From an uncultured Alphaproteobacteria bacterium (GTDB lineage Bacteria; Pseudomonadota; Alphaproteobacteria; HIMB59; GCA-002718135): a DNA stretch of 64,000 nt. The translations under genes were made by a program, and so were the position numbers. The notes below the pieces were generated by a model. The model saw only the letters and a program-made list of their open reading frames with translations. It did no database searches and had not been told where the DNA came from. The stretch covers positions 2,609-66,608 of the forward strand of contig CACMET010000007.1 of assembly GCA_902612825.1 (NCBI GenBank), given 5' to 3'. Numbering within the stretch: position 1 is the first letter of the stretch; each line of letters starts with the position of its first letter. Shown piece by piece: positions 1-64,000 of this stretch.

Positions 1-1645
1 AAATATTACAATGGTAGGTTCTTCTAGAGGTTTATGGAATAAAAATGATTGTATTGCTTCTGGGATAGCAGGAACTACTGATGCGTTGAACCGTTTAGGT
101 ATTTCTAAAACAAATTATTTTTTCCCAAAACCTGGTGGATGGAAAAATCCCATACAACCACTTTATGAAGTAAAATATAAAAAATCTAGATCAAAAAGTT
201 TTGTAGATTATCAACATGATGTAACGACAGATGACGTAAGACTCGCACATCGTGAAGGTTTCATTTCGGTAGAACATCTTAAAAGATACACAACTTTAGG
301 TATGGCAAACGATCAAGGAAAAATGGGAAATATCATTGGATTATCTTTAATGGCTGAACTTTTAAATAAAGAAATTCCAGAAGTTGGAACCACTGTTTTT
401 AGACCTCCTTATACTCCTGTATCTATAGGTGCCTTAAGCGGAAGAAATGTTGGAAAACATTTTAGGCCGTTAAGAGTAACGCCAATGCATCAATGGAATA
501 TTGATCATGGTGCAAAAATGATTGAAGTTGGATTGTATCAAAGACCTTGGTATTATCCCAAAGAAAATGAAACTTTAAGTGACTCTTATATAAGAGAAGC
601 ATCAACAGTAAGAAAAACAGTTGGAATTTGTGATGTAACATCACTAGGCAAAATTGCTATTCAAGGACCAGACTCCACCGAATTTTTAAATAGAATTTAT
701 TCGAATGGTTTTTCTAAACTACAAGTTGGAAAAGCTAGATACGGTATCATGTTGCGTGATGACGGTATTGTAATGGATGATGGCACATCTTGGAGATTAG
801 CAGAAAATGAATATTTTATGACGACGTCTACAGGTGAAGCTGCAAAAGTGATGTCATGGTTAGAAGAATTACTTCAAACTAGATGGACAGATCTTAATGT
901 TAATGTGACTAGTGTTTCTGAACAATGGGCAGGCGTATCAGTTGCGGGACCTAAATCTAGAGAAGTTCTCAATAATTGTGTCGATGATTCTATGGTTATA
1001 ACTAATAATAACTTACCTTTTATGGGTGTTACTTCAACATTTCTTAAAGGTAATATTCCTTGTAGGATTGCAAGAATTAGTTTTTCCGGCGAATTAGCTT
1101 TTGAAGTTTATGTCAAATCAGATTTTGCCAATACAATGATGGACTTACTTTGGGAAAATGCAAAAAAATATGATGGATGCTTATATGGATTAGAAGCTTT
1201 AGGTGCACTTAGAGTTGAAAAAGGTCATGTAACAGCTGCTGAGCTTGATGGGAGGGTAACAATTGATGATGCAGGTTTAAGCAAAATGGCATCTACAAAA
1301 AAATCATATATTGGAAGCGCAATGAGAAAACGAGGAGTTTTAAAAAATAATGATCGTGAAATTCTAGTAGGCTTCTTTCCTACAAACCTAAAAGAAACTT
1401 TTAATGCTGGAACTATTGTCTGTGAAAAAAATAATATTAAAGGACAGGGTATCGGAAGAATTACTTCAGTTACTTATTCTCCTGAACTTGGACATTGGAT
1501 TGGATTAGGTTTTGTCAAGGGTGGTTTAGATAAATGGAAAGATACCAATTTAGTTGGGGCAGATCCTGTAAGAAATAAACAAATGAATTTAAAAGTTGTT
1601 TCACCACATATGATTGATCCTAAAGGAGAACGAATGTATGCATAG
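1..1645 (+). CDS. soxA: Sarcosine oxidase-family alpha subunit, C-terminal part (5' end outside window)
   Basis: FVDYQHDVT..D, EHLKRYTTLGMANDQGK and TTVFRPPY motifs plus a GcvT-like folate-binding C-terminus. The frame is open back to the window start. Confidence 0.92.
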   Translation, partial: NITMVGSSRGLWNKNDCIASGIAGTTDALNRLGISKTNYFFPKPGGWKNPIQPLYEVKYKKSRSKSFVDYQHDVTTDDVRLAHREGFISVEHLKRYTTLGMANDQGKMGNIIGLSLMAELLNKEIPEVGTTVFRPPYTPVSIGALSGRNVGKHFRPLRVTPMHQWNIDHGAKMIEVGLYQRPWYYPKENETLSDSYIREASTVRKTVGICDVTSLGKIAIQGPDSTEFLNRIYSNGFSKLQVGKARYGIMLRDDGIVMDDGTSWRLAENEYFMTTSTGEAAKVMSWLEELLQTRWTDLNVNVTSVSEQWAGVSVAGPKSREVLNNCVDDSMVITNNNLPFMGVTSTFLKGNIPCRIARISFSGELAFEVYVKSDFANTMMDLLWENAKKYDGCLYGLEALGALRVEKGHVTAAELDGRVTIDDAGLSKMASTKKSYIGSAMRKRGVLKNNDREILVGFFPTNLKETFNAGTIVCEKNNIKGQGIGRITSVTYSPELGHWIGLGFVKGGLDKWKDTNLVGADPVRNKQMNLKVVSPHMIDPKGERMYA

Positions 1646-2201
1646 ACATTCTGCACTAGAAACAATTTATAAGGTTGGAAAATATTCATCAAGCGAGAAA
1701 CAATCTCTAACATTTAAAGAATTAAAAAGTTTAGAAATTTTACAAATTGCTTGTTGGCCTGACAAAATTGATGAAATGAATAATTTAATATCAAAAAAAC
1801 TAAAAATTAAAAATATTCCTAGTTTTAATAAAGGGATAATTTTTGAAAATAAATCATTATGGAGAATGGAACCTTTGAAATGGTGGCTATTTAATAAAGA
1901 AATTGAAATAAGTGAGCAAATCGCAACAATTTTAGACATGTCTCATGCTTTCACAGGTATTGAAATTACAGGAGATAATTCATCATTATTTTTAAATAGA
2001 CATCTTCCAATTGATTTAAGAGCTAGGAATTTTCCAGATCTATCATCTGCTAGCACAGCCATTCATCATGTCAGTGTTAAGTTATTTAAAATATCCTCTA
2101 ATAATTACTGTCTATACATACCAAGAGGTTTTGCCTTATCAATTTGGGAGATCCTTCTTGAAACAGCAGATCAGTTTGGATATGAAGTATTAGAGAGATA
2201 A
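1638..2201 (+). CDS. soxG: Sarcosine oxidase-family gamma subunit
   Basis: Overlaps the soxA stop; AAGGAG SD upstream of ATG 1638; DMSHA..IEITG, PIDL..FP and PRGFA..WE..L motifs. Confidence 0.8.
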   Translation: MHRHSALETIYKVGKYSSSEKQSLTFKELKSLEILQIACWPDKIDEMNNLISKKLKIKNIPSFNKGIIFENKSLWRMEPLKWWLFNKEIEISEQIATILDMSHAFTGIEITGDNSSLFLNRHLPIDLRARNFPDLSSASTAIHHVSVKLFKISSNNYCLYIPRGFALSIWEILLETADQFGYEVLER

Positions 2202-2220
2202 AGAGATTATCTAAAAAATT

Positions 2221-3396
2221 ATGATTTTTTCAAAAGAAGAATTTAATTCAAGAATCGCAAAAGTAAAACAGTCTATGAATAAAAGAGGTGTTGATATTCT
2301 ATTAACTACTGATCCCTCTAATATGAATTATCTAACTGGCTATGATGGATGGTCATTTTATGTTCCACAAGGAGTAATAATTTCTATAGATGAAGATCAA
2401 CCATTTTGGTTTGGAAGAAAGCAAGATTCGAATGGTGCAAGGATTACAACTTTTTTAAATGAAGAAAATATATTTGGTTATCCTGAGCGACTTATTCAAT
2501 CACCACCATTACATCCATATGATTATGTAGTTAAATTATTTAAAGACAAAAATTGGTCAAGTAAAAATATTGGCGTCGAAATGGATAGCTATTATTATAC
2601 TGCAGAAAATCATAGGAGATTAAAAGATAATTTAACGAATGCTAAATTTATTAATGCACATCTTCTAATTAATTGGGTAAGATATGTAAAATCTGAAAAT
2701 GAAATAAAATTTATGAAAGATGCTGGCACACTTGTGAAAGCAGGAATGACAACAGCATTTGATTCAATAAAAGAAGGTATAAAACAAAGTACAGTTGCAG
2801 GAAAAATTCAAAATACTCTCATTGCTGGAAATGATTCAACACAAATTGGAGGAGAATATTCAGGTTTAGGTATAATACTTGCAAGTGGAAGATCAGCATC
2901 AGCATCACACTTAACTCCTAGTGATAAAAAATTTGAAAATAATGAAGGAACAATTATTGAATTAGGTGGTGTGAAACATCGTTATCACTGTGCCTTATCC
3001 AGAACTGTGTATGTTGGTAAACCTGATCCAAAGATATCGGATACATTAAAAATAACAAACGAAGGTATTGAGAAAGCTTTAGAACAAACAAACCCAGGAA
3101 ATAGTTGTCATAATGTTGCAGTTGCTTTTTGGTCAGTATTAGAAAAATATGGATTAGAAAAAGAGTCAAGAGCTGGTTACTCAATTGGTATTGGTTATCC
3201 TCCTGATTGGGGAGAACACACACTTAGTATCCGGAAAAATGAAAAGACACTTTTAGAACCTAATGTTACTTTTCATCTTATGTGTGGAATGTGGATGGAT
3301 ACCTGGGGATTAGAACTAAGTGAGTCAGTTAGAGTAACAGAATCAGGTTACGAGTTACTTACTCAAGTCCCAAGAGATTTGCATTTAGTAAATTAA
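2221..3396 (+). CDS. doeA: M24-fold hydrolase, ectoine hydrolase DoeA/EutD-like
   Basis: DPSNMNYLTGYDGWSFYV, SHLT and GYSIGIGYPPDWGEHT motifs typical of DoeA/EutD. Confidence 0.7.
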   Translation: MIFSKEEFNSRIAKVKQSMNKRGVDILLTTDPSNMNYLTGYDGWSFYVPQGVIISIDEDQPFWFGRKQDSNGARITTFLNEENIFGYPERLIQSPPLHPYDYVVKLFKDKNWSSKNIGVEMDSYYYTAENHRRLKDNLTNAKFINAHLLINWVRYVKSENEIKFMKDAGTLVKAGMTTAFDSIKEGIKQSTVAGKIQNTLIAGNDSTQIGGEYSGLGIILASGRSASASHLTPSDKKFENNEGTIIELGGVKHRYHCALSRTVYVGKPDPKISDTLKITNEGIEKALEQTNPGNSCHNVAVAFWSVLEKYGLEKESRAGYSIGIGYPPDWGEHTLSIRKNEKTLLEPNVTFHLMCGMWMDTWGLELSESVRVTESGYELLTQVPRDLHLVN

Positions 3397-4073
3397 TCAT
3401 TTGCATCACCACCTCCAGCACCTTTGGCTCTAGATTCCTCTGACTCAGGTACAAAAGTTCTAAAAGCTATCTTAGATATTTGATCCCAAGATTTTTTATC
3501 AGGATTTATGCCTTCAGATAGCAAATTATTTATATTTGATGATGGAATATTAATATCTAACTTTTGTTCATTTAAAATATTTTTTGTAAGTAAAAGATCA
3601 AAATTTCTTTGATAATTTGTAGAGATAATATCTCTATTAATACTAATATTTTTATTTGTTATTTGTGCATCAACTTTTTGATCTAACAAAAACTGTGAAT
3701 TGATATTTTTTTTTGCATACTTATAAAGCAAAGGTATTAGGAATATGGGATCATTGCAATTTTTTAAAGTTAATTTTAAATTTTCTTTTTTATCTACTTT
3801 TGATATCAAATAATCAATTAATCCTGGCCCTATCATCAATGAAGACTTATTTTTACAATTAAACTCATCATTTATATTTGATGGATCTATACTAGCATTA
3901 AAAGTGTTATCTAATTCTTTAATTTTTAATGTTAATAATTTGATTCCGTCTAAACCAAGTATTTCAAGCCAAGTTGTAATAAATGCAGCATCTTCATCTG
4001 ATCCATAAGTGAACCCTAATCCTGAAAAAGCTCTCTGTGAATTAGTGTAGACTTCATAATAGGAGTAACTCAC
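3393..4073 (-). CDS. DUF3726-like protein
   Basis: N-terminus YEV...RAFSGLGFTYGSDEDAAF...WLE and C-terminus ESEESRAKGAGGGDAND; likely GTG start at 4073, just after the upstream stop. Confidence 0.65.
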   Translation of the reverse strand: MSYSYYEVYTNSQRAFSGLGFTYGSDEDAAFITTWLEILGLDGIKLLTLKIKELDNTFNASIDPSNINDEFNCKNKSSLMIGPGLIDYLISKVDKKENLKLTLKNCNDPIFLIPLLYKYAKKNINSQFLLDQKVDAQITNKNISINRDIISTNYQRNFDLLLTKNILNEQKLDINIPSSNINNLLSEGINPDKKSWDQISKIAFRTFVPESEESRAKGAGGGDAND

Positions 4074-4078
4074 AGATA

Positions 4079-5743
4079 TTAATATGAATTCATTGTTGCA
4101 AAACCCCATTCATCAACATTTTTATTATTTAGATCTGATAAATAAGGAGCTCCAGAAAAAAAACTTACTCTTAACCATCTATCTGACTTAGGATCATATC
4201 GATTGGCACCAAAAAAAGATAATTTAAATCTTAACATATCAATTGGTATTGTTTTTTTATCGAGAACATTATCTTGAACTTCCGAATAAGGATAATTTTT
4301 TAAAGATTGTATTCTTTTAACAATTCCTCTGTATTCAGGATGTGTTAATAAAAATTCACAAATTAATTGATTTTCATCTACATTTTTTATTTGCTTAAAT
4401 AAGTCACTGACCATTTTTGCAATTCCTAAATTTTGCTCCAATTCACTTCCATGCTCATTATATCTTTCACCCAGCCTAGGTTCTAACTTTGCTGCTGAAA
4501 CATACCAAAATAAATAATTGCTATCTTTGTTATTAAAATCAATATCTTTTATCCAAGAATATTTATCATTGATTATTTTTTTTAAATCTCCGATAGATTG
4601 ATTCCCATCAATTTCCATTATCTCCTGATCTGCCATATCTTCTGCTAACTCTTCTGATATTTGAGGATACAATTCAATTAGTTGTACTCTTGCAATTTCT
4701 TGAGTATCATTATTAAAATTTGAATCACAATAATCTAGAATATCTAACCATTTAAATTTTTGAGAAAGATCTAAGTCATTAATGTATGAAATATATTCTT
4801 TTAAATCTTCAGTAGTTAATTTATTTTTATTAATTTGGAATTCATCACTTGTGTTTACTTCTTCAAGGTAATTAAGAGCTTTATTCAACAGTTTTTTATA
4901 TTTTTCGAAAATTATACTATCTAACTCAATTTGAGAAATTTCTTCTAATGTCTTTGTGTACTGTTTCATCCACTTATTAATCAACTTTGGATGTTTAATG
5001 ATAAAAGGTGCCATACCTAAACCTGTTGAGTTACCAATACCTAAATGTTGTTTAATTTTTCTATCTAACTTTACTGCTTTTTTTGGGTTTATTTGCCTTG
5101 CAACATGTTCAACTAATTCAATACTGAATTCTCTAATTAAATAAACTGATAACATTTCTGCTCTAAAGGGCTGATTAAAAACAGTTGTATTTTTTGTATT
5201 AGTAAAATCTGATAATCCAAATTTACCACTACCATAAACAGCAGTAGTTCTTAACAAATAGCCAACTTTATTTATTTCGTAAATATCTGGCTGATTACCA
5301 TTTGAAAGACAATCAACAACATACTGAAACAATCTTACACTTTTATTTGCTCTGCTAAGAATTAATTCATTTGGTGAATTGCGACCTGATTCTTGTAGAG
5401 GAATTGTTTTTTTTAATCTAATTAGATCTTCATTAGATAATTTACCTACATGTAATGTATAGGCTGTATCCCATTTACTAGCGATAACTCTATCACTTCT
5501 ATCCTTATCATCTAGAAAAGCAGAGAAACATACAAGTGAATAAGTTTGCTTATTAATAATTATTTCATAAACAACCGTCCCGAAACCATATTTATCTAAA
5601 TCAAATTTTGACTTATGTATTTCCCAGTTGTCGTTGATCAACCTTCTTAACATACTTCTGGAAAAACTAAGGCGAGAAGGATAACGTGAACCCATTCTTG
5701 ATAGTTTCATGTAGTTAACGTTTTCTCTTACTTTTTGTAACAT
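4079..5743 (-). CDS. Uncharacterised 554-aa protein
   Basis: Long clean ORF with conserved-looking blocks (RSDRVIA..WD, LSRANKSVRLF, GYLLRTTAVYGSGKFG, GIGNSTGLGMAPF, WYVS..KLEPRLGER). No known function recognised. Confidence 0.85.
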   Translation of the reverse strand: MLQKVRENVNYMKLSRMGSRYPSRLSFSRSMLRRLINDNWEIHKSKFDLDKYGFGTVVYEIIINKQTYSLVCFSAFLDDKDRSDRVIASKWDTAYTLHVGKLSNEDLIRLKKTIPLQESGRNSPNELILSRANKSVRLFQYVVDCLSNGNQPDIYEINKVGYLLRTTAVYGSGKFGLSDFTNTKNTTVFNQPFRAEMLSVYLIREFSIELVEHVARQINPKKAVKLDRKIKQHLGIGNSTGLGMAPFIIKHPKLINKWMKQYTKTLEEISQIELDSIIFEKYKKLLNKALNYLEEVNTSDEFQINKNKLTTEDLKEYISYINDLDLSQKFKWLDILDYCDSNFNNDTQEIARVQLIELYPQISEELAEDMADQEIMEIDGNQSIGDLKKIINDKYSWIKDIDFNNKDSNYLFWYVSAAKLEPRLGERYNEHGSELEQNLGIAKMVSDLFKQIKNVDENQLICEFLLTHPEYRGIVKRIQSLKNYPYSEVQDNVLDKKTIPIDMLRFKLSFFGANRYDPKSDRWLRVSFFSGAPYLSDLNNKNVDEWGFATMNSY

Positions 5744-5797
5744 TTATTAAATATCTATAGTTAATTTTGGTTTTTTCATTAATAGAAGTATTAATCT

Positions 5798-6784
5798 ATG
5801 TCAAAAATAAGTGAAGATATACTTCTAATTGATGGATTGGAATATTGTAACTGGAATAGGGAATTATTTGAAAATGCCCACCAAGCTAGATTAACTGCAA
5901 TTCATGCGACATTAGTGTATTGGGAAAATACTGAAGAGTCTTTTGAAAAAATAAATTATTGGCACCGTCTTTTTAAAGAGCATCATGATATTATTGCTCA
6001 TGCAAAAACTACCGAAGATATTTTGGATGCTAAAAAAAATAATAAAGTTGCAATTATTTTTGGTTTTCAAAATTCTGCTCCTATTGCGAATGATATATTT
6101 TTAATTGAAAAATTTTTTGAAGCAGGTGTAAGATTTATGCAACTCACCTATAATAATCAAACCCCACTTGCTGGAGGCTGTTTTGAACCTAAAGACTCAG
6201 GTGTTTCACGATTTGGAAAAGCTGTTATTGAAGAAATGAATAGACTTGGCATGATTGTAGATTTAAGTCATGCAGGAAAGCAAACTTGTCTTGATGCTAT
6301 TGAAGTCTCAAATAAACCTGTGGCAATTTCTCATGCTAACCCAAATTTCTTTCATAAATCTAAAAGAAACATTGATACTGATATTTTACAAAAACTTGTT
6401 AAAAAAAATGGTTTTATTGGGTTAAGTTTATATCCTTACCATCTTAAGAATTTAGGTGATTGTTCCATAGAAGATTTTTGTGAAATGATTAAGGAGCTAT
6501 TAAACCTAATTGGCGAAGACAATATTGGAATAGGGTCTGATCTTTGTTTAAATTGGCCTGATGATGTAGTTATGTGGATGAGAAATGGAAAGTGGACCAA
6601 AAATATCGACTATGGAGAATCTAAAGATAAAAATCCAAAATGGCCTAAGTTACCAAGTTGGTATAAGCAACCAAGTGACTTAAATAATTTATTTTATTTA
6701 ATGTGTGAAAATAATATTCCAGAAAAAGTTTCTACAAAAATAATAGGTCAGAATTGGTTTAACTTCATGAAAAATCAATTTTAG
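5798..6784 (+). CDS. Membrane dipeptidase (M19)-family amidohydrolase
   Basis: QLTYNNQ, EMNRLGMIVDLSH, ISHAN and IGIGSD motifs. Confidence 0.85.
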   Translation: MSKISEDILLIDGLEYCNWNRELFENAHQARLTAIHATLVYWENTEESFEKINYWHRLFKEHHDIIAHAKTTEDILDAKKNNKVAIIFGFQNSAPIANDIFLIEKFFEAGVRFMQLTYNNQTPLAGGCFEPKDSGVSRFGKAVIEEMNRLGMIVDLSHAGKQTCLDAIEVSNKPVAISHANPNFFHKSKRNIDTDILQKLVKKNGFIGLSLYPYHLKNLGDCSIEDFCEMIKELLNLIGEDNIGIGSDLCLNWPDDVVMWMRNGKWTKNIDYGESKDKNPKWPKLPSWYKQPSDLNNLFYLMCENNIPEKVSTKIIGQNWFNFMKNQF

Positions 6785-7644
6785 TTTCTACGACTAATAA
6801 AAGAAGCTGATAGCAAACTTATAATTACAATCGAAGCACCAATCATTTGATAAGTTTCTAAATTTTCTTTTAATAAAAAAACAGCCCCAAGAACACCTAC
6901 CACTGGTTCTAAATACAAAAATAAAGCAGTATATGATTGTCCAATCTTTGGGATAGCAATTAATTGTGATAAAAGTGCAAAGCTATAACATACCGAAGGA
7001 ATTAAAATTAAAAGATAAATATTGATATCAAAATTAAAATTTAAAGAAAAAAATATTTTTAATATTACAAAGAAGAAAAAAGTATTAAAAACATTTATAA
7101 AGATATTAATTGGTATTGGTGAAATACCTTTAATAGACATTTTTTGATTTACTATAATCATACTAGTTGATCCAAGTGAGGCAAGAAAAGCTAAAAGAAT
7201 ACCTACTATATTTATAACTTTAAAAGATGGTCCTATAACTAAAACAATTCCTAAAAATGTAACAAAAAAGAGAGTCTTTACAGTTAATGAGATTTTTTCT
7301 TTATCGACAATAATAGAAAATAAAAGAACATATATTGGATAGAGGCAAAAAATAAGAATTGTTAAACTAACTTCAATAAATATAACCGAAGTCAATAATC
7401 CAAGCGTTAATAATATTGAACCTGCTGATATAGATAAAAAGTATTTTAGGTTCTTTTTAAAAATTTCTAATAGATTATTTTGATAAGGGATAAAAGGTAA
7501 TATAATTATCGAGGCAACTGCGTAACGTAAAAAAATAGTTAATGCTACAGAGGCTCCTGAATTATATGCTATTTTTGTAGTAGGGCCAATTAAGCCAAAC
7601 AAAATTCCAGCAACTAAAGCAAAAATAACTCCAAATATGAACAT
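6781..7644 (-). CDS. DMT/EamA-family transporter
   Basis: About 10 hydrophobic segments; YLEPV...L.E motif. Confidence 0.85.
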   Translation of the reverse strand: MFIFGVIFALVAGILFGLIGPTTKIAYNSGASVALTIFLRYAVASIIILPFIPYQNNLLEIFKKNLKYFLSISAGSILLTLGLLTSVIFIEVSLTILIFCLYPIYVLLFSIIVDKEKISLTVKTLFFVTFLGIVLVIGPSFKVINIVGILLAFLASLGSTSMIIVNQKMSIKGISPIPINIFINVFNTFFFFVILKIFFSLNFNFDINIYLLILIPSVCYSFALLSQLIAIPKIGQSYTALFLYLEPVVGVLGAVFLLKENLETYQMIGASIVIISLLSASFISRRN

Positions 7645-7711
7645 TTTTTAAATTAACTTTTGACTATTTGTTTTCATGCAGTTATTCAAGCTTCATTACA
7701 AAATATATATT

Positions 7712-8800
7712 ATGAATGACACATCTCAAAGTTTCGTTAAATTTGAAAAGATCGATAAAAGTTATGATGGTGAAGTACTAGTAGTAAAAAACTTAAACTT
7801 GGATATTGCTAAGGGTGAGTTTGTAACAATGTTGGGTCCATCAGGATCAGGTAAAACAACAACTTTGATGATGTTAGCTGGTTTTGAAACACCTACAAAC
7901 GGTGAAATATTTTTAGATACTAAACCAATTAGTAAAATACCTCCCTATGAAAGAGAAATAGGAATGGTATTTCAAAACTATGCTTTATTTCCTCACATGA
8001 CTGTTGCGGAAAATTTGTCATTTCCGCTAGAAGTGAGAAAAATTTCAAAACCAGACATTAAAGAAAAAGTGCAGAAAGCACTTGATATGGTTGAGTTAGG
8101 TAATTTTGGTACAAGATTTCCAGCTCAATTATCTGGTGGACAACAGCAAAGAGTCGCTTTGGCTAGAGCACTGGTATTTGAACCACGTCTAGTATTAATG
8201 GATGAGCCTTTAGGTGCGCTCGATAAGAATTTACGTGAACAGATGCAATACGAAATAAAACATATTCATGATAGGATTGGCATAACAGTTGTCTATGTTA
8301 CTCATGATCAAAGTGAAGCATTAACAATGTCTAATAGAATTGCAGTATTCAATGATGGAGTTGTACAACAATTATCTACACCTGATATCTTGTATGAAAA
8401 ACCTGAAAATTCTTTTGTTGCAAAATTTATAGGTGAAAATAATACACTTAATGGTGTTGTTAGGGAGGTGAATGGATCCTCATGTACTGTTGAGTTAGAT
8501 GGTGGATTTGGAATGGTTAAAGCGTTAAAAATTAATGTGAATGAAGTTGGAGAGAAAACTCAACTATCTATAAGACCAGAACGTGTCTCAATAGACAACT
8601 CAATATCTGACTCCAACAATTTTTTAGGAAAGATAGAAGAATTGATTTACCTAGGCGACCACATCAGAGCTAGGCTTGATGTTTGTGGAAATAATGAATT
8701 CATAGTCAAGGTTCCAAATGAAGGAAGTTTTAATCATAAAGAAGGTGATGAACTTAAATTAAGCTGGAATTCTGAGGATGTTCGAGCATTAGATCTGTAA
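7712..8800 (+). CDS. potA: Polyamine-type ABC ATPase
   Basis: Walker A GPSGSGKT, LSGGQQQR, MDEP and YVTHDQ motifs, TOBE C-terminus; ATG at 7712 preferred. Confidence 0.88.
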   Translation: MNDTSQSFVKFEKIDKSYDGEVLVVKNLNLDIAKGEFVTMLGPSGSGKTTTLMMLAGFETPTNGEIFLDTKPISKIPPYEREIGMVFQNYALFPHMTVAENLSFPLEVRKISKPDIKEKVQKALDMVELGNFGTRFPAQLSGGQQQRVALARALVFEPRLVLMDEPLGALDKNLREQMQYEIKHIHDRIGITVVYVTHDQSEALTMSNRIAVFNDGVVQQLSTPDILYEKPENSFVAKFIGENNTLNGVVREVNGSSCTVELDGGFGMVKALKINVNEVGEKTQLSIRPERVSIDNSISDSNNFLGKIEELIYLGDHIRARLDVCGNNEFIVKVPNEGSFNHKEGDELKLSWNSEDVRALDL

Positions 8801-8931
8801 TTATACTTTTTTCTTTGTATTTAGCCAAATTTTTTTACTTTTACCCCTTTTTTTTCATTTAACGACATGTTATTACACGATCATTACGGACATAATCTTA
8901 AGATTAAATAATTAAAAATAGGAGGATATAT

Positions 8932-10035
8932 ATGTCTAAATTTTTAAAAGCCTTCTTATTTGTGTCACTTGTTTTTGCTCCTTTTGCAGCTAGCGCTGTA
9001 ACGGTCGCATCATGGGGTGGTGCTTATACAGAAAGTCAACAAAAAGCTTATGCTGATACATATTCTGATCCTGGCTCAATTGTTTTTGAAAACTACAACG
9101 GAGGTTTAGGTGAAGTAAGAGCTCAAGTAGAAAGTGGAAGTGTTACTTGGGATTTAGTGGATGTGTTACCATCTGATGCAATCACAGGATGTGATGAAGG
9201 ATTATTTGAAGATATCTCAAGTGAAATTGCTTCATTAGGTGTTCCTGGACCTGACGGTGAGTCAATTGCAGAAGATATGGAAAATAATGGTCTTGAATAC
9301 CATTCAGGTTGGGACTGTTGTGTACCACAAATCTTTTGGACATACGTCGTATTTTATGATCCAGATGCATTCCCAGGTGAAAAACCAGCTAGTATGGCAG
9401 ACTTTTTTGATACAGAAAAATTTCCTGGTAAAAGAGGTATTCATACTTGGGCAACAGGTATAATTGAAAAAGCTATGGTAGCAGATGGAGTAAGTCCAAA
9501 TGCAGTTCCAACTGTTTTAGCTAACCAAACAGGTGCTATTGATAGAGCATTTGAAGTTATGGACAGAATTAAGGACGATGTTGTTTTTTGGTCTGCTGGT
9601 TCACAACCACTTGAGTTAGTAAAAAGTGGTGAAGTTGTAATGGCTGTTGCTTATAACGGTCGTGTTGGTGCAGCAAACTTAGCTGAAGGTGAAAACTTTG
9701 AGTACATTTGGGAAGGTCAGGTTCTAGACCAAGAATATCTTTGTCTAACTGCTGGAGCTCCTAATAGAGATGCAGCGATCGACTTTATGATGCATGCTTC
9801 AACTCCTGAAGCACAAGCTGAACAAGCTAAATATATTACATATGGACCAATGAGAGCATCTGGTATTCCAATCATTGAAAACAATGAACCTTGGGGACCA
9901 GGAGGTGTTGATATTATGCCTCACATGCCTAACACACCAGAACGTTTAAAAGTTTCAATCGTAAGTGATCCACAATGGTGGTCAGATTACGGTGCAGAAA
10001 TTAATGAGCGTTATGCTGCTTGGATGGGCAACTAA
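8932..10035 (+). CDS. PotD/PotF-like ABC solute-binding protein
   Basis: Signal peptide, SWGGAY, WDLVD and YNGR motifs; strong GGAGGA SD. Confidence 0.88.
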   Translation: MSKFLKAFLFVSLVFAPFAASAVTVASWGGAYTESQQKAYADTYSDPGSIVFENYNGGLGEVRAQVESGSVTWDLVDVLPSDAITGCDEGLFEDISSEIASLGVPGPDGESIAEDMENNGLEYHSGWDCCVPQIFWTYVVFYDPDAFPGEKPASMADFFDTEKFPGKRGIHTWATGIIEKAMVADGVSPNAVPTVLANQTGAIDRAFEVMDRIKDDVVFWSAGSQPLELVKSGEVVMAVAYNGRVGAANLAEGENFEYIWEGQVLDQEYLCLTAGAPNRDAAIDFMMHASTPEAQAEQAKYITYGPMRASGIPIIENNEPWGPGGVDIMPHMPNTPERLKVSIVSDPQWWSDYGAEINERYAAWMGN

Positions 10036-10066
10036 GCTTGATTAAATAAATTTTGTAATTTAATCT

Positions 10067-10092
10067 AAAGGCGAGAATTATCTCGCCTTTTT
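10067..10092 (+). terminator. Stem-loop after the SBP gene (terminator or stabiliser)
   Basis: AAAGGCGAGA-atta-TCTCGCCTTT followed by TT. Confidence 0.75.
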
Positions 10093-10094
10093 AT

Positions 10095-11372
10095 TTGGAG
10101 GTTATTATTTCTACAGCCGAATTATTAACAACAGATGGTATTCCACTCAAACAAAGTCTTCGTAAGGCTGAAAGAAGAAATAAACTTCGAGCTTTTCTTC
10201 TAGTTTTTCCTTTATTACTTTTTATTTTTGTCACTTTTGTAATGCCAATTGGAGATATGCTTCTTAGGAGTGTTGACGATAGCCAAATTAATTCAGTTTT
10301 TCCTAATACTTTTGAAGAATACAAAAAATGGGATAAAGGAACTGACGAACTACCGCCTGAAGAAGTATATAAAAATCTTTTTTTTGAATTAGCCAATGGA
10401 GACAAGAGACAAATAGGTAAAGCCCTAACAAGAATGAATTATGCAAAATCTGGTTGGAAAAGTTTAATAAAAAAAACAACTAGAGAAATTAAAAAAATCG
10501 TAAAAAAAGGCGAAGAACCAAAATCGTATAAAGAAACATTTATTAAAATAAATAAGTTCTGGGCAGATCCAACTTACTGGTACTCATTTAATCAAATGGT
10601 AAATGACCAATCTTCAATTTATTACTGGAATGCTCTTGATAGAACATTTGATGAAGATGGAGATGTTGTTTTACAAGATGAAAAAAGAAGAATGTATATT
10701 AAAACCTGGCTTAGGACTTTTAAGGTAAGTATTTATGTAACAATTTTTTGCTTAATTCTTGGCTTCCCGGTTGCTCATCTTTTAGCCAATTTACCTTTAA
10801 GATACAGTAATCTTCTAATGATTTTTGTATTGCTTCCATTTTGGACCTCTCTACTTGTAAGAACAACAGCATGGATTGTAATGCTTCAACAAAATGGAGT
10901 CATAAATGGTATTTTAGTTTGGTTAGGTATCATAAGCGACGATGGCCGAATACAAATGGTTTATAATGAAGCTGGAACTTTAATTGCGATGACTCAAATT
11001 TTATTACCATTTATGATTTTACCTTTGTATAGTGTAATGAGAGTAATTCCAAAAAGTCACATGAGAGCCGCCCAAAATTTAGGAGCAAAACCTGCAACTG
11101 CATTTTGGCGAGTTTACTTACCACAGACTATTCCTGGTATAAGCGCTGGTGGTTTATTAGTTTTTGTACTTGCCATTGGGTATTTTATAACACCTGAATT
11201 AGTTGGTGGAAAAGATGGTAAATTGATTGGGAGTTGGATCGCTTATCATTTAAAAACTACACTTAATTGGGGATTATGCGCTGCTCTTGGCGCTATACTT
11301 CTTGGTATAATGCTGATTTTCTATTGGCTTTACAATAAAATTGTCGGAATAGACAACATAAAGTTAGGATAA
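10095..11372 (+). CDS. potB: PotB-like permease with a large periplasmic loop (start may be ATT at 10107)
   Basis: LLPFWTSLLVRT and AAQNLGA EAA-like loop. Confidence 0.85.
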   Translation: MEVIISTAELLTTDGIPLKQSLRKAERRNKLRAFLLVFPLLLFIFVTFVMPIGDMLLRSVDDSQINSVFPNTFEEYKKWDKGTDELPPEEVYKNLFFELANGDKRQIGKALTRMNYAKSGWKSLIKKTTREIKKIVKKGEEPKSYKETFIKINKFWADPTYWYSFNQMVNDQSSIYYWNALDRTFDEDGDVVLQDEKRRMYIKTWLRTFKVSIYVTIFCLILGFPVAHLLANLPLRYSNLLMIFVLLPFWTSLLVRTTAWIVMLQQNGVINGILVWLGIISDDGRIQMVYNEAGTLIAMTQILLPFMILPLYSVMRVIPKSHMRAAQNLGAKPATAFWRVYLPQTIPGISAGGLLVFVLAIGYFITPELVGGKDGKLIGSWIAYHLKTTLNWGLCAALGAILLGIMLIFYWLYNKIVGIDNIKLG

Positions 11373-11375
11373 AAA

Positions 11376-12272
11376 ATGGCTCTTCCAAGTTACGCAACAC
11401 CAGTTCAAAGAACCTACTATTATTTTTACTTATTTTTTTGTACGGTAGTTTTCTTTTTTTTAATAGCGCCACTATTTGCAATTATTCCAATATCCTTCAG
11501 TGTTTCGCCTTTTATGGTCTTTACCGAAGGAATGCTTGCATGGCCTCCTGATCCAGAAGCATGGTCGATTAGGTGGTATAGAAATATGATTGGTGATTGT
11601 AGTGCTGATGTTGTTTCCTCCACAGTTCCTTGTTCAACAAAATGGATGAAAGGCACAGTAAATAGTTTTTACATTGGTACTATAGCAACTGTTATTGCAA
11701 CTACTTTAGGTACTTTAGCAGCATTGGGTTTAAGTAGGCCTCATATGCCATATAAGGGCTTGATAATGGCAATCTTAATATCACCAATGATTGTTCCATT
11801 AATTATAACAGCTGCAGGTATGTTTTTCTTTTATGCAAGAATAAATCTTGTTTATACATTTACCGGAGTAATTCTTGCACATGTTGCTCTTGCCACACCT
11901 TTTGTAGTTATAACCGTAACAGCAACATTAGTTGGTTTTGATATGAATATGGTAAAAGCAGCACAAAGCTTGGGTGCCAAACCAATGAGAACATTTTTTA
12001 AAGTTATTATGCCGTTGATTTTACCAGGTATTATATCAGGAGCTTTATTTGCTTTTATAACCTCTTTTGACGAAGTTGTTATAGTTATGTTTATGGCAAG
12101 CATAGATCAGCTTACTATTCCAAAACAAATGTGGGCCGGAATACGACAAGAAATTAGTCCTGTTATTTTATGTATGGCTACTTGTTTGGTACTTCTTTCC
12201 ATATTCTTATTAACTACAGTTGAGCTACTTAGAAGAAGGTCTGAAAAACTCAGAGGTATTAAAGCTCGATAG
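11376..12272 (+). CDS. potC: PotC-like permease
   Basis: AAQSLGA and FITSFDEV motifs. Confidence 0.85.
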   Translation: MALPSYATPVQRTYYYFYLFFCTVVFFFLIAPLFAIIPISFSVSPFMVFTEGMLAWPPDPEAWSIRWYRNMIGDCSADVVSSTVPCSTKWMKGTVNSFYIGTIATVIATTLGTLAALGLSRPHMPYKGLIMAILISPMIVPLIITAAGMFFFYARINLVYTFTGVILAHVALATPFVVITVTATLVGFDMNMVKAAQSLGAKPMRTFFKVIMPLILPGIISGALFAFITSFDEVVIVMFMASIDQLTIPKQMWAGIRQEISPVILCMATCLVLLSIFLLTTVELLRRRSEKLRGIKAR

Positions 12273-12276
12273 AACA

Positions 12277-13506
12277 GTGAAGAACATTGCTGTTATTGGT
12301 GCTGGTATAGTTGGTATATGTAGCGCATATTTTTTAAAAAAATCTGGATTTAATGTAACTTTAATTGATAGGGAGCAGCCTGGCTCAATGACAAGTTTTG
12401 GGCATGCTTGTACTTTTGCAGACTATGCAAATGTTCCTGTTAATTACCCCGGAATGATCTGGGATATCCCATCAATGCTTTTAAAAAAAGATGGACCTTT
12501 AGCAGTTGATTTTTTTTATATTTTAAAGAACTTGCCTTGGGCAATAAGTTTTTTAAAAAACTGTAAAAAGGAAAAAGTTAATGAAATAGCAAACTCTCTC
12601 ACCAACCTTTTAAAACACTCACAAATATCTTACGATGAAATTTTTCAAGATGTAAATGTAAAAGAATATATTAGCTATGAAGAAAATCTTTATCTTTTTG
12701 ATTCAAAAAAATCTTATGAAAATTATGAATATGCAAATATTATTAGAAAAAATAATAACGTTAAAGTAAGGAATTTAAATAAAGATGAAGTTAAAGAATT
12801 AGAACCAAATTTAGCTGATGTCTATTATTCCGGGCAAGTCTTTACTGGATCAAGACACACAACAAATCCATTAGCAATAAGTACTAAGATTTTTGAAAAG
12901 TTTTTAGAATTAGGTGGTGTTTATATAAATCAAAATATAAAAAATTTAACACAGAGAGAAAAAAATATTGAATTATTTTTAGAAAATAAAAAACTTAATT
13001 TTGATAAAATAATTGTATGTGCTGGTGCTTGGTCAAATCAAATTGCAAATAAGCTTGGAGATAAATTTCCTCTTGATACCGAAAGAGGGTATCACCTTTT
13101 ATTTGAAACTGAAGAGAAATTAATAAATCGTCCCGTTGCTTGGTCTGAATCTGGATTTTACCTAATACAAATTCATGATGGTATAAGAGCTGCTGGTACA
13201 GTTGAAATAGCAGGTTTATTTAAACCTGCTAATAAAAAACGTCTTGAAATGATAGAAAGACAATCAAGAAAGGTTTTGCCTCAATTAAAAGAAGTAAGAT
13301 CAACATGGATGGGTAGAAGGCCTACCTTACCAGACTCATTACCTGTTATTGGCAAGTCTCACAAAAATAATAATGTCATTTATGCGTTTGGACATCAACA
13401 TATTGGTTGGACTTTAGGAGCTGTTACAGGAAAAATTATTGATAGTTTATCAAAAGATCAACTGCCGAATATAGACATTAGTGCTTATTCTCCTAGCCGA
13501 TTTTAA
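12277..13506 (+). CDS. FAD-dependent D-amino acid dehydrogenase (DadA-like)
   Basis: GAGIVG FAD motif, ERGYH, WMGRRP..PDSLPVIG and GH.H.GWTLG; GTG at 12277 follows the potC stop. Confidence 0.85.
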   Translation: MKNIAVIGAGIVGICSAYFLKKSGFNVTLIDREQPGSMTSFGHACTFADYANVPVNYPGMIWDIPSMLLKKDGPLAVDFFYILKNLPWAISFLKNCKKEKVNEIANSLTNLLKHSQISYDEIFQDVNVKEYISYEENLYLFDSKKSYENYEYANIIRKNNNVKVRNLNKDEVKELEPNLADVYYSGQVFTGSRHTTNPLAISTKIFEKFLELGGVYINQNIKNLTQREKNIELFLENKKLNFDKIIVCAGAWSNQIANKLGDKFPLDTERGYHLLFETEEKLINRPVAWSESGFYLIQIHDGIRAAGTVEIAGLFKPANKKRLEMIERQSRKVLPQLKEVRSTWMGRRPTLPDSLPVIGKSHKNNNVIYAFGHQHIGWTLGAVTGKIIDSLSKDQLPNIDISAYSPSRF

Positions 13507-14936
13507 CCTAAACTAATTCCAACATTTTTGACTTGAAGATAAGATTTAAGTCCATCAACTCCTTTTTCACGGCTATATCCTGATTGTTTATAACCTCCAA
13601 AAGGAGTTGCATGATTTCCGGTAAACCATTTATTTACATATACTTGACCAGCTTCTAATTTGCTTGCAGTCCAAGATGCTTTTTTAAGATCTTTTGTAAA
13701 CACTCCAGCACCTAAACCATACTCAGTATCATTAGCAATATCAATTGCTTCTTCTTGATCTTCATATTCAAGAACTGAGAGTACTGGACCAAAAATCTCT
13801 TCTCTGGCTACAGTCATACTTTGTTTAACATTGTTTAGAACTGTTGGTTCCATAAAATATCCTTCACGTTCTAATCTTTTTCCACCATATGCCGCTTCTG
13901 CTCCTTCTTGGATTCCTGATCTTGCATAACCTTCAACTTTTTGAAGCTGATTTTCTGATATAACTGGAGTTAGGTCTGTATCTTTTTCTATACCAGGTCC
14001 AATTTTTAAAGATTTACTCATATCAACAAGCTTATCTACTAATTCATCTTTGATTGATTTATGAACTACCAATCTAGACATCGCTGTACATATTTGACCA
14101 GCAACACTAAAAATTCCTGAACGTGCACTTTCTAGAACTTCATTTAAATCAGCATCAGGGTAAACAATACCAGCTGACTTACCGCCTAATTCAACTACAG
14201 CAGGAATAGCTTTGTCTGCGCAAGCATGAAGTATCTTTTTTCCAGTTGCGACCGAACCCGTAAAGACTACGTGATTTACATCTTCATGAGATACAAGATA
14301 AGATCCTGCTTCATTTCCATATCCACAAATTATGTTGATTAGTCCTTCTGGTACACCAGCATTTTGTATTGCTTTAGCAAAAATTGTTGCGGACAAAGGA
14401 GTTAATTCTGCAGTTTTTATAATTGTTGAATTTCCTGTAGCAAAAGAACATGACAGTGATCTTCCAATCATTGATAATGGAAAATTCCATGGAACAACAT
14501 GTGCTGATACACCAAATGGTTCTAAAACTGTGTAATCAAAAACATTTTTTGCAACAGGTATTGTTTTACCTTCAAGTTTATCTGTTAAGCCTGCATAATA
14601 ATCAAACATATCTGCTACATCATTGAATTCTTTAATTGCTGAAGCGATATTTTTTCCATTTTCATAACAAAGAAGCTCACCACCTTCTTTTGAAACCTTT
14701 CTTGTCTCTTCTGCAATTTTTCTCATTAGTTTCGCTCTTGAAAGTAAAGGCATATCAACAAGTACTCTGCTGTTATAAGAATTTTTAGCTGCTTCAACCG
14801 CAAGATCAACTTCATTTTTTTTTGCACATGAAATTTCGCCAATGATTTTACCATTTGAAGGATCATCAACCTCTATTGTTTCTTTGGACTCACTTTCAAT
14901 CCATTTATTATTTATAAAATTCTTATATTTTTCCAT
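13503..14936 (-). CDS. NAD-dependent aldehyde dehydrogenase
   Basis: PWNFP, FTGS, ELGGKS, GQIC, EEIFGPV and PFGGYK motifs. Confidence 0.92.
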   Translation of the reverse strand: MEKYKNFINNKWIESESKETIEVDDPSNGKIIGEISCAKKNEVDLAVEAAKNSYNSRVLVDMPLLSRAKLMRKIAEETRKVSKEGGELLCYENGKNIASAIKEFNDVADMFDYYAGLTDKLEGKTIPVAKNVFDYTVLEPFGVSAHVVPWNFPLSMIGRSLSCSFATGNSTIIKTAELTPLSATIFAKAIQNAGVPEGLINIICGYGNEAGSYLVSHEDVNHVVFTGSVATGKKILHACADKAIPAVVELGGKSAGIVYPDADLNEVLESARSGIFSVAGQICTAMSRLVVHKSIKDELVDKLVDMSKSLKIGPGIEKDTDLTPVISENQLQKVEGYARSGIQEGAEAAYGGKRLEREGYFMEPTVLNNVKQSMTVAREEIFGPVLSVLEYEDQEEAIDIANDTEYGLGAGVFTKDLKKASWTASKLEAGQVYVNKWFTGNHATPFGGYKQSGYSREKGVDGLKSYLQVKNVGISLG

Positions 14937-15020
14937 TTTCTGCGTTTTTTAATCAATTATTTTTGTTTCATTCTTTATCATTTAGGATATGAAAATGATA
15001 CAAATTTAATTTTAAGAAAC

Positions 15021-16379
15021 ATGAGTATTACATTTAATCAGTTAAAAAAACTAATAACAAAAAAAGAAATAGATACAGTTTTAGTTTGCGTATCAGATAT
15101 GCAAGGTAGACTAAATGGTAAAAGAGTTACTGGAAAAGCTTTTATTGATTATGTCTATAAAGAAACGCATATGTGCGATTATCTCTATACCGTCGATATG
15201 GATATGTTTACTGTACCCGGATATAAATCTTCTTCATGGGAAACGGGTTATGGTGATATGACTGTAATTCCAGATCTCAAAACGATAAAGATAGCAAATT
15301 GGTTAAATAAAACAGCTATAGTAATATGTGATTGTTTAGACCATTCAGGAAAAAAACCACTTATTCATTCAACAAGACAGATATTAAAAGATGTTTTAGC
15401 TACGGCAGACAAAATGGGATTTCAATCTATGGTTGGTTCAGAATTAGAATTTTTTCTTTTTAATCAAACTTATGAAGAAATTCATAATAATAATTATACA
15501 AAACTTAAAGAGTCTTCTTGGTATATTGAAGATTATATGATTTTCCAAACTACGAAAGAAGAGGATGTGATGCAGGAATTAAGGAATTCTCTTCTAGATA
15601 GTGGAATTTATGTAGAATGTTCAAAGGGTGAAGCAGCTCCAGGACAAGAAGAAATCAATGTTGTTTTTTCCGATGCATTAAACATGGCTGACAATCATAT
15701 TTTAATTAAAAATGCGACAAAAGAAATTGCTTATAAACATAACAAAGCAGTAACCTTTATGGCTAAATATAACAAAGAAGTTTGTGGAAGTTCATGTCAT
15801 ATTCATAACTCTTTATTCGATAAGAAAACAAAGAAAAATATTTTTTATAACCCTAAGGATAAATATGGAATGTCTGATATTTTTAAAAGTTATCTTGCGG
15901 GACAAATTAAATTATTACCAGATATTTCAATTTTTTTAGCACCAAATATTAATTCTTATAAAAGATTTCAAGATGGATCATTTGCTCCTACAAAATCTGT
16001 TTGGGGCATTGATAATCGTACTGCTGGGTTTAGACTAGCTGGTCATGGATCATCCATAAGAATTGAATGTCGAGTCCCAGGAGCGGATGTTAATCCCTAT
16101 CTTTCTTTTGCAGCTTTAGTTGGTGCTGGGTTATACGGTATTAAAAATAAACTTAAATTAGATAAACCTTATTCAGGGAATATATATGAGAAAAAAGTAA
16201 ATGAAGTTCCTAAAACACTTAACGAAGCAATCCAACTTGCTAAAAAATCTAAATTTTTAAAAGAGATATTTCCACAAGATGTACTTGATCATTATATCCA
16301 TGCTGCTGAATGGGAGCAAAAAGATTATGATCGTTCAGTTAATGATTGGCAATTACGAAGATATTTCGAACGAGGCTAA
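15021..16379 (+). CDS. Glutamine synthetase-like gamma-glutamyl-amine ligase (GlnA4-type)
   Basis: DMQGRL.GKR, C.YL..VDMDM..V.GY..SSWE.GYGD, GSSCHIH and IECRVPGADVNPY motifs. Confidence 0.85.
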   Translation: MSITFNQLKKLITKKEIDTVLVCVSDMQGRLNGKRVTGKAFIDYVYKETHMCDYLYTVDMDMFTVPGYKSSSWETGYGDMTVIPDLKTIKIANWLNKTAIVICDCLDHSGKKPLIHSTRQILKDVLATADKMGFQSMVGSELEFFLFNQTYEEIHNNNYTKLKESSWYIEDYMIFQTTKEEDVMQELRNSLLDSGIYVECSKGEAAPGQEEINVVFSDALNMADNHILIKNATKEIAYKHNKAVTFMAKYNKEVCGSSCHIHNSLFDKKTKKNIFYNPKDKYGMSDIFKSYLAGQIKLLPDISIFLAPNINSYKRFQDGSFAPTKSVWGIDNRTAGFRLAGHGSSIRIECRVPGADVNPYLSFAALVGAGLYGIKNKLKLDKPYSGNIYEKKVNEVPKTLNEAIQLAKKSKFLKEIFPQDVLDHYIHAAEWEQKDYDRSVNDWQLRRYFERG

Positions 16380-16388
16380 TTTTACCAA

Positions 16389-17765
16389 ATGTTTGAGACT
16401 ATTACTCCAATAGACAACTCCGTCTTAGTTAAAAGAGAATATGCAACAGAAGAAGATATTGAAAAAAGTCTCAGTAATTCTTATTCTGTAAGAGAACATT
16501 GGAAAAATATATCTCTAGAAGAAAGAAAAAAGTCAGTTTTAGATTTTGTAGAAATATTTTTAAAAAATAAGGATGTTTCTAATAATTTATGTAAGCAAAT
16601 AGGCAGACCTGTAGCACAGTGCCCAGGAGAGATGCGAGGTTTTGAAGAAAGAGCTCGTTATATGATTGAAAATGCTGACAGAGCACTATCAAGAGTTGTA
16701 TCAATTAAAAATGATGAATTTGATAATTATATAAACAAAGAACCACTAGGTACTATATTTGTAATTGCACCATGGAATTACCCTTTCAACACTTCTGTTA
16801 ATTCAATTGTACCAAGTTTACTTGCAGGTAATGCAGTTATATTAAAACATTCTTCTCAAACTCCACTCTGTGCTGAAGCATTATATGAGGCAGCTAAACA
16901 ATCTTCATTACCAAAAAATATTTTTCAGTATTTACATTTAGATCATGATCAAACATCAAGAATAATTTCAGATTCAAGAATTAATCATGTTTTATTTACT
17001 GGTTCTGTAAGTGGCGGAAAACAAATAAAAAAATCTATAGGCACTAGATTTATTGGAGCCGGTCTAGAGTTAGGTGGAAAAGATCCTGCTTATGTTAGAG
17101 CTGATTGTGACTTAGATCATGCTGTTGAAAATTTAGTTGACGGATCATACTTTAATTCTGGTCAATCTTGTTGTGGTATCGAAAGAATTTATGTTGATAA
17201 AAAAATATACAATACATTTGTAGAAAAATTTAAAGATGTAACTGAGAAATATATTTTAGGAAACCCACTAGAGATGGAGACAAATTTAGGTCCAGTAGTG
17301 AAGCAATCTGCTGCAAATTATATTAGATCTGAAGTTAACAACGCAATTAGTCAAGGTGGAAAGAATATTATAGATAACAAAAAATTTAATTTAGATGATG
17401 GTAATAATTGTTATGTAAGCCCAAGTGCACTCATTAATGTCGATCATTCGATGAAATATATGATGGAAGAAATATTTGGTCCTTCAGTTGGAATAATGAA
17501 AGTAGAAAATGAAAATGAAGCTTTATCTCTAATGAATGATAGTTCTTATGGGTTAACAGCAAGTATTTGGACAAATGATAAGTCTTTTGCAGAAAATTTT
17601 GGAAAAAAAGTTGAGACAGGAACTTTTTTTATGAATAGATGTGATTACTTAGATCCTGGCTTAGCATGGACCGGTGTAAAAGATACTGGAATTGGCGTTA
17701 CTTTATCTGTTCTAGGATTTGATCATTTAACAAGAGCAAAAAGCTATCATATAAGAAATATTTAA
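16389..17765 (+). CDS. Aldehyde dehydrogenase
   Basis: PWNYP, LELGGKDPAY, GQSCC and NRCDYLDPGLAWTG motifs. Confidence 0.9.
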   Translation: MFETITPIDNSVLVKREYATEEDIEKSLSNSYSVREHWKNISLEERKKSVLDFVEIFLKNKDVSNNLCKQIGRPVAQCPGEMRGFEERARYMIENADRALSRVVSIKNDEFDNYINKEPLGTIFVIAPWNYPFNTSVNSIVPSLLAGNAVILKHSSQTPLCAEALYEAAKQSSLPKNIFQYLHLDHDQTSRIISDSRINHVLFTGSVSGGKQIKKSIGTRFIGAGLELGGKDPAYVRADCDLDHAVENLVDGSYFNSGQSCCGIERIYVDKKIYNTFVEKFKDVTEKYILGNPLEMETNLGPVVKQSAANYIRSEVNNAISQGGKNIIDNKKFNLDDGNNCYVSPSALINVDHSMKYMMEEIFGPSVGIMKVENENEALSLMNDSSYGLTASIWTNDKSFAENFGKKVETGTFFMNRCDYLDPGLAWTGVKDTGIGVTLSVLGFDHLTRAKSYHIRNI

Positions 17766-17769
17766 GATT

Positions 17770-18918
17770 ATGGAAAATATCAATTGGAATTATCCTACTA
17801 CAATCTGGTTTGGTGTTGATAGAATAAAAGAAATACAAAAAGCCTGTGAAGAATTAAATATTCAAAAACCATTAATTGTTACTGATAATGGAATTTTAAA
17901 AACAAACATTATTAATAAGTTAAATGATTGTTTAGATAAACAGGCAATTGTTTATAGTGATGTTAAATCAAATCCTACAGGTAAGAATGTTGAAGATGGT
18001 GTTAAAGCATTTAATGAAAATAAACATGATGGAGTAATAGCTGTTGGTGGAGGCTCAGGTATGGATACAGGAAAGGCAATTGCATTCATGGCCAAGCAAG
18101 AAAGACCAATCTGGGATTTTGAAGATATTGGTGACTGGTGGACTAGAGCTAATGCAGATTCAATTTTTCCTATAATCGCTCTACCTACTACAGCTGGAAC
18201 AGGATCTGAAACTGGAAGAGCGTCAGTCTTTACTAAAGAACAAACACAAGAAAAAAAAATAATTTTCCATCCAAAAATGCTTCCATCAATTGTTATCCTT
18301 GATCCAAATTTGACAATTCCACTCCCGGCAAATCTAACAGCCTTTACAGGAATGGATGCGTTAGCTCATTGCTTAGAAGCATATTTGTCGAATGTTTTTC
18401 ATCCTTATTCGCAAGGTATTGCATTAGAGGGCATTAGATTAGTAAAAAATAATCTTGTTCTTGCTTTTAATGATGGATCAAATCTAGAAGCTAGATCGCA
18501 TATGCTAGCATCTTCATCTATGGGCTCAATAGCTTTCCAAAAAGGTTTAGGTGCTATTCATTCTTTAAGTCATCCTGTTGGTGCAATTTATAATACACAT
18601 CATGGATTAACTAATGCAGTCTTTATGCCATATGTTTTACAATATAATAAAAAAGGCATTGAAGAAAAAATTATTGATATTGCAAGATATATAAATTTAA
18701 AATCAGCAACATTTAATAATTTTATGGATTGGATTATAGAGCTTAGATCTAATTTAAATATTCCTCATACTTTAAGTGAAATAATTGATGATGACAAAAA
18801 TTTAGAAAAAATGAGTTTAATGGCTTTTAATGATCCATCAACAAGTACAAATCCTATACCAGTTAACGCAGAAGATTTTTTACAAATGTATATTAACGCG
18901 TTTAAAGGTGATTTATAA
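17770..18918 (+). CDS. Iron-containing alcohol dehydrogenase
   Basis: GGGS, PTTAGTGSE, DALAH, H.LSH and HHG metal ligands. Confidence 0.9.
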   Translation: MENINWNYPTTIWFGVDRIKEIQKACEELNIQKPLIVTDNGILKTNIINKLNDCLDKQAIVYSDVKSNPTGKNVEDGVKAFNENKHDGVIAVGGGSGMDTGKAIAFMAKQERPIWDFEDIGDWWTRANADSIFPIIALPTTAGTGSETGRASVFTKEQTQEKKIIFHPKMLPSIVILDPNLTIPLPANLTAFTGMDALAHCLEAYLSNVFHPYSQGIALEGIRLVKNNLVLAFNDGSNLEARSHMLASSSMGSIAFQKGLGAIHSLSHPVGAIYNTHHGLTNAVFMPYVLQYNKKGIEEKIIDIARYINLKSATFNNFMDWIIELRSNLNIPHTLSEIIDDDKNLEKMSLMAFNDPSTSTNPIPVNAEDFLQMYINAFKGDL

Positions 18919-18920
18919 AT

Positions 18921-20423
18921 TTATAGCGTTGCACCAATTATCCAAGGATTAAATTCGTCATCACCGTAATCATTTATTTCACTCTTTGATTTTTCACCGG
19001 ATGCAACTGAAATTATTTTATCAAATATTTCTTTGCCAACTTCATTAACGCTTGCAACGTTATCCATAATAGTACCAGCATTTATATCCATATCTTCACT
19101 AAGTTTATTATACATATTTGTATTTGTTGATATTTTAATACTTGGAGTGGGTTTAAATCCAAAGCACGAACCTCGACCAGTAGTAAAACAAATAACATTA
19201 GCGCCAGAAGCAACCTGACCAGTTACAGATACAGGATCATAACCTGGAGAATTCATAAAGTTAAAACCTTTGGTTTTTACCTGTTCAGCATAATCAAGAA
19301 CATCAACCATATTTCTATTTCCAGCTTTGGATACTGCACCTAATGATTTTTCCAAAATTGTAGTTAAACCTCCTTTTTTATTACCAGGACTTGGATTATT
19401 ATCTAATGTGCTATCGTTGCTAGCAACATATTTTTTCCACCATTCAATTTGTTTGTTTAGTTTTTCTATATTTTTTTCGTTTGATGATTTTTCAAATAAT
19501 AAATGTTCAGCTCCATATATTTCTGGAGTCTCTGATAGTAACGTTGTTCCACCATGATCAATAATCATATCTGAAGCAAAGCCTAGTGCAGGATTTGCAG
19601 TTATCCCAGAATACGAATCTGAACCACCACATTGCAAAGCAACTGTTAGTTCTGAAATGGGTATATTTGTTCTAGAAATACTATTAATTTCATTTAGTTG
19701 ATTAATAATTTTTGAAGTTACTTTCCTTATTATTTCATTTGTTCCACCTTCATCTTGAATATTCAAATATTCAATATTTCTTTTTTCCTGATCATTGTTG
19801 TACAAACTTATTTGGGCACATTCGCATCCAAGTCCGATAACAAAAACTTTTCCAAAATTAGGATGAATTTTAAAACCTTCAATAGTTCTGTTAAATACAT
19901 TCATGGCGTATCCAGAAGTATTCATCCCACAACCTGATGAATGTTTTAAACAAACTGCCCCATCAATGTTATCAAAATTATTATTTTTCAAATAATTATT
20001 TATTTTATCAGATATTTTTTTAACAACTGTTGCTGAACAATTAACTGTACTAATTAAACCTATATAATTCCTAGTACCTGATGATCCATTATTCCTTTTA
20101 AAGCCTTTAAAATATTCTGTTTTTTCACTTTTATTAATATCATTTCTAATATCTTTACGGATATATTCTCTTTTGAATTCACTATATCCCATATTATGGG
20201 AATGTACATGTTCACCAGGTTCTATATTTTTATTAGAGATTCCTATTATCTGACCATACTTAAAAATAAAATCACCACTTTTAATTTTTTTTAAAGAAAT
20301 TTTATGGCCATAAGGAATATTATTTATAGATTTAATTCCATAATTTATATTAATATTCTGAGGAATATCCATTGGGGCAATTCCAATATTATCTTTTTCA
20401 TTTAATTTGATTATGTTAAACAT
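18921..20423 (-). CDS. UxaA/GarD-family sugar-acid dehydratase with an N-terminal SAF domain
   Basis: IPYGHK..KYGQ.IG, H.HN, TVNCS, GLGCE, QCGGSD, NPSPGNK.GG and FTTGRG motifs. Confidence 0.88.
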   Translation of the reverse strand: MFNIIKLNEKDNIGIAPMDIPQNININYGIKSINNIPYGHKISLKKIKSGDFIFKYGQIIGISNKNIEPGEHVHSHNMGYSEFKREYIRKDIRNDINKSEKTEYFKGFKRNNGSSGTRNYIGLISTVNCSATVVKKISDKINNYLKNNNFDNIDGAVCLKHSSGCGMNTSGYAMNVFNRTIEGFKIHPNFGKVFVIGLGCECAQISLYNNDQEKRNIEYLNIQDEGGTNEIIRKVTSKIINQLNEINSISRTNIPISELTVALQCGGSDSYSGITANPALGFASDMIIDHGGTTLLSETPEIYGAEHLLFEKSSNEKNIEKLNKQIEWWKKYVASNDSTLDNNPSPGNKKGGLTTILEKSLGAVSKAGNRNMVDVLDYAEQVKTKGFNFMNSPGYDPVSVTGQVASGANVICFTTGRGSCFGFKPTPSIKISTNTNMYNKLSEDMDINAGTIMDNVASVNEVGKEIFDKIISVASGEKSKSEINDYGDDEFNPWIIGATL

Positions 20424-20451
20424 AACTTAGGTTAATATATCATAAATAATC

Positions 20452-21222
20452 ATGAACGAAATCGCAACTTATCCATCACTAAAAGATAGAGTAGTGCTTA
20501 TTACAGGGGGCGCCTCAGGAATTGGGGAAAGTATTGTCGAGCAATTTGCTTCTCAAAAATCAAAAGTTGCATTTTTAGATATAAATGATGAATTAGGTAA
20601 TGAATTATCAAAAAAAATTAAAAACAAATATGATATTGATAGTCTATTTGTAAAATGTGATTTAAAAAATATAGAACAACTTAAAAGTTCATTAGAAAAA
20701 GTAAAAAAAGAAATTGGGCCAATTTCAATTCTGGTAAATAATGCAGCAAATGATGAGAGACATGATTTAGATAGTGTCACCCCTGAATATTGGGATGATA
20801 GAATGAATATTAATTTGAGACATTATTTTTTTGCAACTCAAGCTGTCTATAAAGACATGAAAGATTTAGGCAAAGGTTCTGTTGTAAATATAGGAAGTTT
20901 TTCATGGATGATTTCTCAAGGCGGTATGCCTGGATATACAACTGCAAAATCTGCTATTATGGGTTTAACAAGAACTTTAGCAAGAGATTTAGGTGTCTAT
21001 AACATCAGAGTAAATTGTATTGTTCCTGGCTGGATCATTACGGAGAGGCAAAAAAAATTATGGCTTACTCCAGAAATTAAAAAAACTCAACTTGAGAGAC
21101 AATGTATTAAGAGAATGCTTATGCCTGAAGATATATCAAAGCCAGTTTTGTTTTTTGCATCTGATCAAAGTTCTGGTTGTACCGCACAAAATTACGTAAT
21201 TGATGGTGGCATAGTTAATTAA
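20452..21222 (+). CDS. SDR sugar dehydrogenase (D-xylose 1-dehydrogenase-like)
   Basis: YPSL..RVVLITGGASGIG, NNAANDERH, INLRHYFF and YTTAK motifs. Confidence 0.8.
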   Translation: MNEIATYPSLKDRVVLITGGASGIGESIVEQFASQKSKVAFLDINDELGNELSKKIKNKYDIDSLFVKCDLKNIEQLKSSLEKVKKEIGPISILVNNAANDERHDLDSVTPEYWDDRMNINLRHYFFATQAVYKDMKDLGKGSVVNIGSFSWMISQGGMPGYTTAKSAIMGLTRTLARDLGVYNIRVNCIVPGWIITERQKKLWLTPEIKKTQLERQCIKRMLMPEDISKPVLFFASDQSSGCTAQNYVIDGGIVN

Positions 21223-22409
21223 TGAAAAAAAAATCCAAAATTGCTTTTGGTAGATTAGACTTACTTAGAAATGATACTTTAAATAATAAAAATAAAATTA
21301 GAATTGGTTTTATTGGTGGAGGTCCTAATTCATTTATTGGATACACACATAGGTTATCAGCAAGATTTGATAATAAATTTTTATTTGTTGCTGGAATATT
21401 TTCAAAAGATAAAAAAAAATCTAAATCTTTTGGTTCTTCATTAGGATTAGCTGATGATCGTTGTTACAGTGATTATAAGTCTATGGCATTCGCTGAGTCA
21501 AAAAGAAAAGATGGCATTCAAGCGCTTGGAATAATGACTCCATCGGGTGATCATTATAAGATAGCAAAAGCATTTATTGAAAAAGGAATACATATTATTT
21601 GTGACAAGCCTTTAACCGCAACAGTTGAGGATGCTGTTAAATTAAAAAAAGTAATTCAAAAAAATAAAATTGTATTTGCATTAACACACAATTATTCAAG
21701 CTATCCAATGCTACGAGAGGCAAAAAATATTATTTCAAATCATAAATTAGGAAAAATCAATTTAATAAATGTTGAGTACCCCCAAGGTTATACAGTCGGA
21801 GTAAAAAAGAAAGATGAAAAAAGAATATTAAAATGGAGACTAGATAAAAAACAATCTGGGCCCTCAATGATATTATCTGAAATTGGAACTCACGCGTATC
21901 ATTTGTTGAGATATGTGACTGGATTAGAAGCAAATGAAATATCAGCAGAAGTAAATTCATTATCCTCAGAAATTTCAGTTGACGATAATGCTTTTGTATT
22001 ATTAAGAATGCGAAATAAGGCAAGAGGTATAATCTGGGTATCGTCTGCTGCTACTGGTGGAGAAAATGGTCTAAAAATTAGAGTGTATGGAACAAAAGGT
22101 TCAATAGAATGGTTACAGGATGATCCAAATAATCTAAAGTTTACAGAACTAGATAAACCAATGAAAGTTATAACAAGAGCAAGTAAATTAGTATCTAAAT
22201 TTTCACTATCATCTTCAAGAATTGCTGCTGGTCACCCAGAAGGTTTCTTTGAAGCTTTTGCAAATATTTATTCAGAATTTGCTGATCAGATTCATAATAA
22301 AAATAAAAAATATTCATTTCCAACAATTGATGATGGTGTCGCTGGTATTAAATTTATTTATGCAGCAAAAAAATCTTCTAATTTAAATTCAAAGTGGATA
22401 AAAATCTAA
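21222..22409 (+). CDS. Gfo/Idh/MocA oxidoreductase
   Basis: GFIGGG..FIG..H, CDKP, IGTH and GHPEGF.EAFAN motifs. Confidence 0.85.
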   Translation: MKKKSKIAFGRLDLLRNDTLNNKNKIRIGFIGGGPNSFIGYTHRLSARFDNKFLFVAGIFSKDKKKSKSFGSSLGLADDRCYSDYKSMAFAESKRKDGIQALGIMTPSGDHYKIAKAFIEKGIHIICDKPLTATVEDAVKLKKVIQKNKIVFALTHNYSSYPMLREAKNIISNHKLGKINLINVEYPQGYTVGVKKKDEKRILKWRLDKKQSGPSMILSEIGTHAYHLLRYVTGLEANEISAEVNSLSSEISVDDNAFVLLRMRNKARGIIWVSSAATGGENGLKIRVYGTKGSIEWLQDDPNNLKFTELDKPMKVITRASKLVSKFSLSSSRIAAGHPEGFFEAFANIYSEFADQIHNKNKKYSFPTIDDGVAGIKFIYAAKKSSNLNSKWIKI

Positions 22410-22410
22410 A

Positions 22411-23412
22411 ATGATTAATTTTACCTTATTAGGAACAGGAAGAATTGGGAAATTACATGCGTCAATAATAAATGATCATCCAGAAGCGAGCCTCAAATAT
22501 GTTTATGACATTGATACAAGCTCTGCTAAAAAAATTGCAAAAAAATATAGTTGTGAAATTGCAAAGACTGAAAAGGAAGCAATTTCTTCAGATCAAATAA
22601 ATGCTATTTTAATTGCTTCTGCCACACCGACTCATACAGATTATATTTCTCTAGGAGCAGAATGTAATAAAGCTATATTATGTGAAAAGCCAATTGATTT
22701 AGATATAAATAAAGTAAATAAATGTTGGCAAAAAATTAAAAAATATAAACCAACTATACAAATTGGTTTTAATCGTAGATTTGATCCTAATCATAATAAA
22801 GTACAAAGTGAGGTTCTATCAGGAAAGATTGGTAAAATTGAAATGATTGTAATCACAAGTAGAGATCCTTCTCCACCTGGTATTGATTATTTAAAACAAT
22901 CGGGTGGAATTTTTAGAGATTGTTCAATTCATGATTTTGATTTGGCACGATTTATTCTTAATAATGATCCAATTGTAGAAGTTTTTGCACAAGGTTCTGT
23001 AAATGTCTCAAATGATTTTAAGGTTACCAATGATTATGACACAACTATGTGTTTTATGAAATCAAAAAAAGGTGTTTTAGTTCATATAAATAATTCAAGA
23101 AGAGCCGTCTATGGTTATGATCAAAGACTCGAAGTATTTGGAAGTAATGGAATGTTAATTTCTGATAATGTTCCAAATAATGATATCAATTACTATAATC
23201 AAAATTTATCATTTGCAAAAAAACCTATTAAAAATTTTTTTATTGAAAGATACAAAGATGCTTATCAAATACAATTAGATCAATTTATTAAATCAATAAA
23301 AAATAAAAAAAATATATCAGTCACTTTTGAGGATGGAAAGAATGCTTTAATTCTTGCTAATTCAGCTACTAAATCAGCAAAATTAAATAAAGTTGTAAAA
23401 CCAAAATTTTAG
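22411..23412 (+). CDS. iolG: myo-Inositol 2-dehydrogenase
   Basis: G.GRIG, CEKPID, GFNRRFD, TSRDP, SGGIFRD..IHDFD and YGYDQRLE motifs. Confidence 0.82.
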   Translation: MINFTLLGTGRIGKLHASIINDHPEASLKYVYDIDTSSAKKIAKKYSCEIAKTEKEAISSDQINAILIASATPTHTDYISLGAECNKAILCEKPIDLDINKVNKCWQKIKKYKPTIQIGFNRRFDPNHNKVQSEVLSGKIGKIEMIVITSRDPSPPGIDYLKQSGGIFRDCSIHDFDLARFILNNDPIVEVFAQGSVNVSNDFKVTNDYDTTMCFMKSKKGVLVHINNSRRAVYGYDQRLEVFGSNGMLISDNVPNNDINYYNQNLSFAKKPIKNFFIERYKDAYQIQLDQFIKSIKNKKNISVTFEDGKNALILANSATKSAKLNKVVKPKF

Positions 23413-23427
23413 TTATAGATAAATTCT

Positions 23428-24258
23428 ATGAATGAACAATTTAAAGATAAGGTCATTATAGTTACAGGTAGTACACAAGGTAGTGGTGCTGAAACAGCGA
23501 GATTATTAGCTAGCAGAGGTGCTAAAGCAATTACAATTTGTGGGAGACAAGAAAATAAAGGTCTTGAAGTTAAAAATCAGATTGAAAAATTAGGTACTGA
23601 GTGTTTGTATATAAAAGCAGACCTTAAAAATGTTGATGATTGCAAAAAAATTGTTTTAGAGACTGATAAAAAATTTGGAACAATAAATTCTTTAATTAAT
23701 GTTGCAGGATACACAGAAAGAGGAACAATTCTAAGTGCTACTCTAGAAAATTATGAAAATAATTATAATATTAATACCCGTGCACCTTTCATATTAATGC
23801 AAGAGACAATTAAAATAATGATTAGAGATAAGAACAAAGGAACAATTGCAAATGTATTATCTATGGCAATGTATAGTGGTATGCCATTTATTGTTGCTTA
23901 TAGTGGTTCAAAAGCTGCTTTAGCTACAATGACAAAAAATATTGCAAATTCTGTCGCTAGTTATCAAATAAGAGTAAATGCCTTAAATATTGGATGGACA
24001 GACACTCCTGCTGAACATGATATTCAAACAAGAGTTCATAAAAAAAATCCTAATTGGTTGCAAGATGAAGAAAAAAAAGTTCCTTTTAACAGATTGATTA
24101 AGCCTATCGATGTAGCAAAGGGATTAGCTTTTATGTGCTCAGAAGAATCTGGATTAATGACAGGTAGTGTAATTGATTTTGATCAAACAGTACATGGCTG
24201 GCACTCTTACTCAGCATATGAAACTAGAGTTTTGGATGATTCTCTACTAGGAGAATAA
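23428..24258 (+). CDS. SDR oxidoreductase
   Basis: TGSTQG, YSGSK, NIGW and GSVIDFDQ motifs. Confidence 0.85.
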   Translation: MNEQFKDKVIIVTGSTQGSGAETARLLASRGAKAITICGRQENKGLEVKNQIEKLGTECLYIKADLKNVDDCKKIVLETDKKFGTINSLINVAGYTERGTILSATLENYENNYNINTRAPFILMQETIKIMIRDKNKGTIANVLSMAMYSGMPFIVAYSGSKAALATMTKNIANSVASYQIRVNALNIGWTDTPAEHDIQTRVHKKNPNWLQDEEKKVPFNRLIKPIDVAKGLAFMCSEESGLMTGSVIDFDQTVHGWHSYSAYETRVLDDSLLGE

Positions 24259-24344
24259 TTAATCACTTATTTCTCAACCATTTTTTAATTTTTAACTATA
24301 ATTTATAATTTACACAAATTTAAATATTAATTAATAAACCAAAA

Positions 24345-25421
24345 ATGGGAAAAAAAATAATTTCTATTAATAAAGGAAAATTATCAGAGTTTAAACTTCA
24401 TAGTATTTGGCTTCGTGAAAGATTAAATGGGAGTGAATTTGTAGACCAAAATAATTTACAACGTTTATATGAACCAAGCCTTTTAGATGATAATCTATTT
24501 ATAAATTCTCATAATGTTAACGAAAATATATTAAATGTTGAATTTAGTGATGGAGCAAAAGGATCTTTTAATATCGATGATCTTTATAATGAAATCAATA
24601 ATATTGATGTCATACCTGAAAAAAAAATATGGAATGTCAGTGAACAAAATTTGGAAATTTTTGATAATAATAAAATCTTTGAGAATAAAAAGGAACTTAT
24701 CAATATGCTTAAAGTATTTTATCAATATGGTTATGTAATAATTGAAAATACAAAAGCAGAAGAAGATGAAGTTATAAATTTCGCTGAAAAATTAGGCCCA
24801 GTTCGAGCAACAAATTTTGGAAAATTATTTAACGTTGTCTCAAAACCAAATCCAAATGATCTTGCCTATACTGCATTAGAGTTAACTTCGCATTCAGATA
24901 ACCCATATAGAAAGCCCGTTCCTGGAATTCAATTACTTCATTGTATTGCTAATGAATCTACAGGAGGAGACTCAAGTTTAGTTGATGGTTTTAGTGTTGC
25001 AAACTTTTTAAAACATAACCAACCTGAATTTTATAAAGTATTAACTGAAACTAATGTTACTTTTAAATTTACAGATATTGATACTATTTTAGTTGATGAA
25101 GCAAAATTAATTGAACTAGACCATAATAATAACTTTAGACAAATACGATTTAGTGGAAGACTTGATTATGTCCCATTATTAGAGGAAAATAATCTTGATC
25201 TCTTTTATAATGCTAGAAAATATATGTTCAAACTTTGTAACTCTGATGATTTCAAAATTAAATTTAGATTAAATAAAGGAATGATTGCAATGTTTGATAA
25301 CCTGAGATTATTACATGGAAGAACTAAATTTGATCCAAATACTGGTTTTAGACATCTACAAGGATGTTATATTGATCATGATGTCACTGAGGGTAAGCTT
25401 AGAAGGTTATTAAAACCCTAA
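24345..25421 (+). CDS. TauD/TfdA Fe(II)/2OG dioxygenase, gamma-butyrobetaine hydroxylase-like
   Basis: IWLRE, DLAYT, HSDNPY, QLLHC, FDNLRLLHGR and RHLQGCY motifs. Confidence 0.82.
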   Translation: MGKKIISINKGKLSEFKLHSIWLRERLNGSEFVDQNNLQRLYEPSLLDDNLFINSHNVNENILNVEFSDGAKGSFNIDDLYNEINNIDVIPEKKIWNVSEQNLEIFDNNKIFENKKELINMLKVFYQYGYVIIENTKAEEDEVINFAEKLGPVRATNFGKLFNVVSKPNPNDLAYTALELTSHSDNPYRKPVPGIQLLHCIANESTGGDSSLVDGFSVANFLKHNQPEFYKVLTETNVTFKFTDIDTILVDEAKLIELDHNNNFRQIRFSGRLDYVPLLEENNLDLFYNARKYMFKLCNSDDFKIKFRLNKGMIAMFDNLRLLHGRTKFDPNTGFRHLQGCYIDHDVTEGKLRRLLKP

Positions 25422-26485
25422 TTGACTTCGAAGATCTTTTCAGCAGGATAAAAATTTAATATTTTACTATACCAATTACTAAAATTATTTCTTTCAATTA
25501 ATGAAACTGTAAAACCACCAAATCCACCACCAGTCAATCTGGCGCCTAGAGCACCACATTCAACTGATCTCTGAACAATTAAATCAACATCTAAAGTAGA
25601 TGCTTCAAAATCTTTAGAATATGATACGTGACTTTCATTCATTAATTCTCCAAACTCATGAATATTATTTTCTATTAAATTTTTTTTCGCATTAATCACT
25701 CTATCATTTTCAAAAACTACATGCTTTGCTCTTTTTGCTATAGTATTATTCTCAAATTTATTTGTTTGAAAATTTTCTTTTTTAACTTCACCTAAATATT
25801 CTACACCAAGTTTTTTTTCAGCCTCTTGGAGTTCAGCAAATCTTTCATTATAAGAGCTATCTCTTAAATTTCGTTGTACTTCAGAGTCAATCAAACAAAA
25901 TTTCCAATTTTCTGGAAAATTAATGAGTTCGTATTCTAAATTCTTACAATTCATAAAAAATGCTTTGCCATGAATACCAATAGAAGAAACCATTTGATCC
26001 ATTATTCCACCAGAAACATCTATATAGTTGAATTCTACTTTCTTTGCTAATTTTGCAATTTCTGGATCTTTGATTTTTGTTTCAAAAAAAGTATTAAGTG
26101 CTTTTAGTGTAGCAACACACAATGCTGAAGATGATGAAATACCTCTTTCTAAAGGTATATCAGATGAAATAAAAATGTTTAAAAATCTAGATGAAATCTT
26201 ATTTTCATCAAAAAAAATCTGCAAACAACCTTTTATATAATCAACCCACTCATTGTTGGTTGATTTTTTGAAATCATTGAATGTTTTTTTTTCTTTAAAA
26301 TGTTGAGAATAAACTATGAATTCATTAGAATTATTTTGAGATATCTCAATGGTATTTTTAAAAGATAAAAGTGTAGGCATGACATATCCACCAGTATAAT
26401 CGGTATGTTCGCCGATTAAATTTACTCTTGCGTGAGCACTTTCCTTTACTTCTGCGTCTATATTAAATATATCTTTAAAACTCAT
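25418..26485 (-). CDS. galK: Galactokinase (GHMP kinase)
   Basis: RVNLIGEHTDY, G.SSSSA, GIMDQ and GARLTGGGFGG motifs. Confidence 0.85.
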   Translation of the reverse strand: MSFKDIFNIDAEVKESAHARVNLIGEHTDYTGGYVMPTLLSFKNTIEISQNNSNEFIVYSQHFKEKKTFNDFKKSTNNEWVDYIKGCLQIFFDENKISSRFLNIFISSDIPLERGISSSSALCVATLKALNTFFETKIKDPEIAKLAKKVEFNYIDVSGGIMDQMVSSIGIHGKAFFMNCKNLEYELINFPENWKFCLIDSEVQRNLRDSSYNERFAELQEAEKKLGVEYLGEVKKENFQTNKFENNTIAKRAKHVVFENDRVINAKKNLIENNIHEFGELMNESHVSYSKDFEASTLDVDLIVQRSVECGALGARLTGGGFGGFTVSLIERNNFSNWYSKILNFYPAEKIFEVN

Positions 26486-26498
26486 AAAATTACTAGTT

Positions 26499-28361
26499 AT
26501 GACTAATCAAATTAATATATCTTTTACAAATGAAAATAAATTAAAAATTATTCTTCATGATAAATTAGTAGATTCAAATTTGAAACTGTGTTTCTCATTA
26601 ATTTATTCAATAAAATCTATATCAGGAGGGGAAATAACTAAGCAAATTGGACGTTATTACGAGTTATCTATAAAAAAAAATACAATTTTATTAGATTTAC
26701 AAATTCCTAAAATTGGTAACTTCAACCTTTCGTGTGGTCCGGAAGGTATTTTCATTATTGATACATTAAACAATAGTAAATTAAATATAAATGTTTCAGA
26801 TTTGATATTTGAAAAACCAATTAAAAAGAAAACTTATGAAGATTTAAAAACAAAAAATTTTACACCTATTATTCCTGAGCCAGAAAAAATTCATTTACAA
26901 AATGAATTTATAAATATTGAAAATAAAACATTTAATCTAAATACAGAAATTGAAATTATTTCTAATTTGCAAAATATTATTTCCAAATTGGATTTTAATT
27001 TTACTTCTGAAAAAGGATTTCCAATTTTTTTTAAAAAAGATGATCACTTATTAAACGATCAATATTTTATGCAGATAACAAAAGATAATATTGAGATTAA
27101 ATACAATACTTATGGTGGAAAGCTATATGGTCTTATATCTTTAGTTCATTTAATTGATTTCTATCAAACAAAGCTTCCAATTTGTACAATTCACGATAAT
27201 CCAAAATATCAATGGAGAGGAATGCATCTCGATTGTGCAAGACAATTCTATACTATTGATGAAATCAAACGTTTATTTAATTACATGGCATTATTTAAGC
27301 TTAATAGATTTCATTGGCATTTAACAGATAACGAAGCGTGGAGAATTGAAATTAAAAAATATCCAGATCTAGCATTAAATGGGGGATACAGAGGATATAA
27401 TTTTAAAATACCACCATTGTACGGAAGTGGTTATGATAAATACGGCGGATATTACTCACAGGAAGATATCAAAGATTTAATTATATATGCAAAAAAATTA
27501 AATATCGAAATTATGCCTGAAATTGATTTACCAGCACATTCTTGGGCATTACTAGAAATTATGCCAGAACTTAGAGAACAGTCTTCAAATATAGTTAGTG
27601 AAGATGTTGGTTCGTATAAGAATAATACAATAAATCCTTCCTTAGAAAAAACTATAACTTTTTTAAAAGATATGTTGAATGAAGTAAGTGATATTTTCTC
27701 ATATGATGTAATTCATGTTGGCGTTGATGAAAGACCAAGTAATGCCTGGGAAGGTTCTCCAGCAATTATCGAGTTTATGAAAAAAAATAATATTAAATCA
27801 CAAGAGGAATATCAAGATTACTATATGAATTTTTTAATAGATTTTCTAAAATCAAAAAATAAAAGAACAGCTGCATGGAATGAGGCGGCAGTGTCTCCTC
27901 ATATCGATCATGGTGTGGGTGGAAGTGCTGGAAAAATTGATAAATCATGTTTGATCTTTTCATGGGAGCATTCAGATGTTGCAAAAGAAACTACAAATAA
28001 GGGATTTGAAACAATACTTTGTCCCGGTCAAAAAACATATTTTGATATGGCTTATAATAATTCAACTGAAGAAAGAGGTATTTGTTGGGCTGCAACTATA
28101 GAAGTAAAAGATATTTATGAATGGGACCCAATAAAAGATTTAAATAAATCAGAATTGATAAAAGGGTTACAAGGTCAACTGTGGTCAGAGACAATTACAG
28201 ATAAAAAATTTTTTGATCAAATGATAAACCCAAGATTAGCAACTTTATCAGAAGTTGCATGGAAAGGAAAAATTTCAAGAAAATGGATAGAATTTCGTTC
28301 AGCACTTCTACATTCTATGGATTTTTTAAAAAAATTAGGCTGGCGATATCACAATTTTTAA
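26499..28361 (+). CDS. GH20 beta-N-acetylhexosaminidase
   Basis: WRGMHLDCAR, FHWHLTDNE, PEID.PAH, catalytic HVGVDE and LWSE motifs; no evident signal peptide. Confidence 0.9.
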   Translation: MTNQINISFTNENKLKIILHDKLVDSNLKLCFSLIYSIKSISGGEITKQIGRYYELSIKKNTILLDLQIPKIGNFNLSCGPEGIFIIDTLNNSKLNINVSDLIFEKPIKKKTYEDLKTKNFTPIIPEPEKIHLQNEFINIENKTFNLNTEIEIISNLQNIISKLDFNFTSEKGFPIFFKKDDHLLNDQYFMQITKDNIEIKYNTYGGKLYGLISLVHLIDFYQTKLPICTIHDNPKYQWRGMHLDCARQFYTIDEIKRLFNYMALFKLNRFHWHLTDNEAWRIEIKKYPDLALNGGYRGYNFKIPPLYGSGYDKYGGYYSQEDIKDLIIYAKKLNIEIMPEIDLPAHSWALLEIMPELREQSSNIVSEDVGSYKNNTINPSLEKTITFLKDMLNEVSDIFSYDVIHVGVDERPSNAWEGSPAIIEFMKKNNIKSQEEYQDYYMNFLIDFLKSKNKRTAAWNEAAVSPHIDHGVGGSAGKIDKSCLIFSWEHSDVAKETTNKGFETILCPGQKTYFDMAYNNSTEERGICWAATIEVKDIYEWDPIKDLNKSELIKGLQGQLWSETITDKKFFDQMINPRLATLSEVAWKGKISRKWIEFRSALLHSMDFLKKLGWRYHNF

Positions 28362-28379
28362 TGTTAAAGTAAAATAAAT

Positions 28380-29525
28380 ATGAAAATAGGCGCAGTCGGT
28401 TTTGGGAGTAGGACAGCAGGTGTTTATAATGAATTTTCAAAAGTTAATCCAAATTTTGAAATGGTTGCTTATGTAGATCCTCAGCCAATAGGTAAAGATT
28501 TTGCTGAGAAAAATAATTTTTTTCCAAATAAATCATATTCAAGTTTAAACGAAATGTTGGATCGAGAGAAACTAGATATGTTAATGATTGGGTCCCCCAA
28601 TCATTTACATTTAGATCATATTAAGCTTGGATTAAGAGCAGGATTACAAATATTTGCTGAGAAACCTATAGTAATAAGCGAACAAGAAACTTTTGAGTTA
28701 GCAAAATTAATAAAAGAATATGGCAAAGAAAGAATTATTGTTGGCTTAGTTTTAAGATATTCACAGCAAGCAAGATCTGTGAGAAAATTATTAGATCAAA
28801 ATGCTATTGGAAATATAATATCGATTGAAGCTTCAGAACATATCGTACCTTCGCACGGTGCTTTTTTTATGAGAAACTGGAGAAGAAAACAAAAATATTC
28901 TGGAGGCTTTATGCTGGAAAAATGTTGTCATGACATTGACTTTTATTCAATGATTACGAAGAGCAGACCTATTAAAGTTGCTAGTTTTGGTTCAAGAAGA
29001 TCTTTTATACCCGAAAATCTTCCAGAGGGTTCTCATGAACAATATACAAAAGACAGGTTAAAAGGTTGGGAGTCAAAATCAAATGTTTTTGATAGTGATG
29101 CTGATATTGTCGATCATCAAGTAGCAATAATAGAATATGCAAATAAAGCAGTACTATCTTTTCATACTAATATGAAAGTTCCAGACGAATTTCGAAGATT
29201 TGCAGTCATAGGATCTGCGGGAATGATTGAGGGAGATTTTGTTAAAGGATTTATGAAAGCTCATGATGAAAATAATAATGTACTTATTGATGAAGATTAT
29301 GGAGCAGCTTTTGGAAAAGAAATTAAAGGTCATTATGGCGCAGATAGCATGATGGCTCAAGACATTAACAATTATTTATTAAAAAATAATAAAGAATTAC
29401 CAGTCGGTGTAATAGAATGTATGGAGGCAGGAATTGTTGCTATGAAAATTGATGAAGCTAGAAATACTGGTAAAGTAATTGACTTAACAAGCACTTGGGA
29501 TAAATTCGACTCCCTATTAAATTAG
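28380..29525 (+). CDS. Gfo/Idh/MocA oxidoreductase
   Basis: GSPNHLH, AEKP, GLVLRY, LEKCCHD and GHYGAD motifs. Confidence 0.85.
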   Translation: MKIGAVGFGSRTAGVYNEFSKVNPNFEMVAYVDPQPIGKDFAEKNNFFPNKSYSSLNEMLDREKLDMLMIGSPNHLHLDHIKLGLRAGLQIFAEKPIVISEQETFELAKLIKEYGKERIIVGLVLRYSQQARSVRKLLDQNAIGNIISIEASEHIVPSHGAFFMRNWRRKQKYSGGFMLEKCCHDIDFYSMITKSRPIKVASFGSRRSFIPENLPEGSHEQYTKDRLKGWESKSNVFDSDADIVDHQVAIIEYANKAVLSFHTNMKVPDEFRRFAVIGSAGMIEGDFVKGFMKAHDENNNVLIDEDYGAAFGKEIKGHYGADSMMAQDINNYLLKNNKELPVGVIECMEAGIVAMKIDEARNTGKVIDLTSTWDKFDSLLN

Positions 29526-29530
29526 TAATT

Positions 29531-30430
29531 ATGAATCAAAAATTAAAATCATATACCGCCCAAACATATATAGCATATGCACTAATTGCTCCTGCTGCTA
29601 TTTATATAATTCTTATTGTTGCTTGGCCATTATTAGAAACAATTAGATTATCTTTTACAAATTCTAGTTTAGCAGGAGAAGATTATGTTGGTTTAGAAAA
29701 TTATCAAAAAATGTTTTCTAGTAAAAAATTTAATGGAATAGTGACCAGAACATTTGTTTGGATGTTTTTTTCAGTCTCTTTAAAACTTATCATTGGTTTA
29801 ATTGGAGCTGTTTTACTTAATGCTAATTTAAAAGGAAGATCAATTTTCAGAGTGCTTGTAATGCCTCCATGGGTAGTTCCAATTGCAATTGGTATGCTTG
29901 GCTGGTTATGGTTATATAACGGGTATTTTGGAATTATCGCAGGTGTAGGTATGCGAACTGGTATTTTGGACGGTCCTTTTGGATTTCTTGCTTACAAACA
30001 AAGTGCCTTTATTTCTACAATCATTGCCGATGTTTGGGTTGGAACACCAATGGTAACCGTTTTCTTTCTAGCTGCAATGCAGGGTGTGCCAAGAGATTTA
30101 TATGAAGCTGCTTATTGTGATGGCGCTTCAAGATGGGATAGATTTTTTAAAATCACATTACCTCAAATCACTCCTGTCATTATTACAATGTCATTACTAT
30201 CTGCTATTTGGACATTCAACTCATTTGAAATAATTTGGATATTGACTGAAGGTGGGCCAAGAGGTTCAACAACTACATTAATTATCGACACCTATAAACA
30301 AGCATTAGGCAATTATAAATTTGGAAGAGGTGCTGCTAGAGCCGTAGTCGTAATGATTTTACTAATGTTATTTGCAGGATTTTACTTAGCTTTACTTGCT
30401 AGAATTAATAAGAAAATTTCTCATGAATAA
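29531..30430 (+). CDS. Carbohydrate ABC permease (MalF-type)
   Basis: LYEAAYCDGA EAA loop and TEGGP. Confidence 0.88.
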   Translation: MNQKLKSYTAQTYIAYALIAPAAIYIILIVAWPLLETIRLSFTNSSLAGEDYVGLENYQKMFSSKKFNGIVTRTFVWMFFSVSLKLIIGLIGAVLLNANLKGRSIFRVLVMPPWVVPIAIGMLGWLWLYNGYFGIIAGVGMRTGILDGPFGFLAYKQSAFISTIIADVWVGTPMVTVFFLAAMQGVPRDLYEAAYCDGASRWDRFFKITLPQITPVIITMSLLSAIWTFNSFEIIWILTEGGPRGSTTTLIIDTYKQALGNYKFGRGAARAVVVMILLMLFAGFYLALLARINKKISHE

Positions 30431-31262
30431 ATATAATCCTTTTGAAAAAATATTGATCTATTTTGGCATCTTTGTCTTCATGACTTTTATTCTTTTGCCT
30501 TTTATTGAAATGTTTTATGCATCGCTTCGTCCCTTAGATCATTTATTTAGATCTCCATACCAATTTTATTCAGATGATTTATCTTTTTGGGCTTATCAAG
30601 AAATGTGGAATACGGTACCAATGCTTGGAAGATATATCTTTAATAGTTTTTTTCTGGCTTCCTGTGTTGCTATACTAACTCTTATATTTGTTATTCCTGC
30701 AGCCTACGCATACGCACGTTTTAAATTTCCAGCTAAGAATACGAGCTTATACATACTCTTAGCAATTAATATGTTTTCAGGAGCAGTAATTTTAATACCT
30801 TTATACAAATTGTTAAGGACTTTAGGTTTATTAAATAGTTATCAATCTATGATAATTCCTGGTGTTGCTTTTTTAATACCAACTGCAATTTGGTTGCTAA
30901 AATCTTACTTTGAGAAAATACCAATAGATTTAGAAGAGGCAGCTTTTGTAGATGGGGCTTCAAGAGTACAAATACTCAGACATATCATAGCTCCTTTGAG
31001 TACACCTGGCTTAGTTGTAGTTGGTATTTATGCATTCATAGGCGCATATGCTCAACAATTCTTATTTGCGATTACGTTTAATCAGAAAAAAGAATATATG
31101 CCAATTCCAACAGGGTTATATGAATTTATAGGATATCAAAGCGTTAAATGGAATGAAATGATGGCAGCAGCCTTAGTAGGGATGTTACCAGTTTTATTAT
31201 TATTTGTATTTTTACAAAAGTATATTGTAGAGGGGCTTACTGCTGGTGCGGTAAAAAACTAA
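30423..31262 (+). CDS. Carbohydrate ABC permease (MalG-type), copy 1
   Basis: LEEAAFVDGA and QKYIVEGLTAGAVK motifs; ATG at 30423. Confidence 0.88.
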   Translation: MNKYNPFEKILIYFGIFVFMTFILLPFIEMFYASLRPLDHLFRSPYQFYSDDLSFWAYQEMWNTVPMLGRYIFNSFFLASCVAILTLIFVIPAAYAYARFKFPAKNTSLYILLAINMFSGAVILIPLYKLLRTLGLLNSYQSMIIPGVAFLIPTAIWLLKSYFEKIPIDLEEAAFVDGASRVQILRHIIAPLSTPGLVVVGIYAFIGAYAQQFLFAITFNQKKEYMPIPTGLYEFIGYQSVKWNEMMAAALVGMLPVLLLFVFLQKYIVEGLTAGAVKN

Positions 31263-31823
31263 ATTGGATAAATATAATATATACGAAAAGATATTATTAT
31301 ATTCAGGAATACTAGTCTTTATGATTTTTATTCTTTTGCCTTTTGTCGAAATGTTTTATGCATCACTTCGACCGTTAGATCATTTATTTAGATCTCCATA
31401 TCAATTTTATTCAGATGATTTATCTTTTTGGGCCTATAGAGAAATGTGGAATACAGTTCCAATGCTTCCACGATATATTTTTAACAGTTTTTTTCTTGCC
31501 TCAGTAACTTCTATTATTACTTTGCTTTTTGTAATTCCTGCAGCTTACTCTTATGCACGTTTTAAATTTCCTTTTAAAAATTCTTCACTCTATATTTTAT
31601 TAGCAATTAATATGTTTTCAGGAGCAGTTTTATTAATTCCTCTCTATAAAGTATTAAGAACATTTGGTTTGCTAAATACATATCAAGCTATGATTGTTCC
31701 CGGTGTTGCTTTTTTAATTCCAACTGCAATTTGGCTGCTAAAGTCTTACTTTGAAAAAATACCAATAGATTTAGAAGAGGCAGCTTTTGTAGATGGGGCT
31801 TCAAGAGTACAAATACTCAGACA
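30915..31823 (+). repeat. 68-bp exact direct repeat (30915-30982 and 31756-31823) in the duplicated permeases
   Basis: AAAATACCAATAGATTTAGAAGAGGCAGC...GTACAAATACTCAGACA is identical in both genes. Confidence 0.85.
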
Positions 31824-32103
31824 CATAATCGCACCTCTTAGTACCCCTGGTCTGGTAGTTGTTGGGATATACGCTTTTATAGGATCTTATGCTCAACAAT
31901 TCTTATTTGCGATTACATTTAATCAGAAAAAAGAATATATGCCTATCCCTTCAGGGCTGTATGAATTTATTGGTTACACAACAGTCAAATGGAATGAAAT
32001 GATGGCAGCCTCTCTTGTTGGGATTGCCCCTGTCTTAATAATTTTCCTTTTTCTACAGAAATATATTGTTGCTGGACTCACTTCTGGGGCAGTAAAAAAC
32101 TAG
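31264..32103 (+). CDS. Carbohydrate ABC permease (MalG-type), copy 2
   Basis: Close paralog of the preceding gene; TTG start 1 nt after its stop. Confidence 0.88.
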   Translation: MDKYNIYEKILLYSGILVFMIFILLPFVEMFYASLRPLDHLFRSPYQFYSDDLSFWAYREMWNTVPMLPRYIFNSFFLASVTSIITLLFVIPAAYSYARFKFPFKNSSLYILLAINMFSGAVLLIPLYKVLRTFGLLNTYQAMIVPGVAFLIPTAIWLLKSYFEKIPIDLEEAAFVDGASRVQILRHIIAPLSTPGLVVVGIYAFIGSYAQQFLFAITFNQKKEYMPIPSGLYEFIGYTTVKWNEMMAASLVGIAPVLIIFLFLQKYIVAGLTSGAVKN

Positions 32104-32178
32104 AAAAATACCCAAAAACTAACTTGCTTCATAGAGCCAGTTAATGTTATCTCTTTTTTATATTTAAATGGAGGAATT

Positions 32179-33390
32179 ATGAATTTCAAAAAACTATCTT
32201 CATTTCTTACAATAGCTATACTTTCACTAGTTGGTTTTAAAACTTATGCTGCTGAAGTACACGGAGTATTTTGTGGCGGTGAGCTTCGACCTAATTATGT
32301 TGAAATAGCCGATAAGTACATGGAAGACAATCCTGGAGTTACTGTAACTCTAGAGGCTGTTCCTTGGGGAACATGTCAGGATAAAGTAATCAATCTTGCT
32401 ATTGCAGGTGATCCTGTTGCATTTTCATATGTTGGATCAAGAACTCTAAAAGGTCTTGCAGAAAACGGACATATTTTAGAAACAAATATACCTGCTTCTC
32501 AAAAAGCAATGTATCAACCAGGTATCCTAAACACAGTTACACACATGGGTAAAACTTGGGGTTTCCCTCATGCGTTTTCAACTAAAGCACTTTTCATGAA
32601 TTGTGGTCTTTTAGAAAAAGCAGGTGTTGCATGTGAAGGTCCTCAAACTTGGGATGAATTATATTCAATGGCTGAAGCTGTAACAAAAAATGTTGATGGA
32701 GCAGCAGGAATTGGACTAGCTGGTAAAGATTTTGATAATACTATGCACCAATTCTTAAACTACCTATACAGTAATGGAGGACAAGTTATTGATCCAATGT
32801 CAAACGAAATAACTTTGAATTCATCTAATACTGTTGAAACATTAGAATTTTATGGAAAGTTAGCAAACGTTGCTCAGGAAGGTCCTTTAGCTTGGGAGAG
32901 ATCTCAGTTAACAGAACTATTTAATGATGAAAAAATTGCTATGTATATTAATGGACCTTGGGGTAGAGGTCAGCATAAGGAAGGTCTAGATGTTAAAACA
33001 GTTAGAATTCCTGCTGGACCACAAGGAAATCAAGGTACTCTTTTAATCACTGATAGTGTTGCAGTTTTCTCAAACACAGGTGTTGAAAAAGAAGCAATGG
33101 AATTAGCTAGCATAATCACATCAGGTGACTCTCAATACAGTCTTGATACTGATTGGGGTCTAACACCAATTATGCAATATCCTCAAATTGGAAATGAAGC
33201 TCCATACAATGAAGATTATTGGATGATGTTTATTGATGCGATTGGCGATGGTGGACCAGAGCCACTATTTGTAGACTACAAAGCTTTTCAAACTGTTATG
33301 AACTCTATGATCCAAGGAGCAATTCTTGGTGAAGGAGATGCTGCGGATTTAGTAGCTGAAGCAGCTGAAGAGTTAGAAGAATACAAATAA
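32179..33390 (+). CDS. Carbohydrate ABC solute-binding protein
   Basis: Signal peptide, P.TWDEL and AMYINGPW motifs; GGAGGA SD. Confidence 0.88.
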   Translation: MNFKKLSSFLTIAILSLVGFKTYAAEVHGVFCGGELRPNYVEIADKYMEDNPGVTVTLEAVPWGTCQDKVINLAIAGDPVAFSYVGSRTLKGLAENGHILETNIPASQKAMYQPGILNTVTHMGKTWGFPHAFSTKALFMNCGLLEKAGVACEGPQTWDELYSMAEAVTKNVDGAAGIGLAGKDFDNTMHQFLNYLYSNGGQVIDPMSNEITLNSSNTVETLEFYGKLANVAQEGPLAWERSQLTELFNDEKIAMYINGPWGRGQHKEGLDVKTVRIPAGPQGNQGTLLITDSVAVFSNTGVEKEAMELASIITSGDSQYSLDTDWGLTPIMQYPQIGNEAPYNEDYWMMFIDAIGDGGPEPLFVDYKAFQTVMNSMIQGAILGEGDAADLVAEAAEELEEYK

Positions 33391-33401
33391 TTACATTATT
33401 T

Positions 33402-33426
33402 TGCTAGGGCAATATTTGCCCTAGCA
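33402..33426 (+). terminator. Perfect stem-loop after the SBP gene
   Basis: TGCTAGGGCAA-tat-TTGCCCTAGCA with no U-tract, so possibly an mRNA stabiliser. Confidence 0.6.
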
Positions 33427-33443
33427 TCTAATATAAAATCTAA

Positions 33444-34172
33444 ATGAGTAAATTAACAAGATCTTATTCCTCAAAAATTAATTCAATTTTAAAGAAGATA
33501 TTAAAAGAAGAAGAAAAAAAATTTTTACAGTGTGCTAAGTTAATTAGTAAATCATATAAAAAGGGTGGGCAGTTATATATTTTTGGAACTGGACACTCTA
33601 GATTACTCGGAGAAGAATCATTTCATAGAGCAGGTGGTTTTGCTGCCGCATGTCCAATAAGAGATGATGATCTCAGTTTTAAAAAAGGAGCAAGAAAGGC
33701 CACTGCTTTAGAAAGAACTCCAAATATTGCAAAAAAAGCTCTAGCTAAATATAAAATTACTAGCAAAGATATATTGATGATTGTATCTAATTCAGGTGTC
33801 AATCATGCTCCAGTTGAAGCAGCTTTGATTGCTAAGAAAAAGAAAATAAAAACTATTTCACTAACATCTGTAAAATACTCAAAACAAGCTCCTCTATCTA
33901 AATTGAATAAAAGATTATTTGAAATAACGGATATATTCATCGATAATAAGATTCCACCTGGTGATGCAATTATAAATATTAAAGATAATATGGTTGGGCC
34001 AGCTTCAACAATTACAGGATCTTTTATTTTAAATTCAATTTTAATTGAAGTTGCAAATATCTTAAAAAATGAAAAATTGTTTCCATTCTATATCAGTGTA
34101 AATATGCCAAATGCTAAAAGAAATAATGACAAATTAGAGAAAAAATTTAGTAAGATTAATCCTCATTTATAA
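33444..34172 (+). CDS. SIS-domain sugar-phosphate isomerase-like protein
   Basis: FGTGHS, E.FHRAGG, SNSGVN and DN..PPGDA motifs. Confidence 0.82.
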   Translation: MSKLTRSYSSKINSILKKILKEEEKKFLQCAKLISKSYKKGGQLYIFGTGHSRLLGEESFHRAGGFAAACPIRDDDLSFKKGARKATALERTPNIAKKALAKYKITSKDILMIVSNSGVNHAPVEAALIAKKKKIKTISLTSVKYSKQAPLSKLNKRLFEITDIFIDNKIPPGDAIINIKDNMVGPASTITGSFILNSILIEVANILKNEKLFPFYISVNMPNAKRNNDKLEKKFSKINPHL

Positions 34173-34227
34173 GTTTTTTTAATTTTTTTAAAAATCAACA
34201 AATTAATATATAAGATAATAAGTTTAG

Positions 34228-35322
34228 ATGACTGATCAAAATAAAGTTAGTGGAAAAATTATTAATTATAATTCTTCCTATATTGGTGATGTATATTTTA
34301 GTGAAAAAATTAGTGACTTAAAAATAAAGGACTCTGATGATTATAATAATATTATAATTCCTGGTTTTATTGATCTCCATTGTCATGGTGGTAATGGTTT
34401 TGATGTAATGGAGGGCTCACAATCAATTATTGAAATGTCTAAGTATCATTTACGACATGGAACCACTTCAATAATGCCAACTACTTGGACCAATACCTTA
34501 GAAAATACTATTTCAGCGTTAAAAGGATTTAATGAAATAAAGAAAGATAATGGTAATAATATCCTTGGAGTTCATTTAGAAGGACCTTTTATTAATCCTA
34601 ATAAACTTGGCGCTCAACCAAATTTAACTGAGAAACCATCTTTAGAGTTTATAAAAAAAATTCTTGAAATTGCCGATGTAAAAATCATTACCTTAGCCCC
34701 AGAAATTGATGGAATGCAAGAATTTATAAATGATTTAGTGGAGCTAAATATTAAGATCCAATTTGGCCACACTTTGGCAGACTTTGATTGCTGTGAAAAA
34801 ATTATGAAAGATCATGAAATTGGTTTTACACATTTGTATAATGCTATGTCTGGTAATCATCATAGATCCCCAGGAGTTTTATCAGCTGCTCTTTTAAAAG
34901 GAAAATATGCTGAAATAATTTGTGATAATATTCATGTTAGTAAAGAAGCAATAAAAATTGCAAAAAAATGTATTCCTGGCCTTTATGCCATAACAGATTC
35001 TATTAACGCTAGCGGACTGAATGATGGAGAATATATTTTTGCAAAAAATAATATTAAAAAAGAAAATTATTCAGTAAAAATTAAGTCTGACGGTACTTTA
35101 GCAGGAAGTATTGTTACTATGGATCAAACTTTTAAAAATTTAATATCAATGAATTTTTCATTAGAAGAAGCAGTTGCTTTAACTAGTTATAATGCTTCTA
35201 AATATATGAATCTAGATAATGTGGGTATAATTCAAAAAAATTTTTTAAGTAATTTTCTTATTTTAGATAAAGAATTTAATCTTAAAGAAGTTTATTTAAG
35301 AGGAAAAAAAATTAATGTCTAG
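34228..35322 (+). CDS. nagA: N-acetylglucosamine-6-phosphate deacetylase
   Basis: PGFIDLHCHG, HLEGPF, TLAPE, THLYNAM, ITD and LAGS motifs. Confidence 0.9.
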   Translation: MTDQNKVSGKIINYNSSYIGDVYFSEKISDLKIKDSDDYNNIIIPGFIDLHCHGGNGFDVMEGSQSIIEMSKYHLRHGTTSIMPTTWTNTLENTISALKGFNEIKKDNGNNILGVHLEGPFINPNKLGAQPNLTEKPSLEFIKKILEIADVKIITLAPEIDGMQEFINDLVELNIKIQFGHTLADFDCCEKIMKDHEIGFTHLYNAMSGNHHRSPGVLSAALLKGKYAEIICDNIHVSKEAIKIAKKCIPGLYAITDSINASGLNDGEYIFAKNNIKKENYSVKIKSDGTLAGSIVTMDQTFKNLISMNFSLEEAVALTSYNASKYMNLDNVGIIQKNFLSNFLILDKEFNLKEVYLRGKKINV

Positions 35323-36337
35323 TTCTCAAGTTTTATCGGAAGCACTTTCAATTCCAAATAAAATTAATCATTTTAGCTTGAATGATAAAAATAATTATCA
35401 GGAAATATCAAATTTAATATCAGAAAAAAAGATTGATTATGTTGTTACTGTTGCAAGAGGTACTTCAGATTGTGCTGCTCTTTATTTGTCTTATATGTTT
35501 GCAAAATATCTTGGTTTACCAACATATAGCATGCCTCCATCTATAATAACTTTAGAAGAATCAAAATTTGATTTTTCGAGAGCATTAGTATTCATTATTT
35601 CTCAATCTGGAAAAAGTGAAGATTTGGTTGAATGTCATAAAATGGTAAAAAAAATGGGAGCAAGGACGATATTAATAAGTAATAACTTAAATAGCCCCAT
35701 TATAAAAACATCTAATTATTTTTTTGATATAAATGCTGGAGAAGAAAAAAGTGTTGCAGCTACAAAAACTTTTGTTTTGTCTTTATTGATAATTTTAAAA
35801 ATTGTTTTTAATACTCTTAATAAAAAAGATATTAATAAGTATATTGAAAAGCTAAGTGATCATTTAATTTTAGATAGTAAAAATCAATGGAATCCAAATC
35901 TATTAGATAAAACCATAAGTAATGGTTATATAATTAGTAGGGGCGTTGGATACGCAATTTCTAATGAAATATCTTTAAAGTTTAAAGAGTTATGTCAAGA
36001 AATGATAGAACCTTTTAGTAGTGCTGAAGTAATGCATGGACCAAAAAGCTTGATAGAAAACTCATTCAAGTTATTTACTATATCACTTAGAGATAAAAGT
36101 GGGATGATAGTAGCAAAAGATTCTAATCAAATTATTTCACTAACTAATCTTCACTATGAAATTACCTATGATAAAAACTCGAAAACAAAATTAAGATATA
36201 AAACTAGTGAAATGATAGAATTAGATCCAATTATAGTACTATCAAAATTTTATCCATGGATAGTTAATTACTCTTTTGAAAAAGGATTAGATCCAGACAA
36301 TCCTAGATACCTAACTAAAGTAACAAAAACATTCTAA
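35315..36337 (+). CDS. SIS-type glucosamine-6-phosphate deaminase (NagB-II)
   Basis: ARGTSD, ISQSG.S, AGEEKSVAATK, SAEVMHGP and DPDNPRYL.KVT motifs; follows nagA. Confidence 0.82.
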   Translation: MSSSQVLSEALSIPNKINHFSLNDKNNYQEISNLISEKKIDYVVTVARGTSDCAALYLSYMFAKYLGLPTYSMPPSIITLEESKFDFSRALVFIISQSGKSEDLVECHKMVKKMGARTILISNNLNSPIIKTSNYFFDINAGEEKSVAATKTFVLSLLIILKIVFNTLNKKDINKYIEKLSDHLILDSKNQWNPNLLDKTISNGYIISRGVGYAISNEISLKFKELCQEMIEPFSSAEVMHGPKSLIENSFKLFTISLRDKSGMIVAKDSNQIISLTNLHYEITYDKNSKTKLRYKTSEMIELDPIIVLSKFYPWIVNYSFEKGLDPDNPRYLTKVTKTF

Positions 36338-36338
36338 T

Positions 36339-37952
36339 TTGAATAATATTGATATAGCAATTATTGGCGCAGGTTCTGCAGGAAGTATAATAGCAAATAA
36401 ACTTCTGAGTGAAACTAATTTTAATATAGCTCTTATTGAGGCTGGGCCTAAAGATAACAATCCTATTATTGATGTTCCTCTTGGTTATGGAATGACATTT
36501 TATAATAAAAAAATTAATTGGAACTTCTATTCAGAAAAACAAGAAAATTTATTCAATAGGCAAATATATTATCCGAGAGGTAAAGTTTTAGGTGGCTCTG
36601 GTTCAATAAATGCAATGGTCTATGCAAGAGGATTAGAAACAGATTATGAGAATTGGGGAAGAAACAAGGAATGGAGTTTTGAAAATATAAAAAAAGTATA
36701 CAGTTCGATGGAGCAACAAATAAATCATGATAAAGAATTTCTTACAAAAGAAAGGATTCCAGTAAATAATGTAAGTAAGCATCATCATCCAATTTTAGAA
36801 TATTTTTTTAATGCTAGTAGTGAAATTGGTATTAAAAAAAATACAAATTTAACTACATCAATTGAAAATCAAGTAGGTCATTATAATATTAATACTTATA
36901 ACGGTACTAGATATTCATCTTCAAAAGTATTTTTAAAGCCTATATTAAAAAACCATAGGTTAATTATATTAGAAAATACCCAAGTAAAAAATTTAATAAC
37001 TAAAGATAAAAAAATTACTGGAATTAAAATTCAAAATAAATCAAAAGAACAAATAATAAATCTATCTTGTGGAGCAATTTTATGTTCTGGTTCTATAATG
37101 ACACCTTACTTGTTAATGCATTCTGGTATTGGTGATAGAGAGCATTTAAAACAATTTGATAAAGAAATAATAATTGATAATTCTAATGTTGGAAGAAATC
37201 TTCAGGATCATCTTGGTTTAGATTATTTATTTAAAACACATCATCATTCACTAAATAAATCTTTAGGAACTTGGCCAGGCAGAGTTACTTCTGTATTAAG
37301 ATATTTATATAATAGGAAAGGACCATTATCATTAAGTATTAATCAGTCTGGAGGGTATGTAAATTGGAATTCAAAACATCATTATCCCAACTTACAGATA
37401 TATTTTAATCCGTTAACTTATTCTATCACTCATAAAAATAAAAGACCTTTGCTAAAAACTGATAAATTTAATGGTTTTATTATTGGTTATAATTCTTGTC
37501 GACCAAAAAGTTTAGGAACAGTTAAATTAAATTCTCCTAATTTTGATGATTCTCCATTGATAGATCCAAATTTTCTATCACATGAAGAAGATATATATGA
37601 TGTTAAATGTGCAATTAATTTTTCTAAAGTTTTGGCAAACACAAATAGTATTAAAAAAATAAGAAATGAAAGTGTTACACATGATCTTTTAAATGCTAAT
37701 GAAGAAGAAATGATTGATCACTTTAAATCTAATGCAGTTTCTATCTATCACCCTTGCGGTACATGTAAAATGGATGAAGATCCTAAAAAGGGAGTTGTCT
37801 CTGAAAGATTAAAAGTTCATGGAATGGAGAATCTTTGGATTGCTGATGCATCTGTTTTTCCAAATATTACCTCGGGCAATATAAATGCTCCTGTAATGAT
37901 GCTTGCTAATCTTGGAAGTAAATTTATTATTGATGATTTAAAAAAAATTTAA
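36339..37952 (+). CDS. GMC oxidoreductase (choline dehydrogenase-like)
   Basis: GAGSAG, RGKVLGGSGSINAM, NLQDH, YHPCGT and GNINAP motifs. Confidence 0.88.
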   Translation: MNNIDIAIIGAGSAGSIIANKLLSETNFNIALIEAGPKDNNPIIDVPLGYGMTFYNKKINWNFYSEKQENLFNRQIYYPRGKVLGGSGSINAMVYARGLETDYENWGRNKEWSFENIKKVYSSMEQQINHDKEFLTKERIPVNNVSKHHHPILEYFFNASSEIGIKKNTNLTTSIENQVGHYNINTYNGTRYSSSKVFLKPILKNHRLIILENTQVKNLITKDKKITGIKIQNKSKEQIINLSCGAILCSGSIMTPYLLMHSGIGDREHLKQFDKEIIIDNSNVGRNLQDHLGLDYLFKTHHHSLNKSLGTWPGRVTSVLRYLYNRKGPLSLSINQSGGYVNWNSKHHYPNLQIYFNPLTYSITHKNKRPLLKTDKFNGFIIGYNSCRPKSLGTVKLNSPNFDDSPLIDPNFLSHEEDIYDVKCAINFSKVLANTNSIKKIRNESVTHDLLNANEEEMIDHFKSNAVSIYHPCGTCKMDEDPKKGVVSERLKVHGMENLWIADASVFPNITSGNINAPVMMLANLGSKFIIDDLKKI

Positions 37953-37955
37953 TTT

Positions 37956-39056
37956 ATGAAAATAGTTAAACTTGAAACATTTACAAAACCATATGTAAGT
38001 TTTGTAAAAATAACAGTTGAGGATGGCTCAATTGGTTTTGGTCAAATGTCAACTTATCATGCAGATATCACAACTCAAATTTTTCATAAACAAGTCGCAC
38101 CTTGGGTTTTAGGAAAAGAATATTTTGATTTTGATGATTTAGAAGATTTTATTTTTGAAAGAGAGCATAAATTTCCAGGATCATATCTTTTACGCGCAAT
38201 TGCTGGTTTAGATACAGCATTGTGGGATTTGAAAGGTAAAATCGAAGGTAAGCCTGTAGTTTCATTGATTGGAGGATCTCCAGGAGATTTAAGAATTTAT
38301 GGTTCATCAATGAAAAGAGATATTACACCAAATGATGAAGCAAATAGATTTAAAAAACTCTTTGATGAAAAGGGTGTTAATGCATTTAAATTTAGAGTTG
38401 GTTCTGAATGTGGAAGAGGGGTTGATGAATGGGAAGGAAGAACGCCTAGTATTGTAAAAAAAATAAATTCTACTCTGGATAAAAGTGTAACTAAAATGGT
38501 CGATGCAAACAGTTGTTATAGCTCTGTTCAAGCAATAGAAATTGGGAAACTTTTAGAAGATAATGATGTTACTCATTTTGAAGAACCTTGTCCTTACTGG
38601 AAACCAGAAGAAACCAAAAAAGTTACTGATAGTTTGAATATAGATGTTACTGGGGGAGAACAAGATTGTGATCTGAGAATTTGGAGAGATATGGTTAACA
38701 GAAAAATTGTAAATATTTTTCAGCCAGATGTTATGTACATGGGGGGATTAACAAAAGCTTTGAAGGTTGCGAAAATTATTGAAAAGGGAGGTTTTATATG
38801 TACTCCACATACAGCTAATTTATCTTTAGTAACAATTTGCACTATGCATTTTTTAAAAGCAATTAATAATGCTGGTCCTTATCTGGAATTTTCAATTGAA
38901 GGTAAAGATTATTATCCTTGGCAGCAGAATTTATTTTTAGGTGATCCCTTTAAAATATCTAATGGAATGGTTAAAATTGAAGATACTCCTGGTTGGGGTA
39001 TTGAAATTAATCCTGACTGGTTAGATAAATCAGAATATAAAAAGACAGAAATATAA
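37956..39056 (+). CDS. Mandelate racemase/muconate lactonising enzyme (enolase superfamily) protein
   Basis: DTALWDLKGK, DAN, EEP, GGEQ metal ligands and PGWG. Confidence 0.88.
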   Translation: MKIVKLETFTKPYVSFVKITVEDGSIGFGQMSTYHADITTQIFHKQVAPWVLGKEYFDFDDLEDFIFEREHKFPGSYLLRAIAGLDTALWDLKGKIEGKPVVSLIGGSPGDLRIYGSSMKRDITPNDEANRFKKLFDEKGVNAFKFRVGSECGRGVDEWEGRTPSIVKKINSTLDKSVTKMVDANSCYSSVQAIEIGKLLEDNDVTHFEEPCPYWKPEETKKVTDSLNIDVTGGEQDCDLRIWRDMVNRKIVNIFQPDVMYMGGLTKALKVAKIIEKGGFICTPHTANLSLVTICTMHFLKAINNAGPYLEFSIEGKDYYPWQQNLFLGDPFKISNGMVKIEDTPGWGIEINPDWLDKSEYKKTEI

Positions 39057-39060
39057 AATA

Positions 39061-39720
39061 ATGATTAAAAATATAATTTTTGATTTTGATGGAGTAATAG
39101 TTGATAGTGAAGTCTTAGCCTCTAAAGCATTTTCCAAATATTTAAGTAAATTTGATAAATCAATTAAAGAGGAGCAATTTTACAAATATGCTGGAAAAAA
39201 AACATTTGAAGTAATAGATTTATTATCTGCTAAATATAAGATTGAAAATAAAGAAAAATTTACAAACGAAATATTCGATATTGTTTCAGAAGTTTATTCT
39301 AAGGATTTAAAACTAGTTGATGGGGCAAAAGATTATATAAGTAAATCAGAAAGAAATCATTTCATTGGGTCTAATAGTAATAAGGATAGAATTCTTGATG
39401 GATTGCAACTTGTTGGGTTAGATAAATTTTTTTTAAGTGATCAGGTTTACTCATTTGATATGGTTAAAAGACCAAAACCTGATCCCGATATATACTTAAA
39501 GGTTTTAAAGGATAATTCACTTAATATAAAAGAAACAGTCATTATTGAAGATAGTGGAGTAGGTGTTAAAGCAGCTACTGCAGCAGGAGTAAGGGTATTT
39601 GGTCTTACTGCAGGAAAACATTGGCATTCAGATAGAGATACAAATGAATTATTTGACAATGGTGCACTGAATGTATTTAGTGATTATGAAAGTTTAGGTA
39701 AGGCAATAGAGGAGCTTTAA
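39061..39720 (+). CDS. HAD-superfamily phosphatase
   Basis: DFDGV.VD, KPDP and IEDS motifs. Confidence 0.88.
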   Translation: MIKNIIFDFDGVIVDSEVLASKAFSKYLSKFDKSIKEEQFYKYAGKKTFEVIDLLSAKYKIENKEKFTNEIFDIVSEVYSKDLKLVDGAKDYISKSERNHFIGSNSNKDRILDGLQLVGLDKFFLSDQVYSFDMVKRPKPDPDIYLKVLKDNSLNIKETVIIEDSGVGVKAATAAGVRVFGLTAGKHWHSDRDTNELFDNGALNVFSDYESLGKAIEEL

Positions 39721-40179
39721 ATGGGGCCAGATGTAAAAGGAAATCCACTTTATATTTCAGTCTATCTTTTGATAGCCTCCTATATTTTAGGTGAATTTAT
39801 TTTTCCTAAATATCCACTGCTATATATTCTTAATCTTTTTGGATTATTAATTATAATTTTAATGCCAATTGTATTTTTTTCCTCAAGAAATGCATTTAAT
39901 GCACATGAAGAAAAATTACCTCCTCAAACTGAAACAAATAGAATTATAAAAACTGGAATTTATGCTTACTCTAGAAATCCAATTTATCTATGTTTTGTTT
40001 TATTTCATTTTGGTATGTTTCTTACCTTTGAAAATATTATGTATTTTATTTGCTCTATAGGATTATTTTTTTGGTTAAATAATTTTGTAATATATGAAGA
40101 GGAGAAATATTTAAAAGATAAATTTGGTGATGAATTTGAAAGATATTGTAATTCGGTTAAAAGATGGATTTTTTTCTAG
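39721..40179 (+). CDS. Isoprenylcysteine carboxylmethyltransferase/PEMT-family membrane protein
   Basis: GIYAYSRNPIY and EEKYL..FG..F..Y...V.RW motifs. Confidence 0.8.
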   Translation: MGPDVKGNPLYISVYLLIASYILGEFIFPKYPLLYILNLFGLLIIILMPIVFFSSRNAFNAHEEKLPPQTETNRIIKTGIYAYSRNPIYLCFVLFHFGMFLTFENIMYFICSIGLFFWLNNFVIYEEEKYLKDKFGDEFERYCNSVKRWIFF

Positions 40180-41036
40180 TTAAAATTTATTGAAGAAATT
40201 TTATGATTTTTTTCAAATTTAATAACGATCTGAGCTTTTTTATTTAGATCCTTCATCATCCATTTAGTTATTTTCTCATAATGTTGAACAAAATATTTAA
40301 TTTCATTTGAAGTCATTCTTTTTGATTTTTTGTTTTTTGATTGATTAGTTTTTTCCTGCTTTAACCGCCATTTAAAAACATTATCAAAAGAGGATGTTTT
40401 TAAAAAAATAAGTTCATCAAATAATTGAAATAATTTTTTATATTCTAATTTTAATTTATTATTATAGAAATTTCTCCATTGATATTTTGGATCTTTAATT
40501 TTTTCTAAATTATTTATATTTTTATGAAGAATTTTTTTTGGAATTTCTGAACTTCCACAACACCAACCTTCTAAGAAAAGAATATCACATTTAGTTTTAG
40601 TTATTTTAGTTGATTTAGTCGTATCATCAATCAACTTATCAAATATAGGGGTTGTGATAGGGTATTTACTTTTATTGAATTGTTTTATATTTTTAAGTAA
40701 TTTTTCAATATCATGTGTTCCTGGAACACCTCGAGTTATTAATAATTGATGTATTTTTTTTGATAATTGAGATCGTTGTTTTCTTGATAAATAATAATTA
40801 TCTAAACTAAGCAAAAGTATTTTCTTATTATAAAATTTTTCAATAGTTTTAGAGATAATATTAATAAATGATGATTTTCCAATACCCTGAGAGCCTCCAA
40901 ATAGGAATTTTTTTGATTTACTAGAGCAAACATAATTTATTATTGGAATTAATTTATCTTCTATATACCTCTTGGAATATTTTTTATTATATGTTTTGTG
41001 TATTTCTATTTGAATATAGTCTATTAATGCACTCAT
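40176..41036 (-). CDS. P-loop kinase, GLYK-type D-glycerate 3-kinase-like
   Basis: GSQGIGKS, SLDNYYL, TRGVPGTHD, EGWC and WRLKQE motifs. Confidence 0.75.
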   Translation of the reverse strand: MSALIDYIQIEIHKTYNKKYSKRYIEDKLIPIINYVCSSKSKKFLFGGSQGIGKSSFINIISKTIEKFYNKKILLLSLDNYYLSRKQRSQLSKKIHQLLITRGVPGTHDIEKLLKNIKQFNKSKYPITTPIFDKLIDDTTKSTKITKTKCDILFLEGWCCGSSEIPKKILHKNINNLEKIKDPKYQWRNFYNNKLKLEYKKLFQLFDELIFLKTSSFDNVFKWRLKQEKTNQSKNKKSKRMTSNEIKYFVQHYEKITKWMMKDLNKKAQIVIKFEKNHKISSINFN

Positions 41037-41068
41037 TTAATACTTATTTATAAACAAAATACTTATAC

Positions 41069-41659
41069 ATGAAATTTCTTTTTGATTTAGGTGGTGTTTT
41101 TTTTGATTGGGACCCTCATTATTTTTATAAAGATGTAATTAAAGACAAAGAAGAAAGAGACAATTTTCTCAATAATATTTGCAATGATGAATGGAATATC
41201 CAACAAGATGCTGGAAGACTTATAAAAGATGCTGAAACTGATCTAATCAAAACTTATCCTGATTATGAAGATAAAATTAAATTATATTATAAAAATCATC
41301 ATAAAATGTTCAGAAAAATCTTTCAGTATTCAGTAGATGTTTTAGATCATTTAAAAAATAAAAAATATGAGTGTTATGTTTTGTCAAATTGGTCTTGGGA
41401 AACATTTCAAGATATGGATACAAAATATCCATTCTTAAATAAATTTGATGGCCTAATAATATCTGGAAAAGAAAAATTGGTTAAACCTAATGCTGAAATA
41501 TATAAATTAGCTACAAGTCGTTTTAATCTAAATCCAGAGGAAACTGTATTTATTGATGATAAAAAAGAGAATATTGAGGCTGCAAAGAAACTTGGTTTTT
41601 TAACTATACATTTAACTGACCCTGAAATAATAATTTACGAAATTAATAGATTTATTTAA
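41069..41659 (+). CDS. HAD-superfamily hydrolase
   Basis: FDLGGV, LSNW, KP and FIDD motifs. Confidence 0.85.
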   Translation: MKFLFDLGGVFFDWDPHYFYKDVIKDKEERDNFLNNICNDEWNIQQDAGRLIKDAETDLIKTYPDYEDKIKLYYKNHHKMFRKIFQYSVDVLDHLKNKKYECYVLSNWSWETFQDMDTKYPFLNKFDGLIISGKEKLVKPNAEIYKLATSRFNLNPEETVFIDDKKENIEAAKKLGFLTIHLTDPEIIIYEINRFI

Positions 41660-41666
41660 TTTAAGT

Positions 41667-42818
41667 ATGAATGAAACTTTTGATATTTTAATTATTGGTG
41701 GAGGTATTAATGGTGCTGGAATTGTTAGAGATGCATCAGGCAGAAATTTAAAAGTTTGTTTAGTTGAAAAAAACACAGTTGGTTCAGCCACTTCATCTTG
41801 GTCTACAAAATTAATACATGGCGGATTAAGGTATCTTGAAAATTATGAATTTCGCCTTGTACGTGAATCTCTCAAGGAAAGAGAGGTAATTAAAAAAATT
41901 GCCAGTAATATAACAACACCAATACCTTTTATTATACCTTATCAAAAATCTTTAAGACCTAAATGGTTAATTAAATTAGGATTATTTTTATACGATAATC
42001 TTGGTGGTAAAATGACTATACCAAAATCTTCAACTATAAATATTATAAAGGAAATGCCCAACATTTTAAAAGATCAATTTAAAATTGGTTTCCAATATTA
42101 TGATTTACAAGTTGATGATAAAAAACTTGTTCAGTTAAATGTCGAAGATGCAAAGAAAAAAGGTGCTACGATTATTCAAAATAGAAAAGTAATAGATGCA
42201 AAACGAAATAAAAATATTTGGGATATAACTTTAGATGATAATACTATACTTAAATCTAAAATCCTTATAAATGCTGCCGGACCTTGGATAAATGATGTTT
42301 TAAGTAATGTTATTAAGTTAAATTCAAATAAATCAATTCGACTTGTAAAAGGTAGTCACATAATAACTAAAAGTCTTTACAGTCAGAAAAAAGCTTTCAC
42401 TTTACAAAATGAAGATAACAGAATAATTTTTGTTATACCTTATAAAGATGAATATTCTCTTATTGGCACTACCGAAACAGAAGTTTTCTCACCAGAAAAT
42501 CCAAAAATTGATGAAAGTGAAATTCATTATTTATTAAATTCAGTAAATAAATATTTCATTAAACAAATATCGAGAGTTGATGTGGTAAGTTCTTATTCTG
42601 GAATTAGACCACTTATTGAAGATTTCAAAGAAGCTTCTAAAGTTACGAGAGACTATATATTTGATTTAAATGAGGAAGATTCACAGGCACCATTATTAAA
42701 TATATATGGAGGAAAACTAACAACGTATAGAAAGTTAGCTGAAAATGTTCTTTTAACTCTTAATAAACATATTCCAATTAATAAGGAAAATTCTTGGACT
42801 GCTAAACAAAAACTATAA
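41667..42818 (+). CDS. glpD: FAD-dependent glycerol-3-phosphate dehydrogenase (short; lacks the C-terminal domain)
   Basis: GGGINGAG, STKLIHGGLRYLE, KGSH, GIRPL and GGKLTTYR motifs. Confidence 0.8.
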   Translation: MNETFDILIIGGGINGAGIVRDASGRNLKVCLVEKNTVGSATSSWSTKLIHGGLRYLENYEFRLVRESLKEREVIKKIASNITTPIPFIIPYQKSLRPKWLIKLGLFLYDNLGGKMTIPKSSTINIIKEMPNILKDQFKIGFQYYDLQVDDKKLVQLNVEDAKKKGATIIQNRKVIDAKRNKNIWDITLDDNTILKSKILINAAGPWINDVLSNVIKLNSNKSIRLVKGSHIITKSLYSQKKAFTLQNEDNRIIFVIPYKDEYSLIGTTETEVFSPENPKIDESEIHYLLNSVNKYFIKQISRVDVVSSYSGIRPLIEDFKEASKVTRDYIFDLNEEDSQAPLLNIYGGKLTTYRKLAENVLLTLNKHIPINKENSWTAKQKL

Positions 42819-42852
42819 TTGGTATCCCTCTTAAATAACTTTTCAAATTTGG

Positions 42853-42917
42853 TGGGCAGAAAAGTTTTATAAGAGGAATACTTCTTATAGGAGGAAATAA
42901 TATGAACCCTCTGCCCA
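42853..42917 (-). ncRNA. Candidate structured small RNA with an anti-SD loop
   Basis: Outer stem TGGGCAGA/TCTGCCCA extends by G-U pairs on the minus strand; inner hairpin; exposed CAUAUUAUUUCCUCC. Confidence 0.4.
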
Positions 42918-42971
42918 ATAATATTTTAGTTTAAATTTATGATATTTAATGAAAATTTTAAAAAAGGGATG

Positions 42972-42997
42972 TATTGCCCCTTATATTAGGGGCAATA
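42972..42997 (-). terminator. Terminator-like hairpin downstream of aglK
   Basis: TATTGCCCCT-tatatt-AGGGGCAATA, with a T-run shortly after on the minus strand. Confidence 0.65.
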
Positions 42998-43012
42998 ATC
43001 AATACGATTCTA

Positions 43013-44092
43013 TTATTTAAATGCTTGTCCGGAACTATCAAATAATTGGCATCTTCCTGCAGGAAAACCAACTTTTACAGTATCACCAACTTTAATTTCT
43101 GAATGTCCTTCAGTTTCAGCAACTAGTGGCTCTCCATCTTTTTCAAGGTATAGGTAAGTAACGTCACCAAGTTTTTCGACAACAAATACTTTACTCTCCC
43201 AAGATCCATCTGAATCACCATTTACCACTAAGTGCTCTGGTCGAATACCTAGAGTTACTGAGTCACCCTCTGAGGAGGATGCTGACATTTTTGAAACTGA
43301 TATTTTTGACATTCCCATAATATCAACTTCTGTAGCATCAGAACTTTTGCTTAATATCTTACTAGAAATAAAGTTCATCTTTGGTGATCCAATAAATCCA
43401 CCTACGAACATATTATTTGGTCTATCATAAAGTTCGAGCGGGGATCCTTTTTGTGAAACGATACCCGTATCAAGAACAACAATGTCATCAGCTAAAGTCA
43501 TTGCTTCTGTCTGATCGTGTGTAACGTAAATCATTGTTGCTTCTAGTTCATTATGAAGTTTTGCTAATTCAACTCTCATTTGAACCCTTAATGCAGCATC
43601 AAGGTTTGAAAGTGGTTCATCAAATAAGAAAACTTTTGGCTTTCTTGTAATTGCTCTTCCAATAGCAACACGTTGTCTTTGACCACCTGAAAGTTGTTTT
43701 GGCTTTCTTTGAAGATAATCTTCTATTTGAAGAATTCTTGCTGCCTCATTAACTCTTTCATTAATTTCATCTTTTGATCTTTTTTCTAATTTCAAACCAA
43801 AAGCCATGTTATCAAATACAGTCATGTGAGGGTATAAAGCATATGATTGAAACACCATTGCAATATTTCTTTGTTTTGGTGGTAAATCATTAACTACTTG
43901 ACCATCAATTGAAATTGTACCTGAATTTATATCTTCAAGTCCTGCGATCATTCTTAACATAGTTGATTTTCCACAACCACTAGGTCCAACTAGAACTGTG
44001 AACGATTGACTTTTGATATCTAGAGATACGTCTTTAATTACGTGGACGTCTCCAAAATATTTATTAACAGTATTTATATTTATATCTGCCAC
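43013..44092 (-). CDS. aglK: MalK-type sugar ABC ATPase
   Basis: GPSGCGKS, LSGGQRQR and DEPLSNLD motifs; GTG at 44092 preceded by an AAGGAGG SD. Confidence 0.85.
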   Translation of the reverse strand: MADININTVNKYFGDVHVIKDVSLDIKSQSFTVLVGPSGCGKSTMLRMIAGLEDINSGTISIDGQVVNDLPPKQRNIAMVFQSYALYPHMTVFDNMAFGLKLEKRSKDEINERVNEAARILQIEDYLQRKPKQLSGGQRQRVAIGRAITRKPKVFLFDEPLSNLDAALRVQMRVELAKLHNELEATMIYVTHDQTEAMTLADDIVVLDTGIVSQKGSPLELYDRPNNMFVGGFIGSPKMNFISSKILSKSSDATEVDIMGMSKISVSKMSASSSEGDSVTLGIRPEHLVVNGDSDGSWESKVFVVEKLGDVTYLYLEKDGEPLVAETEGHSEIKVGDTVKVGFPAGRCQLFDSSGQAFK

Positions 44093-44194
44093 TTCATCCT
44101 CCTTTGAGCGATCTTTCAAGTGTATGAATACATCATCATACAAATATTAGTTTATTTAACGATAATTTAAAATAAAAATCAATAGTTTTTAATA

Positions 44195-45334
44195 CTATCC
44201 CTTAACTGATCCTGCTACTAATCCTCTTATAAAATATCTCTGAAGGGCAAAAAAGATAAATAAAGGTACTGTCATTGAAACAAACGCTCCAGTTGTCAGT
44301 ATTTCCCAATTTTCTCCCCTTGATCCAAGTAATTCTTTTAGTTTAGCAGTTAAAATTATTTCACTTGGAACCTGGTCTAAGAATACTAGACCTACCAATA
44401 AATCATTCCAGCACCATAAAAATTGCAATATAAATATTGAAGCAAACGCAGGTATTGATAAAGGAATAATAATACGTAAAAAAATATCATAATGAGAAGC
44501 GCCATCAACTTTAGCAGCCTCCATCATTTCATTAGGCAAGCTTTTTAAGAAATTTCTCAATAAGAAAGTAGTCGAAGCTAATCCAAAACCAGTATGTGCC
44601 ATCCATACTCCAGGATATGATTTTGCTGCTACACCAAATAATGCACCAAAATCATTATAGATTGTTAAAATTGGTATTAAAGACATTTGAAGAGGAACAA
44701 CAAGAGAAGCAATTATTATCGCTAAAAGAGTATCTCTTCCATAAAATCTCATCCAAGTTAAAGAATAGGCAAAAAAGGAACATATTATTAATGGTATCAA
44801 CGTTGAAGGTAGGGCAACAGCCATTGTATTTATAAACGCTCTTCCAATTCCTTCTTTGAATAAAACTTCTCTATAATTTTCAAAAGTAAATGAAGGTGGG
44901 CTTAATGATGTAGTAAATAATCTTTTCCCTTTTTTCTTTTGAAATTCACTTTTTGATCTCCATTCATAATTTCCATTCTCATCTAGTATGACTTCACTTT
45001 CATCTTTAAAAATAGCAATATCACCAACCTTGAATTCATTAATTTTTTTTGAATTTATACCAAAGCTTTCAATTTTTTTTCCTGAATTTTCTTCAAATAA
45101 TGTTCCTTTAATTTTAAAATAACCATCTTCCTCAATTTGGGCTTCCATCCCAGGCATTCTATATATTTCATTTATTTCGGTTGTAGTTAAAGATGTCCAC
45201 CAGCCACTTATAGCTAGCAAATCCTTATCTCTTAAAGAACTTATGAAGAGTCCAAATGTCGGAATGATCCATACAATTACAAAAAACAATAATAATAATT
45301 GTGAAAAGATCGATGATAATGAAATTTTCTTCAT
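44195..45334 (-). CDS. aglG: alpha-Glucoside ABC permease
   Basis: SGWW, periplasmic insert, EAAKVDGA, QFLWCWNDLLV and RGLVAGSVKG motifs. Confidence 0.78.
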   Translation of the reverse strand: MKKISLSSIFSQLLLLFFVIVWIIPTFGLFISSLRDKDLLAISGWWTSLTTTEINEIYRMPGMEAQIEEDGYFKIKGTLFEENSGKKIESFGINSKKINEFKVGDIAIFKDESEVILDENGNYEWRSKSEFQKKKGKRLFTTSLSPPSFTFENYREVLFKEGIGRAFINTMAVALPSTLIPLIICSFFAYSLTWMRFYGRDTLLAIIIASLVVPLQMSLIPILTIYNDFGALFGVAAKSYPGVWMAHTGFGLASTTFLLRNFLKSLPNEMMEAAKVDGASHYDIFLRIIIPLSIPAFASIFILQFLWCWNDLLVGLVFLDQVPSEIILTAKLKELLGSRGENWEILTTGAFVSMTVPLFIFFALQRYFIRGLVAGSVKG

Positions 45335-46317
45335 TATATTTTTTGTTCCTGTCGATGTTTATATAAGTTCCAAGCAAGAATAGGTATTACACCAATCATT
45401 ATAACTATAGCTAGTACACTTCCTCTTCCGGAGTCACCTCCACCCCTAAACATCCAATCATACATTAAGTTTGCTAAAACACCTGTTTGCCATTCACCAT
45501 TTGTCATGGCAAAAATAATATCAAAAATTCTTAAGACAATTATTGTTATTAAAGTCCATATAACAAGAATTGTTTGTTCCAAATAAGGTATAATAATAGA
45601 AAAAAATATTTTCAATTCACTAGCCCCATCTATTCTTGCCGCCTCTAACATTTCTTTGGGTATACTTCTCAAAGCTGCACTGAAGATCACAAGTGCTAAT
45701 CCTGTTTGTATCCAAATCATTATAGCCATTAAAAAAAAATTGTTCCAAAATGGTATTGTTACCCATGCTTGAGGTTCATAACCAAATGAAACAATAATGG
45801 CATTTAGAAGACCTATTTGGGTGTCTCCAGGACCTCTGTATTCATAAATAAATTTCCATATTACACCTGCACCCACAAATGAAATTGCCATAGGCATAAA
45901 AATAATTGATTTAGCAATCGAACCCCACCATATGTTATCCGCAAGTTTAGCAATAACTAAACCAAAAAAAGTACTTAAAGTTGGAACAACAAGTAACCAT
46001 ACAAAATTATTTAATATACTTCTTCTAAATTCAGGATCATCAATAGCCCATTTATAATTATATAGACCAACAAATTCTCTTCCAAATTTATCGTAAAAGC
46101 TAAGCCGAACAGTTTCAAAAACTGGATATAAAATAAATACAAATAAAACAATAAAAGCAGGGGCAATAAAAATAATTACTCTTATTGAATTTTCAAAATC
46201 ATATCTTCTTACACTTTTTCCACCATAAGCATCTAGGGCTAAATTAGAAATATGAAAGTAACTTACAAAAAATAATATTCCTAAAAAAACAATGAATAAT
46301 AAATTTAGGATGGTCAT
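45334..46317 (-). CDS. aglF: alpha-Glucoside ABC permease
   Basis: KSIIFMPMAISFVGA..IWKF.Y, QIGLLNA, WIQTG and EAARIDGA motifs. Confidence 0.78.
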   Translation of the reverse strand: MTILNLLFIVFLGILFFVSYFHISNLALDAYGGKSVRRYDFENSIRVIIFIAPAFIVLFVFILYPVFETVRLSFYDKFGREFVGLYNYKWAIDDPEFRRSILNNFVWLLVVPTLSTFFGLVIAKLADNIWWGSIAKSIIFMPMAISFVGAGVIWKFIYEYRGPGDTQIGLLNAIIVSFGYEPQAWVTIPFWNNFFLMAIMIWIQTGLALVIFSAALRSIPKEMLEAARIDGASELKIFFSIIIPYLEQTILVIWTLITIIVLRIFDIIFAMTNGEWQTGVLANLMYDWMFRGGGDSGRGSVLAIVIMIGVIPILAWNLYKHRQEQKI

Positions 46318-46333
46318 TAATGATTAAATATAT

Positions 46334-46373
46334 AAAAAAAACAGGCGAACAAGTTAATTGTTCGCCTGTTTTT
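46334..46373 (-). terminator. Intrinsic terminator or attenuator after aglE
   Basis: AAAAACAGGCGAACAA-loop-TTGTTCGCCTGTTTTT, ending in a T8 tract on the minus strand. Confidence 0.8.
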
Positions 46374-46383
46374 AAGGAGGTAG

Positions 46384-47691
46384 TTACTTAATTGCGTCCC
46401 AACTGTCTTGGATTGCATCAGCAACATCTTTAGCAGATTTTCCATTGGTATAGTCAACCATACCAGTCCAGAAAGTTCCTGCACCAATTGCACCAGGCAT
46501 TAGATCTGATCCATCAAATCTAAATGTAGTTGCTCCTAAAAGTATGTCATGAAGACCCTTAAATGTCTCACTTGAGTATTTATTTTTATCAACGCCTTTA
46601 TGAGGTGTTAAGAAACCACCTTTTTCCATAAATCTTTCATTTGGTTCAGGGTGTAATAAAAATTTCATGAACTCAATAGTTGCAGCATTATCATTTGTTG
46701 CAGCAACAAGAGTACCAGCACCTAGAACTGGCTTTCCAAGATCTTTTCCAGCGAAAGCAGGGAAGTAGAAGAAGTCATAATCAACTCCTGCCTCTGATCC
46801 TTCAGGAAAGAATGCTGGAATAAAACTAGCTTGTCTGTGCATCATACATTCAGCTGGAGATGTAAATAATCCATTTGGAGCATCTCTAAAATCTGTTGTT
46901 GCAACAGCTTTACTTCCACCATTTACATAATCATCATTTAAAGCAAATGAACCAAAAGTATCCATAGCTTCAATTACTCGGGGATCATTAAATGGCATTT
47001 CATTTGAAACCCACATGTCATATACTTCTGGTGAATGAGTTCTAAGCATTATATCTTCCATCCAGTCAGTTGCAGGCCAACCAGTAGCTGCACCAGAACC
47101 GAGACCAATACACCAAGGTGTATTACCATCTGATGCCATTTGATCAGTTAAAGCAATTAATTCTTCCATTGTTCCTGGAATTTCATAACCATTATCTTCA
47201 AAGTTATCTGGAGAGTACCAAACTAAACTTTTTACATTGACTCTAAAAAATACACCCATGAATTGATCTGTACCATTTTCATCTGCATATGTTGTTAGAT
47301 CTACCCAAGATTGTCCAGCAGCGTAATCATCTAAAACCATTTGTTTTATATCATCACCAAGAGGAACCAATCCTCCCATAGCTGCAGCGTTAGCTGCTAA
47401 TCCAGGTTGCGGGAATATAACTGCATCTGCAGCACTTCCAGCCTTTAAGTCTATCATAACCTGTTGCTCAAAACTGTCAGAGCCACCGTATTCAACAGTT
47501 GCTCCAGTTGCTTTTTCAAAGATTGAAACAACATCTCTAAAGTCATCATCTTGTGGTGCTAACCATGGACCAAAAACAGTAATTTTTTGCCCGCTTAAAT
47601 CTGGTCCTGTATAGTGTCCACCAGCAGTAGCTGAAAAACTTAAAAGAAATGTTGAAATAGATAAAAATAAAATTTTAAAAATATTTTTCAT
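46384..47691 (-). CDS. aglE: alpha-Glucoside (trehalose/sucrose/glucosylglycerol) ABC solute-binding protein
   Basis: PQPGL, KSLVWY, PWCIGLGSGAATGWPATDW.ED and FRFDGSDLMP motifs of the AglE/GgtB family. Confidence 0.82.
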   Translation of the reverse strand: MKNIFKILFLSISTFLLSFSATAGGHYTGPDLSGQKITVFGPWLAPQDDDFRDVVSIFEKATGATVEYGGSDSFEQQVMIDLKAGSAADAVIFPQPGLAANAAAMGGLVPLGDDIKQMVLDDYAAGQSWVDLTTYADENGTDQFMGVFFRVNVKSLVWYSPDNFEDNGYEIPGTMEELIALTDQMASDGNTPWCIGLGSGAATGWPATDWMEDIMLRTHSPEVYDMWVSNEMPFNDPRVIEAMDTFGSFALNDDYVNGGSKAVATTDFRDAPNGLFTSPAECMMHRQASFIPAFFPEGSEAGVDYDFFYFPAFAGKDLGKPVLGAGTLVAATNDNAATIEFMKFLLHPEPNERFMEKGGFLTPHKGVDKNKYSSETFKGLHDILLGATTFRFDGSDLMPGAIGAGTFWTGMVDYTNGKSAKDVADAIQDSWDAIK

Positions 47692-47738
47692 TATTCCTCC
47701 ATATTTTCAATAAGATAAAATATATAGTATCATATTTT

Positions 47739-47760
47739 ACCAAAACGTTTTGGTTGTCAA
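47739..47760. promoter_or_regulatory. LacI-type operator next to a -35 element for aglE
   Basis: Perfect 16-bp palindrome ACCAAAACGTTTTGGT (47739-47754) with central CG, abutting TTGACA on the minus strand (47760-47755), between aglE and the LacI gene. Confidence 0.75.
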
Positions 47761-47788
47761 TTCATTATTTCTCAGTTATTCATGTATT

Positions 47789-48808
47789 ATGAACATTAAA
47801 GAATTGGCAAAAAAACTAGGTTTATCAATAACCACAGTTTCAAGAGCCCTTGGAGGCTATTCAGACGTTAGTGAAAAAACTAGAGAAAGAGTGAAAAAAT
47901 ATGCCAATAAATATCAATATAGTCCAAACCCATACGCGAGTACTCTAGCATCTGGAAAAGTAAAAACTGTTGGATATGTTCTTCCAATTTATGGAGAAAA
48001 TACAAGTACTCTGAATCAGGGAAATTTTTTTCTTTTTATTTCAGGTATGTCAGAAGAATTACTTTCAGAGAGTATACAACTTCAGATTTTATTTGCAAAA
48101 AGTGAGAGAGAAGAATTAACAGCTTATGAAAAACTAATAACTGAACATAAAATTAAGAATATTGTATTACAAAATATAAAGACAAATGATAAACGTATAG
48201 AGATTCTTAATAACTACAATATAAATTTTGTAGCTTGGGGAAAAACAAAAGAAAAAAGAAACTATTCTTGGGTAGATTTAGATAATGATAATGCAATAAA
48301 AATAATTATAAATTATTTAATCAAAAAAAATCATACTCATATTGCATATATAAATATTTCAGAAAAATATAATTTTGCAAATGAGCGTAAATCATCTTTT
48401 CTCAAAAATTTAAAATTAAATAATATAAAATTTAATCCAAATTACTATGCTTCAGTAAAACTGGAAGAACCAGAAAAAAGTTTTGAAGTAATAAAAAAAA
48501 TGCTTAAAAAAAATAAAAAAATCTCTGCAATAATTTGTTCAACAGAATTTTCAGCATTAAGTGCAATAAAAGCATGTAATCATTTAAATTATAAAATTGG
48601 AAAAGATATATCTATTATTACTTTTGACGGTGCTCTAGTTAAAGATTTGAGCTCACCCCCAATAACTGCTGTATCTTTTCCAGTAAAAGAATTAGGTAAA
48701 AGAGCAATAAATATTTTGCTAAATAAAGGTAAAAGTAAAAACGAATCAGATAGCTATTTAGCAAAGACAGAAATTATTGAAAGAGGCTCTGTCCATATTG
48801 TAAGTTAA
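47789..48808 (+). CDS. aglR: LacI-family regulator
   Basis: MNIKELAKKLGLSITTVSRAL HTH; divergent from aglE. Confidence 0.82.
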   Translation: MNIKELAKKLGLSITTVSRALGGYSDVSEKTRERVKKYANKYQYSPNPYASTLASGKVKTVGYVLPIYGENTSTLNQGNFFLFISGMSEELLSESIQLQILFAKSEREELTAYEKLITEHKIKNIVLQNIKTNDKRIEILNNYNINFVAWGKTKEKRNYSWVDLDNDNAIKIIINYLIKKNHTHIAYINISEKYNFANERKSSFLKNLKLNNIKFNPNYYASVKLEEPEKSFEVIKKMLKKNKKISAIICSTEFSALSAIKACNHLNYKIGKDISIITFDGALVKDLSSPPITAVSFPVKELGKRAINILLNKGKSKNESDSYLAKTEIIERGSVHIVS

Positions 48809-48825
48809 AATAATTTTTTGTTATT

Positions 48826-49821
48826 TTAAGAAGCAATTTCTTTGCGAATGTAATAACTATTATCTTTATGTTGTTTTATTATGGCCGGTATTATTTCTTT
48901 ATAAGCATCAAATAAGCTAGTGTTTGCTTTAGGTAGCTGATCTTTTATTAACTTACTTAGTTTTGGTAAATTATAAGAGGGTACAGATGGGAACATATGA
49001 TGTTCAACATGATATTCCATGTGCCAATATAAAAAGCTAAATATAGGATTAAAACGTACTGATCTAGTTGTGTATCTATGATCTTTAATATCTTCAGGAA
49101 GTCCTAGATGCTGAGTCATATTAAATATGTTGATGATGTTACCCCAGTATCTTGGGAAGAATATTAATAGTGCCGGAAGAGGGTTCATTAAATAGAATGA
49201 TAAAGCAAAGGATGCAACCCATAATAAAACATGTATTCTAGAAATGAGTCGGCATTTGCCAATTTCATTTTGAGGTATACAATCTCTCATAACAGGAGTG
49301 GTAAATCCTAATGCATGTTTTATGATTTCGTATTTAAATGAATGTTTAAAATATATTAGTTCGTAAAAAGGAACAAAACTAAATAAAAAACTTTTTAAGC
49401 TTGGGTATTGATGAAATAAAGCAGCTTCGAAATCATGAGGATCACTAACTGAGGACGTGTTACTGTGATGTCTGAAATGACTCCAAGTCCATCTTGTGGG
49501 TTCAAAGTCAGTCATGAAGGAACCAATTTGGTAAAAAATTTCATTTAAATACTTCGACTTAAATGCCGTTCTATGACCGCACTCATGCCAAATTGGATTA
49601 CTAGAATAAAAAAGAACACCATAAAGCCATAACCACAAGACTGTCCACCAAGTCCCCCATGTTGTTACTGACATGTAACCAAAGAAAAATAAAAGAATGA
49701 AATACAGGGTTACGTGTTGTATGCCTTTTAAATCACTTTTTTTTGATAGTTGTTTCAGATCTTTTTTACTTATTTCAGCTCTAAACCACTTATCATCAAC
49801 ATTATCAAGTTTATCTACCAT
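48826..49821 (-). CDS. Membrane di-iron desaturase/hydroxylase-superfamily enzyme, MocD-like
   Basis: His boxes WHECGH.TAF, SHFRHH and YHVEHHMFP; QH.GL...DHR..TRSVR.NP. Confidence 0.8.
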   Translation of the reverse strand: MVDKLDNVDDKWFRAEISKKDLKQLSKKSDLKGIQHVTLYFILLFFFGYMSVTTWGTWWTVLWLWLYGVLFYSSNPIWHECGHRTAFKSKYLNEIFYQIGSFMTDFEPTRWTWSHFRHHSNTSSVSDPHDFEAALFHQYPSLKSFLFSFVPFYELIYFKHSFKYEIIKHALGFTTPVMRDCIPQNEIGKCRLISRIHVLLWVASFALSFYLMNPLPALLIFFPRYWGNIINIFNMTQHLGLPEDIKDHRYTTRSVRFNPIFSFLYWHMEYHVEHHMFPSVPSYNLPKLSKLIKDQLPKANTSLFDAYKEIIPAIIKQHKDNSYYIRKEIAS

Positions 49822-49982
49822 ATCTATTTATACTATTAATATGAGAACATTTTAATATAAAAATGGATATTTTTTGTCACAATTAAGAAATTAGATGAAA
49901 AATAAAATTTATGGATCTAATATCAGTTTTCCAAATTTATTGATTTTTTCTGTCTTTTTAGTTACGATATTTAAATTCCATT

Positions 49983-50702
49983 ATGAAAATCAATAAAAAA
50001 AGTTTTGAGGAAAATGGCTATTTAGTGCTTCCCGATATTATTTCAAAATCTACATTATCTAAGCTCAACAAAAATGCTGATCAAATGATAAGTGATTTTA
50101 AAAAAGGTATTAATAGAAAACAATCAAATAATATTAGAAAAAAGCATGGTGATATCAGTAAAAATGGAAAAATTTTTTTTGGTAACCAGTGCGAATATTA
50201 TTCACATATAAATGCATATGCAAAGGGAAAGTTTGTAAAAAATATAGTTTCAAAAATATTGGGAAAGAAAATTTTTTTATTTAATGAACAACTGGTAAAT
50301 AAAAATCCAAACACACCTAGTTCTTTTAGTTGGCATCAAGATTCAGGCTATATTCATTTTAAACATAAACCCTACATATCGGTTTGGCTTGCCTTAACTG
50401 ATACAAATGAAAAAAATGGAGCTTTGAGTATTATTCCCACAAATTTAAAAAAAACTAAAAATGCAAAACTACATAGATGGCAAAACAAATCAAAGGATTT
50501 AGGAATCAAAGTTAATGAAAAAAAAGCAATTCAGCTTTGTGTTAGTGCTGGAACATTAATAATTTTTTCAAGTTTAACTCCTCATTCATCTAGTGCCAAT
50601 ATTACAAAAAAAAATCGGAAAGCATATTTATCTCAATACTCCTCTGAAAATATTATTGATCCTTTCAATGGTATTCAAAGAGGAAGAGCATATTTGATGT
50701 AA
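49983..50702 (+). CDS. PhyH-family Fe(II)/2OG dioxygenase
   Basis: F.ENGYLV, WHQD, WLAL.D...NGAL and TPHSS..N....R motifs. Confidence 0.82.
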   Translation: MKINKKSFEENGYLVLPDIISKSTLSKLNKNADQMISDFKKGINRKQSNNIRKKHGDISKNGKIFFGNQCEYYSHINAYAKGKFVKNIVSKILGKKIFLFNEQLVNKNPNTPSSFSWHQDSGYIHFKHKPYISVWLALTDTNEKNGALSIIPTNLKKTKNAKLHRWQNKSKDLGIKVNEKKAIQLCVSAGTLIIFSSLTPHSSSANITKKNRKAYLSQYSSENIIDPFNGIQRGRAYLM

Positions 50703-50704
50703 AT

Positions 50705-51538
50705 ATGAAAAAAATTTATAACTTTGCAGGAAATCTTAGTTATAGAAATTATACCATCAAAGATCTTTTTGATAATAAAGGTAAAAAAAAACTATCTCAA
50801 ATAAATGTAAAAAATGAAGAGGAGACTAACATTGCTCTTGATGCTAAAGTTGATTTATTAATTACAGGTCTTGCTGCGATTAAAAAAGTGAGATCAATTG
50901 CTAAAAATAATTTTATAACAGTAGCAATACCTTTCACTGAGTTTAAAACGAATGATGAAATTTTAAAGGCATCTTTAGAAGCTCTTAATAACGGTGCTGA
51001 TGCAATCTACACTGCACGATCTCCAAGAGTAGTTGAATATTTGGCAAAAGAGTCAATTCCAGTAATGGCACATTTAGGCTTGGTACCAAGAAAATCAATT
51101 TGGATTGGAGGACTAAGAGGAGTAGGAAAAACCACATCGGAGGCTTTAAAGTTATTTGAAGAATTTAAAACGATGGAAAATGCTGGAGCATTTGCAGTTG
51201 AAGCAGAGGTTATTGCAGATCAAACACTAAAATTTATTTCGGAAAATGTGAATTTAATAACAGTATCTTTAGGATCTGGAAACTACGGTGATGTAAATTA
51301 TTTGTTTATGGATGACATTTGTGGTGAGAATGAACAAATCCCTAGACATGCTTTTAGTTTGGCTAAAATTTATAAATTAAGAGACAAAATTTACAGAGAA
51401 AAAGTTAAAGCTGTGCATAAATTTAATAAAAAAGCCAAAACAACTAAATTTGTCACATCTCGAAATATAGTAAAGATTAATAATGCTGAGCTTCAAAAAT
51501 TTAAAAAAAAGGCCAAATTACTTAATAAATATAATTAA
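50705..51538 (+). CDS. Divergent PanB-like (ketopantoate hydroxymethyltransferase fold) protein
   Basis: IPVMAHLGLVP...GG.R.VGK, E.AGAFAVEAEV and VSLGSG motifs; canonical GDS motif absent. Confidence 0.75.
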   Translation: MKKIYNFAGNLSYRNYTIKDLFDNKGKKKLSQINVKNEEETNIALDAKVDLLITGLAAIKKVRSIAKNNFITVAIPFTEFKTNDEILKASLEALNNGADAIYTARSPRVVEYLAKESIPVMAHLGLVPRKSIWIGGLRGVGKTTSEALKLFEEFKTMENAGAFAVEAEVIADQTLKFISENVNLITVSLGSGNYGDVNYLFMDDICGENEQIPRHAFSLAKIYKLRDKIYREKVKAVHKFNKKAKTTKFVTSRNIVKINNAELQKFKKKAKLLNKYN

Positions 51539-51610
51539 ATATCCTTAAAAATTAGTATTTTAATTTAGTATTTTTTGTGATTAATTTTTCTTATTTTAGG
51601 AGGGTTAAGT

Positions 51611-52951
51611 ATGAAAAAAATACTATTTACTTTTATTTCTTCTATTTTGTTATTTTCTAATTCGGTTTTCAGTATGACACTATGGACTACTGAAACTCAA
51701 CCAGGAAGAATGCAAATTCAAGAAGAATTAATTGCAAGATTTACAGCAAAGACTGGAATTGAAGTTAAACTAGTTCCTCAGGAAGAAGATGAATTAATTG
51801 AAAAAGCTTCTGCTGCTTTTGCTGCTAACAGTTTACCTGATGTAATTTTTAACGCTGCATGCGTTAATTTTTGTGCTTGGGCTTATGATGAAGGAGTATT
51901 CGACTCAGATGCTGCAACAGAAATTGTTAATTCATTAGGAATTGATACATATAGTGCAAAAGGTGTATTAGCTATGTCAGAGGTCGAGCCAGGAGTATAT
52001 GCTTCTGTACCTTCAGGTGCATGGCCAAATGCTACTTACTATCGTATGAGCTATTACAATGATAATGGTTTAGCTACACCAACTAATTATGCAAATATTT
52101 TAGCTGGGGCTAAAGCTCTTCATAATCCACCAAATCGTTACGGAGCTATTGTTCCTACTGATGTTGCAGCTGGTTTTATGAGTCAATGGATGGAAACTTT
52201 TGCTATTGCTAATGGATTACACCCAGTAAAAGAAGATGGATCAATTAACTTTGATAAGAAAAAAACTATCGAAATGTTAGAAACTTATAAAGCTTTAGTT
52301 GAAATGTCACCTGAGGGTATCCATCACTGGCAAAATGGTAGAGACTTTTACGCAAGTGATGTTGTTCCATTAACTTTTTGGGCTTCTTATCTTTTAGATG
52401 ATATTGCAGGAACAAGAGACAATGTTCCAATTATGGTAGATGACAATCCACAATCTCTAGCATTAGCACAAGATACTAATGTTATAGTAGGTATGGCTGG
52501 TCCTTCTAATCCAGATGGTGGAACATGGGTTGAAGTTCACAACTTTGGTGTAACTGTTGATGCTAATACTGATGAAGCAGCAGCATTCATCGAATATGTT
52601 ATGAACGAAGAGTATGTTACTTGGTTAGGAATGGCTCCTGAAGGTAGTTTCCCTATTAGACCAGGACCAAGTGCTGGTTCAAAAATATTTATTGATGAAT
52701 GGGGTAATTTACCAATTGGAGTAGATAGAAAAATTCCAATAAACCAAATCTATTCAAATGAAATTATTGAATCACTAATTAACGGATTAGCTGTTGGTAC
52801 AAGATGGGGGGCTAAAGAAGGTCAACTTCCTGTCGCTGCTAAGTTAGTAAATAGTGGATTAATGAATAGGCTAATGATGGAATATATCAACGGCGATCGC
52901 TCTGCGGAAGATACTGTTGATATGCTAAATTCAGAAGCAGCAAAACTGTAA
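51611..52951 (+). CDS. Carbohydrate-type ABC solute-binding protein
   Basis: Signal peptide, LWTTE, TGIEV and LPDV motifs; GGAGG SD; followed by two permeases. Confidence 0.85.
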   Translation: MKKILFTFISSILLFSNSVFSMTLWTTETQPGRMQIQEELIARFTAKTGIEVKLVPQEEDELIEKASAAFAANSLPDVIFNAACVNFCAWAYDEGVFDSDAATEIVNSLGIDTYSAKGVLAMSEVEPGVYASVPSGAWPNATYYRMSYYNDNGLATPTNYANILAGAKALHNPPNRYGAIVPTDVAAGFMSQWMETFAIANGLHPVKEDGSINFDKKKTIEMLETYKALVEMSPEGIHHWQNGRDFYASDVVPLTFWASYLLDDIAGTRDNVPIMVDDNPQSLALAQDTNVIVGMAGPSNPDGGTWVEVHNFGVTVDANTDEAAAFIEYVMNEEYVTWLGMAPEGSFPIRPGPSAGSKIFIDEWGNLPIGVDRKIPINQIYSNEIIESLINGLAVGTRWGAKEGQLPVAAKLVNSGLMNRLMMEYINGDRSAEDTVDMLNSEAAKL

Positions 52952-52970
52952 TTTATATTAATTTATCTTA

Positions 52971-54245
52971 ATGGGCTCCAGTTCTTATAAAAAAAGAATG
53001 GGGCCCATTGAAAAACAAGGGGTAGTACAAGCTTATACAATGCTTGTCCCAACTGTGGCCATAGTTATGGCCATTGTATTATTTCCACTTATTGCTAATT
53101 TTTGGATAAGTTTTAAGGATGTTACTGTATCTGATTTAAGAATAGCTGAAATAAAAGTAACCGAAAAATTTCAAAAAAAACCAAAAACAAAAGGAGATAT
53201 TTCTAAAGTAGAGTATCGATTTAATAATTTTTCAAAAAGTTCAAATATAAAAAATGTAAACTTCAAAGATATTTTACCTAAAGGTTTAGTAATTAAAGAA
53301 CTACCTAATAACTGTTCTATCTCAGATAATATAATAAACTGTCAATTAGGTGATTTTAAACCAAAAGAAAAAAAGAAACTAAAATTTGAAACAATCGCAG
53401 AGAATGATTACTTTATTAGTCAGGAAAATCCAAAAGATACTTCACCAATTGTTAAAGGAAAATCAGAAAATAGATTATTAAACCTTGAATTAAAATTAAA
53501 AAATTTTGAAGAAATATTTACTTCACCAAACTTTTGGAAAACAATTAGAATAAGTTTTGCGTATTCTTTATTTTCTGCAATTGGATCGTTAACACTTGGT
53601 ATTTTAGCAGCACAACTACTGATGACCACCTTTATTGGCAGAGGCATTATACGTGGTATTTTTTTATTTCCATATATTGCACCAATTATAGCCGTTACTA
53701 TTACTTGGAAAATTTTAACTGATCCTTTTTTTGGAACAATCAATGGAATTCTTACGCAATTACAAATTTTAAATGAGCCTATTAGTTTCTTGCAAGTAAG
53801 AGATATGACAATTAATTTCATAGGTTTTGAATTTAGTTTCCCAGTTGCTTTATCATTTGTTATTTTATTTGAGTCTTGGAGATATTTTCCTTTAGCGATG
53901 ATTTTTATCTTAGCAAGATTACAGTCTGTTCCTAAAGAACTTTTTGAAGCTGCTGAAATTGATGGTGCTACACCTTTTCAAAAATTTAGAAGTATTACAT
54001 GGCCCTTAATTCTAGGAGTATTATTTGTTTTGTTTCTTCTTAGATTTATTTGGACATTTAATAAATTTGACGACATTTTTTTATTAACTGGAGGTGCCGC
54101 CGGAACTAAAACTTTAACTGTAGATGTTTATGAAACAGGTTTTAATATTGGTAATTTAGGAACTGGAGCGGCAAATGCAGTATTAGTTTTCTTAATATTA
54201 GTTTTCGCTGCAATATTTATAATAAGATTTTCACCGAAAGAATAA
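52971..54245 (+). CDS. MalF-type permease with an inserted Ig-like domain (start 52971 or 52998)
   Basis: EAAEIDGA and LRFIWTFNKFDD motifs; long hydrophilic insert after the first TM. Confidence 0.85.
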   Translation: MGSSSYKKRMGPIEKQGVVQAYTMLVPTVAIVMAIVLFPLIANFWISFKDVTVSDLRIAEIKVTEKFQKKPKTKGDISKVEYRFNNFSKSSNIKNVNFKDILPKGLVIKELPNNCSISDNIINCQLGDFKPKEKKKLKFETIAENDYFISQENPKDTSPIVKGKSENRLLNLELKLKNFEEIFTSPNFWKTIRISFAYSLFSAIGSLTLGILAAQLLMTTFIGRGIIRGIFLFPYIAPIIAVTITWKILTDPFFGTINGILTQLQILNEPISFLQVRDMTINFIGFEFSFPVALSFVILFESWRYFPLAMIFILARLQSVPKELFEAAEIDGATPFQKFRSITWPLILGVLFVLFLLRFIWTFNKFDDIFLLTGGAAGTKTLTVDVYETGFNIGNLGTGAANAVLVFLILVFAAIFIIRFSPKE

Positions 54246-54247
54246 GA

Positions 54248-55468
54248 ATGAGCAATAGTCAAAAAATTTTAATTTCTTTAATAATTAGTTCTTTTTGGGG
54301 GTTAATCAGTAATATTGTTTTAGGAGTATTTTTTATTCTTCTTATTGGAAGTACAATTCAATTTAATTATTTTTCTTATATTATTTCATCTTCAATAATC
54401 ACATTATTGATTGTTTTTTATGATAGAAAAAGCCTACAAATTTATATTAGTTTATTTATTTTAACTTTTATATTGATCTTAATTTTTACAGGCCTTTCTC
54501 CTTATGGTTTAAATATAAATGAAAATAGTTTTTTGCAGATATTATTTTTATTAATCCAATCATTTATAATATTAATAGGCAATATTATTTGTCTATCTGG
54601 AATCAATAAAATGTCTTTTAATAGATTATTTTTAGAAATTTTATTTATTAGGGTTTTAAAAGGTTTTGGTTTTACTTTCTTCTTAACAATTGTGTTATTT
54701 CCATTTTATGTAATGATTTTAATGAGCTTAAAAACTCATCAATTATTAATTCTTAATCCTCTTGATCTATCAATTGATATTACAAGAGGATTAAATATGT
54801 TTAGAAGTTATATTGAACTATTTACTGATTGGGGATTTGGTTATTACTTACTTAATTCATTAATAGTTTCTTTGTCTTCAATTTTTATTGCTTTAATTTT
54901 TGCAATACCGGGTGCTTATGCAGTTGCGAGATTTAATTTTCCAGGAAAATTATTAATGATTAACTCAATATTATTAATTTATTTAATCCCTATGATTACT
55001 TTGTTAATTCCTTTGTATTCATTTTTTACATTTATAAATTTAAGAGATTCTTTATTTGGACTTATAATTGTTTATCCTGCAGTTACTATTCCCGTAGCAA
55101 TTTATATGTTACAGGGATATTTTCAAACAATACCTCAAGAGCTGGAAGAAGCTGGTTTAGTTGATGGGTTATCAAGAACTGGGGTTATATTAAAAATTAC
55201 TTTACCTTTATCACTTCCAGCAATAGCTTCAGTTTCTCTATTTATTTTTATGGTAGCGTGGAATGAATATTTATTTGCATATATGTTTTTAGATACTCCA
55301 GCTATATTTACACTTCCAAGAGGTTTAGAACAATTAGATGGAACAGAGGTGCCAAGACAGCATTTGATGGCTGGTTCAGTTATTGCAACCGTACCTGTGA
55401 TAGCAGTTTTTTTATGGGCTGAAAGATACTTAACCGGAGGCTTAACTGCAGGAGGAATTAAAGGATAG
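54248..55468 (+). CDS. MalG-type permease with extra N-terminal TM segments
   Basis: ELEEAGLVDG, AWNEYLFA and GLTAGGIKG motifs. Confidence 0.85.
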   Translation: MSNSQKILISLIISSFWGLISNIVLGVFFILLIGSTIQFNYFSYIISSSIITLLIVFYDRKSLQIYISLFILTFILILIFTGLSPYGLNINENSFLQILFLLIQSFIILIGNIICLSGINKMSFNRLFLEILFIRVLKGFGFTFFLTIVLFPFYVMILMSLKTHQLLILNPLDLSIDITRGLNMFRSYIELFTDWGFGYYLLNSLIVSLSSIFIALIFAIPGAYAVARFNFPGKLLMINSILLIYLIPMITLLIPLYSFFTFINLRDSLFGLIIVYPAVTIPVAIYMLQGYFQTIPQELEEAGLVDGLSRTGVILKITLPLSLPAIASVSLFIFMVAWNEYLFAYMFLDTPAIFTLPRGLEQLDGTEVPRQHLMAGSVIATVPVIAVFLWAERYLTGGLTAGGIKG

Positions 55469-55471
55469 TAT

Positions 55472-56542
55472 TTAACTTAGATCTATCCATTCATTTTTTT
55501 CTGAACTTAAAAAACAACTATCTAAAATTTTTTGAATATCAGCACCTCTTTTGAAATCAGGTTGATCATTTTTACCAGAAATAATTGATGTTATAAATCT
55601 TTCATAGTTAGAGGGAGTAGGGTCAGTTTTTACAATTTCCCAATCCAAACTTTTTTCATCATTAGGAGAGGTGGCATTTATATCAGTGCATATTGAGTAG
55701 TAATTTCCCTGAGTTATAGGATCGTCAAATTTCATAGCTACTGCACCTTTGTCACAATATATGTTTAATTCTAATCTATTAACATTACCTGTTGCAAATC
55801 TAGTTGAATTTATTGTTCCTATAGCACCATTATCAAATTCTACCATTGAGATAAAAGAGTCATTAGCATCTAAAACGTATTCATCAATTTTCTCTCCTTT
55901 ATCTTTAAAGGTTTTAAGTCGACAATTTATTTTTTTAATATTACCAACTGGATACGATGCAAAATCAAATATATGAACACCAAGATCACCAAGAACTCCT
56001 TTACTGCCATGCTTTTCTGATAATCTCCATAACCATTTTTGTTCCTCTTTCCAATTACCCCAATACTTACATGTTAACCAAGATTGATAATAACTAGCAT
56101 CAACATGTCTGACTTTACCTAATTCATTATTATGCAAAACTTTACTTAAGTTTTGCCAACCAGAGGAATTTCTGTAACTCAGATTAACCATATTAATACA
56201 GTTTGTATTTGCTGATACTTTGTACATTTCCTCTGCATCTGGATAGTTTTCAGCTAAAGGTTTTTCTGAAAAAATGTGCTTATTTTTATTTAAAGATTTT
56301 AACGCAATTTCTTTGTGAAATGAATCAGGGGTTACATTGCTTATTGCATCAAGTTCACACTTATCAAGCATTTCATCAAAAGATGTGAACGTTTTATCAA
56401 TATTATATTCTTTAGCAAAATTTAAGACTCTTTCTTCTATGACATCACAAACTGCAACTATTTCTACATCTTTAATATTTTTAAATGCTGTTGCATGGGC
56501 ATTAGCCATCCCTCCAGTACCAACAATTCCTAACTTAATCAT
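55472..56542 (-). CDS. thuB: Gfo/Idh/MocA oxidoreductase, ThuB-like
   Basis: GTGGMA..H, SEKPLA, YYQSW and WLWRLS..HGS.GVLGD.GVH motifs; directly downstream of thuA. Confidence 0.7.
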
Positions 56543-57325
56543 TTTTTATAATTATGATCTACTTGATAGCCTTTTACTTCAATTGGTTGAACAGGATCTT
56601 TTCTTTCCATGTTATCAATACCTTTTGCTATTCTGTCTATCCACAAACCAGATGTTTTTTCAGGACAAACCCAATGAATAGAATTTTTAATTACTCTTTG
56701 AACATCTTTATTATAATAAACAGGATAAGATTCATGTCCTGGTCTGAAATAAAATATTTTTCCATTTCCTCTTTTGTAACAAAGACCAGATCTAAATACC
56801 TCTCCGCCTTCAAACCAACTCACAAAAACTGTTTCATCTGGGGCAGGGACCTGAAAAGGCTCACCATACATTTCGGTCATCTCAATTTCAAAATATTCTC
56901 CTAAGCCCTCTGCAATAGGATGACCTGGGTTACAAACCCAAACTCTTTCCATTTCACCTCTTTCAGCCCATCTAATATTTGCAGTTGTACCCATCATTCG
57001 TTTGAAAATTTTAGAATGATGTCCTGAATGTAATACCAGAAGACCCATTCCTTCTAAAACTCTTTGCTGAACTCTATCGACAATTTTATCTTCAACCAAC
57101 TTATGAGCTTTATGACCCCACCAAATTAACACATCTGTTTTATCTAATAATTCTTCACTTAAGCCATGATCCTCTTCTTTTAATGTTGCAGTTTTAATAT
57201 TAAGACTTTTATCATCAGATAAAAAATTCTTTAATACAACCGTGAATTCCCTTTGGGTAAATTGATTTTACATGTTCATCCTCTTGTTCATGAACAAATT
57301 CATTCCAAATAACTACGTTTACCAT
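56539..57325 (-). pseudogene. thuA: Trehalose utilisation protein ThuA, interrupted by a +1 frameshift
   Basis: ATG 57325 reads MVNVVIWNEFVHE...[13 protein letters not shown] and then stops. Removing one A from the A6 run at 57221-57226 rejoins LSDD...[24 protein letters not shown] (261 aa). Confidence 0.8.
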
Positions 57326-57327
57326 TG

Positions 57328-58302
57328 CTACCTTACTCTCCCTCCGTGAAATCTGTGACCAAGAATTGCGAGTATAATAATCAATCCATTAAAAAATTGC
57401 CTCCATACCCCACTCATTCCCATTGCCACAACTCCAACTTCCATATATGCAATAACACCAACACCAAACACAGCTCCTATAATCGTTCCTACGCCTCCCC
57501 ATGTGGGAGTTCCTCCAATAAAGACAGCAGCTAGAGCAAGTAATAAGTAGCCAAATCCTTGTGTTGGCCACCAGGTAAAATTAATTAAACAGGAAAAAAT
57601 TCCTGCAAGTGCCGCACCTAAACCAACATACATGAACGCACTAATTCTTACCCAATTAACATTAATTCCCATTTGTGCAGCTGAGTCTGGATTATCTCCA
57701 ACATGATGAATATGGATTCCAAACACATGTTTCCTATAAAGATAATAGGAAAATATTGTAAATAACGCAGCCCAGTAAACTTGCATTGGAACCCCAAAAA
57801 GTTTCCCAACTAATACATCGTAGATCCAGTGATCAGAAATTTCCATAAAAGAAATTGATTTACTATCACTAGCAACAAACAAAAATCCTCTTATAAAAAA
57901 TAGTGCTCCAAGAGAAGCAACCAACGATGAAAGGCGTCCGTAAACAACTAAACATCCCATAAGTATTCCAACTACTGCACCAGATAATATTCCTATCAAA
58001 ATACATAATAATGGATCAAGTCCTGCCTTTAATAGAAGAGCAAAAATGTATGCTGACAATCCAAAAGTAGAGGCAAAAGACAAATCTATTTCTCCTGCAG
58101 TAACTAAAAAAACAAGAGGGATAACCATAAACATAATTACTGGAAGCATTACAAAAACAGATTGATGTAAATTTGGTCTCATCATTACTTCTGGAGCCCC
58201 AATTAGAAAAACCAACATTAAAATTATAAAGTAACCTAAACTTCCTAATGCTCTTCCATTTTTTCCAATTAAATTTTTAAATGTACTTTCTTTGGTGCTC
58301 AT
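57328..58302 (-). CDS. Ribose/monosaccharide-type ABC permease
   Basis: GEIDLS, GDN..SA..MGI and AAVFIGGT motifs. Confidence 0.87.
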   Translation of the reverse strand: MSTKESTFKNLIGKNGRALGSLGYFIILMLVFLIGAPEVMMRPNLHQSVFVMLPVIMFMVIPLVFLVTAGEIDLSFASTFGLSAYIFALLLKAGLDPLLCILIGILSGAVVGILMGCLVVYGRLSSLVASLGALFFIRGFLFVASDSKSISFMEISDHWIYDVLVGKLFGVPMQVYWAALFTIFSYYLYRKHVFGIHIHHVGDNPDSAAQMGINVNWVRISAFMYVGLGAALAGIFSCLINFTWWPTQGFGYLLLALAAVFIGGTPTWGGVGTIIGAVFGVGVIAYMEVGVVAMGMSGVWRQFFNGLIIILAILGHRFHGGRVR

Positions 58303-59048
58303 TAATGTTTACTCACTGCATCTTTCATAACTTTCATAAGTGCTTCAGGCCCCTCAATGTCATTTTTATTTAATTGATGAACGACTTCACCTCTGTCTAA
58401 AACAATAAATCTATCAGAGATATCATAGACATGATAAATATTGTGACCAATAAATAAAACTGATCTTCCAGATTTTTTTACATTATCTACAAAATCAAAA
58501 ACTTTTTGAGTTTCAATGAGTGAAAGGGCTGTAGTTGGCTCATCTAATACAATTAATTCTGCATTGTTATAAATGGCTCTTGCTATAGCTACTCCTTGTC
58601 TTTCACCACCTGATAAATTACCTACAGGTGATTCCGCATCTATTAATTTTGATGTAAAACCAATTTCTCTAATTAATTTGTTTGCTTCTCTTACTTGTTC
58701 TTTTTCCCTTATAAAACCAAATCTATGTTTTAATTCTTTACCCATAAAAATATTCCACACTATCGATTGTTGTGGACATAAAGCTCTGTCTTGAAAAACA
58801 GTTTCTATTCCAGCCTCTCTGGCTTTTGAGGCATTCCAATTTTTAACTTCATTTCCTCTAATTATAATTTGACCATCGTCAGGAGCATGAACACCAACTA
58901 ACGTTTTAATTAAGGTAGATTTACCAGCTCCATTATCTCCAATAAGTCCAACAACTTCTCCAACATCAACTTTTATTGATGCTTTTTTTAATGCTGTGAT
59001 TCCGCCAAAACTTTTGGAAACATTTTTAAGTTCTATTATTGCACTCAT
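58302..59048 (-). CDS. Single-domain monosaccharide ABC ATPase
   Basis: GDNGAGKST, LSGGERQ and LDEPT motifs. Confidence 0.88.
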   Translation of the reverse strand: MSAIIELKNVSKSFGGITALKKASIKVDVGEVVGLIGDNGAGKSTLIKTLVGVHAPDDGQIIIRGNEVKNWNASKAREAGIETVFQDRALCPQQSIVWNIFMGKELKHRFGFIREKEQVREANKLIREIGFTSKLIDAESPVGNLSGGERQGVAIARAIYNNAELIVLDEPTTALSLIETQKVFDFVDNVKKSGRSVLFIGHNIYHVYDISDRFIVLDRGEVVHQLNKNDIEGPEALMKVMKDAVSKH

Positions 59049-59054
59049 ATATGT

Positions 59055-59081
59055 AGCTGATCTACTTACAGTAGATCAGCT
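59055..59081 (-). terminator. Stem-loop after the SBP gene
   Basis: AGCTGATCTACT-tac-AGTAGATCAGCT perfect inverted repeat with no U-tract. Confidence 0.55.
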
Positions 59082-59094
59082 CTGTTTGATATAT

Positions 59095-60084
59095 TTATCT
59101 TAAACCTGCGTTAGCAAGTTCCATAACAGATTTATAATTTTCAGTATGTACAAATCCTGCACCAGTATCTTGATTTAATGCTCCAGTTCCAAGAACTTTC
59201 ATTTGACATAAAGCAAGTACAGGTAGGTAGCCTTGTAAGAATGGTTGCTGATCAGAAGTTAAATGAACATAACCATTTTCAAAAGCCGTCATGATTTGTG
59301 GACTAGTATCAAAGCCGATTTGCAATAATTCTCCTGGACCATATCCAGCAGCTTTAGCATATGCCTCAGCATTTCCTAGTTTTTGACCACCATCATGTAC
59401 AATAATTTTTGTATCAGGATTTGCAGCTAGTGCAGCTGAAAACACAGGGATTGCAAGATTTGGATCAGTTGCTTGTTCTGGAGTACCATCTAGAACTACA
59501 ACATTCATTCCATGTTCTTCAAAAATTATTCTAGCACCATCTTCTCTTTGTGCTCTTGAATAATCTCCAATTGGAACCATTACAATAGCAGTATCACCAG
59601 CTTTAAGATCAAATCTTCTAATCGCTTCTCTTGCCAATTCTTTACCTTGAGTTGCAAGATTTGCACCAACGTATCCACCTCCAAAAGCAGCTCTTACTGC
59701 AGGAACATCAACGTTTTGATACATCATTAAGATACCAGCTTCACTAGCCATTTTAGCTAGTGGCATAATTGCATCATCACCCGGGTGACCCATCATACCA
59801 ATACCATCAACTCCTGCACCAATAGCTTCTCTTAGTTGTTGTATCATTCTGTCTGACTGCCATTCTGAATAAAGAATTTCTGCATCAGCACCAGTATCTC
59901 TAATAGCATTTTCAGCACCAGTTTGAACTATTCCAGCAAAACCATCACCTTCAGCTCCACCAGCAAAGAAGTGAATTCTTACATCACTACACCATCCATC
60001 ACCTAAGTTTTTATCAATAGCATAAACTGAACCACTGAAAGAAAAAACGAAGAGTGTTGATAATAAAATTTTTAATATTTTCAT
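59095..60084 (-). CDS. RbsB/LacI-fold sugar solute-binding protein
   Basis: Signal peptide, YVGAN, GFD.S and DQQPFLQGYLP motifs; GGAGGA SD. Confidence 0.85.
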   Translation of the reverse strand: MKILKILLSTLFVFSFSGSVYAIDKNLGDGWCSDVRIHFFAGGAEGDGFAGIVQTGAENAIRDTGADAEILYSEWQSDRMIQQLREAIGAGVDGIGMMGHPGDDAIMPLAKMASEAGILMMYQNVDVPAVRAAFGGGYVGANLATQGKELAREAIRRFDLKAGDTAIVMVPIGDYSRAQREDGARIIFEEHGMNVVVLDGTPEQATDPNLAIPVFSAALAANPDTKIIVHDGGQKLGNAEAYAKAAGYGPGELLQIGFDTSPQIMTAFENGYVHLTSDQQPFLQGYLPVLALCQMKVLGTGALNQDTGAGFVHTENYKSVMELANAGLR

Positions 60085-60116
60085 TATTCCTCCCTTGAAT
60101 AAATATAATGTAAATG

Positions 60117-60145
60117 AACTTAAAAAATTAAATTAGTAATGTCAA
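60117..60145 (-). promoter_or_regulatory. Putative sigma70 promoter for the SBP operon
   Basis: Minus strand reads TTGACA-17 nt-TAAGTT, about 30 nt upstream of the SBP start. Confidence 0.5.
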
Positions 60146-60146
60146 C

Positions 60147-61583
60147 CTAGTAGAGTCTTTTACTAATCCTTTTAGTCTGTCCGTGACTATACACCCCATC
60201 TACGCCACCATCTCTTCCATAACCTGATCTTTTGTAACCACCACCTGGAAGATTATTTCCATCAACAAACCAATCATTTTGCCAAATTATTCCAGCCTGA
60301 ATTCTATCAGCAGTCCATTTTGCTTTTTGGTCATCTGAAGTAAATACTCCGGAAGCAAGACCGTATTTTGTTGAATTAGCTATACTTATTGCTTCTTCTT
60401 CATCTTCAAAATCAAATATTGATGTTACAGGGCCAAATATTTCTTCTTGAGCAATTGTTGCATCAACTTTAACATTATCAAAAATAGTTGGTTGGTAAAA
60501 ATTACCATCGTCTCTCTCAGCTTTATCCCCGCCTATTGTTAAAGTAGCACCTGATTGTACACCAGATTTTACATAATTTGAAACTCTTTGCATTTGATCA
60601 GTTGAGATTAAAGGTGTTACTTCCGTTCCATCTTCGTCACCTGCACCTATTTTTAATTTTTGCGTTTTTGCAACAAGCTTTGTCATATACTCATCTTTAA
60701 TTTTTGGATGAACTATAACTCTAGACATTGCCACACATATTTGACCTGCATTTGGTTTAAAAATTCCTTTAACTGTACTGTCTACAGCTTTATCAATGTC
60801 AGCATCGGGATAGATTATAGCTGCGGACTTTCCTCCTAATTCAAAATGAGTAGGTATAATTCTATCTGCTGTTTCTTTAAGAATTTCTGAAGCAACTTCA
60901 GGTGATCCAGTAAATACAATATAATCACTTCCTGGATGTTGGACTAATTTTCGACCAGTTGTTTCTCCATAACCGTGAAGAATATTTATAATTCCTTTTG
61001 GAACACCAACATCCTCAAAAATTTGACCATAAAAATTAGACGATATAGGACAAAGTTCAGGAGGTTTTATAACTATGGTATTTCCCACTATCCAATTCTG
61101 CGCAACCATTCCAGAAAATATAGAAACAGGATAATTCCAAGGTACAATTTGAAGCGCAACTCCAAAAGGTTCTAAAACAACATAGTTTAAAGTATCTTTA
61201 CCAGATGGAATTAATTTATTTTCTATTTTGTCTGTTAATCCTGCATAAAAATCAAAGGTATCAGCAGCACCTTTGAATTCATCAATACATTGTTTATTCG
61301 TTTTACCATTTTCTTGGCTTAAAAGTTTACCACCTTCTTCTTTTCTTTCTCTTAATTTTTGAGCAATGGCTCTCATCATATTTGATTTATCTTTTGCATC
61401 CATATCAACCAAAATTCTTTTATCGAATGCCTTTTTTGCAGCCTGAAAAGCTAAATCTATTTCTTCATCCAAAGCTTCATCAATATTACCAACAATTTTT
61501 TGATTAGCCGGATTTAATACAGGAATATTTTTCTTTGAGAGTGAATCAATGAATTTACCATCAATAAAATTTCTTAACTCCAT
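60147..61583 (-). CDS. Aldehyde dehydrogenase
   Basis: PWNYP, FTGS, ELGGKS, GQIC and EEIFGPV motifs. Confidence 0.9.
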   Translation of the reverse strand: MELRNFIDGKFIDSLSKKNIPVLNPANQKIVGNIDEALDEEIDLAFQAAKKAFDKRILVDMDAKDKSNMMRAIAQKLRERKEEGGKLLSQENGKTNKQCIDEFKGAADTFDFYAGLTDKIENKLIPSGKDTLNYVVLEPFGVALQIVPWNYPVSIFSGMVAQNWIVGNTIVIKPPELCPISSNFYGQIFEDVGVPKGIINILHGYGETTGRKLVQHPGSDYIVFTGSPEVASEILKETADRIIPTHFELGGKSAAIIYPDADIDKAVDSTVKGIFKPNAGQICVAMSRVIVHPKIKDEYMTKLVAKTQKLKIGAGDEDGTEVTPLISTDQMQRVSNYVKSGVQSGATLTIGGDKAERDDGNFYQPTIFDNVKVDATIAQEEIFGPVTSIFDFEDEEEAISIANSTKYGLASGVFTSDDQKAKWTADRIQAGIIWQNDWFVDGNNLPGGGYKRSGYGRDGGVDGVYSHGQTKRISKRLY

Positions 61584-61730
61584 ATAAAAATATAGATAAA
61601 ACTAAAGCTGAAGATGTGTCAAGTATAGTTTAATTATTCGGAACTTGAATAGGAATAAAATAGTCTGGAAAGTATTTTTAATATTAAACTTAAACATTTA
61701 ATTAGTCCTAATTTTGTGGTAATTTTAAAT

Positions 61731-62906
61731 ATGGAAGAATTAAATAAAATTTTCCAACATTATTTAGATCAAAAGACTTTTCCAGGAATTCAGTGGTCTA
61801 TTTATAAAGATGGAAAATACTTATCTGGTAAACTTGGTTATTCAAATATTGAAACTCTCAAAGAAATAGAAGACGATACAATTTACAGAATATTTTCAAT
61901 GACTAAGCCTATAATAGCAATAGTCACAATGCAACTTGTAGAAAAAAAATTAATAAATTTAGATGATCCAGTTGATAAATATTTAACCGAATTTCAAAAT
62001 CTAAAAGTTATGAAAAATAACAAAGAATCAATAAGTGATATTGAAGACTTAAAAATAAAACCAACAATAAAAAATCTTTTACAACATACTGCAGGCTTTA
62101 GTTACGGATTTCTTCCTGATGCGCTTGCTGCTGAGTATACGAAACAAAAATTATTTAATGAAAGATTATTATCTGATGAAATAAAATTATTATCTAAATT
62201 TCCTTTGTACAGTCAGCCTATGACAGAATGGCGATATTCTGTTTGTATAGATGTTTTAGCAAGAATATTAGAGATGGTTCTCAATAAGAAACTTCAAAAT
62301 ATTCTTAAAGATAATATTTTTGACCCTCTTGATATGCAAGATACTGGATTTTCTTTAGATAACAAAAAATCTCAGAGGTTGATGACATTGTATCAATATG
62401 ATTCACAAAGTAAAAAGTTAATTGAAGAAAAAAATCCGCAAGATTATCCTATAAACAGTGAAACCTATGCGCGAGGAGGCCATGGTCTGTATTCTACAAT
62501 GAAAGATTATAACAAATTTTGTAAGATGCTTTTAAACGGAAAATCAGATTCTGGAGTTCAAATAATTAGTGAAAAAACTTTAAATTTAATTATTAAAAAT
62601 ACTTTACCAGAAAATCTTTTACCTATGAAAATAGAAGGGATAGATGGACTTTCAGAAGAAGGTGATAATGGTCTTGAGCCATATGGTTGGGGTTTAGGTT
62701 TTAGGACAATGTTATTTCCAGAAAAAAACAAAAATATTGGAGAATTTGAAGAATTTGGATGGGCTGGAGCAGCTTCAACTTATTTTTTAGTAGATATAAA
62801 AAATAATTTATTTGCTACATTAATGACTCACGTTTTAAATGGTGATAGAAAACTAAATGTGGATTTTTATGAATTTATTTACAGTACTTTTTTGAGCTCT
62901 AAGTAA
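61731..62906 (+). CDS. Serine hydrolase, beta-lactamase/esterase family
   Basis: SMTK nucleophile motif, LLQHTAG, WRYS, GGHGLYST and FGWAGAA. Confidence 0.85.
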   Translation: MEELNKIFQHYLDQKTFPGIQWSIYKDGKYLSGKLGYSNIETLKEIEDDTIYRIFSMTKPIIAIVTMQLVEKKLINLDDPVDKYLTEFQNLKVMKNNKESISDIEDLKIKPTIKNLLQHTAGFSYGFLPDALAAEYTKQKLFNERLLSDEIKLLSKFPLYSQPMTEWRYSVCIDVLARILEMVLNKKLQNILKDNIFDPLDMQDTGFSLDNKKSQRLMTLYQYDSQSKKLIEEKNPQDYPINSETYARGGHGLYSTMKDYNKFCKMLLNGKSDSGVQIISEKTLNLIIKNTLPENLLPMKIEGIDGLSEEGDNGLEPYGWGLGFRTMLFPEKNKNIGEFEEFGWAGAASTYFLVDIKNNLFATLMTHVLNGDRKLNVDFYEFIYSTFLSSK

Positions 62907-62919
62907 ATGAAATTAATAT

Positions 62920-63930
62920 CTAATTGTTAGGTAGCTGAACTGGTATAAAATAATCAGGGTTTTTAGATTTTTTTATTACTGCAGGTAAAATTTCTTTATA
63001 AGCTTGGTATAGGGTTTGAGGTTCTGGCATTTGATCTTTTATTACTTCATATAATTTTGGAAGATTGTAGGAAGGCACCATAGGAAACATATGATGTTCA
63101 ATATGGTATTCCATCTTCCAATAAATAAAACTAAAAATCGGATTAAGTCTAACAGATCTTGTTGATAGTCGGTGATCTTTGGCGCTTTCTTTTAGACCCA
63201 TATGTTGTGTTACACCCCAGATACCATTAATGCCAAAGAACTTTGGTATTAAAAATAAAAATATTGGCAAAAAGGTAGAAAAGTAAATTGAGACAGCTAT
63301 TATTGTAATCCATAGAAGAACAAAAATTCTAGAGCTATTTATACAATCATTAATTTTATCTTCTGGAATGCAATCTTTCATCACATCAGTCCTAATGCCT
63401 AAAGCATGTTTAATAATTTCTACATAAAGAGATTTATGAATTGTAAAAAAACCAATTCCAGGAATAAAATTTAAAATAAAACTTAAAAATGTATGTTTAG
63501 CAAAAATACTACCATCAACTTCGTAGTCATGAGGATCAACTGAAGCAGTATAGCTATGATGAAGAGAGTGACTCCACTTCCATCTAACAGGTTCAAAATT
63601 ATTCATAAAACTAGCAATGTTATAGAAGAATTTATTTAATCTTCTATTTCTGAAAGCAGTTCCATGACCACACTCATGCCAAATAGCATCAGCTCCACCC
63701 CACATCGTAGAATAAGCAAGGTATACAGGTATAAACCACAAGCTATGCCATGTATATATCGATAATAAACCTAGAGCACCTAATGATAGTGAATAAATAA
63801 TAATATGTTTCCACCCCTCAAAATCTGATCTTTTGGAAAGTTTTTTTAGAGTTTTCCTATCTATATTAGCCCTAAACCATTCTTCTGATATGTTGTTTAT
63901 CCCTGTTTGAACTTTTTTAGTTTCTGACAT
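62920..63930 (-). CDS. Second MocD-like membrane di-iron enzyme
   Basis: WHECGHGTAF, WSHSLHH and YHIEHHMFP motifs; paralog of 48826-49821. Confidence 0.8.
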   Translation of the reverse strand: MSETKKVQTGINNISEEWFRANIDRKTLKKLSKRSDFEGWKHIIIYSLSLGALGLLSIYTWHSLWFIPVYLAYSTMWGGADAIWHECGHGTAFRNRRLNKFFYNIASFMNNFEPVRWKWSHSLHHSYTASVDPHDYEVDGSIFAKHTFLSFILNFIPGIGFFTIHKSLYVEIIKHALGIRTDVMKDCIPEDKINDCINSSRIFVLLWITIIAVSIYFSTFLPIFLFLIPKFFGINGIWGVTQHMGLKESAKDHRLSTRSVRLNPIFSFIYWKMEYHIEHHMFPMVPSYNLPKLYEVIKDQMPEPQTLYQAYKEILPAVIKKSKNPDYFIPVQLPNN

Positions 63931-64000
63931 AATTACGATATAAATAATAAAAAATTACGTTTTTTCCAGTAAAAATCTCGTATTTATTTTATAACAAATG

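Follow-up and report, generated by a model that had tools for sequence, protein, structure and literature searches.

Bahar et al. in 1998 reportedly described a rhizobial locus, mocCABRDEF, for catabolism of the rhizopine 3-O-methyl-scyllo-inosamine. We know of no reported in vitro assay of MocD, which counts against the lead reading given below. A second related system is ThuAB of rhizobia and Agrobacterium, a 3-keto-disaccharide-forming pair. The 1998 study is cited in PMC10107442 and PMC5789663. In the latter, homologs of mocDEF in R. mesoamericanum are up 1.5- to 2.1-fold in a root exudate with pinitol as its main measured component. In marine Bacteroidetes, a P450 system lies in an algal-sugar utilisation locus, formaldehyde is released, and a conserved dehydrogenase adjoins the oxygenase (PMC6292453, PMC9400963, PMC10033563).

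The window is the whole stretch of DNA that was analysed, 64,000 nucleotides in length, and belongs to a genome of 1.36 Mb (completeness 79%). Every gene listed for the block in an initial annotation was recovered in its place using open reading frames, Pfam, and NCBIfam. The limits of the block hold for the genes at 48826-63930, but the left edge arguably lies at 43013, taking in a LacI regulator and a third ABC system. The features are as follows.

62920-63930, minus strand: MocD2, predicted MocD-clade membrane di-iron oxygenase (FA_desaturase PF00487, 124.2 bits)
61716-62906, plus strand: family VIII (beta-lactamase-fold) esterase, a variable insert (PF00144, 171.8 bits)
60147-61583, minus strand: aldehyde dehydrogenase, ALDH (PF00171, 491.4 bits)
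59095-60084, minus strand: CUT2-type periplasmic binding protein (PF13407, 91.1 bits)
58302-59048, minus strand: single-domain ABC ATPase of 248 aa (PF00005, 112.2 bits)
57328-58302, minus strand: CUT2-type permease (PF02653, 123.6 bits)
56539-57325, minus strand: ThuA-family protein, frameshifted (PF06283, 88.8 bits on the 197-aa downstream part)
55472-56542, minus strand: Gfo/Idh/MocA dehydrogenase, ThuB/IolG-like (PF01408, PF22725, PF02894)
51611-55468, plus strand: CUT1-type importer, binding protein and two permeases (SBP_bac_8, 63.1 bits; two BPD_transp_1)
50705-51538, plus strand: PanB-like protein of the MocD-associated subfamily, within the variable insert (PF02548, 96.6 bits)
49983-50702, plus strand: PhyH-family Fe(II)/2-oxoglutarate dioxygenase, within the variable insert (PF05721, 99 bits)
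48826-49821, minus strand: MocD1, predicted MocD-clade membrane di-iron oxygenase (PF00487, 114.2 bits)
47750-48808, plus strand: LacI-family regulator adjoining MocD1 (PF00356, PF13377)
43013-47691, minus strand: third ABC importer, with CUT1 binding protein, two permeases, and MalK-like ATPase (Pfam)
22411-23412, plus strand: IolG, inositol 2-dehydrogenase, in the same window but outside the block (TIGR04380, 384 bits; cut-off 355)

The core operon lies on the minus strand throughout. It begins with MocD2, continues through ALDH, binding protein, ATPase, permease, ThuA, and the Gfo/Idh/MocA dehydrogenase, and ends with MocD1. The operon is conserved in all nine relatives from the genus for which the retrieved sequence reaches from one oxygenase to the other, and ALDH adjoins the MocD2 orthologue in each of these complete loci (9/9). 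Conservation of the neighbourhood thus holds for the core, but the PhyH/PanB-like/CUT1 module and the esterase behave as inserts that vary between loci. The CUT1 importer, which is without its own ATPase, is limited to the long version of the block. The esterase gene is found in 3 of the 11 genus loci examined, and one RNA-library contig (n=1) joins 61669 to 63014 without it. Beside MocD1, the third ABC importer is kept in relatives, and the LacI regulator is present in only some of them. RNA-library contigs from two studies span much of the operon, and those covering the binding protein at 59095-60084 are 95-99% alike.

MocD1 and MocD2 share 50% identity across 323 aa, and their orthologue groups are sisters. 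The claim that two paralogs are kept is correct as far as it goes, but the genome encodes seven members of the PF00487 family. The three His boxes are invariant (H85/H89, H121/H124/H125, and H276/H279/H280 in MocD2), and MocD2 also has H243 and H253. In a 39-row tree, six of the seven paralogs and two sister-genus copies form one clade (SH-aLRT 99). The clade joins, with support of 100, one holding an R. etli protein that is annotated only as 'MocD-like', a limit that counts against the lead reading. DesA-like, DesB-like, and GntB-like rows fall outside. The proposed phylogeny therefore places the oxygenases with rhizobial MocD-like proteins and apart from DesA/DesB-like desaturases. Searches with tblastn returned 316 plasmid records, predominantly from Rhizobium and Sinorhizobium, with identity reaching 39.5% at 99% query coverage. 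The AF2 model of MocD1 (pLDDT 89.1) matches AlkB (8sbb_A, TMq 0.53) better than SCD1 (0.34), and no solved chain gave a sequence-level match at E<=1. The pair of genes annotated as fatty acid desaturases more probably encodes membrane iron oxygenases of the MocD type known from rhizobia.

The observation that the window has no Rieske ferredoxin or reductase extends to the whole contig. PF00355 matches occur only on contigs C2 and C1, and the only Reductase_C match of the genome is a reductase on C2. A search of the genome for mocE and mocF was nonetheless productive. On C2, a Rieske ferredoxin passes the TIGR02377 MocE_fam model (136.7 against a cut-off of 136.15) and lies with the reductase between two further oxygenase paralogs, near a second PanB-like gene. 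MocD1 and MocD2 would draw on this pair from another contig, a dependence that counts against the lead reading. In the sister genus, MocD-like and PanB-like genes occur together without any MocE-family match in 15 of 16 genomes. The partnership with MocE is therefore not obligatory, which also counts against that reading.

MocD-like, MocE, reductase, and PanB-like genes form a single module in Rhizobium, Sinorhizobium, and a roseobacter, where it often adjoins inositol genes. The PanB-like gene follows the module in R. etli, S. meliloti 1021, and Aestuarium, and LacI genes flank 28 of 38 rhizobial loci. On an Aestuarium plasmid, MocD-like, Rieske, and PanB-like genes adjoin a rhizopine-binding SBP, iolG, iolC, and iolD. 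At locus L101, a MocD-like gene lies within an iolD...iolC-iolB-iolE cluster. A cyclitol link is thus plausible, since MocD-like genes lie inside iol clusters of relatives and a roseobacter plasmid and since IolG, IolD, and IolE of this genome exceed curated cut-offs. IolG of the window is 40% identical to the iolG product annotated in the Aestuarium iol cluster.

The PanB-like protein at 50705-51538 scores 79.2 bits against TIGR00222 panB (cut-off 207.55). It retains equivalents of E. coli PanB H136 and E181 but has lost those of D45, D84, K112, and E114, which we take to be metal and substrate residues. The subfamily has an invariant Tyr in place of K112. The AF2 model (pLDDT 90.5) has PanB as its best fold match (TM 0.62-0.67). 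In PMC3082293, the R. etli p42e member failed to rescue a panB mutant and no pantothenate was made. True PanB identity was rejected on the replaced residues, the score below the equivalog cut-off, and this negative result (PMC3082293). The protein accompanies the MocD-type oxygenase family as a conserved partner and is not a pantothenate enzyme. One idea is that it passes a C1 unit to folate.

The thuAB genes named for the block are present as ThuA and Gfo/Idh/MocA genes, but a single additional T at 57221-57226 shifts the reading frame of thuA in the window (a run of T6, where two relatives have T5). The gene is intact at 260-261 aa in 9/9 relatives, and the extra T is absent from contigs of X1, X7, and X15 (two DNA runs and one RNA-library run). 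In this assembly thuA is broken, which counts against the lead reading. The dehydrogenase at 55472-56542 is closer to levoglucosan dehydrogenase (161 bits, cut-off 650) than to IolG (109, cut-off 355), which counts against a cyclitol. The same is true of ALDH, which is not IolA-like by NCBIfam. Its best match is betaine-aldehyde dehydrogenase at 433 bits (cut-off 668.6), so it falls below every equivalog cut-off. The binding protein at 59095-60084 best matches the rhizopine-catabolism SBP NF052284 (75.6 bits against 420). Among the inserts, the esterase shows an S-M-T-K motif and best matches methyl acetate hydrolase AcmB (164 bits against 550), and PhyH (49983-50702) shows H-x-D and a distal His. 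The PhyH/PanB-like/CUT1 insert probably handles a second, related substrate.

The lead reading, at a probability of roughly 0.5, is that the block serves to import and break down a substituted cyclitol or monosaccharide as one catabolic operon, with the following proposed steps. The compound would enter through the CUT2-type importer. NAD(P)H electrons would pass through the single ferredoxin reductase and the single MocE-family Rieske ferredoxin of C2 to two MocD-type di-iron monooxygenases, which would hydroxylate a methyl-type C-H bond. The likeliest target would be an O-methyl ether, giving the free hydroxyl compound and formaldehyde; alternatively, a C-methyl or deoxy position may be hydroxylated. 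The Gfo/Idh/MocA-ThuA pair would convert a ring hydroxyl to the keto form, ALDH would oxidise the aldehyde product, and the carbon skeleton would enter the genome-encoded inositol pathway or sugar-acid pathways. The PhyH/PanB-like/CUT1 importer set and the esterase would be two optional insertions in this strain. The most likely function is to demethylate oxidatively, or to hydroxylate, a substituted cyclitol or sugar, and the initial annotation is partly supported as a whole. With this operon a small marine bacterium could probably take up an inositol-like or sugar compound and remove a methyl-type group from it.

A less likely reading is that the substrate is not a cyclitol but a small glycoside or a sugar in methylated or deoxy form, e.g., 6-O-methyl-galactose, other O-methyl hexoses, or 6-deoxy-hexoses. 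The oxygenases would demethylate this substrate or hydroxylate its C6, with a 3-keto sugar then formed by the ThuA/Gfo pair as in ThuAB-type pathways. The presence of that pair and the levoglucosan (C3) dehydrogenase match favor this; to our knowledge ThuA/ThuB-type pairs act in glycoside and not cyclitol catabolism, a point against a cyclitol. YcjN is among the closest solved relatives of the inserted CUT1 binding protein, the C2 cluster has a lactonase and an IlvD/Edd-type sugar-acid dehydratase, and three sulfatases adjoin paralog C2c, which has a second PhyH gene directly upstream. There is also precedent in marine Bacteroidetes, where a P450 with ferredoxin and reductase demethylates 6-O-methyl-galactose oxidatively (PMC6292453, PMC9400963). 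Against a sugar, the module outside this lineage accompanies iol genes and rhizopine-type binding proteins, the rhizopine SBP model is the best match for CUT2 importers of this type, and Pfam identified no glycoside hydrolase among the block genes.

Action on N-methylated or amino compounds (amino-cyclitols, quaternary amines) with release of C1 units is unlikely. Rhizopine is itself an inosamine, ALDH best matches betaine-aldehyde dehydrogenase, and GntB, the nearest NCBIfam model by score, hydroxylates free L-arginine according to its description. The sister-genus MocD-like/PanB-like pair adjoins genes resembling glutamine synthetase and gamma-butyrobetaine hydroxylase and a Rieske oxygenase alpha subunit. 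The window operon, however, combines sugar-type transport with ThuA and Gfo/Idh/MocA, and no aminotransferase or amine-type importer was found in it by Pfam and NCBIfam. It is very improbable that the proteins are ordinary acyl-lipid desaturases or hydroxylases with a role in tuning membrane lipids and only a chance position beside sugar genes. The Pfam family is FA_desaturase and the fold resembles membrane desaturase and AlkB structures, but scores against DesA/DesB equivalogs are 23-49 bits (cut-offs 500) and the tree separates these rows. Six of the seven copies lie in transport/catabolic operons with sugar-type ABC importers, each paralog group keeps its own distinct gene context (ALDH always follows MocD2 orthologues), and across Alphaproteobacteria the family is associated with MocE, reductase, and PanB-like genes. 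A genome of 1.36 Mb would also have little evident need for seven lipid desaturases.

Compared with rhizobial MocDEF, the oxygenases belong to the same protein family in a sister clade, and the genome has a MocE-family ferredoxin and the same reductase type. Shared features also include the kind of CUT2 binding protein, a Gfo/Idh/MocA dehydrogenase nearby, and the link to inositol genes. Identity to the rhizobial proteins is only 36-40%, and six clade members have radiated within one small genome. Two oxygenases are encoded in the window operon, which brings no ferredoxin or reductase of its own, and the block is without MocR and a MocC-like TIM-barrel gene. The operon has ThuA and ALDH, whereas rhizobial loci have them in 0/38 and 1/38 cases.

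The P450/ferredoxin/reductase system for 6-O-methyl-D-galactose demethylation in marine Bacteroidetes is likewise a three-part oxygenase system (PMC6292453, PMC9400963, PMC10033563). Unlike the proteins here, it uses a haem P450 fold unrelated to membrane di-iron enzymes, belongs to another phylum, and has an established substrate. AlkB alkane 1-monooxygenase (PDB 8sbb, 8f6t) has the membrane di-iron His-box fold predicted here by modelling (TMq 0.53), terminal methyl hydroxylation (here proposed), and a soluble iron-sulfur electron carrier. The carrier is rubredoxin in AlkB and a Rieske-type ferredoxin here, and the context is hydrocarbons in AlkB and polar solutes here. The modelled PanB-like protein resembles ketopantoate hydroxymethyltransferase PanB (PDB 1m3u, 3vav, 1oy0) in fold, Pfam family, and H136/E181, but it falls below NCBIfam equivalog cut-offs and the four replaced positions are changed across the subfamily. 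As in ThuAB, the ThuA-family gene overlaps that of the Gfo/Idh/MocA dehydrogenase, and both lie within an operon for an ABC importer; this importer is of the CUT2 type (for monosaccharides or cyclitols) here and the CUT1 system thuEFGK there.

The block of interest is bounded by two genes of the MocD type.

48826-49821 (-): MocD1; PF00487 (FA_desaturase), 114.2 bits against a cut-off of 29.7
62920-63930 (-): MocD2; PF00487 (FA_desaturase), 124.2 bits against a cut-off of 29.7

The enclosed genes encode a PhyH dioxygenase, a PanB-like protein, and components of two classes of sugar-type ABC importer: two permeases and a binding protein of the CUT1 type, and a permease, a single-domain ATPase, and a binding protein of the CUT2 type. 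An aldehyde dehydrogenase (ALDH) and a beta-lactamase-fold esterase with an S-x-x-K motif in its translation are also present. A gene with a ThuA domain (PF06283, 88.8 bits) adjoins a Gfo/Idh/MocA dehydrogenase gene, and the two overlap at 56539-56542. Every gene named in the initial annotation was recovered, where it had been placed, in the ORF list and in scans against Pfam and NCBIfam. At 61722, just past the GTG predicted to start the esterase, one extra T appears in contigs from two DNA runs, so the true start or 5' frame of this gene may differ from the listed ORF.

MocD1 and MocD2 are histidine-box proteins. The boxes HX3H, HX2HH, and HX2HH (H85/H89, H121/H124/H125, and H276/H279/H280) are invariant among 11 aligned sequences, as are H243 and H253, and the box histidines stay invariant in a wider alignment of 54 sequences. 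A tblastn search of plasmids matched 316 records, mostly from Rhizobium or Sinorhizobium; 272 cover 80% or more of the query, identity reaches 39.5%, and one is annotated as a 'hydrocarbon oxygenase MocD-like protein'. In fold comparison, the MocD1 model from AF2 (pLDDT 89.1) aligns with two algal FtsHi-motor complex chains (TMq 0.62-0.63), then with AlkB (TMq 0.53), with SCD1 lower at 0.34. For MocD2, phmmer against all solved chains returned nothing at E<=1.

Thirty-nine rows went into a maximum-likelihood tree: the genome's seven paralogs, three copies from the sister genus, the MocD-like protein of R. etli, and 28 of the 29 best FA_desaturase proteins in 121 sampled genomes of the phylum (L040 was omitted because L039 is its twin from the same genus). 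Six of the paralogs form one clade with two sister-genus copies (SH-aLRT 99), and this joins the clade containing the R. etli protein to give 12 rows with support of 100. The DesA-like, DesB-like, and GntB-like rows fall outside it. NCBIfam names almost none of the 28 sample proteins, and the outgroups therefore carry the labels 'DesA-like' (335 and 352 bits against 500) and 'DesB-like' (212 bits). The grouping is one with a rhizobial reference that is 'MocD-like' by annotation, in a tree without AlkB, CrtW, or authentic MocD. According to PMC5789663, mocDEF homologs of R. mesoamericanum are 59.7-79.3% identical to the authentic genes.

The initial annotation drew attention to the keeping of two paralogs in a streamlined genome. 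The bracketing pair is real, at 50% identity across 323 residues, but it belongs to a larger set: the genome (1.36 Mb in 43 contigs, 78.9% complete) carries seven PF00487 genes, six of them clustered with sugar-type ABC importers. In the phylum sample, PF00487 is present in 53 of 120 complete genomes, and those with 5-8 copies are genomes of 2.3-8 Mb. The seventh paralog (locus L012, G000:C3:75001-95000, 9711-10730 (+)) is flanked by genes for an EamA transporter and an ion channel. Unrelated to the MocD clade, it groups with four proteins of the phylum sample on long branches, and most genus relatives have it.

The initial annotation saw no Rieske ferredoxin or reductase in the window; Pfam profile searches find no such gene on the whole contig, and MocE and MocF genes are thus not adjacent to MocD1 or MocD2. 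One of each is found on contig C2 of the same genome, beside two other paralogs. There, one strand encodes a MocD-like protein, a ferredoxin reductase with Pyr_redox_2 and Reductase_C domains, and a Rieske ferredoxin whose score of 136.7 exceeds the curated MocE-family threshold of 136.15. The same strand of this cluster also has the second PanB-like gene, one more MocD-like gene, and genes for a PF04116 fatty-acid-hydroxylase-family protein, a lactonase, and an IlvD/Edd dehydratase; a CUT2 importer is divergent upstream of the cluster. In profile searches of all contigs, the ferredoxin and the reductase are the sole ones of their types in the genome; a single electron chain probably serves all MocD-like copies.

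The PF04116 membrane protein (locus L010, G000:C2:44001-64000, 7196-8200 (-)) directly follows a MocD-like gene, an adjacency kept in relatives, and is a different type of di-iron oxygenase in the same cluster. A third MocD-like paralog of this contig, C2c, is preceded by a second PhyH gene and a CUT2 importer and lies ~9 kb from a bona fide iolD. Just downstream of C2c are three sulfatase genes and a CUT1 importer (locus L011, G000:C2:110001-130000, 1343-9119 (-)), which hints at the use of sulfated algal sugars.

Conservation of the block was examined in 11 loci from genus relatives, nine of which span both oxygenases. A short form, in six of the nine, runs MocD2, ALDH, binding protein, ATPase, permease, ThuA, dehydrogenase, MocD1 on one strand. 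The other three have the long form of the window, with PhyH, PanB-like, and CUT1 genes between the dehydrogenase and MocD1; the esterase occurs in 3 of the 11 loci. The core is thus an eight-gene operon, and the remaining pieces are strain-variable inserts. The block read as one pathway by the initial annotation is therefore conserved in this core, but not in its PhyH/PanB-like/CUT1 module or its esterase. The groups of MocD1 and MocD2 have support of 100 each in a family tree of 54 rows and are sisters at 97; every paralog group retains its own gene neighbours. In more distant orthologues of MocD2 (61-73% identity, loci L083-L086) the operon includes a PanB-like gene, and L084 has a Rieske gene upstream as well.

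Family copy number is 1-8 per genome in the genus, where genomes are incomplete, and 0-2 in the sister genus. A MocE-family match is found in 16 of 24 genus relatives versus 1 of 16 sister-genus genomes. Sister-genus genomes without such a match still hold an adjacent MocD-like and PanB-like pair, so MocE is not always required, and another electron donor must serve in those 15 genomes. In two sister-genus loci (L025 and L026, genomes G025 and G034) the paired genes overlap or abut, and their neighbours are a glutamine-synthetase-like gene, a Rieske oxygenase alpha subunit, and a gamma-butyrobetaine-hydroxylase-like gene.

A module of MocD-like, MocE, reductase, and PanB-like genes is found outside this lineage as well. 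Plasmids of R. etli carry genes for LacI, a MocD-like protein, a MocE ferredoxin, an FAD reductase, and a 'ketopantoate hydroxymethyltransferase', with a TIM-barrel gene alongside. The four-gene order of R. etli recurs on pSymB of S. meliloti 1021, with genes called by BLAST against our own references. An Aestuarium plasmid has MocD-like, Rieske, and PanB-like genes adjoining a 'rhizopine-binding protein', ABC genes, iolG, iolC, and iolD. In marine locus L101, a MocD-like gene lies within an iolD...iolC-iolB-iolE cluster. Neighbours were tallied at 78 loci of species-representative genomes.

Genes within 9 kb of MocD-like genes at 38 non-marine (mostly Rhizobiales) and 40 marine low-GC loci
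Rieske ferredoxin: 37/38 non-marine, 10/40 marine
Reductase: 24/38 non-marine, 9/40 marine
PanB-like: 25/38 non-marine, 16/40 marine
LacI: 28/38 non-marine, 5/40 marine
CUT2 binding protein: 17/38 non-marine, 29/40 marine
IolG-like: 15/38 non-marine, 0/40 marine
Gfo/Idh/MocA dehydrogenase of the window's type: 0/38 non-marine, 21/40 marine
ALDH: 1/38 non-marine, 14/40 marine
ThuA: 0/38 non-marine, 12/40 marine
PhyH: 0/38 non-marine, 10/40 marine

The PanB-like protein of the window matches PF02548 but scores far under the equivalog cut-offs for PanB (TIGR00222, 79.2 against 207.55; NF001452, 86.8 against 272). Seven MocD-linked members were aligned with E. coli PanB, in which D45, D84, K112, and E114 are metal and substrate residues. 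All seven have A or G at the D84 position, Y at K112, and a replacement of E114, and all lack the VGDS motif containing D45. The GxG...D...D motifs are kept, as are the equivalents of H136 and E181, which have catalytic roles in PanB. Y102, H123, E166, E168, D196, D204, and H215 are invariant in 38 subfamily members, where the K112 position is always tyrosine, and this conservation makes an enzymatic role likely for the subfamily. The AF2 model (pLDDT 90.5) has PanB structures as its best PDB matches (TM 0.62-0.67), and a protein-atlas search returned solely clusters auto-named PanB. A predicted complex of MocD1 with this protein scored 0.00 in both runs, which counts neither for nor against pairing.

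A member of this subfamily has very probably been studied already. According to PMC3082293, the 'second panB' of R. etli plasmid p42e, RHE_PE00443 (270 aa), has only 5 of 12 invariant active-site residues and no detectable metal-binding domain. It does not keep a panB mutant from becoming auxotrophic for pantothenate, nor does it complement that auxotrophy. One panB-annotated gene was seen on p42e, after the MocD-like, MocE, and reductase genes; its identity with RHE_PE00443 is therefore very probable. No canonical panB was found in the 79%-complete assembly of the window's genome, where both PF02548 genes belong to the MocD-linked subfamily. An additional ~264-aa class in relatives scores weakly against the subfamily profile (76-108 bits) and may be the true panB, so the absence is probably an assembly gap.

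Inositol genes are present in the same genome. The window encodes IolG at 22411-23412 (+) (TIGR04380, 384 bits against 355), ~26 kb upstream of the block and surrounded by further Gfo/Idh/MocA and SDR genes. IolD (771 against 715) and IolE (377 against 290) are found in the genome; IolC_N (294.2 against 300) and IolB (168 against 205) fall just under their cut-offs and are encoded by adjacent genes on contig C3.

Other parts of the window have different content. Positions 1-20400 form an amine and C1 catabolic stretch with a sarcosine-oxidase/GcvT-type protein, a creatinase-like M24 peptidase, a polyamine-type ABC importer, a glutamine-synthetase-like gene, two ALDHs, and an iron alcohol dehydrogenase. 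A TauD-family dioxygenase at 24345-25421 (+) is closest to TmpA, the 2-trimethylaminoethylphosphonate dioxygenase (319 bits against 400), and to gamma-butyrobetaine dioxygenase. At 26499-36337 (+), a GH20 hexosaminidase gene lies with a CUT1 importer, an amidohydrolase, and SIS-domain genes, a set that resembles a cluster for the use of amino sugars of the GlcNAc type.

About half of the sampled words of the window were found in marine metagenome runs from at least 10 studies, and 17-30% in six RNA-library runs. Contigs of two DNA and two RNA-library runs, blind to strand, transcript limits, and expression level, were compared with the locus, and both kinds cover the operon. In the assembly, thuA is broken by one extra T in the run at 57221-57226 (T6; relatives have T5), and the gene is intact at 260-261 aa in all nine genus loci. 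The extra T is absent from contigs of X1, X7, and X15 (two DNA runs and one RNA-library run), so the frameshift is peculiar to this assembly, as either an assembly error or a rare broken variant. One RNA-library contig links 61669 directly to 63014, skipping the esterase. In both RNA-library runs, contigs are missing over most of that gene, which says nothing about silence.

Family membership, gene order, conservation, and the presence of electron carriers and iol pathway genes in the genome are directly established, and a general catabolic scheme can be proposed from them with a probability of about 0.5. The CUT2 system would import the substrate, and MocD1 and MocD2 would mono-oxygenate a methyl-type C-H with electrons from the C2 reductase and MocE ferredoxin. 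The dehydrogenase-ThuA pair would oxidise the ring and the ALDH the aldehyde, and the product would enter inositol or sugar-acid catabolism. Within this scheme, a methylated cyclitol is the favoured substrate.

A route for methylated or deoxy sugars is distinctly less probable, yet it is the strongest rival. The block has the ThuA and Gfo/Idh/MocA dehydrogenase pair of a ThuAB-type 3-keto-sugar system, and the importer of the core operon is of the CUT2 type (PF13407 plus PF02653, one ATPase); a thuEFGK-like trehalose/sucrose-type CUT1 importer is not found in that operon. Against solved structures, the two binding proteins match generic sugar-binding proteins only, and no ligand can be inferred from them. 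An N-methyl or amino compound as substrate is improbable. Every NCBIfam match of the two oxygenases is far under its cut-off; the best are DesA/DesB and GntB, a free-arginine hydroxylase by its model description, the latter at 35.5 and 50.1 bits against a cut-off of 380. True lipid desaturation would suit the Pfam name FA_desaturase and is very improbable; the DesA/DesB equivalogs for acyl-lipid desaturases score 22.9-48.7 bits against 500, and such rows lie outside the MocD clade.

Beyond the favoured cyclitol scheme, a speculative extension joins the MocD clade and its PanB-like partner in a folate-coupled 'methyl-harvesting' system, which is unlikely. The membrane oxygenase would hydroxylate a methyl group, O- or C-linked, of a cyclitol or sugar, and the PanB-like protein would hand the hydroxymethyl or formaldehyde unit to tetrahydrofolate, having retained the PanB fold and general-base residues and lost the keto-acid/Mg site. 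The six oxygenase copies, each with its own importer, would then act on six different methylated substrates. Methylated sugars and cyclitols are thought to be part of marine organic matter and to be unusable by ordinary sugar pathways. If the extension holds, methylated dissolved organic matter would supply streamlined ocean bacteria with a C1 unit as well as a usable carbon skeleton. A very small genome would be giving over to the proposed demethylation six members of a single oxygenase clade, each of them linked to an importer, and near-identical DNA occurs in both marine metagenomes and RNA libraries.

In the main texts of open-access papers and preprints, no description was found of a marine radiation of the MocD family, of a two-oxygenase operon with ThuA and ALDH, or of a conserved PanB-like partner and a function for the MocD-MocE-PanB-like module. 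The comparative paper on AEGEAN-169/HIMB59 (PMC10308909) nowhere mentions inositol, rhizopine, or desaturase. The sole demethylation route described for marine bacteria in the papers found is the P450 system of Bacteroidetes. Identified substrates would give a concrete function to the many genes, marine and rhizobial, that carry the label fatty acid desaturase, and to a PanB-like family now wrongly annotated as a vitamin B5 enzyme. MocDEF itself is a known system that is, to our knowledge, biochemically uncharacterised, and the same substrates would provide the first biochemical handle on it.
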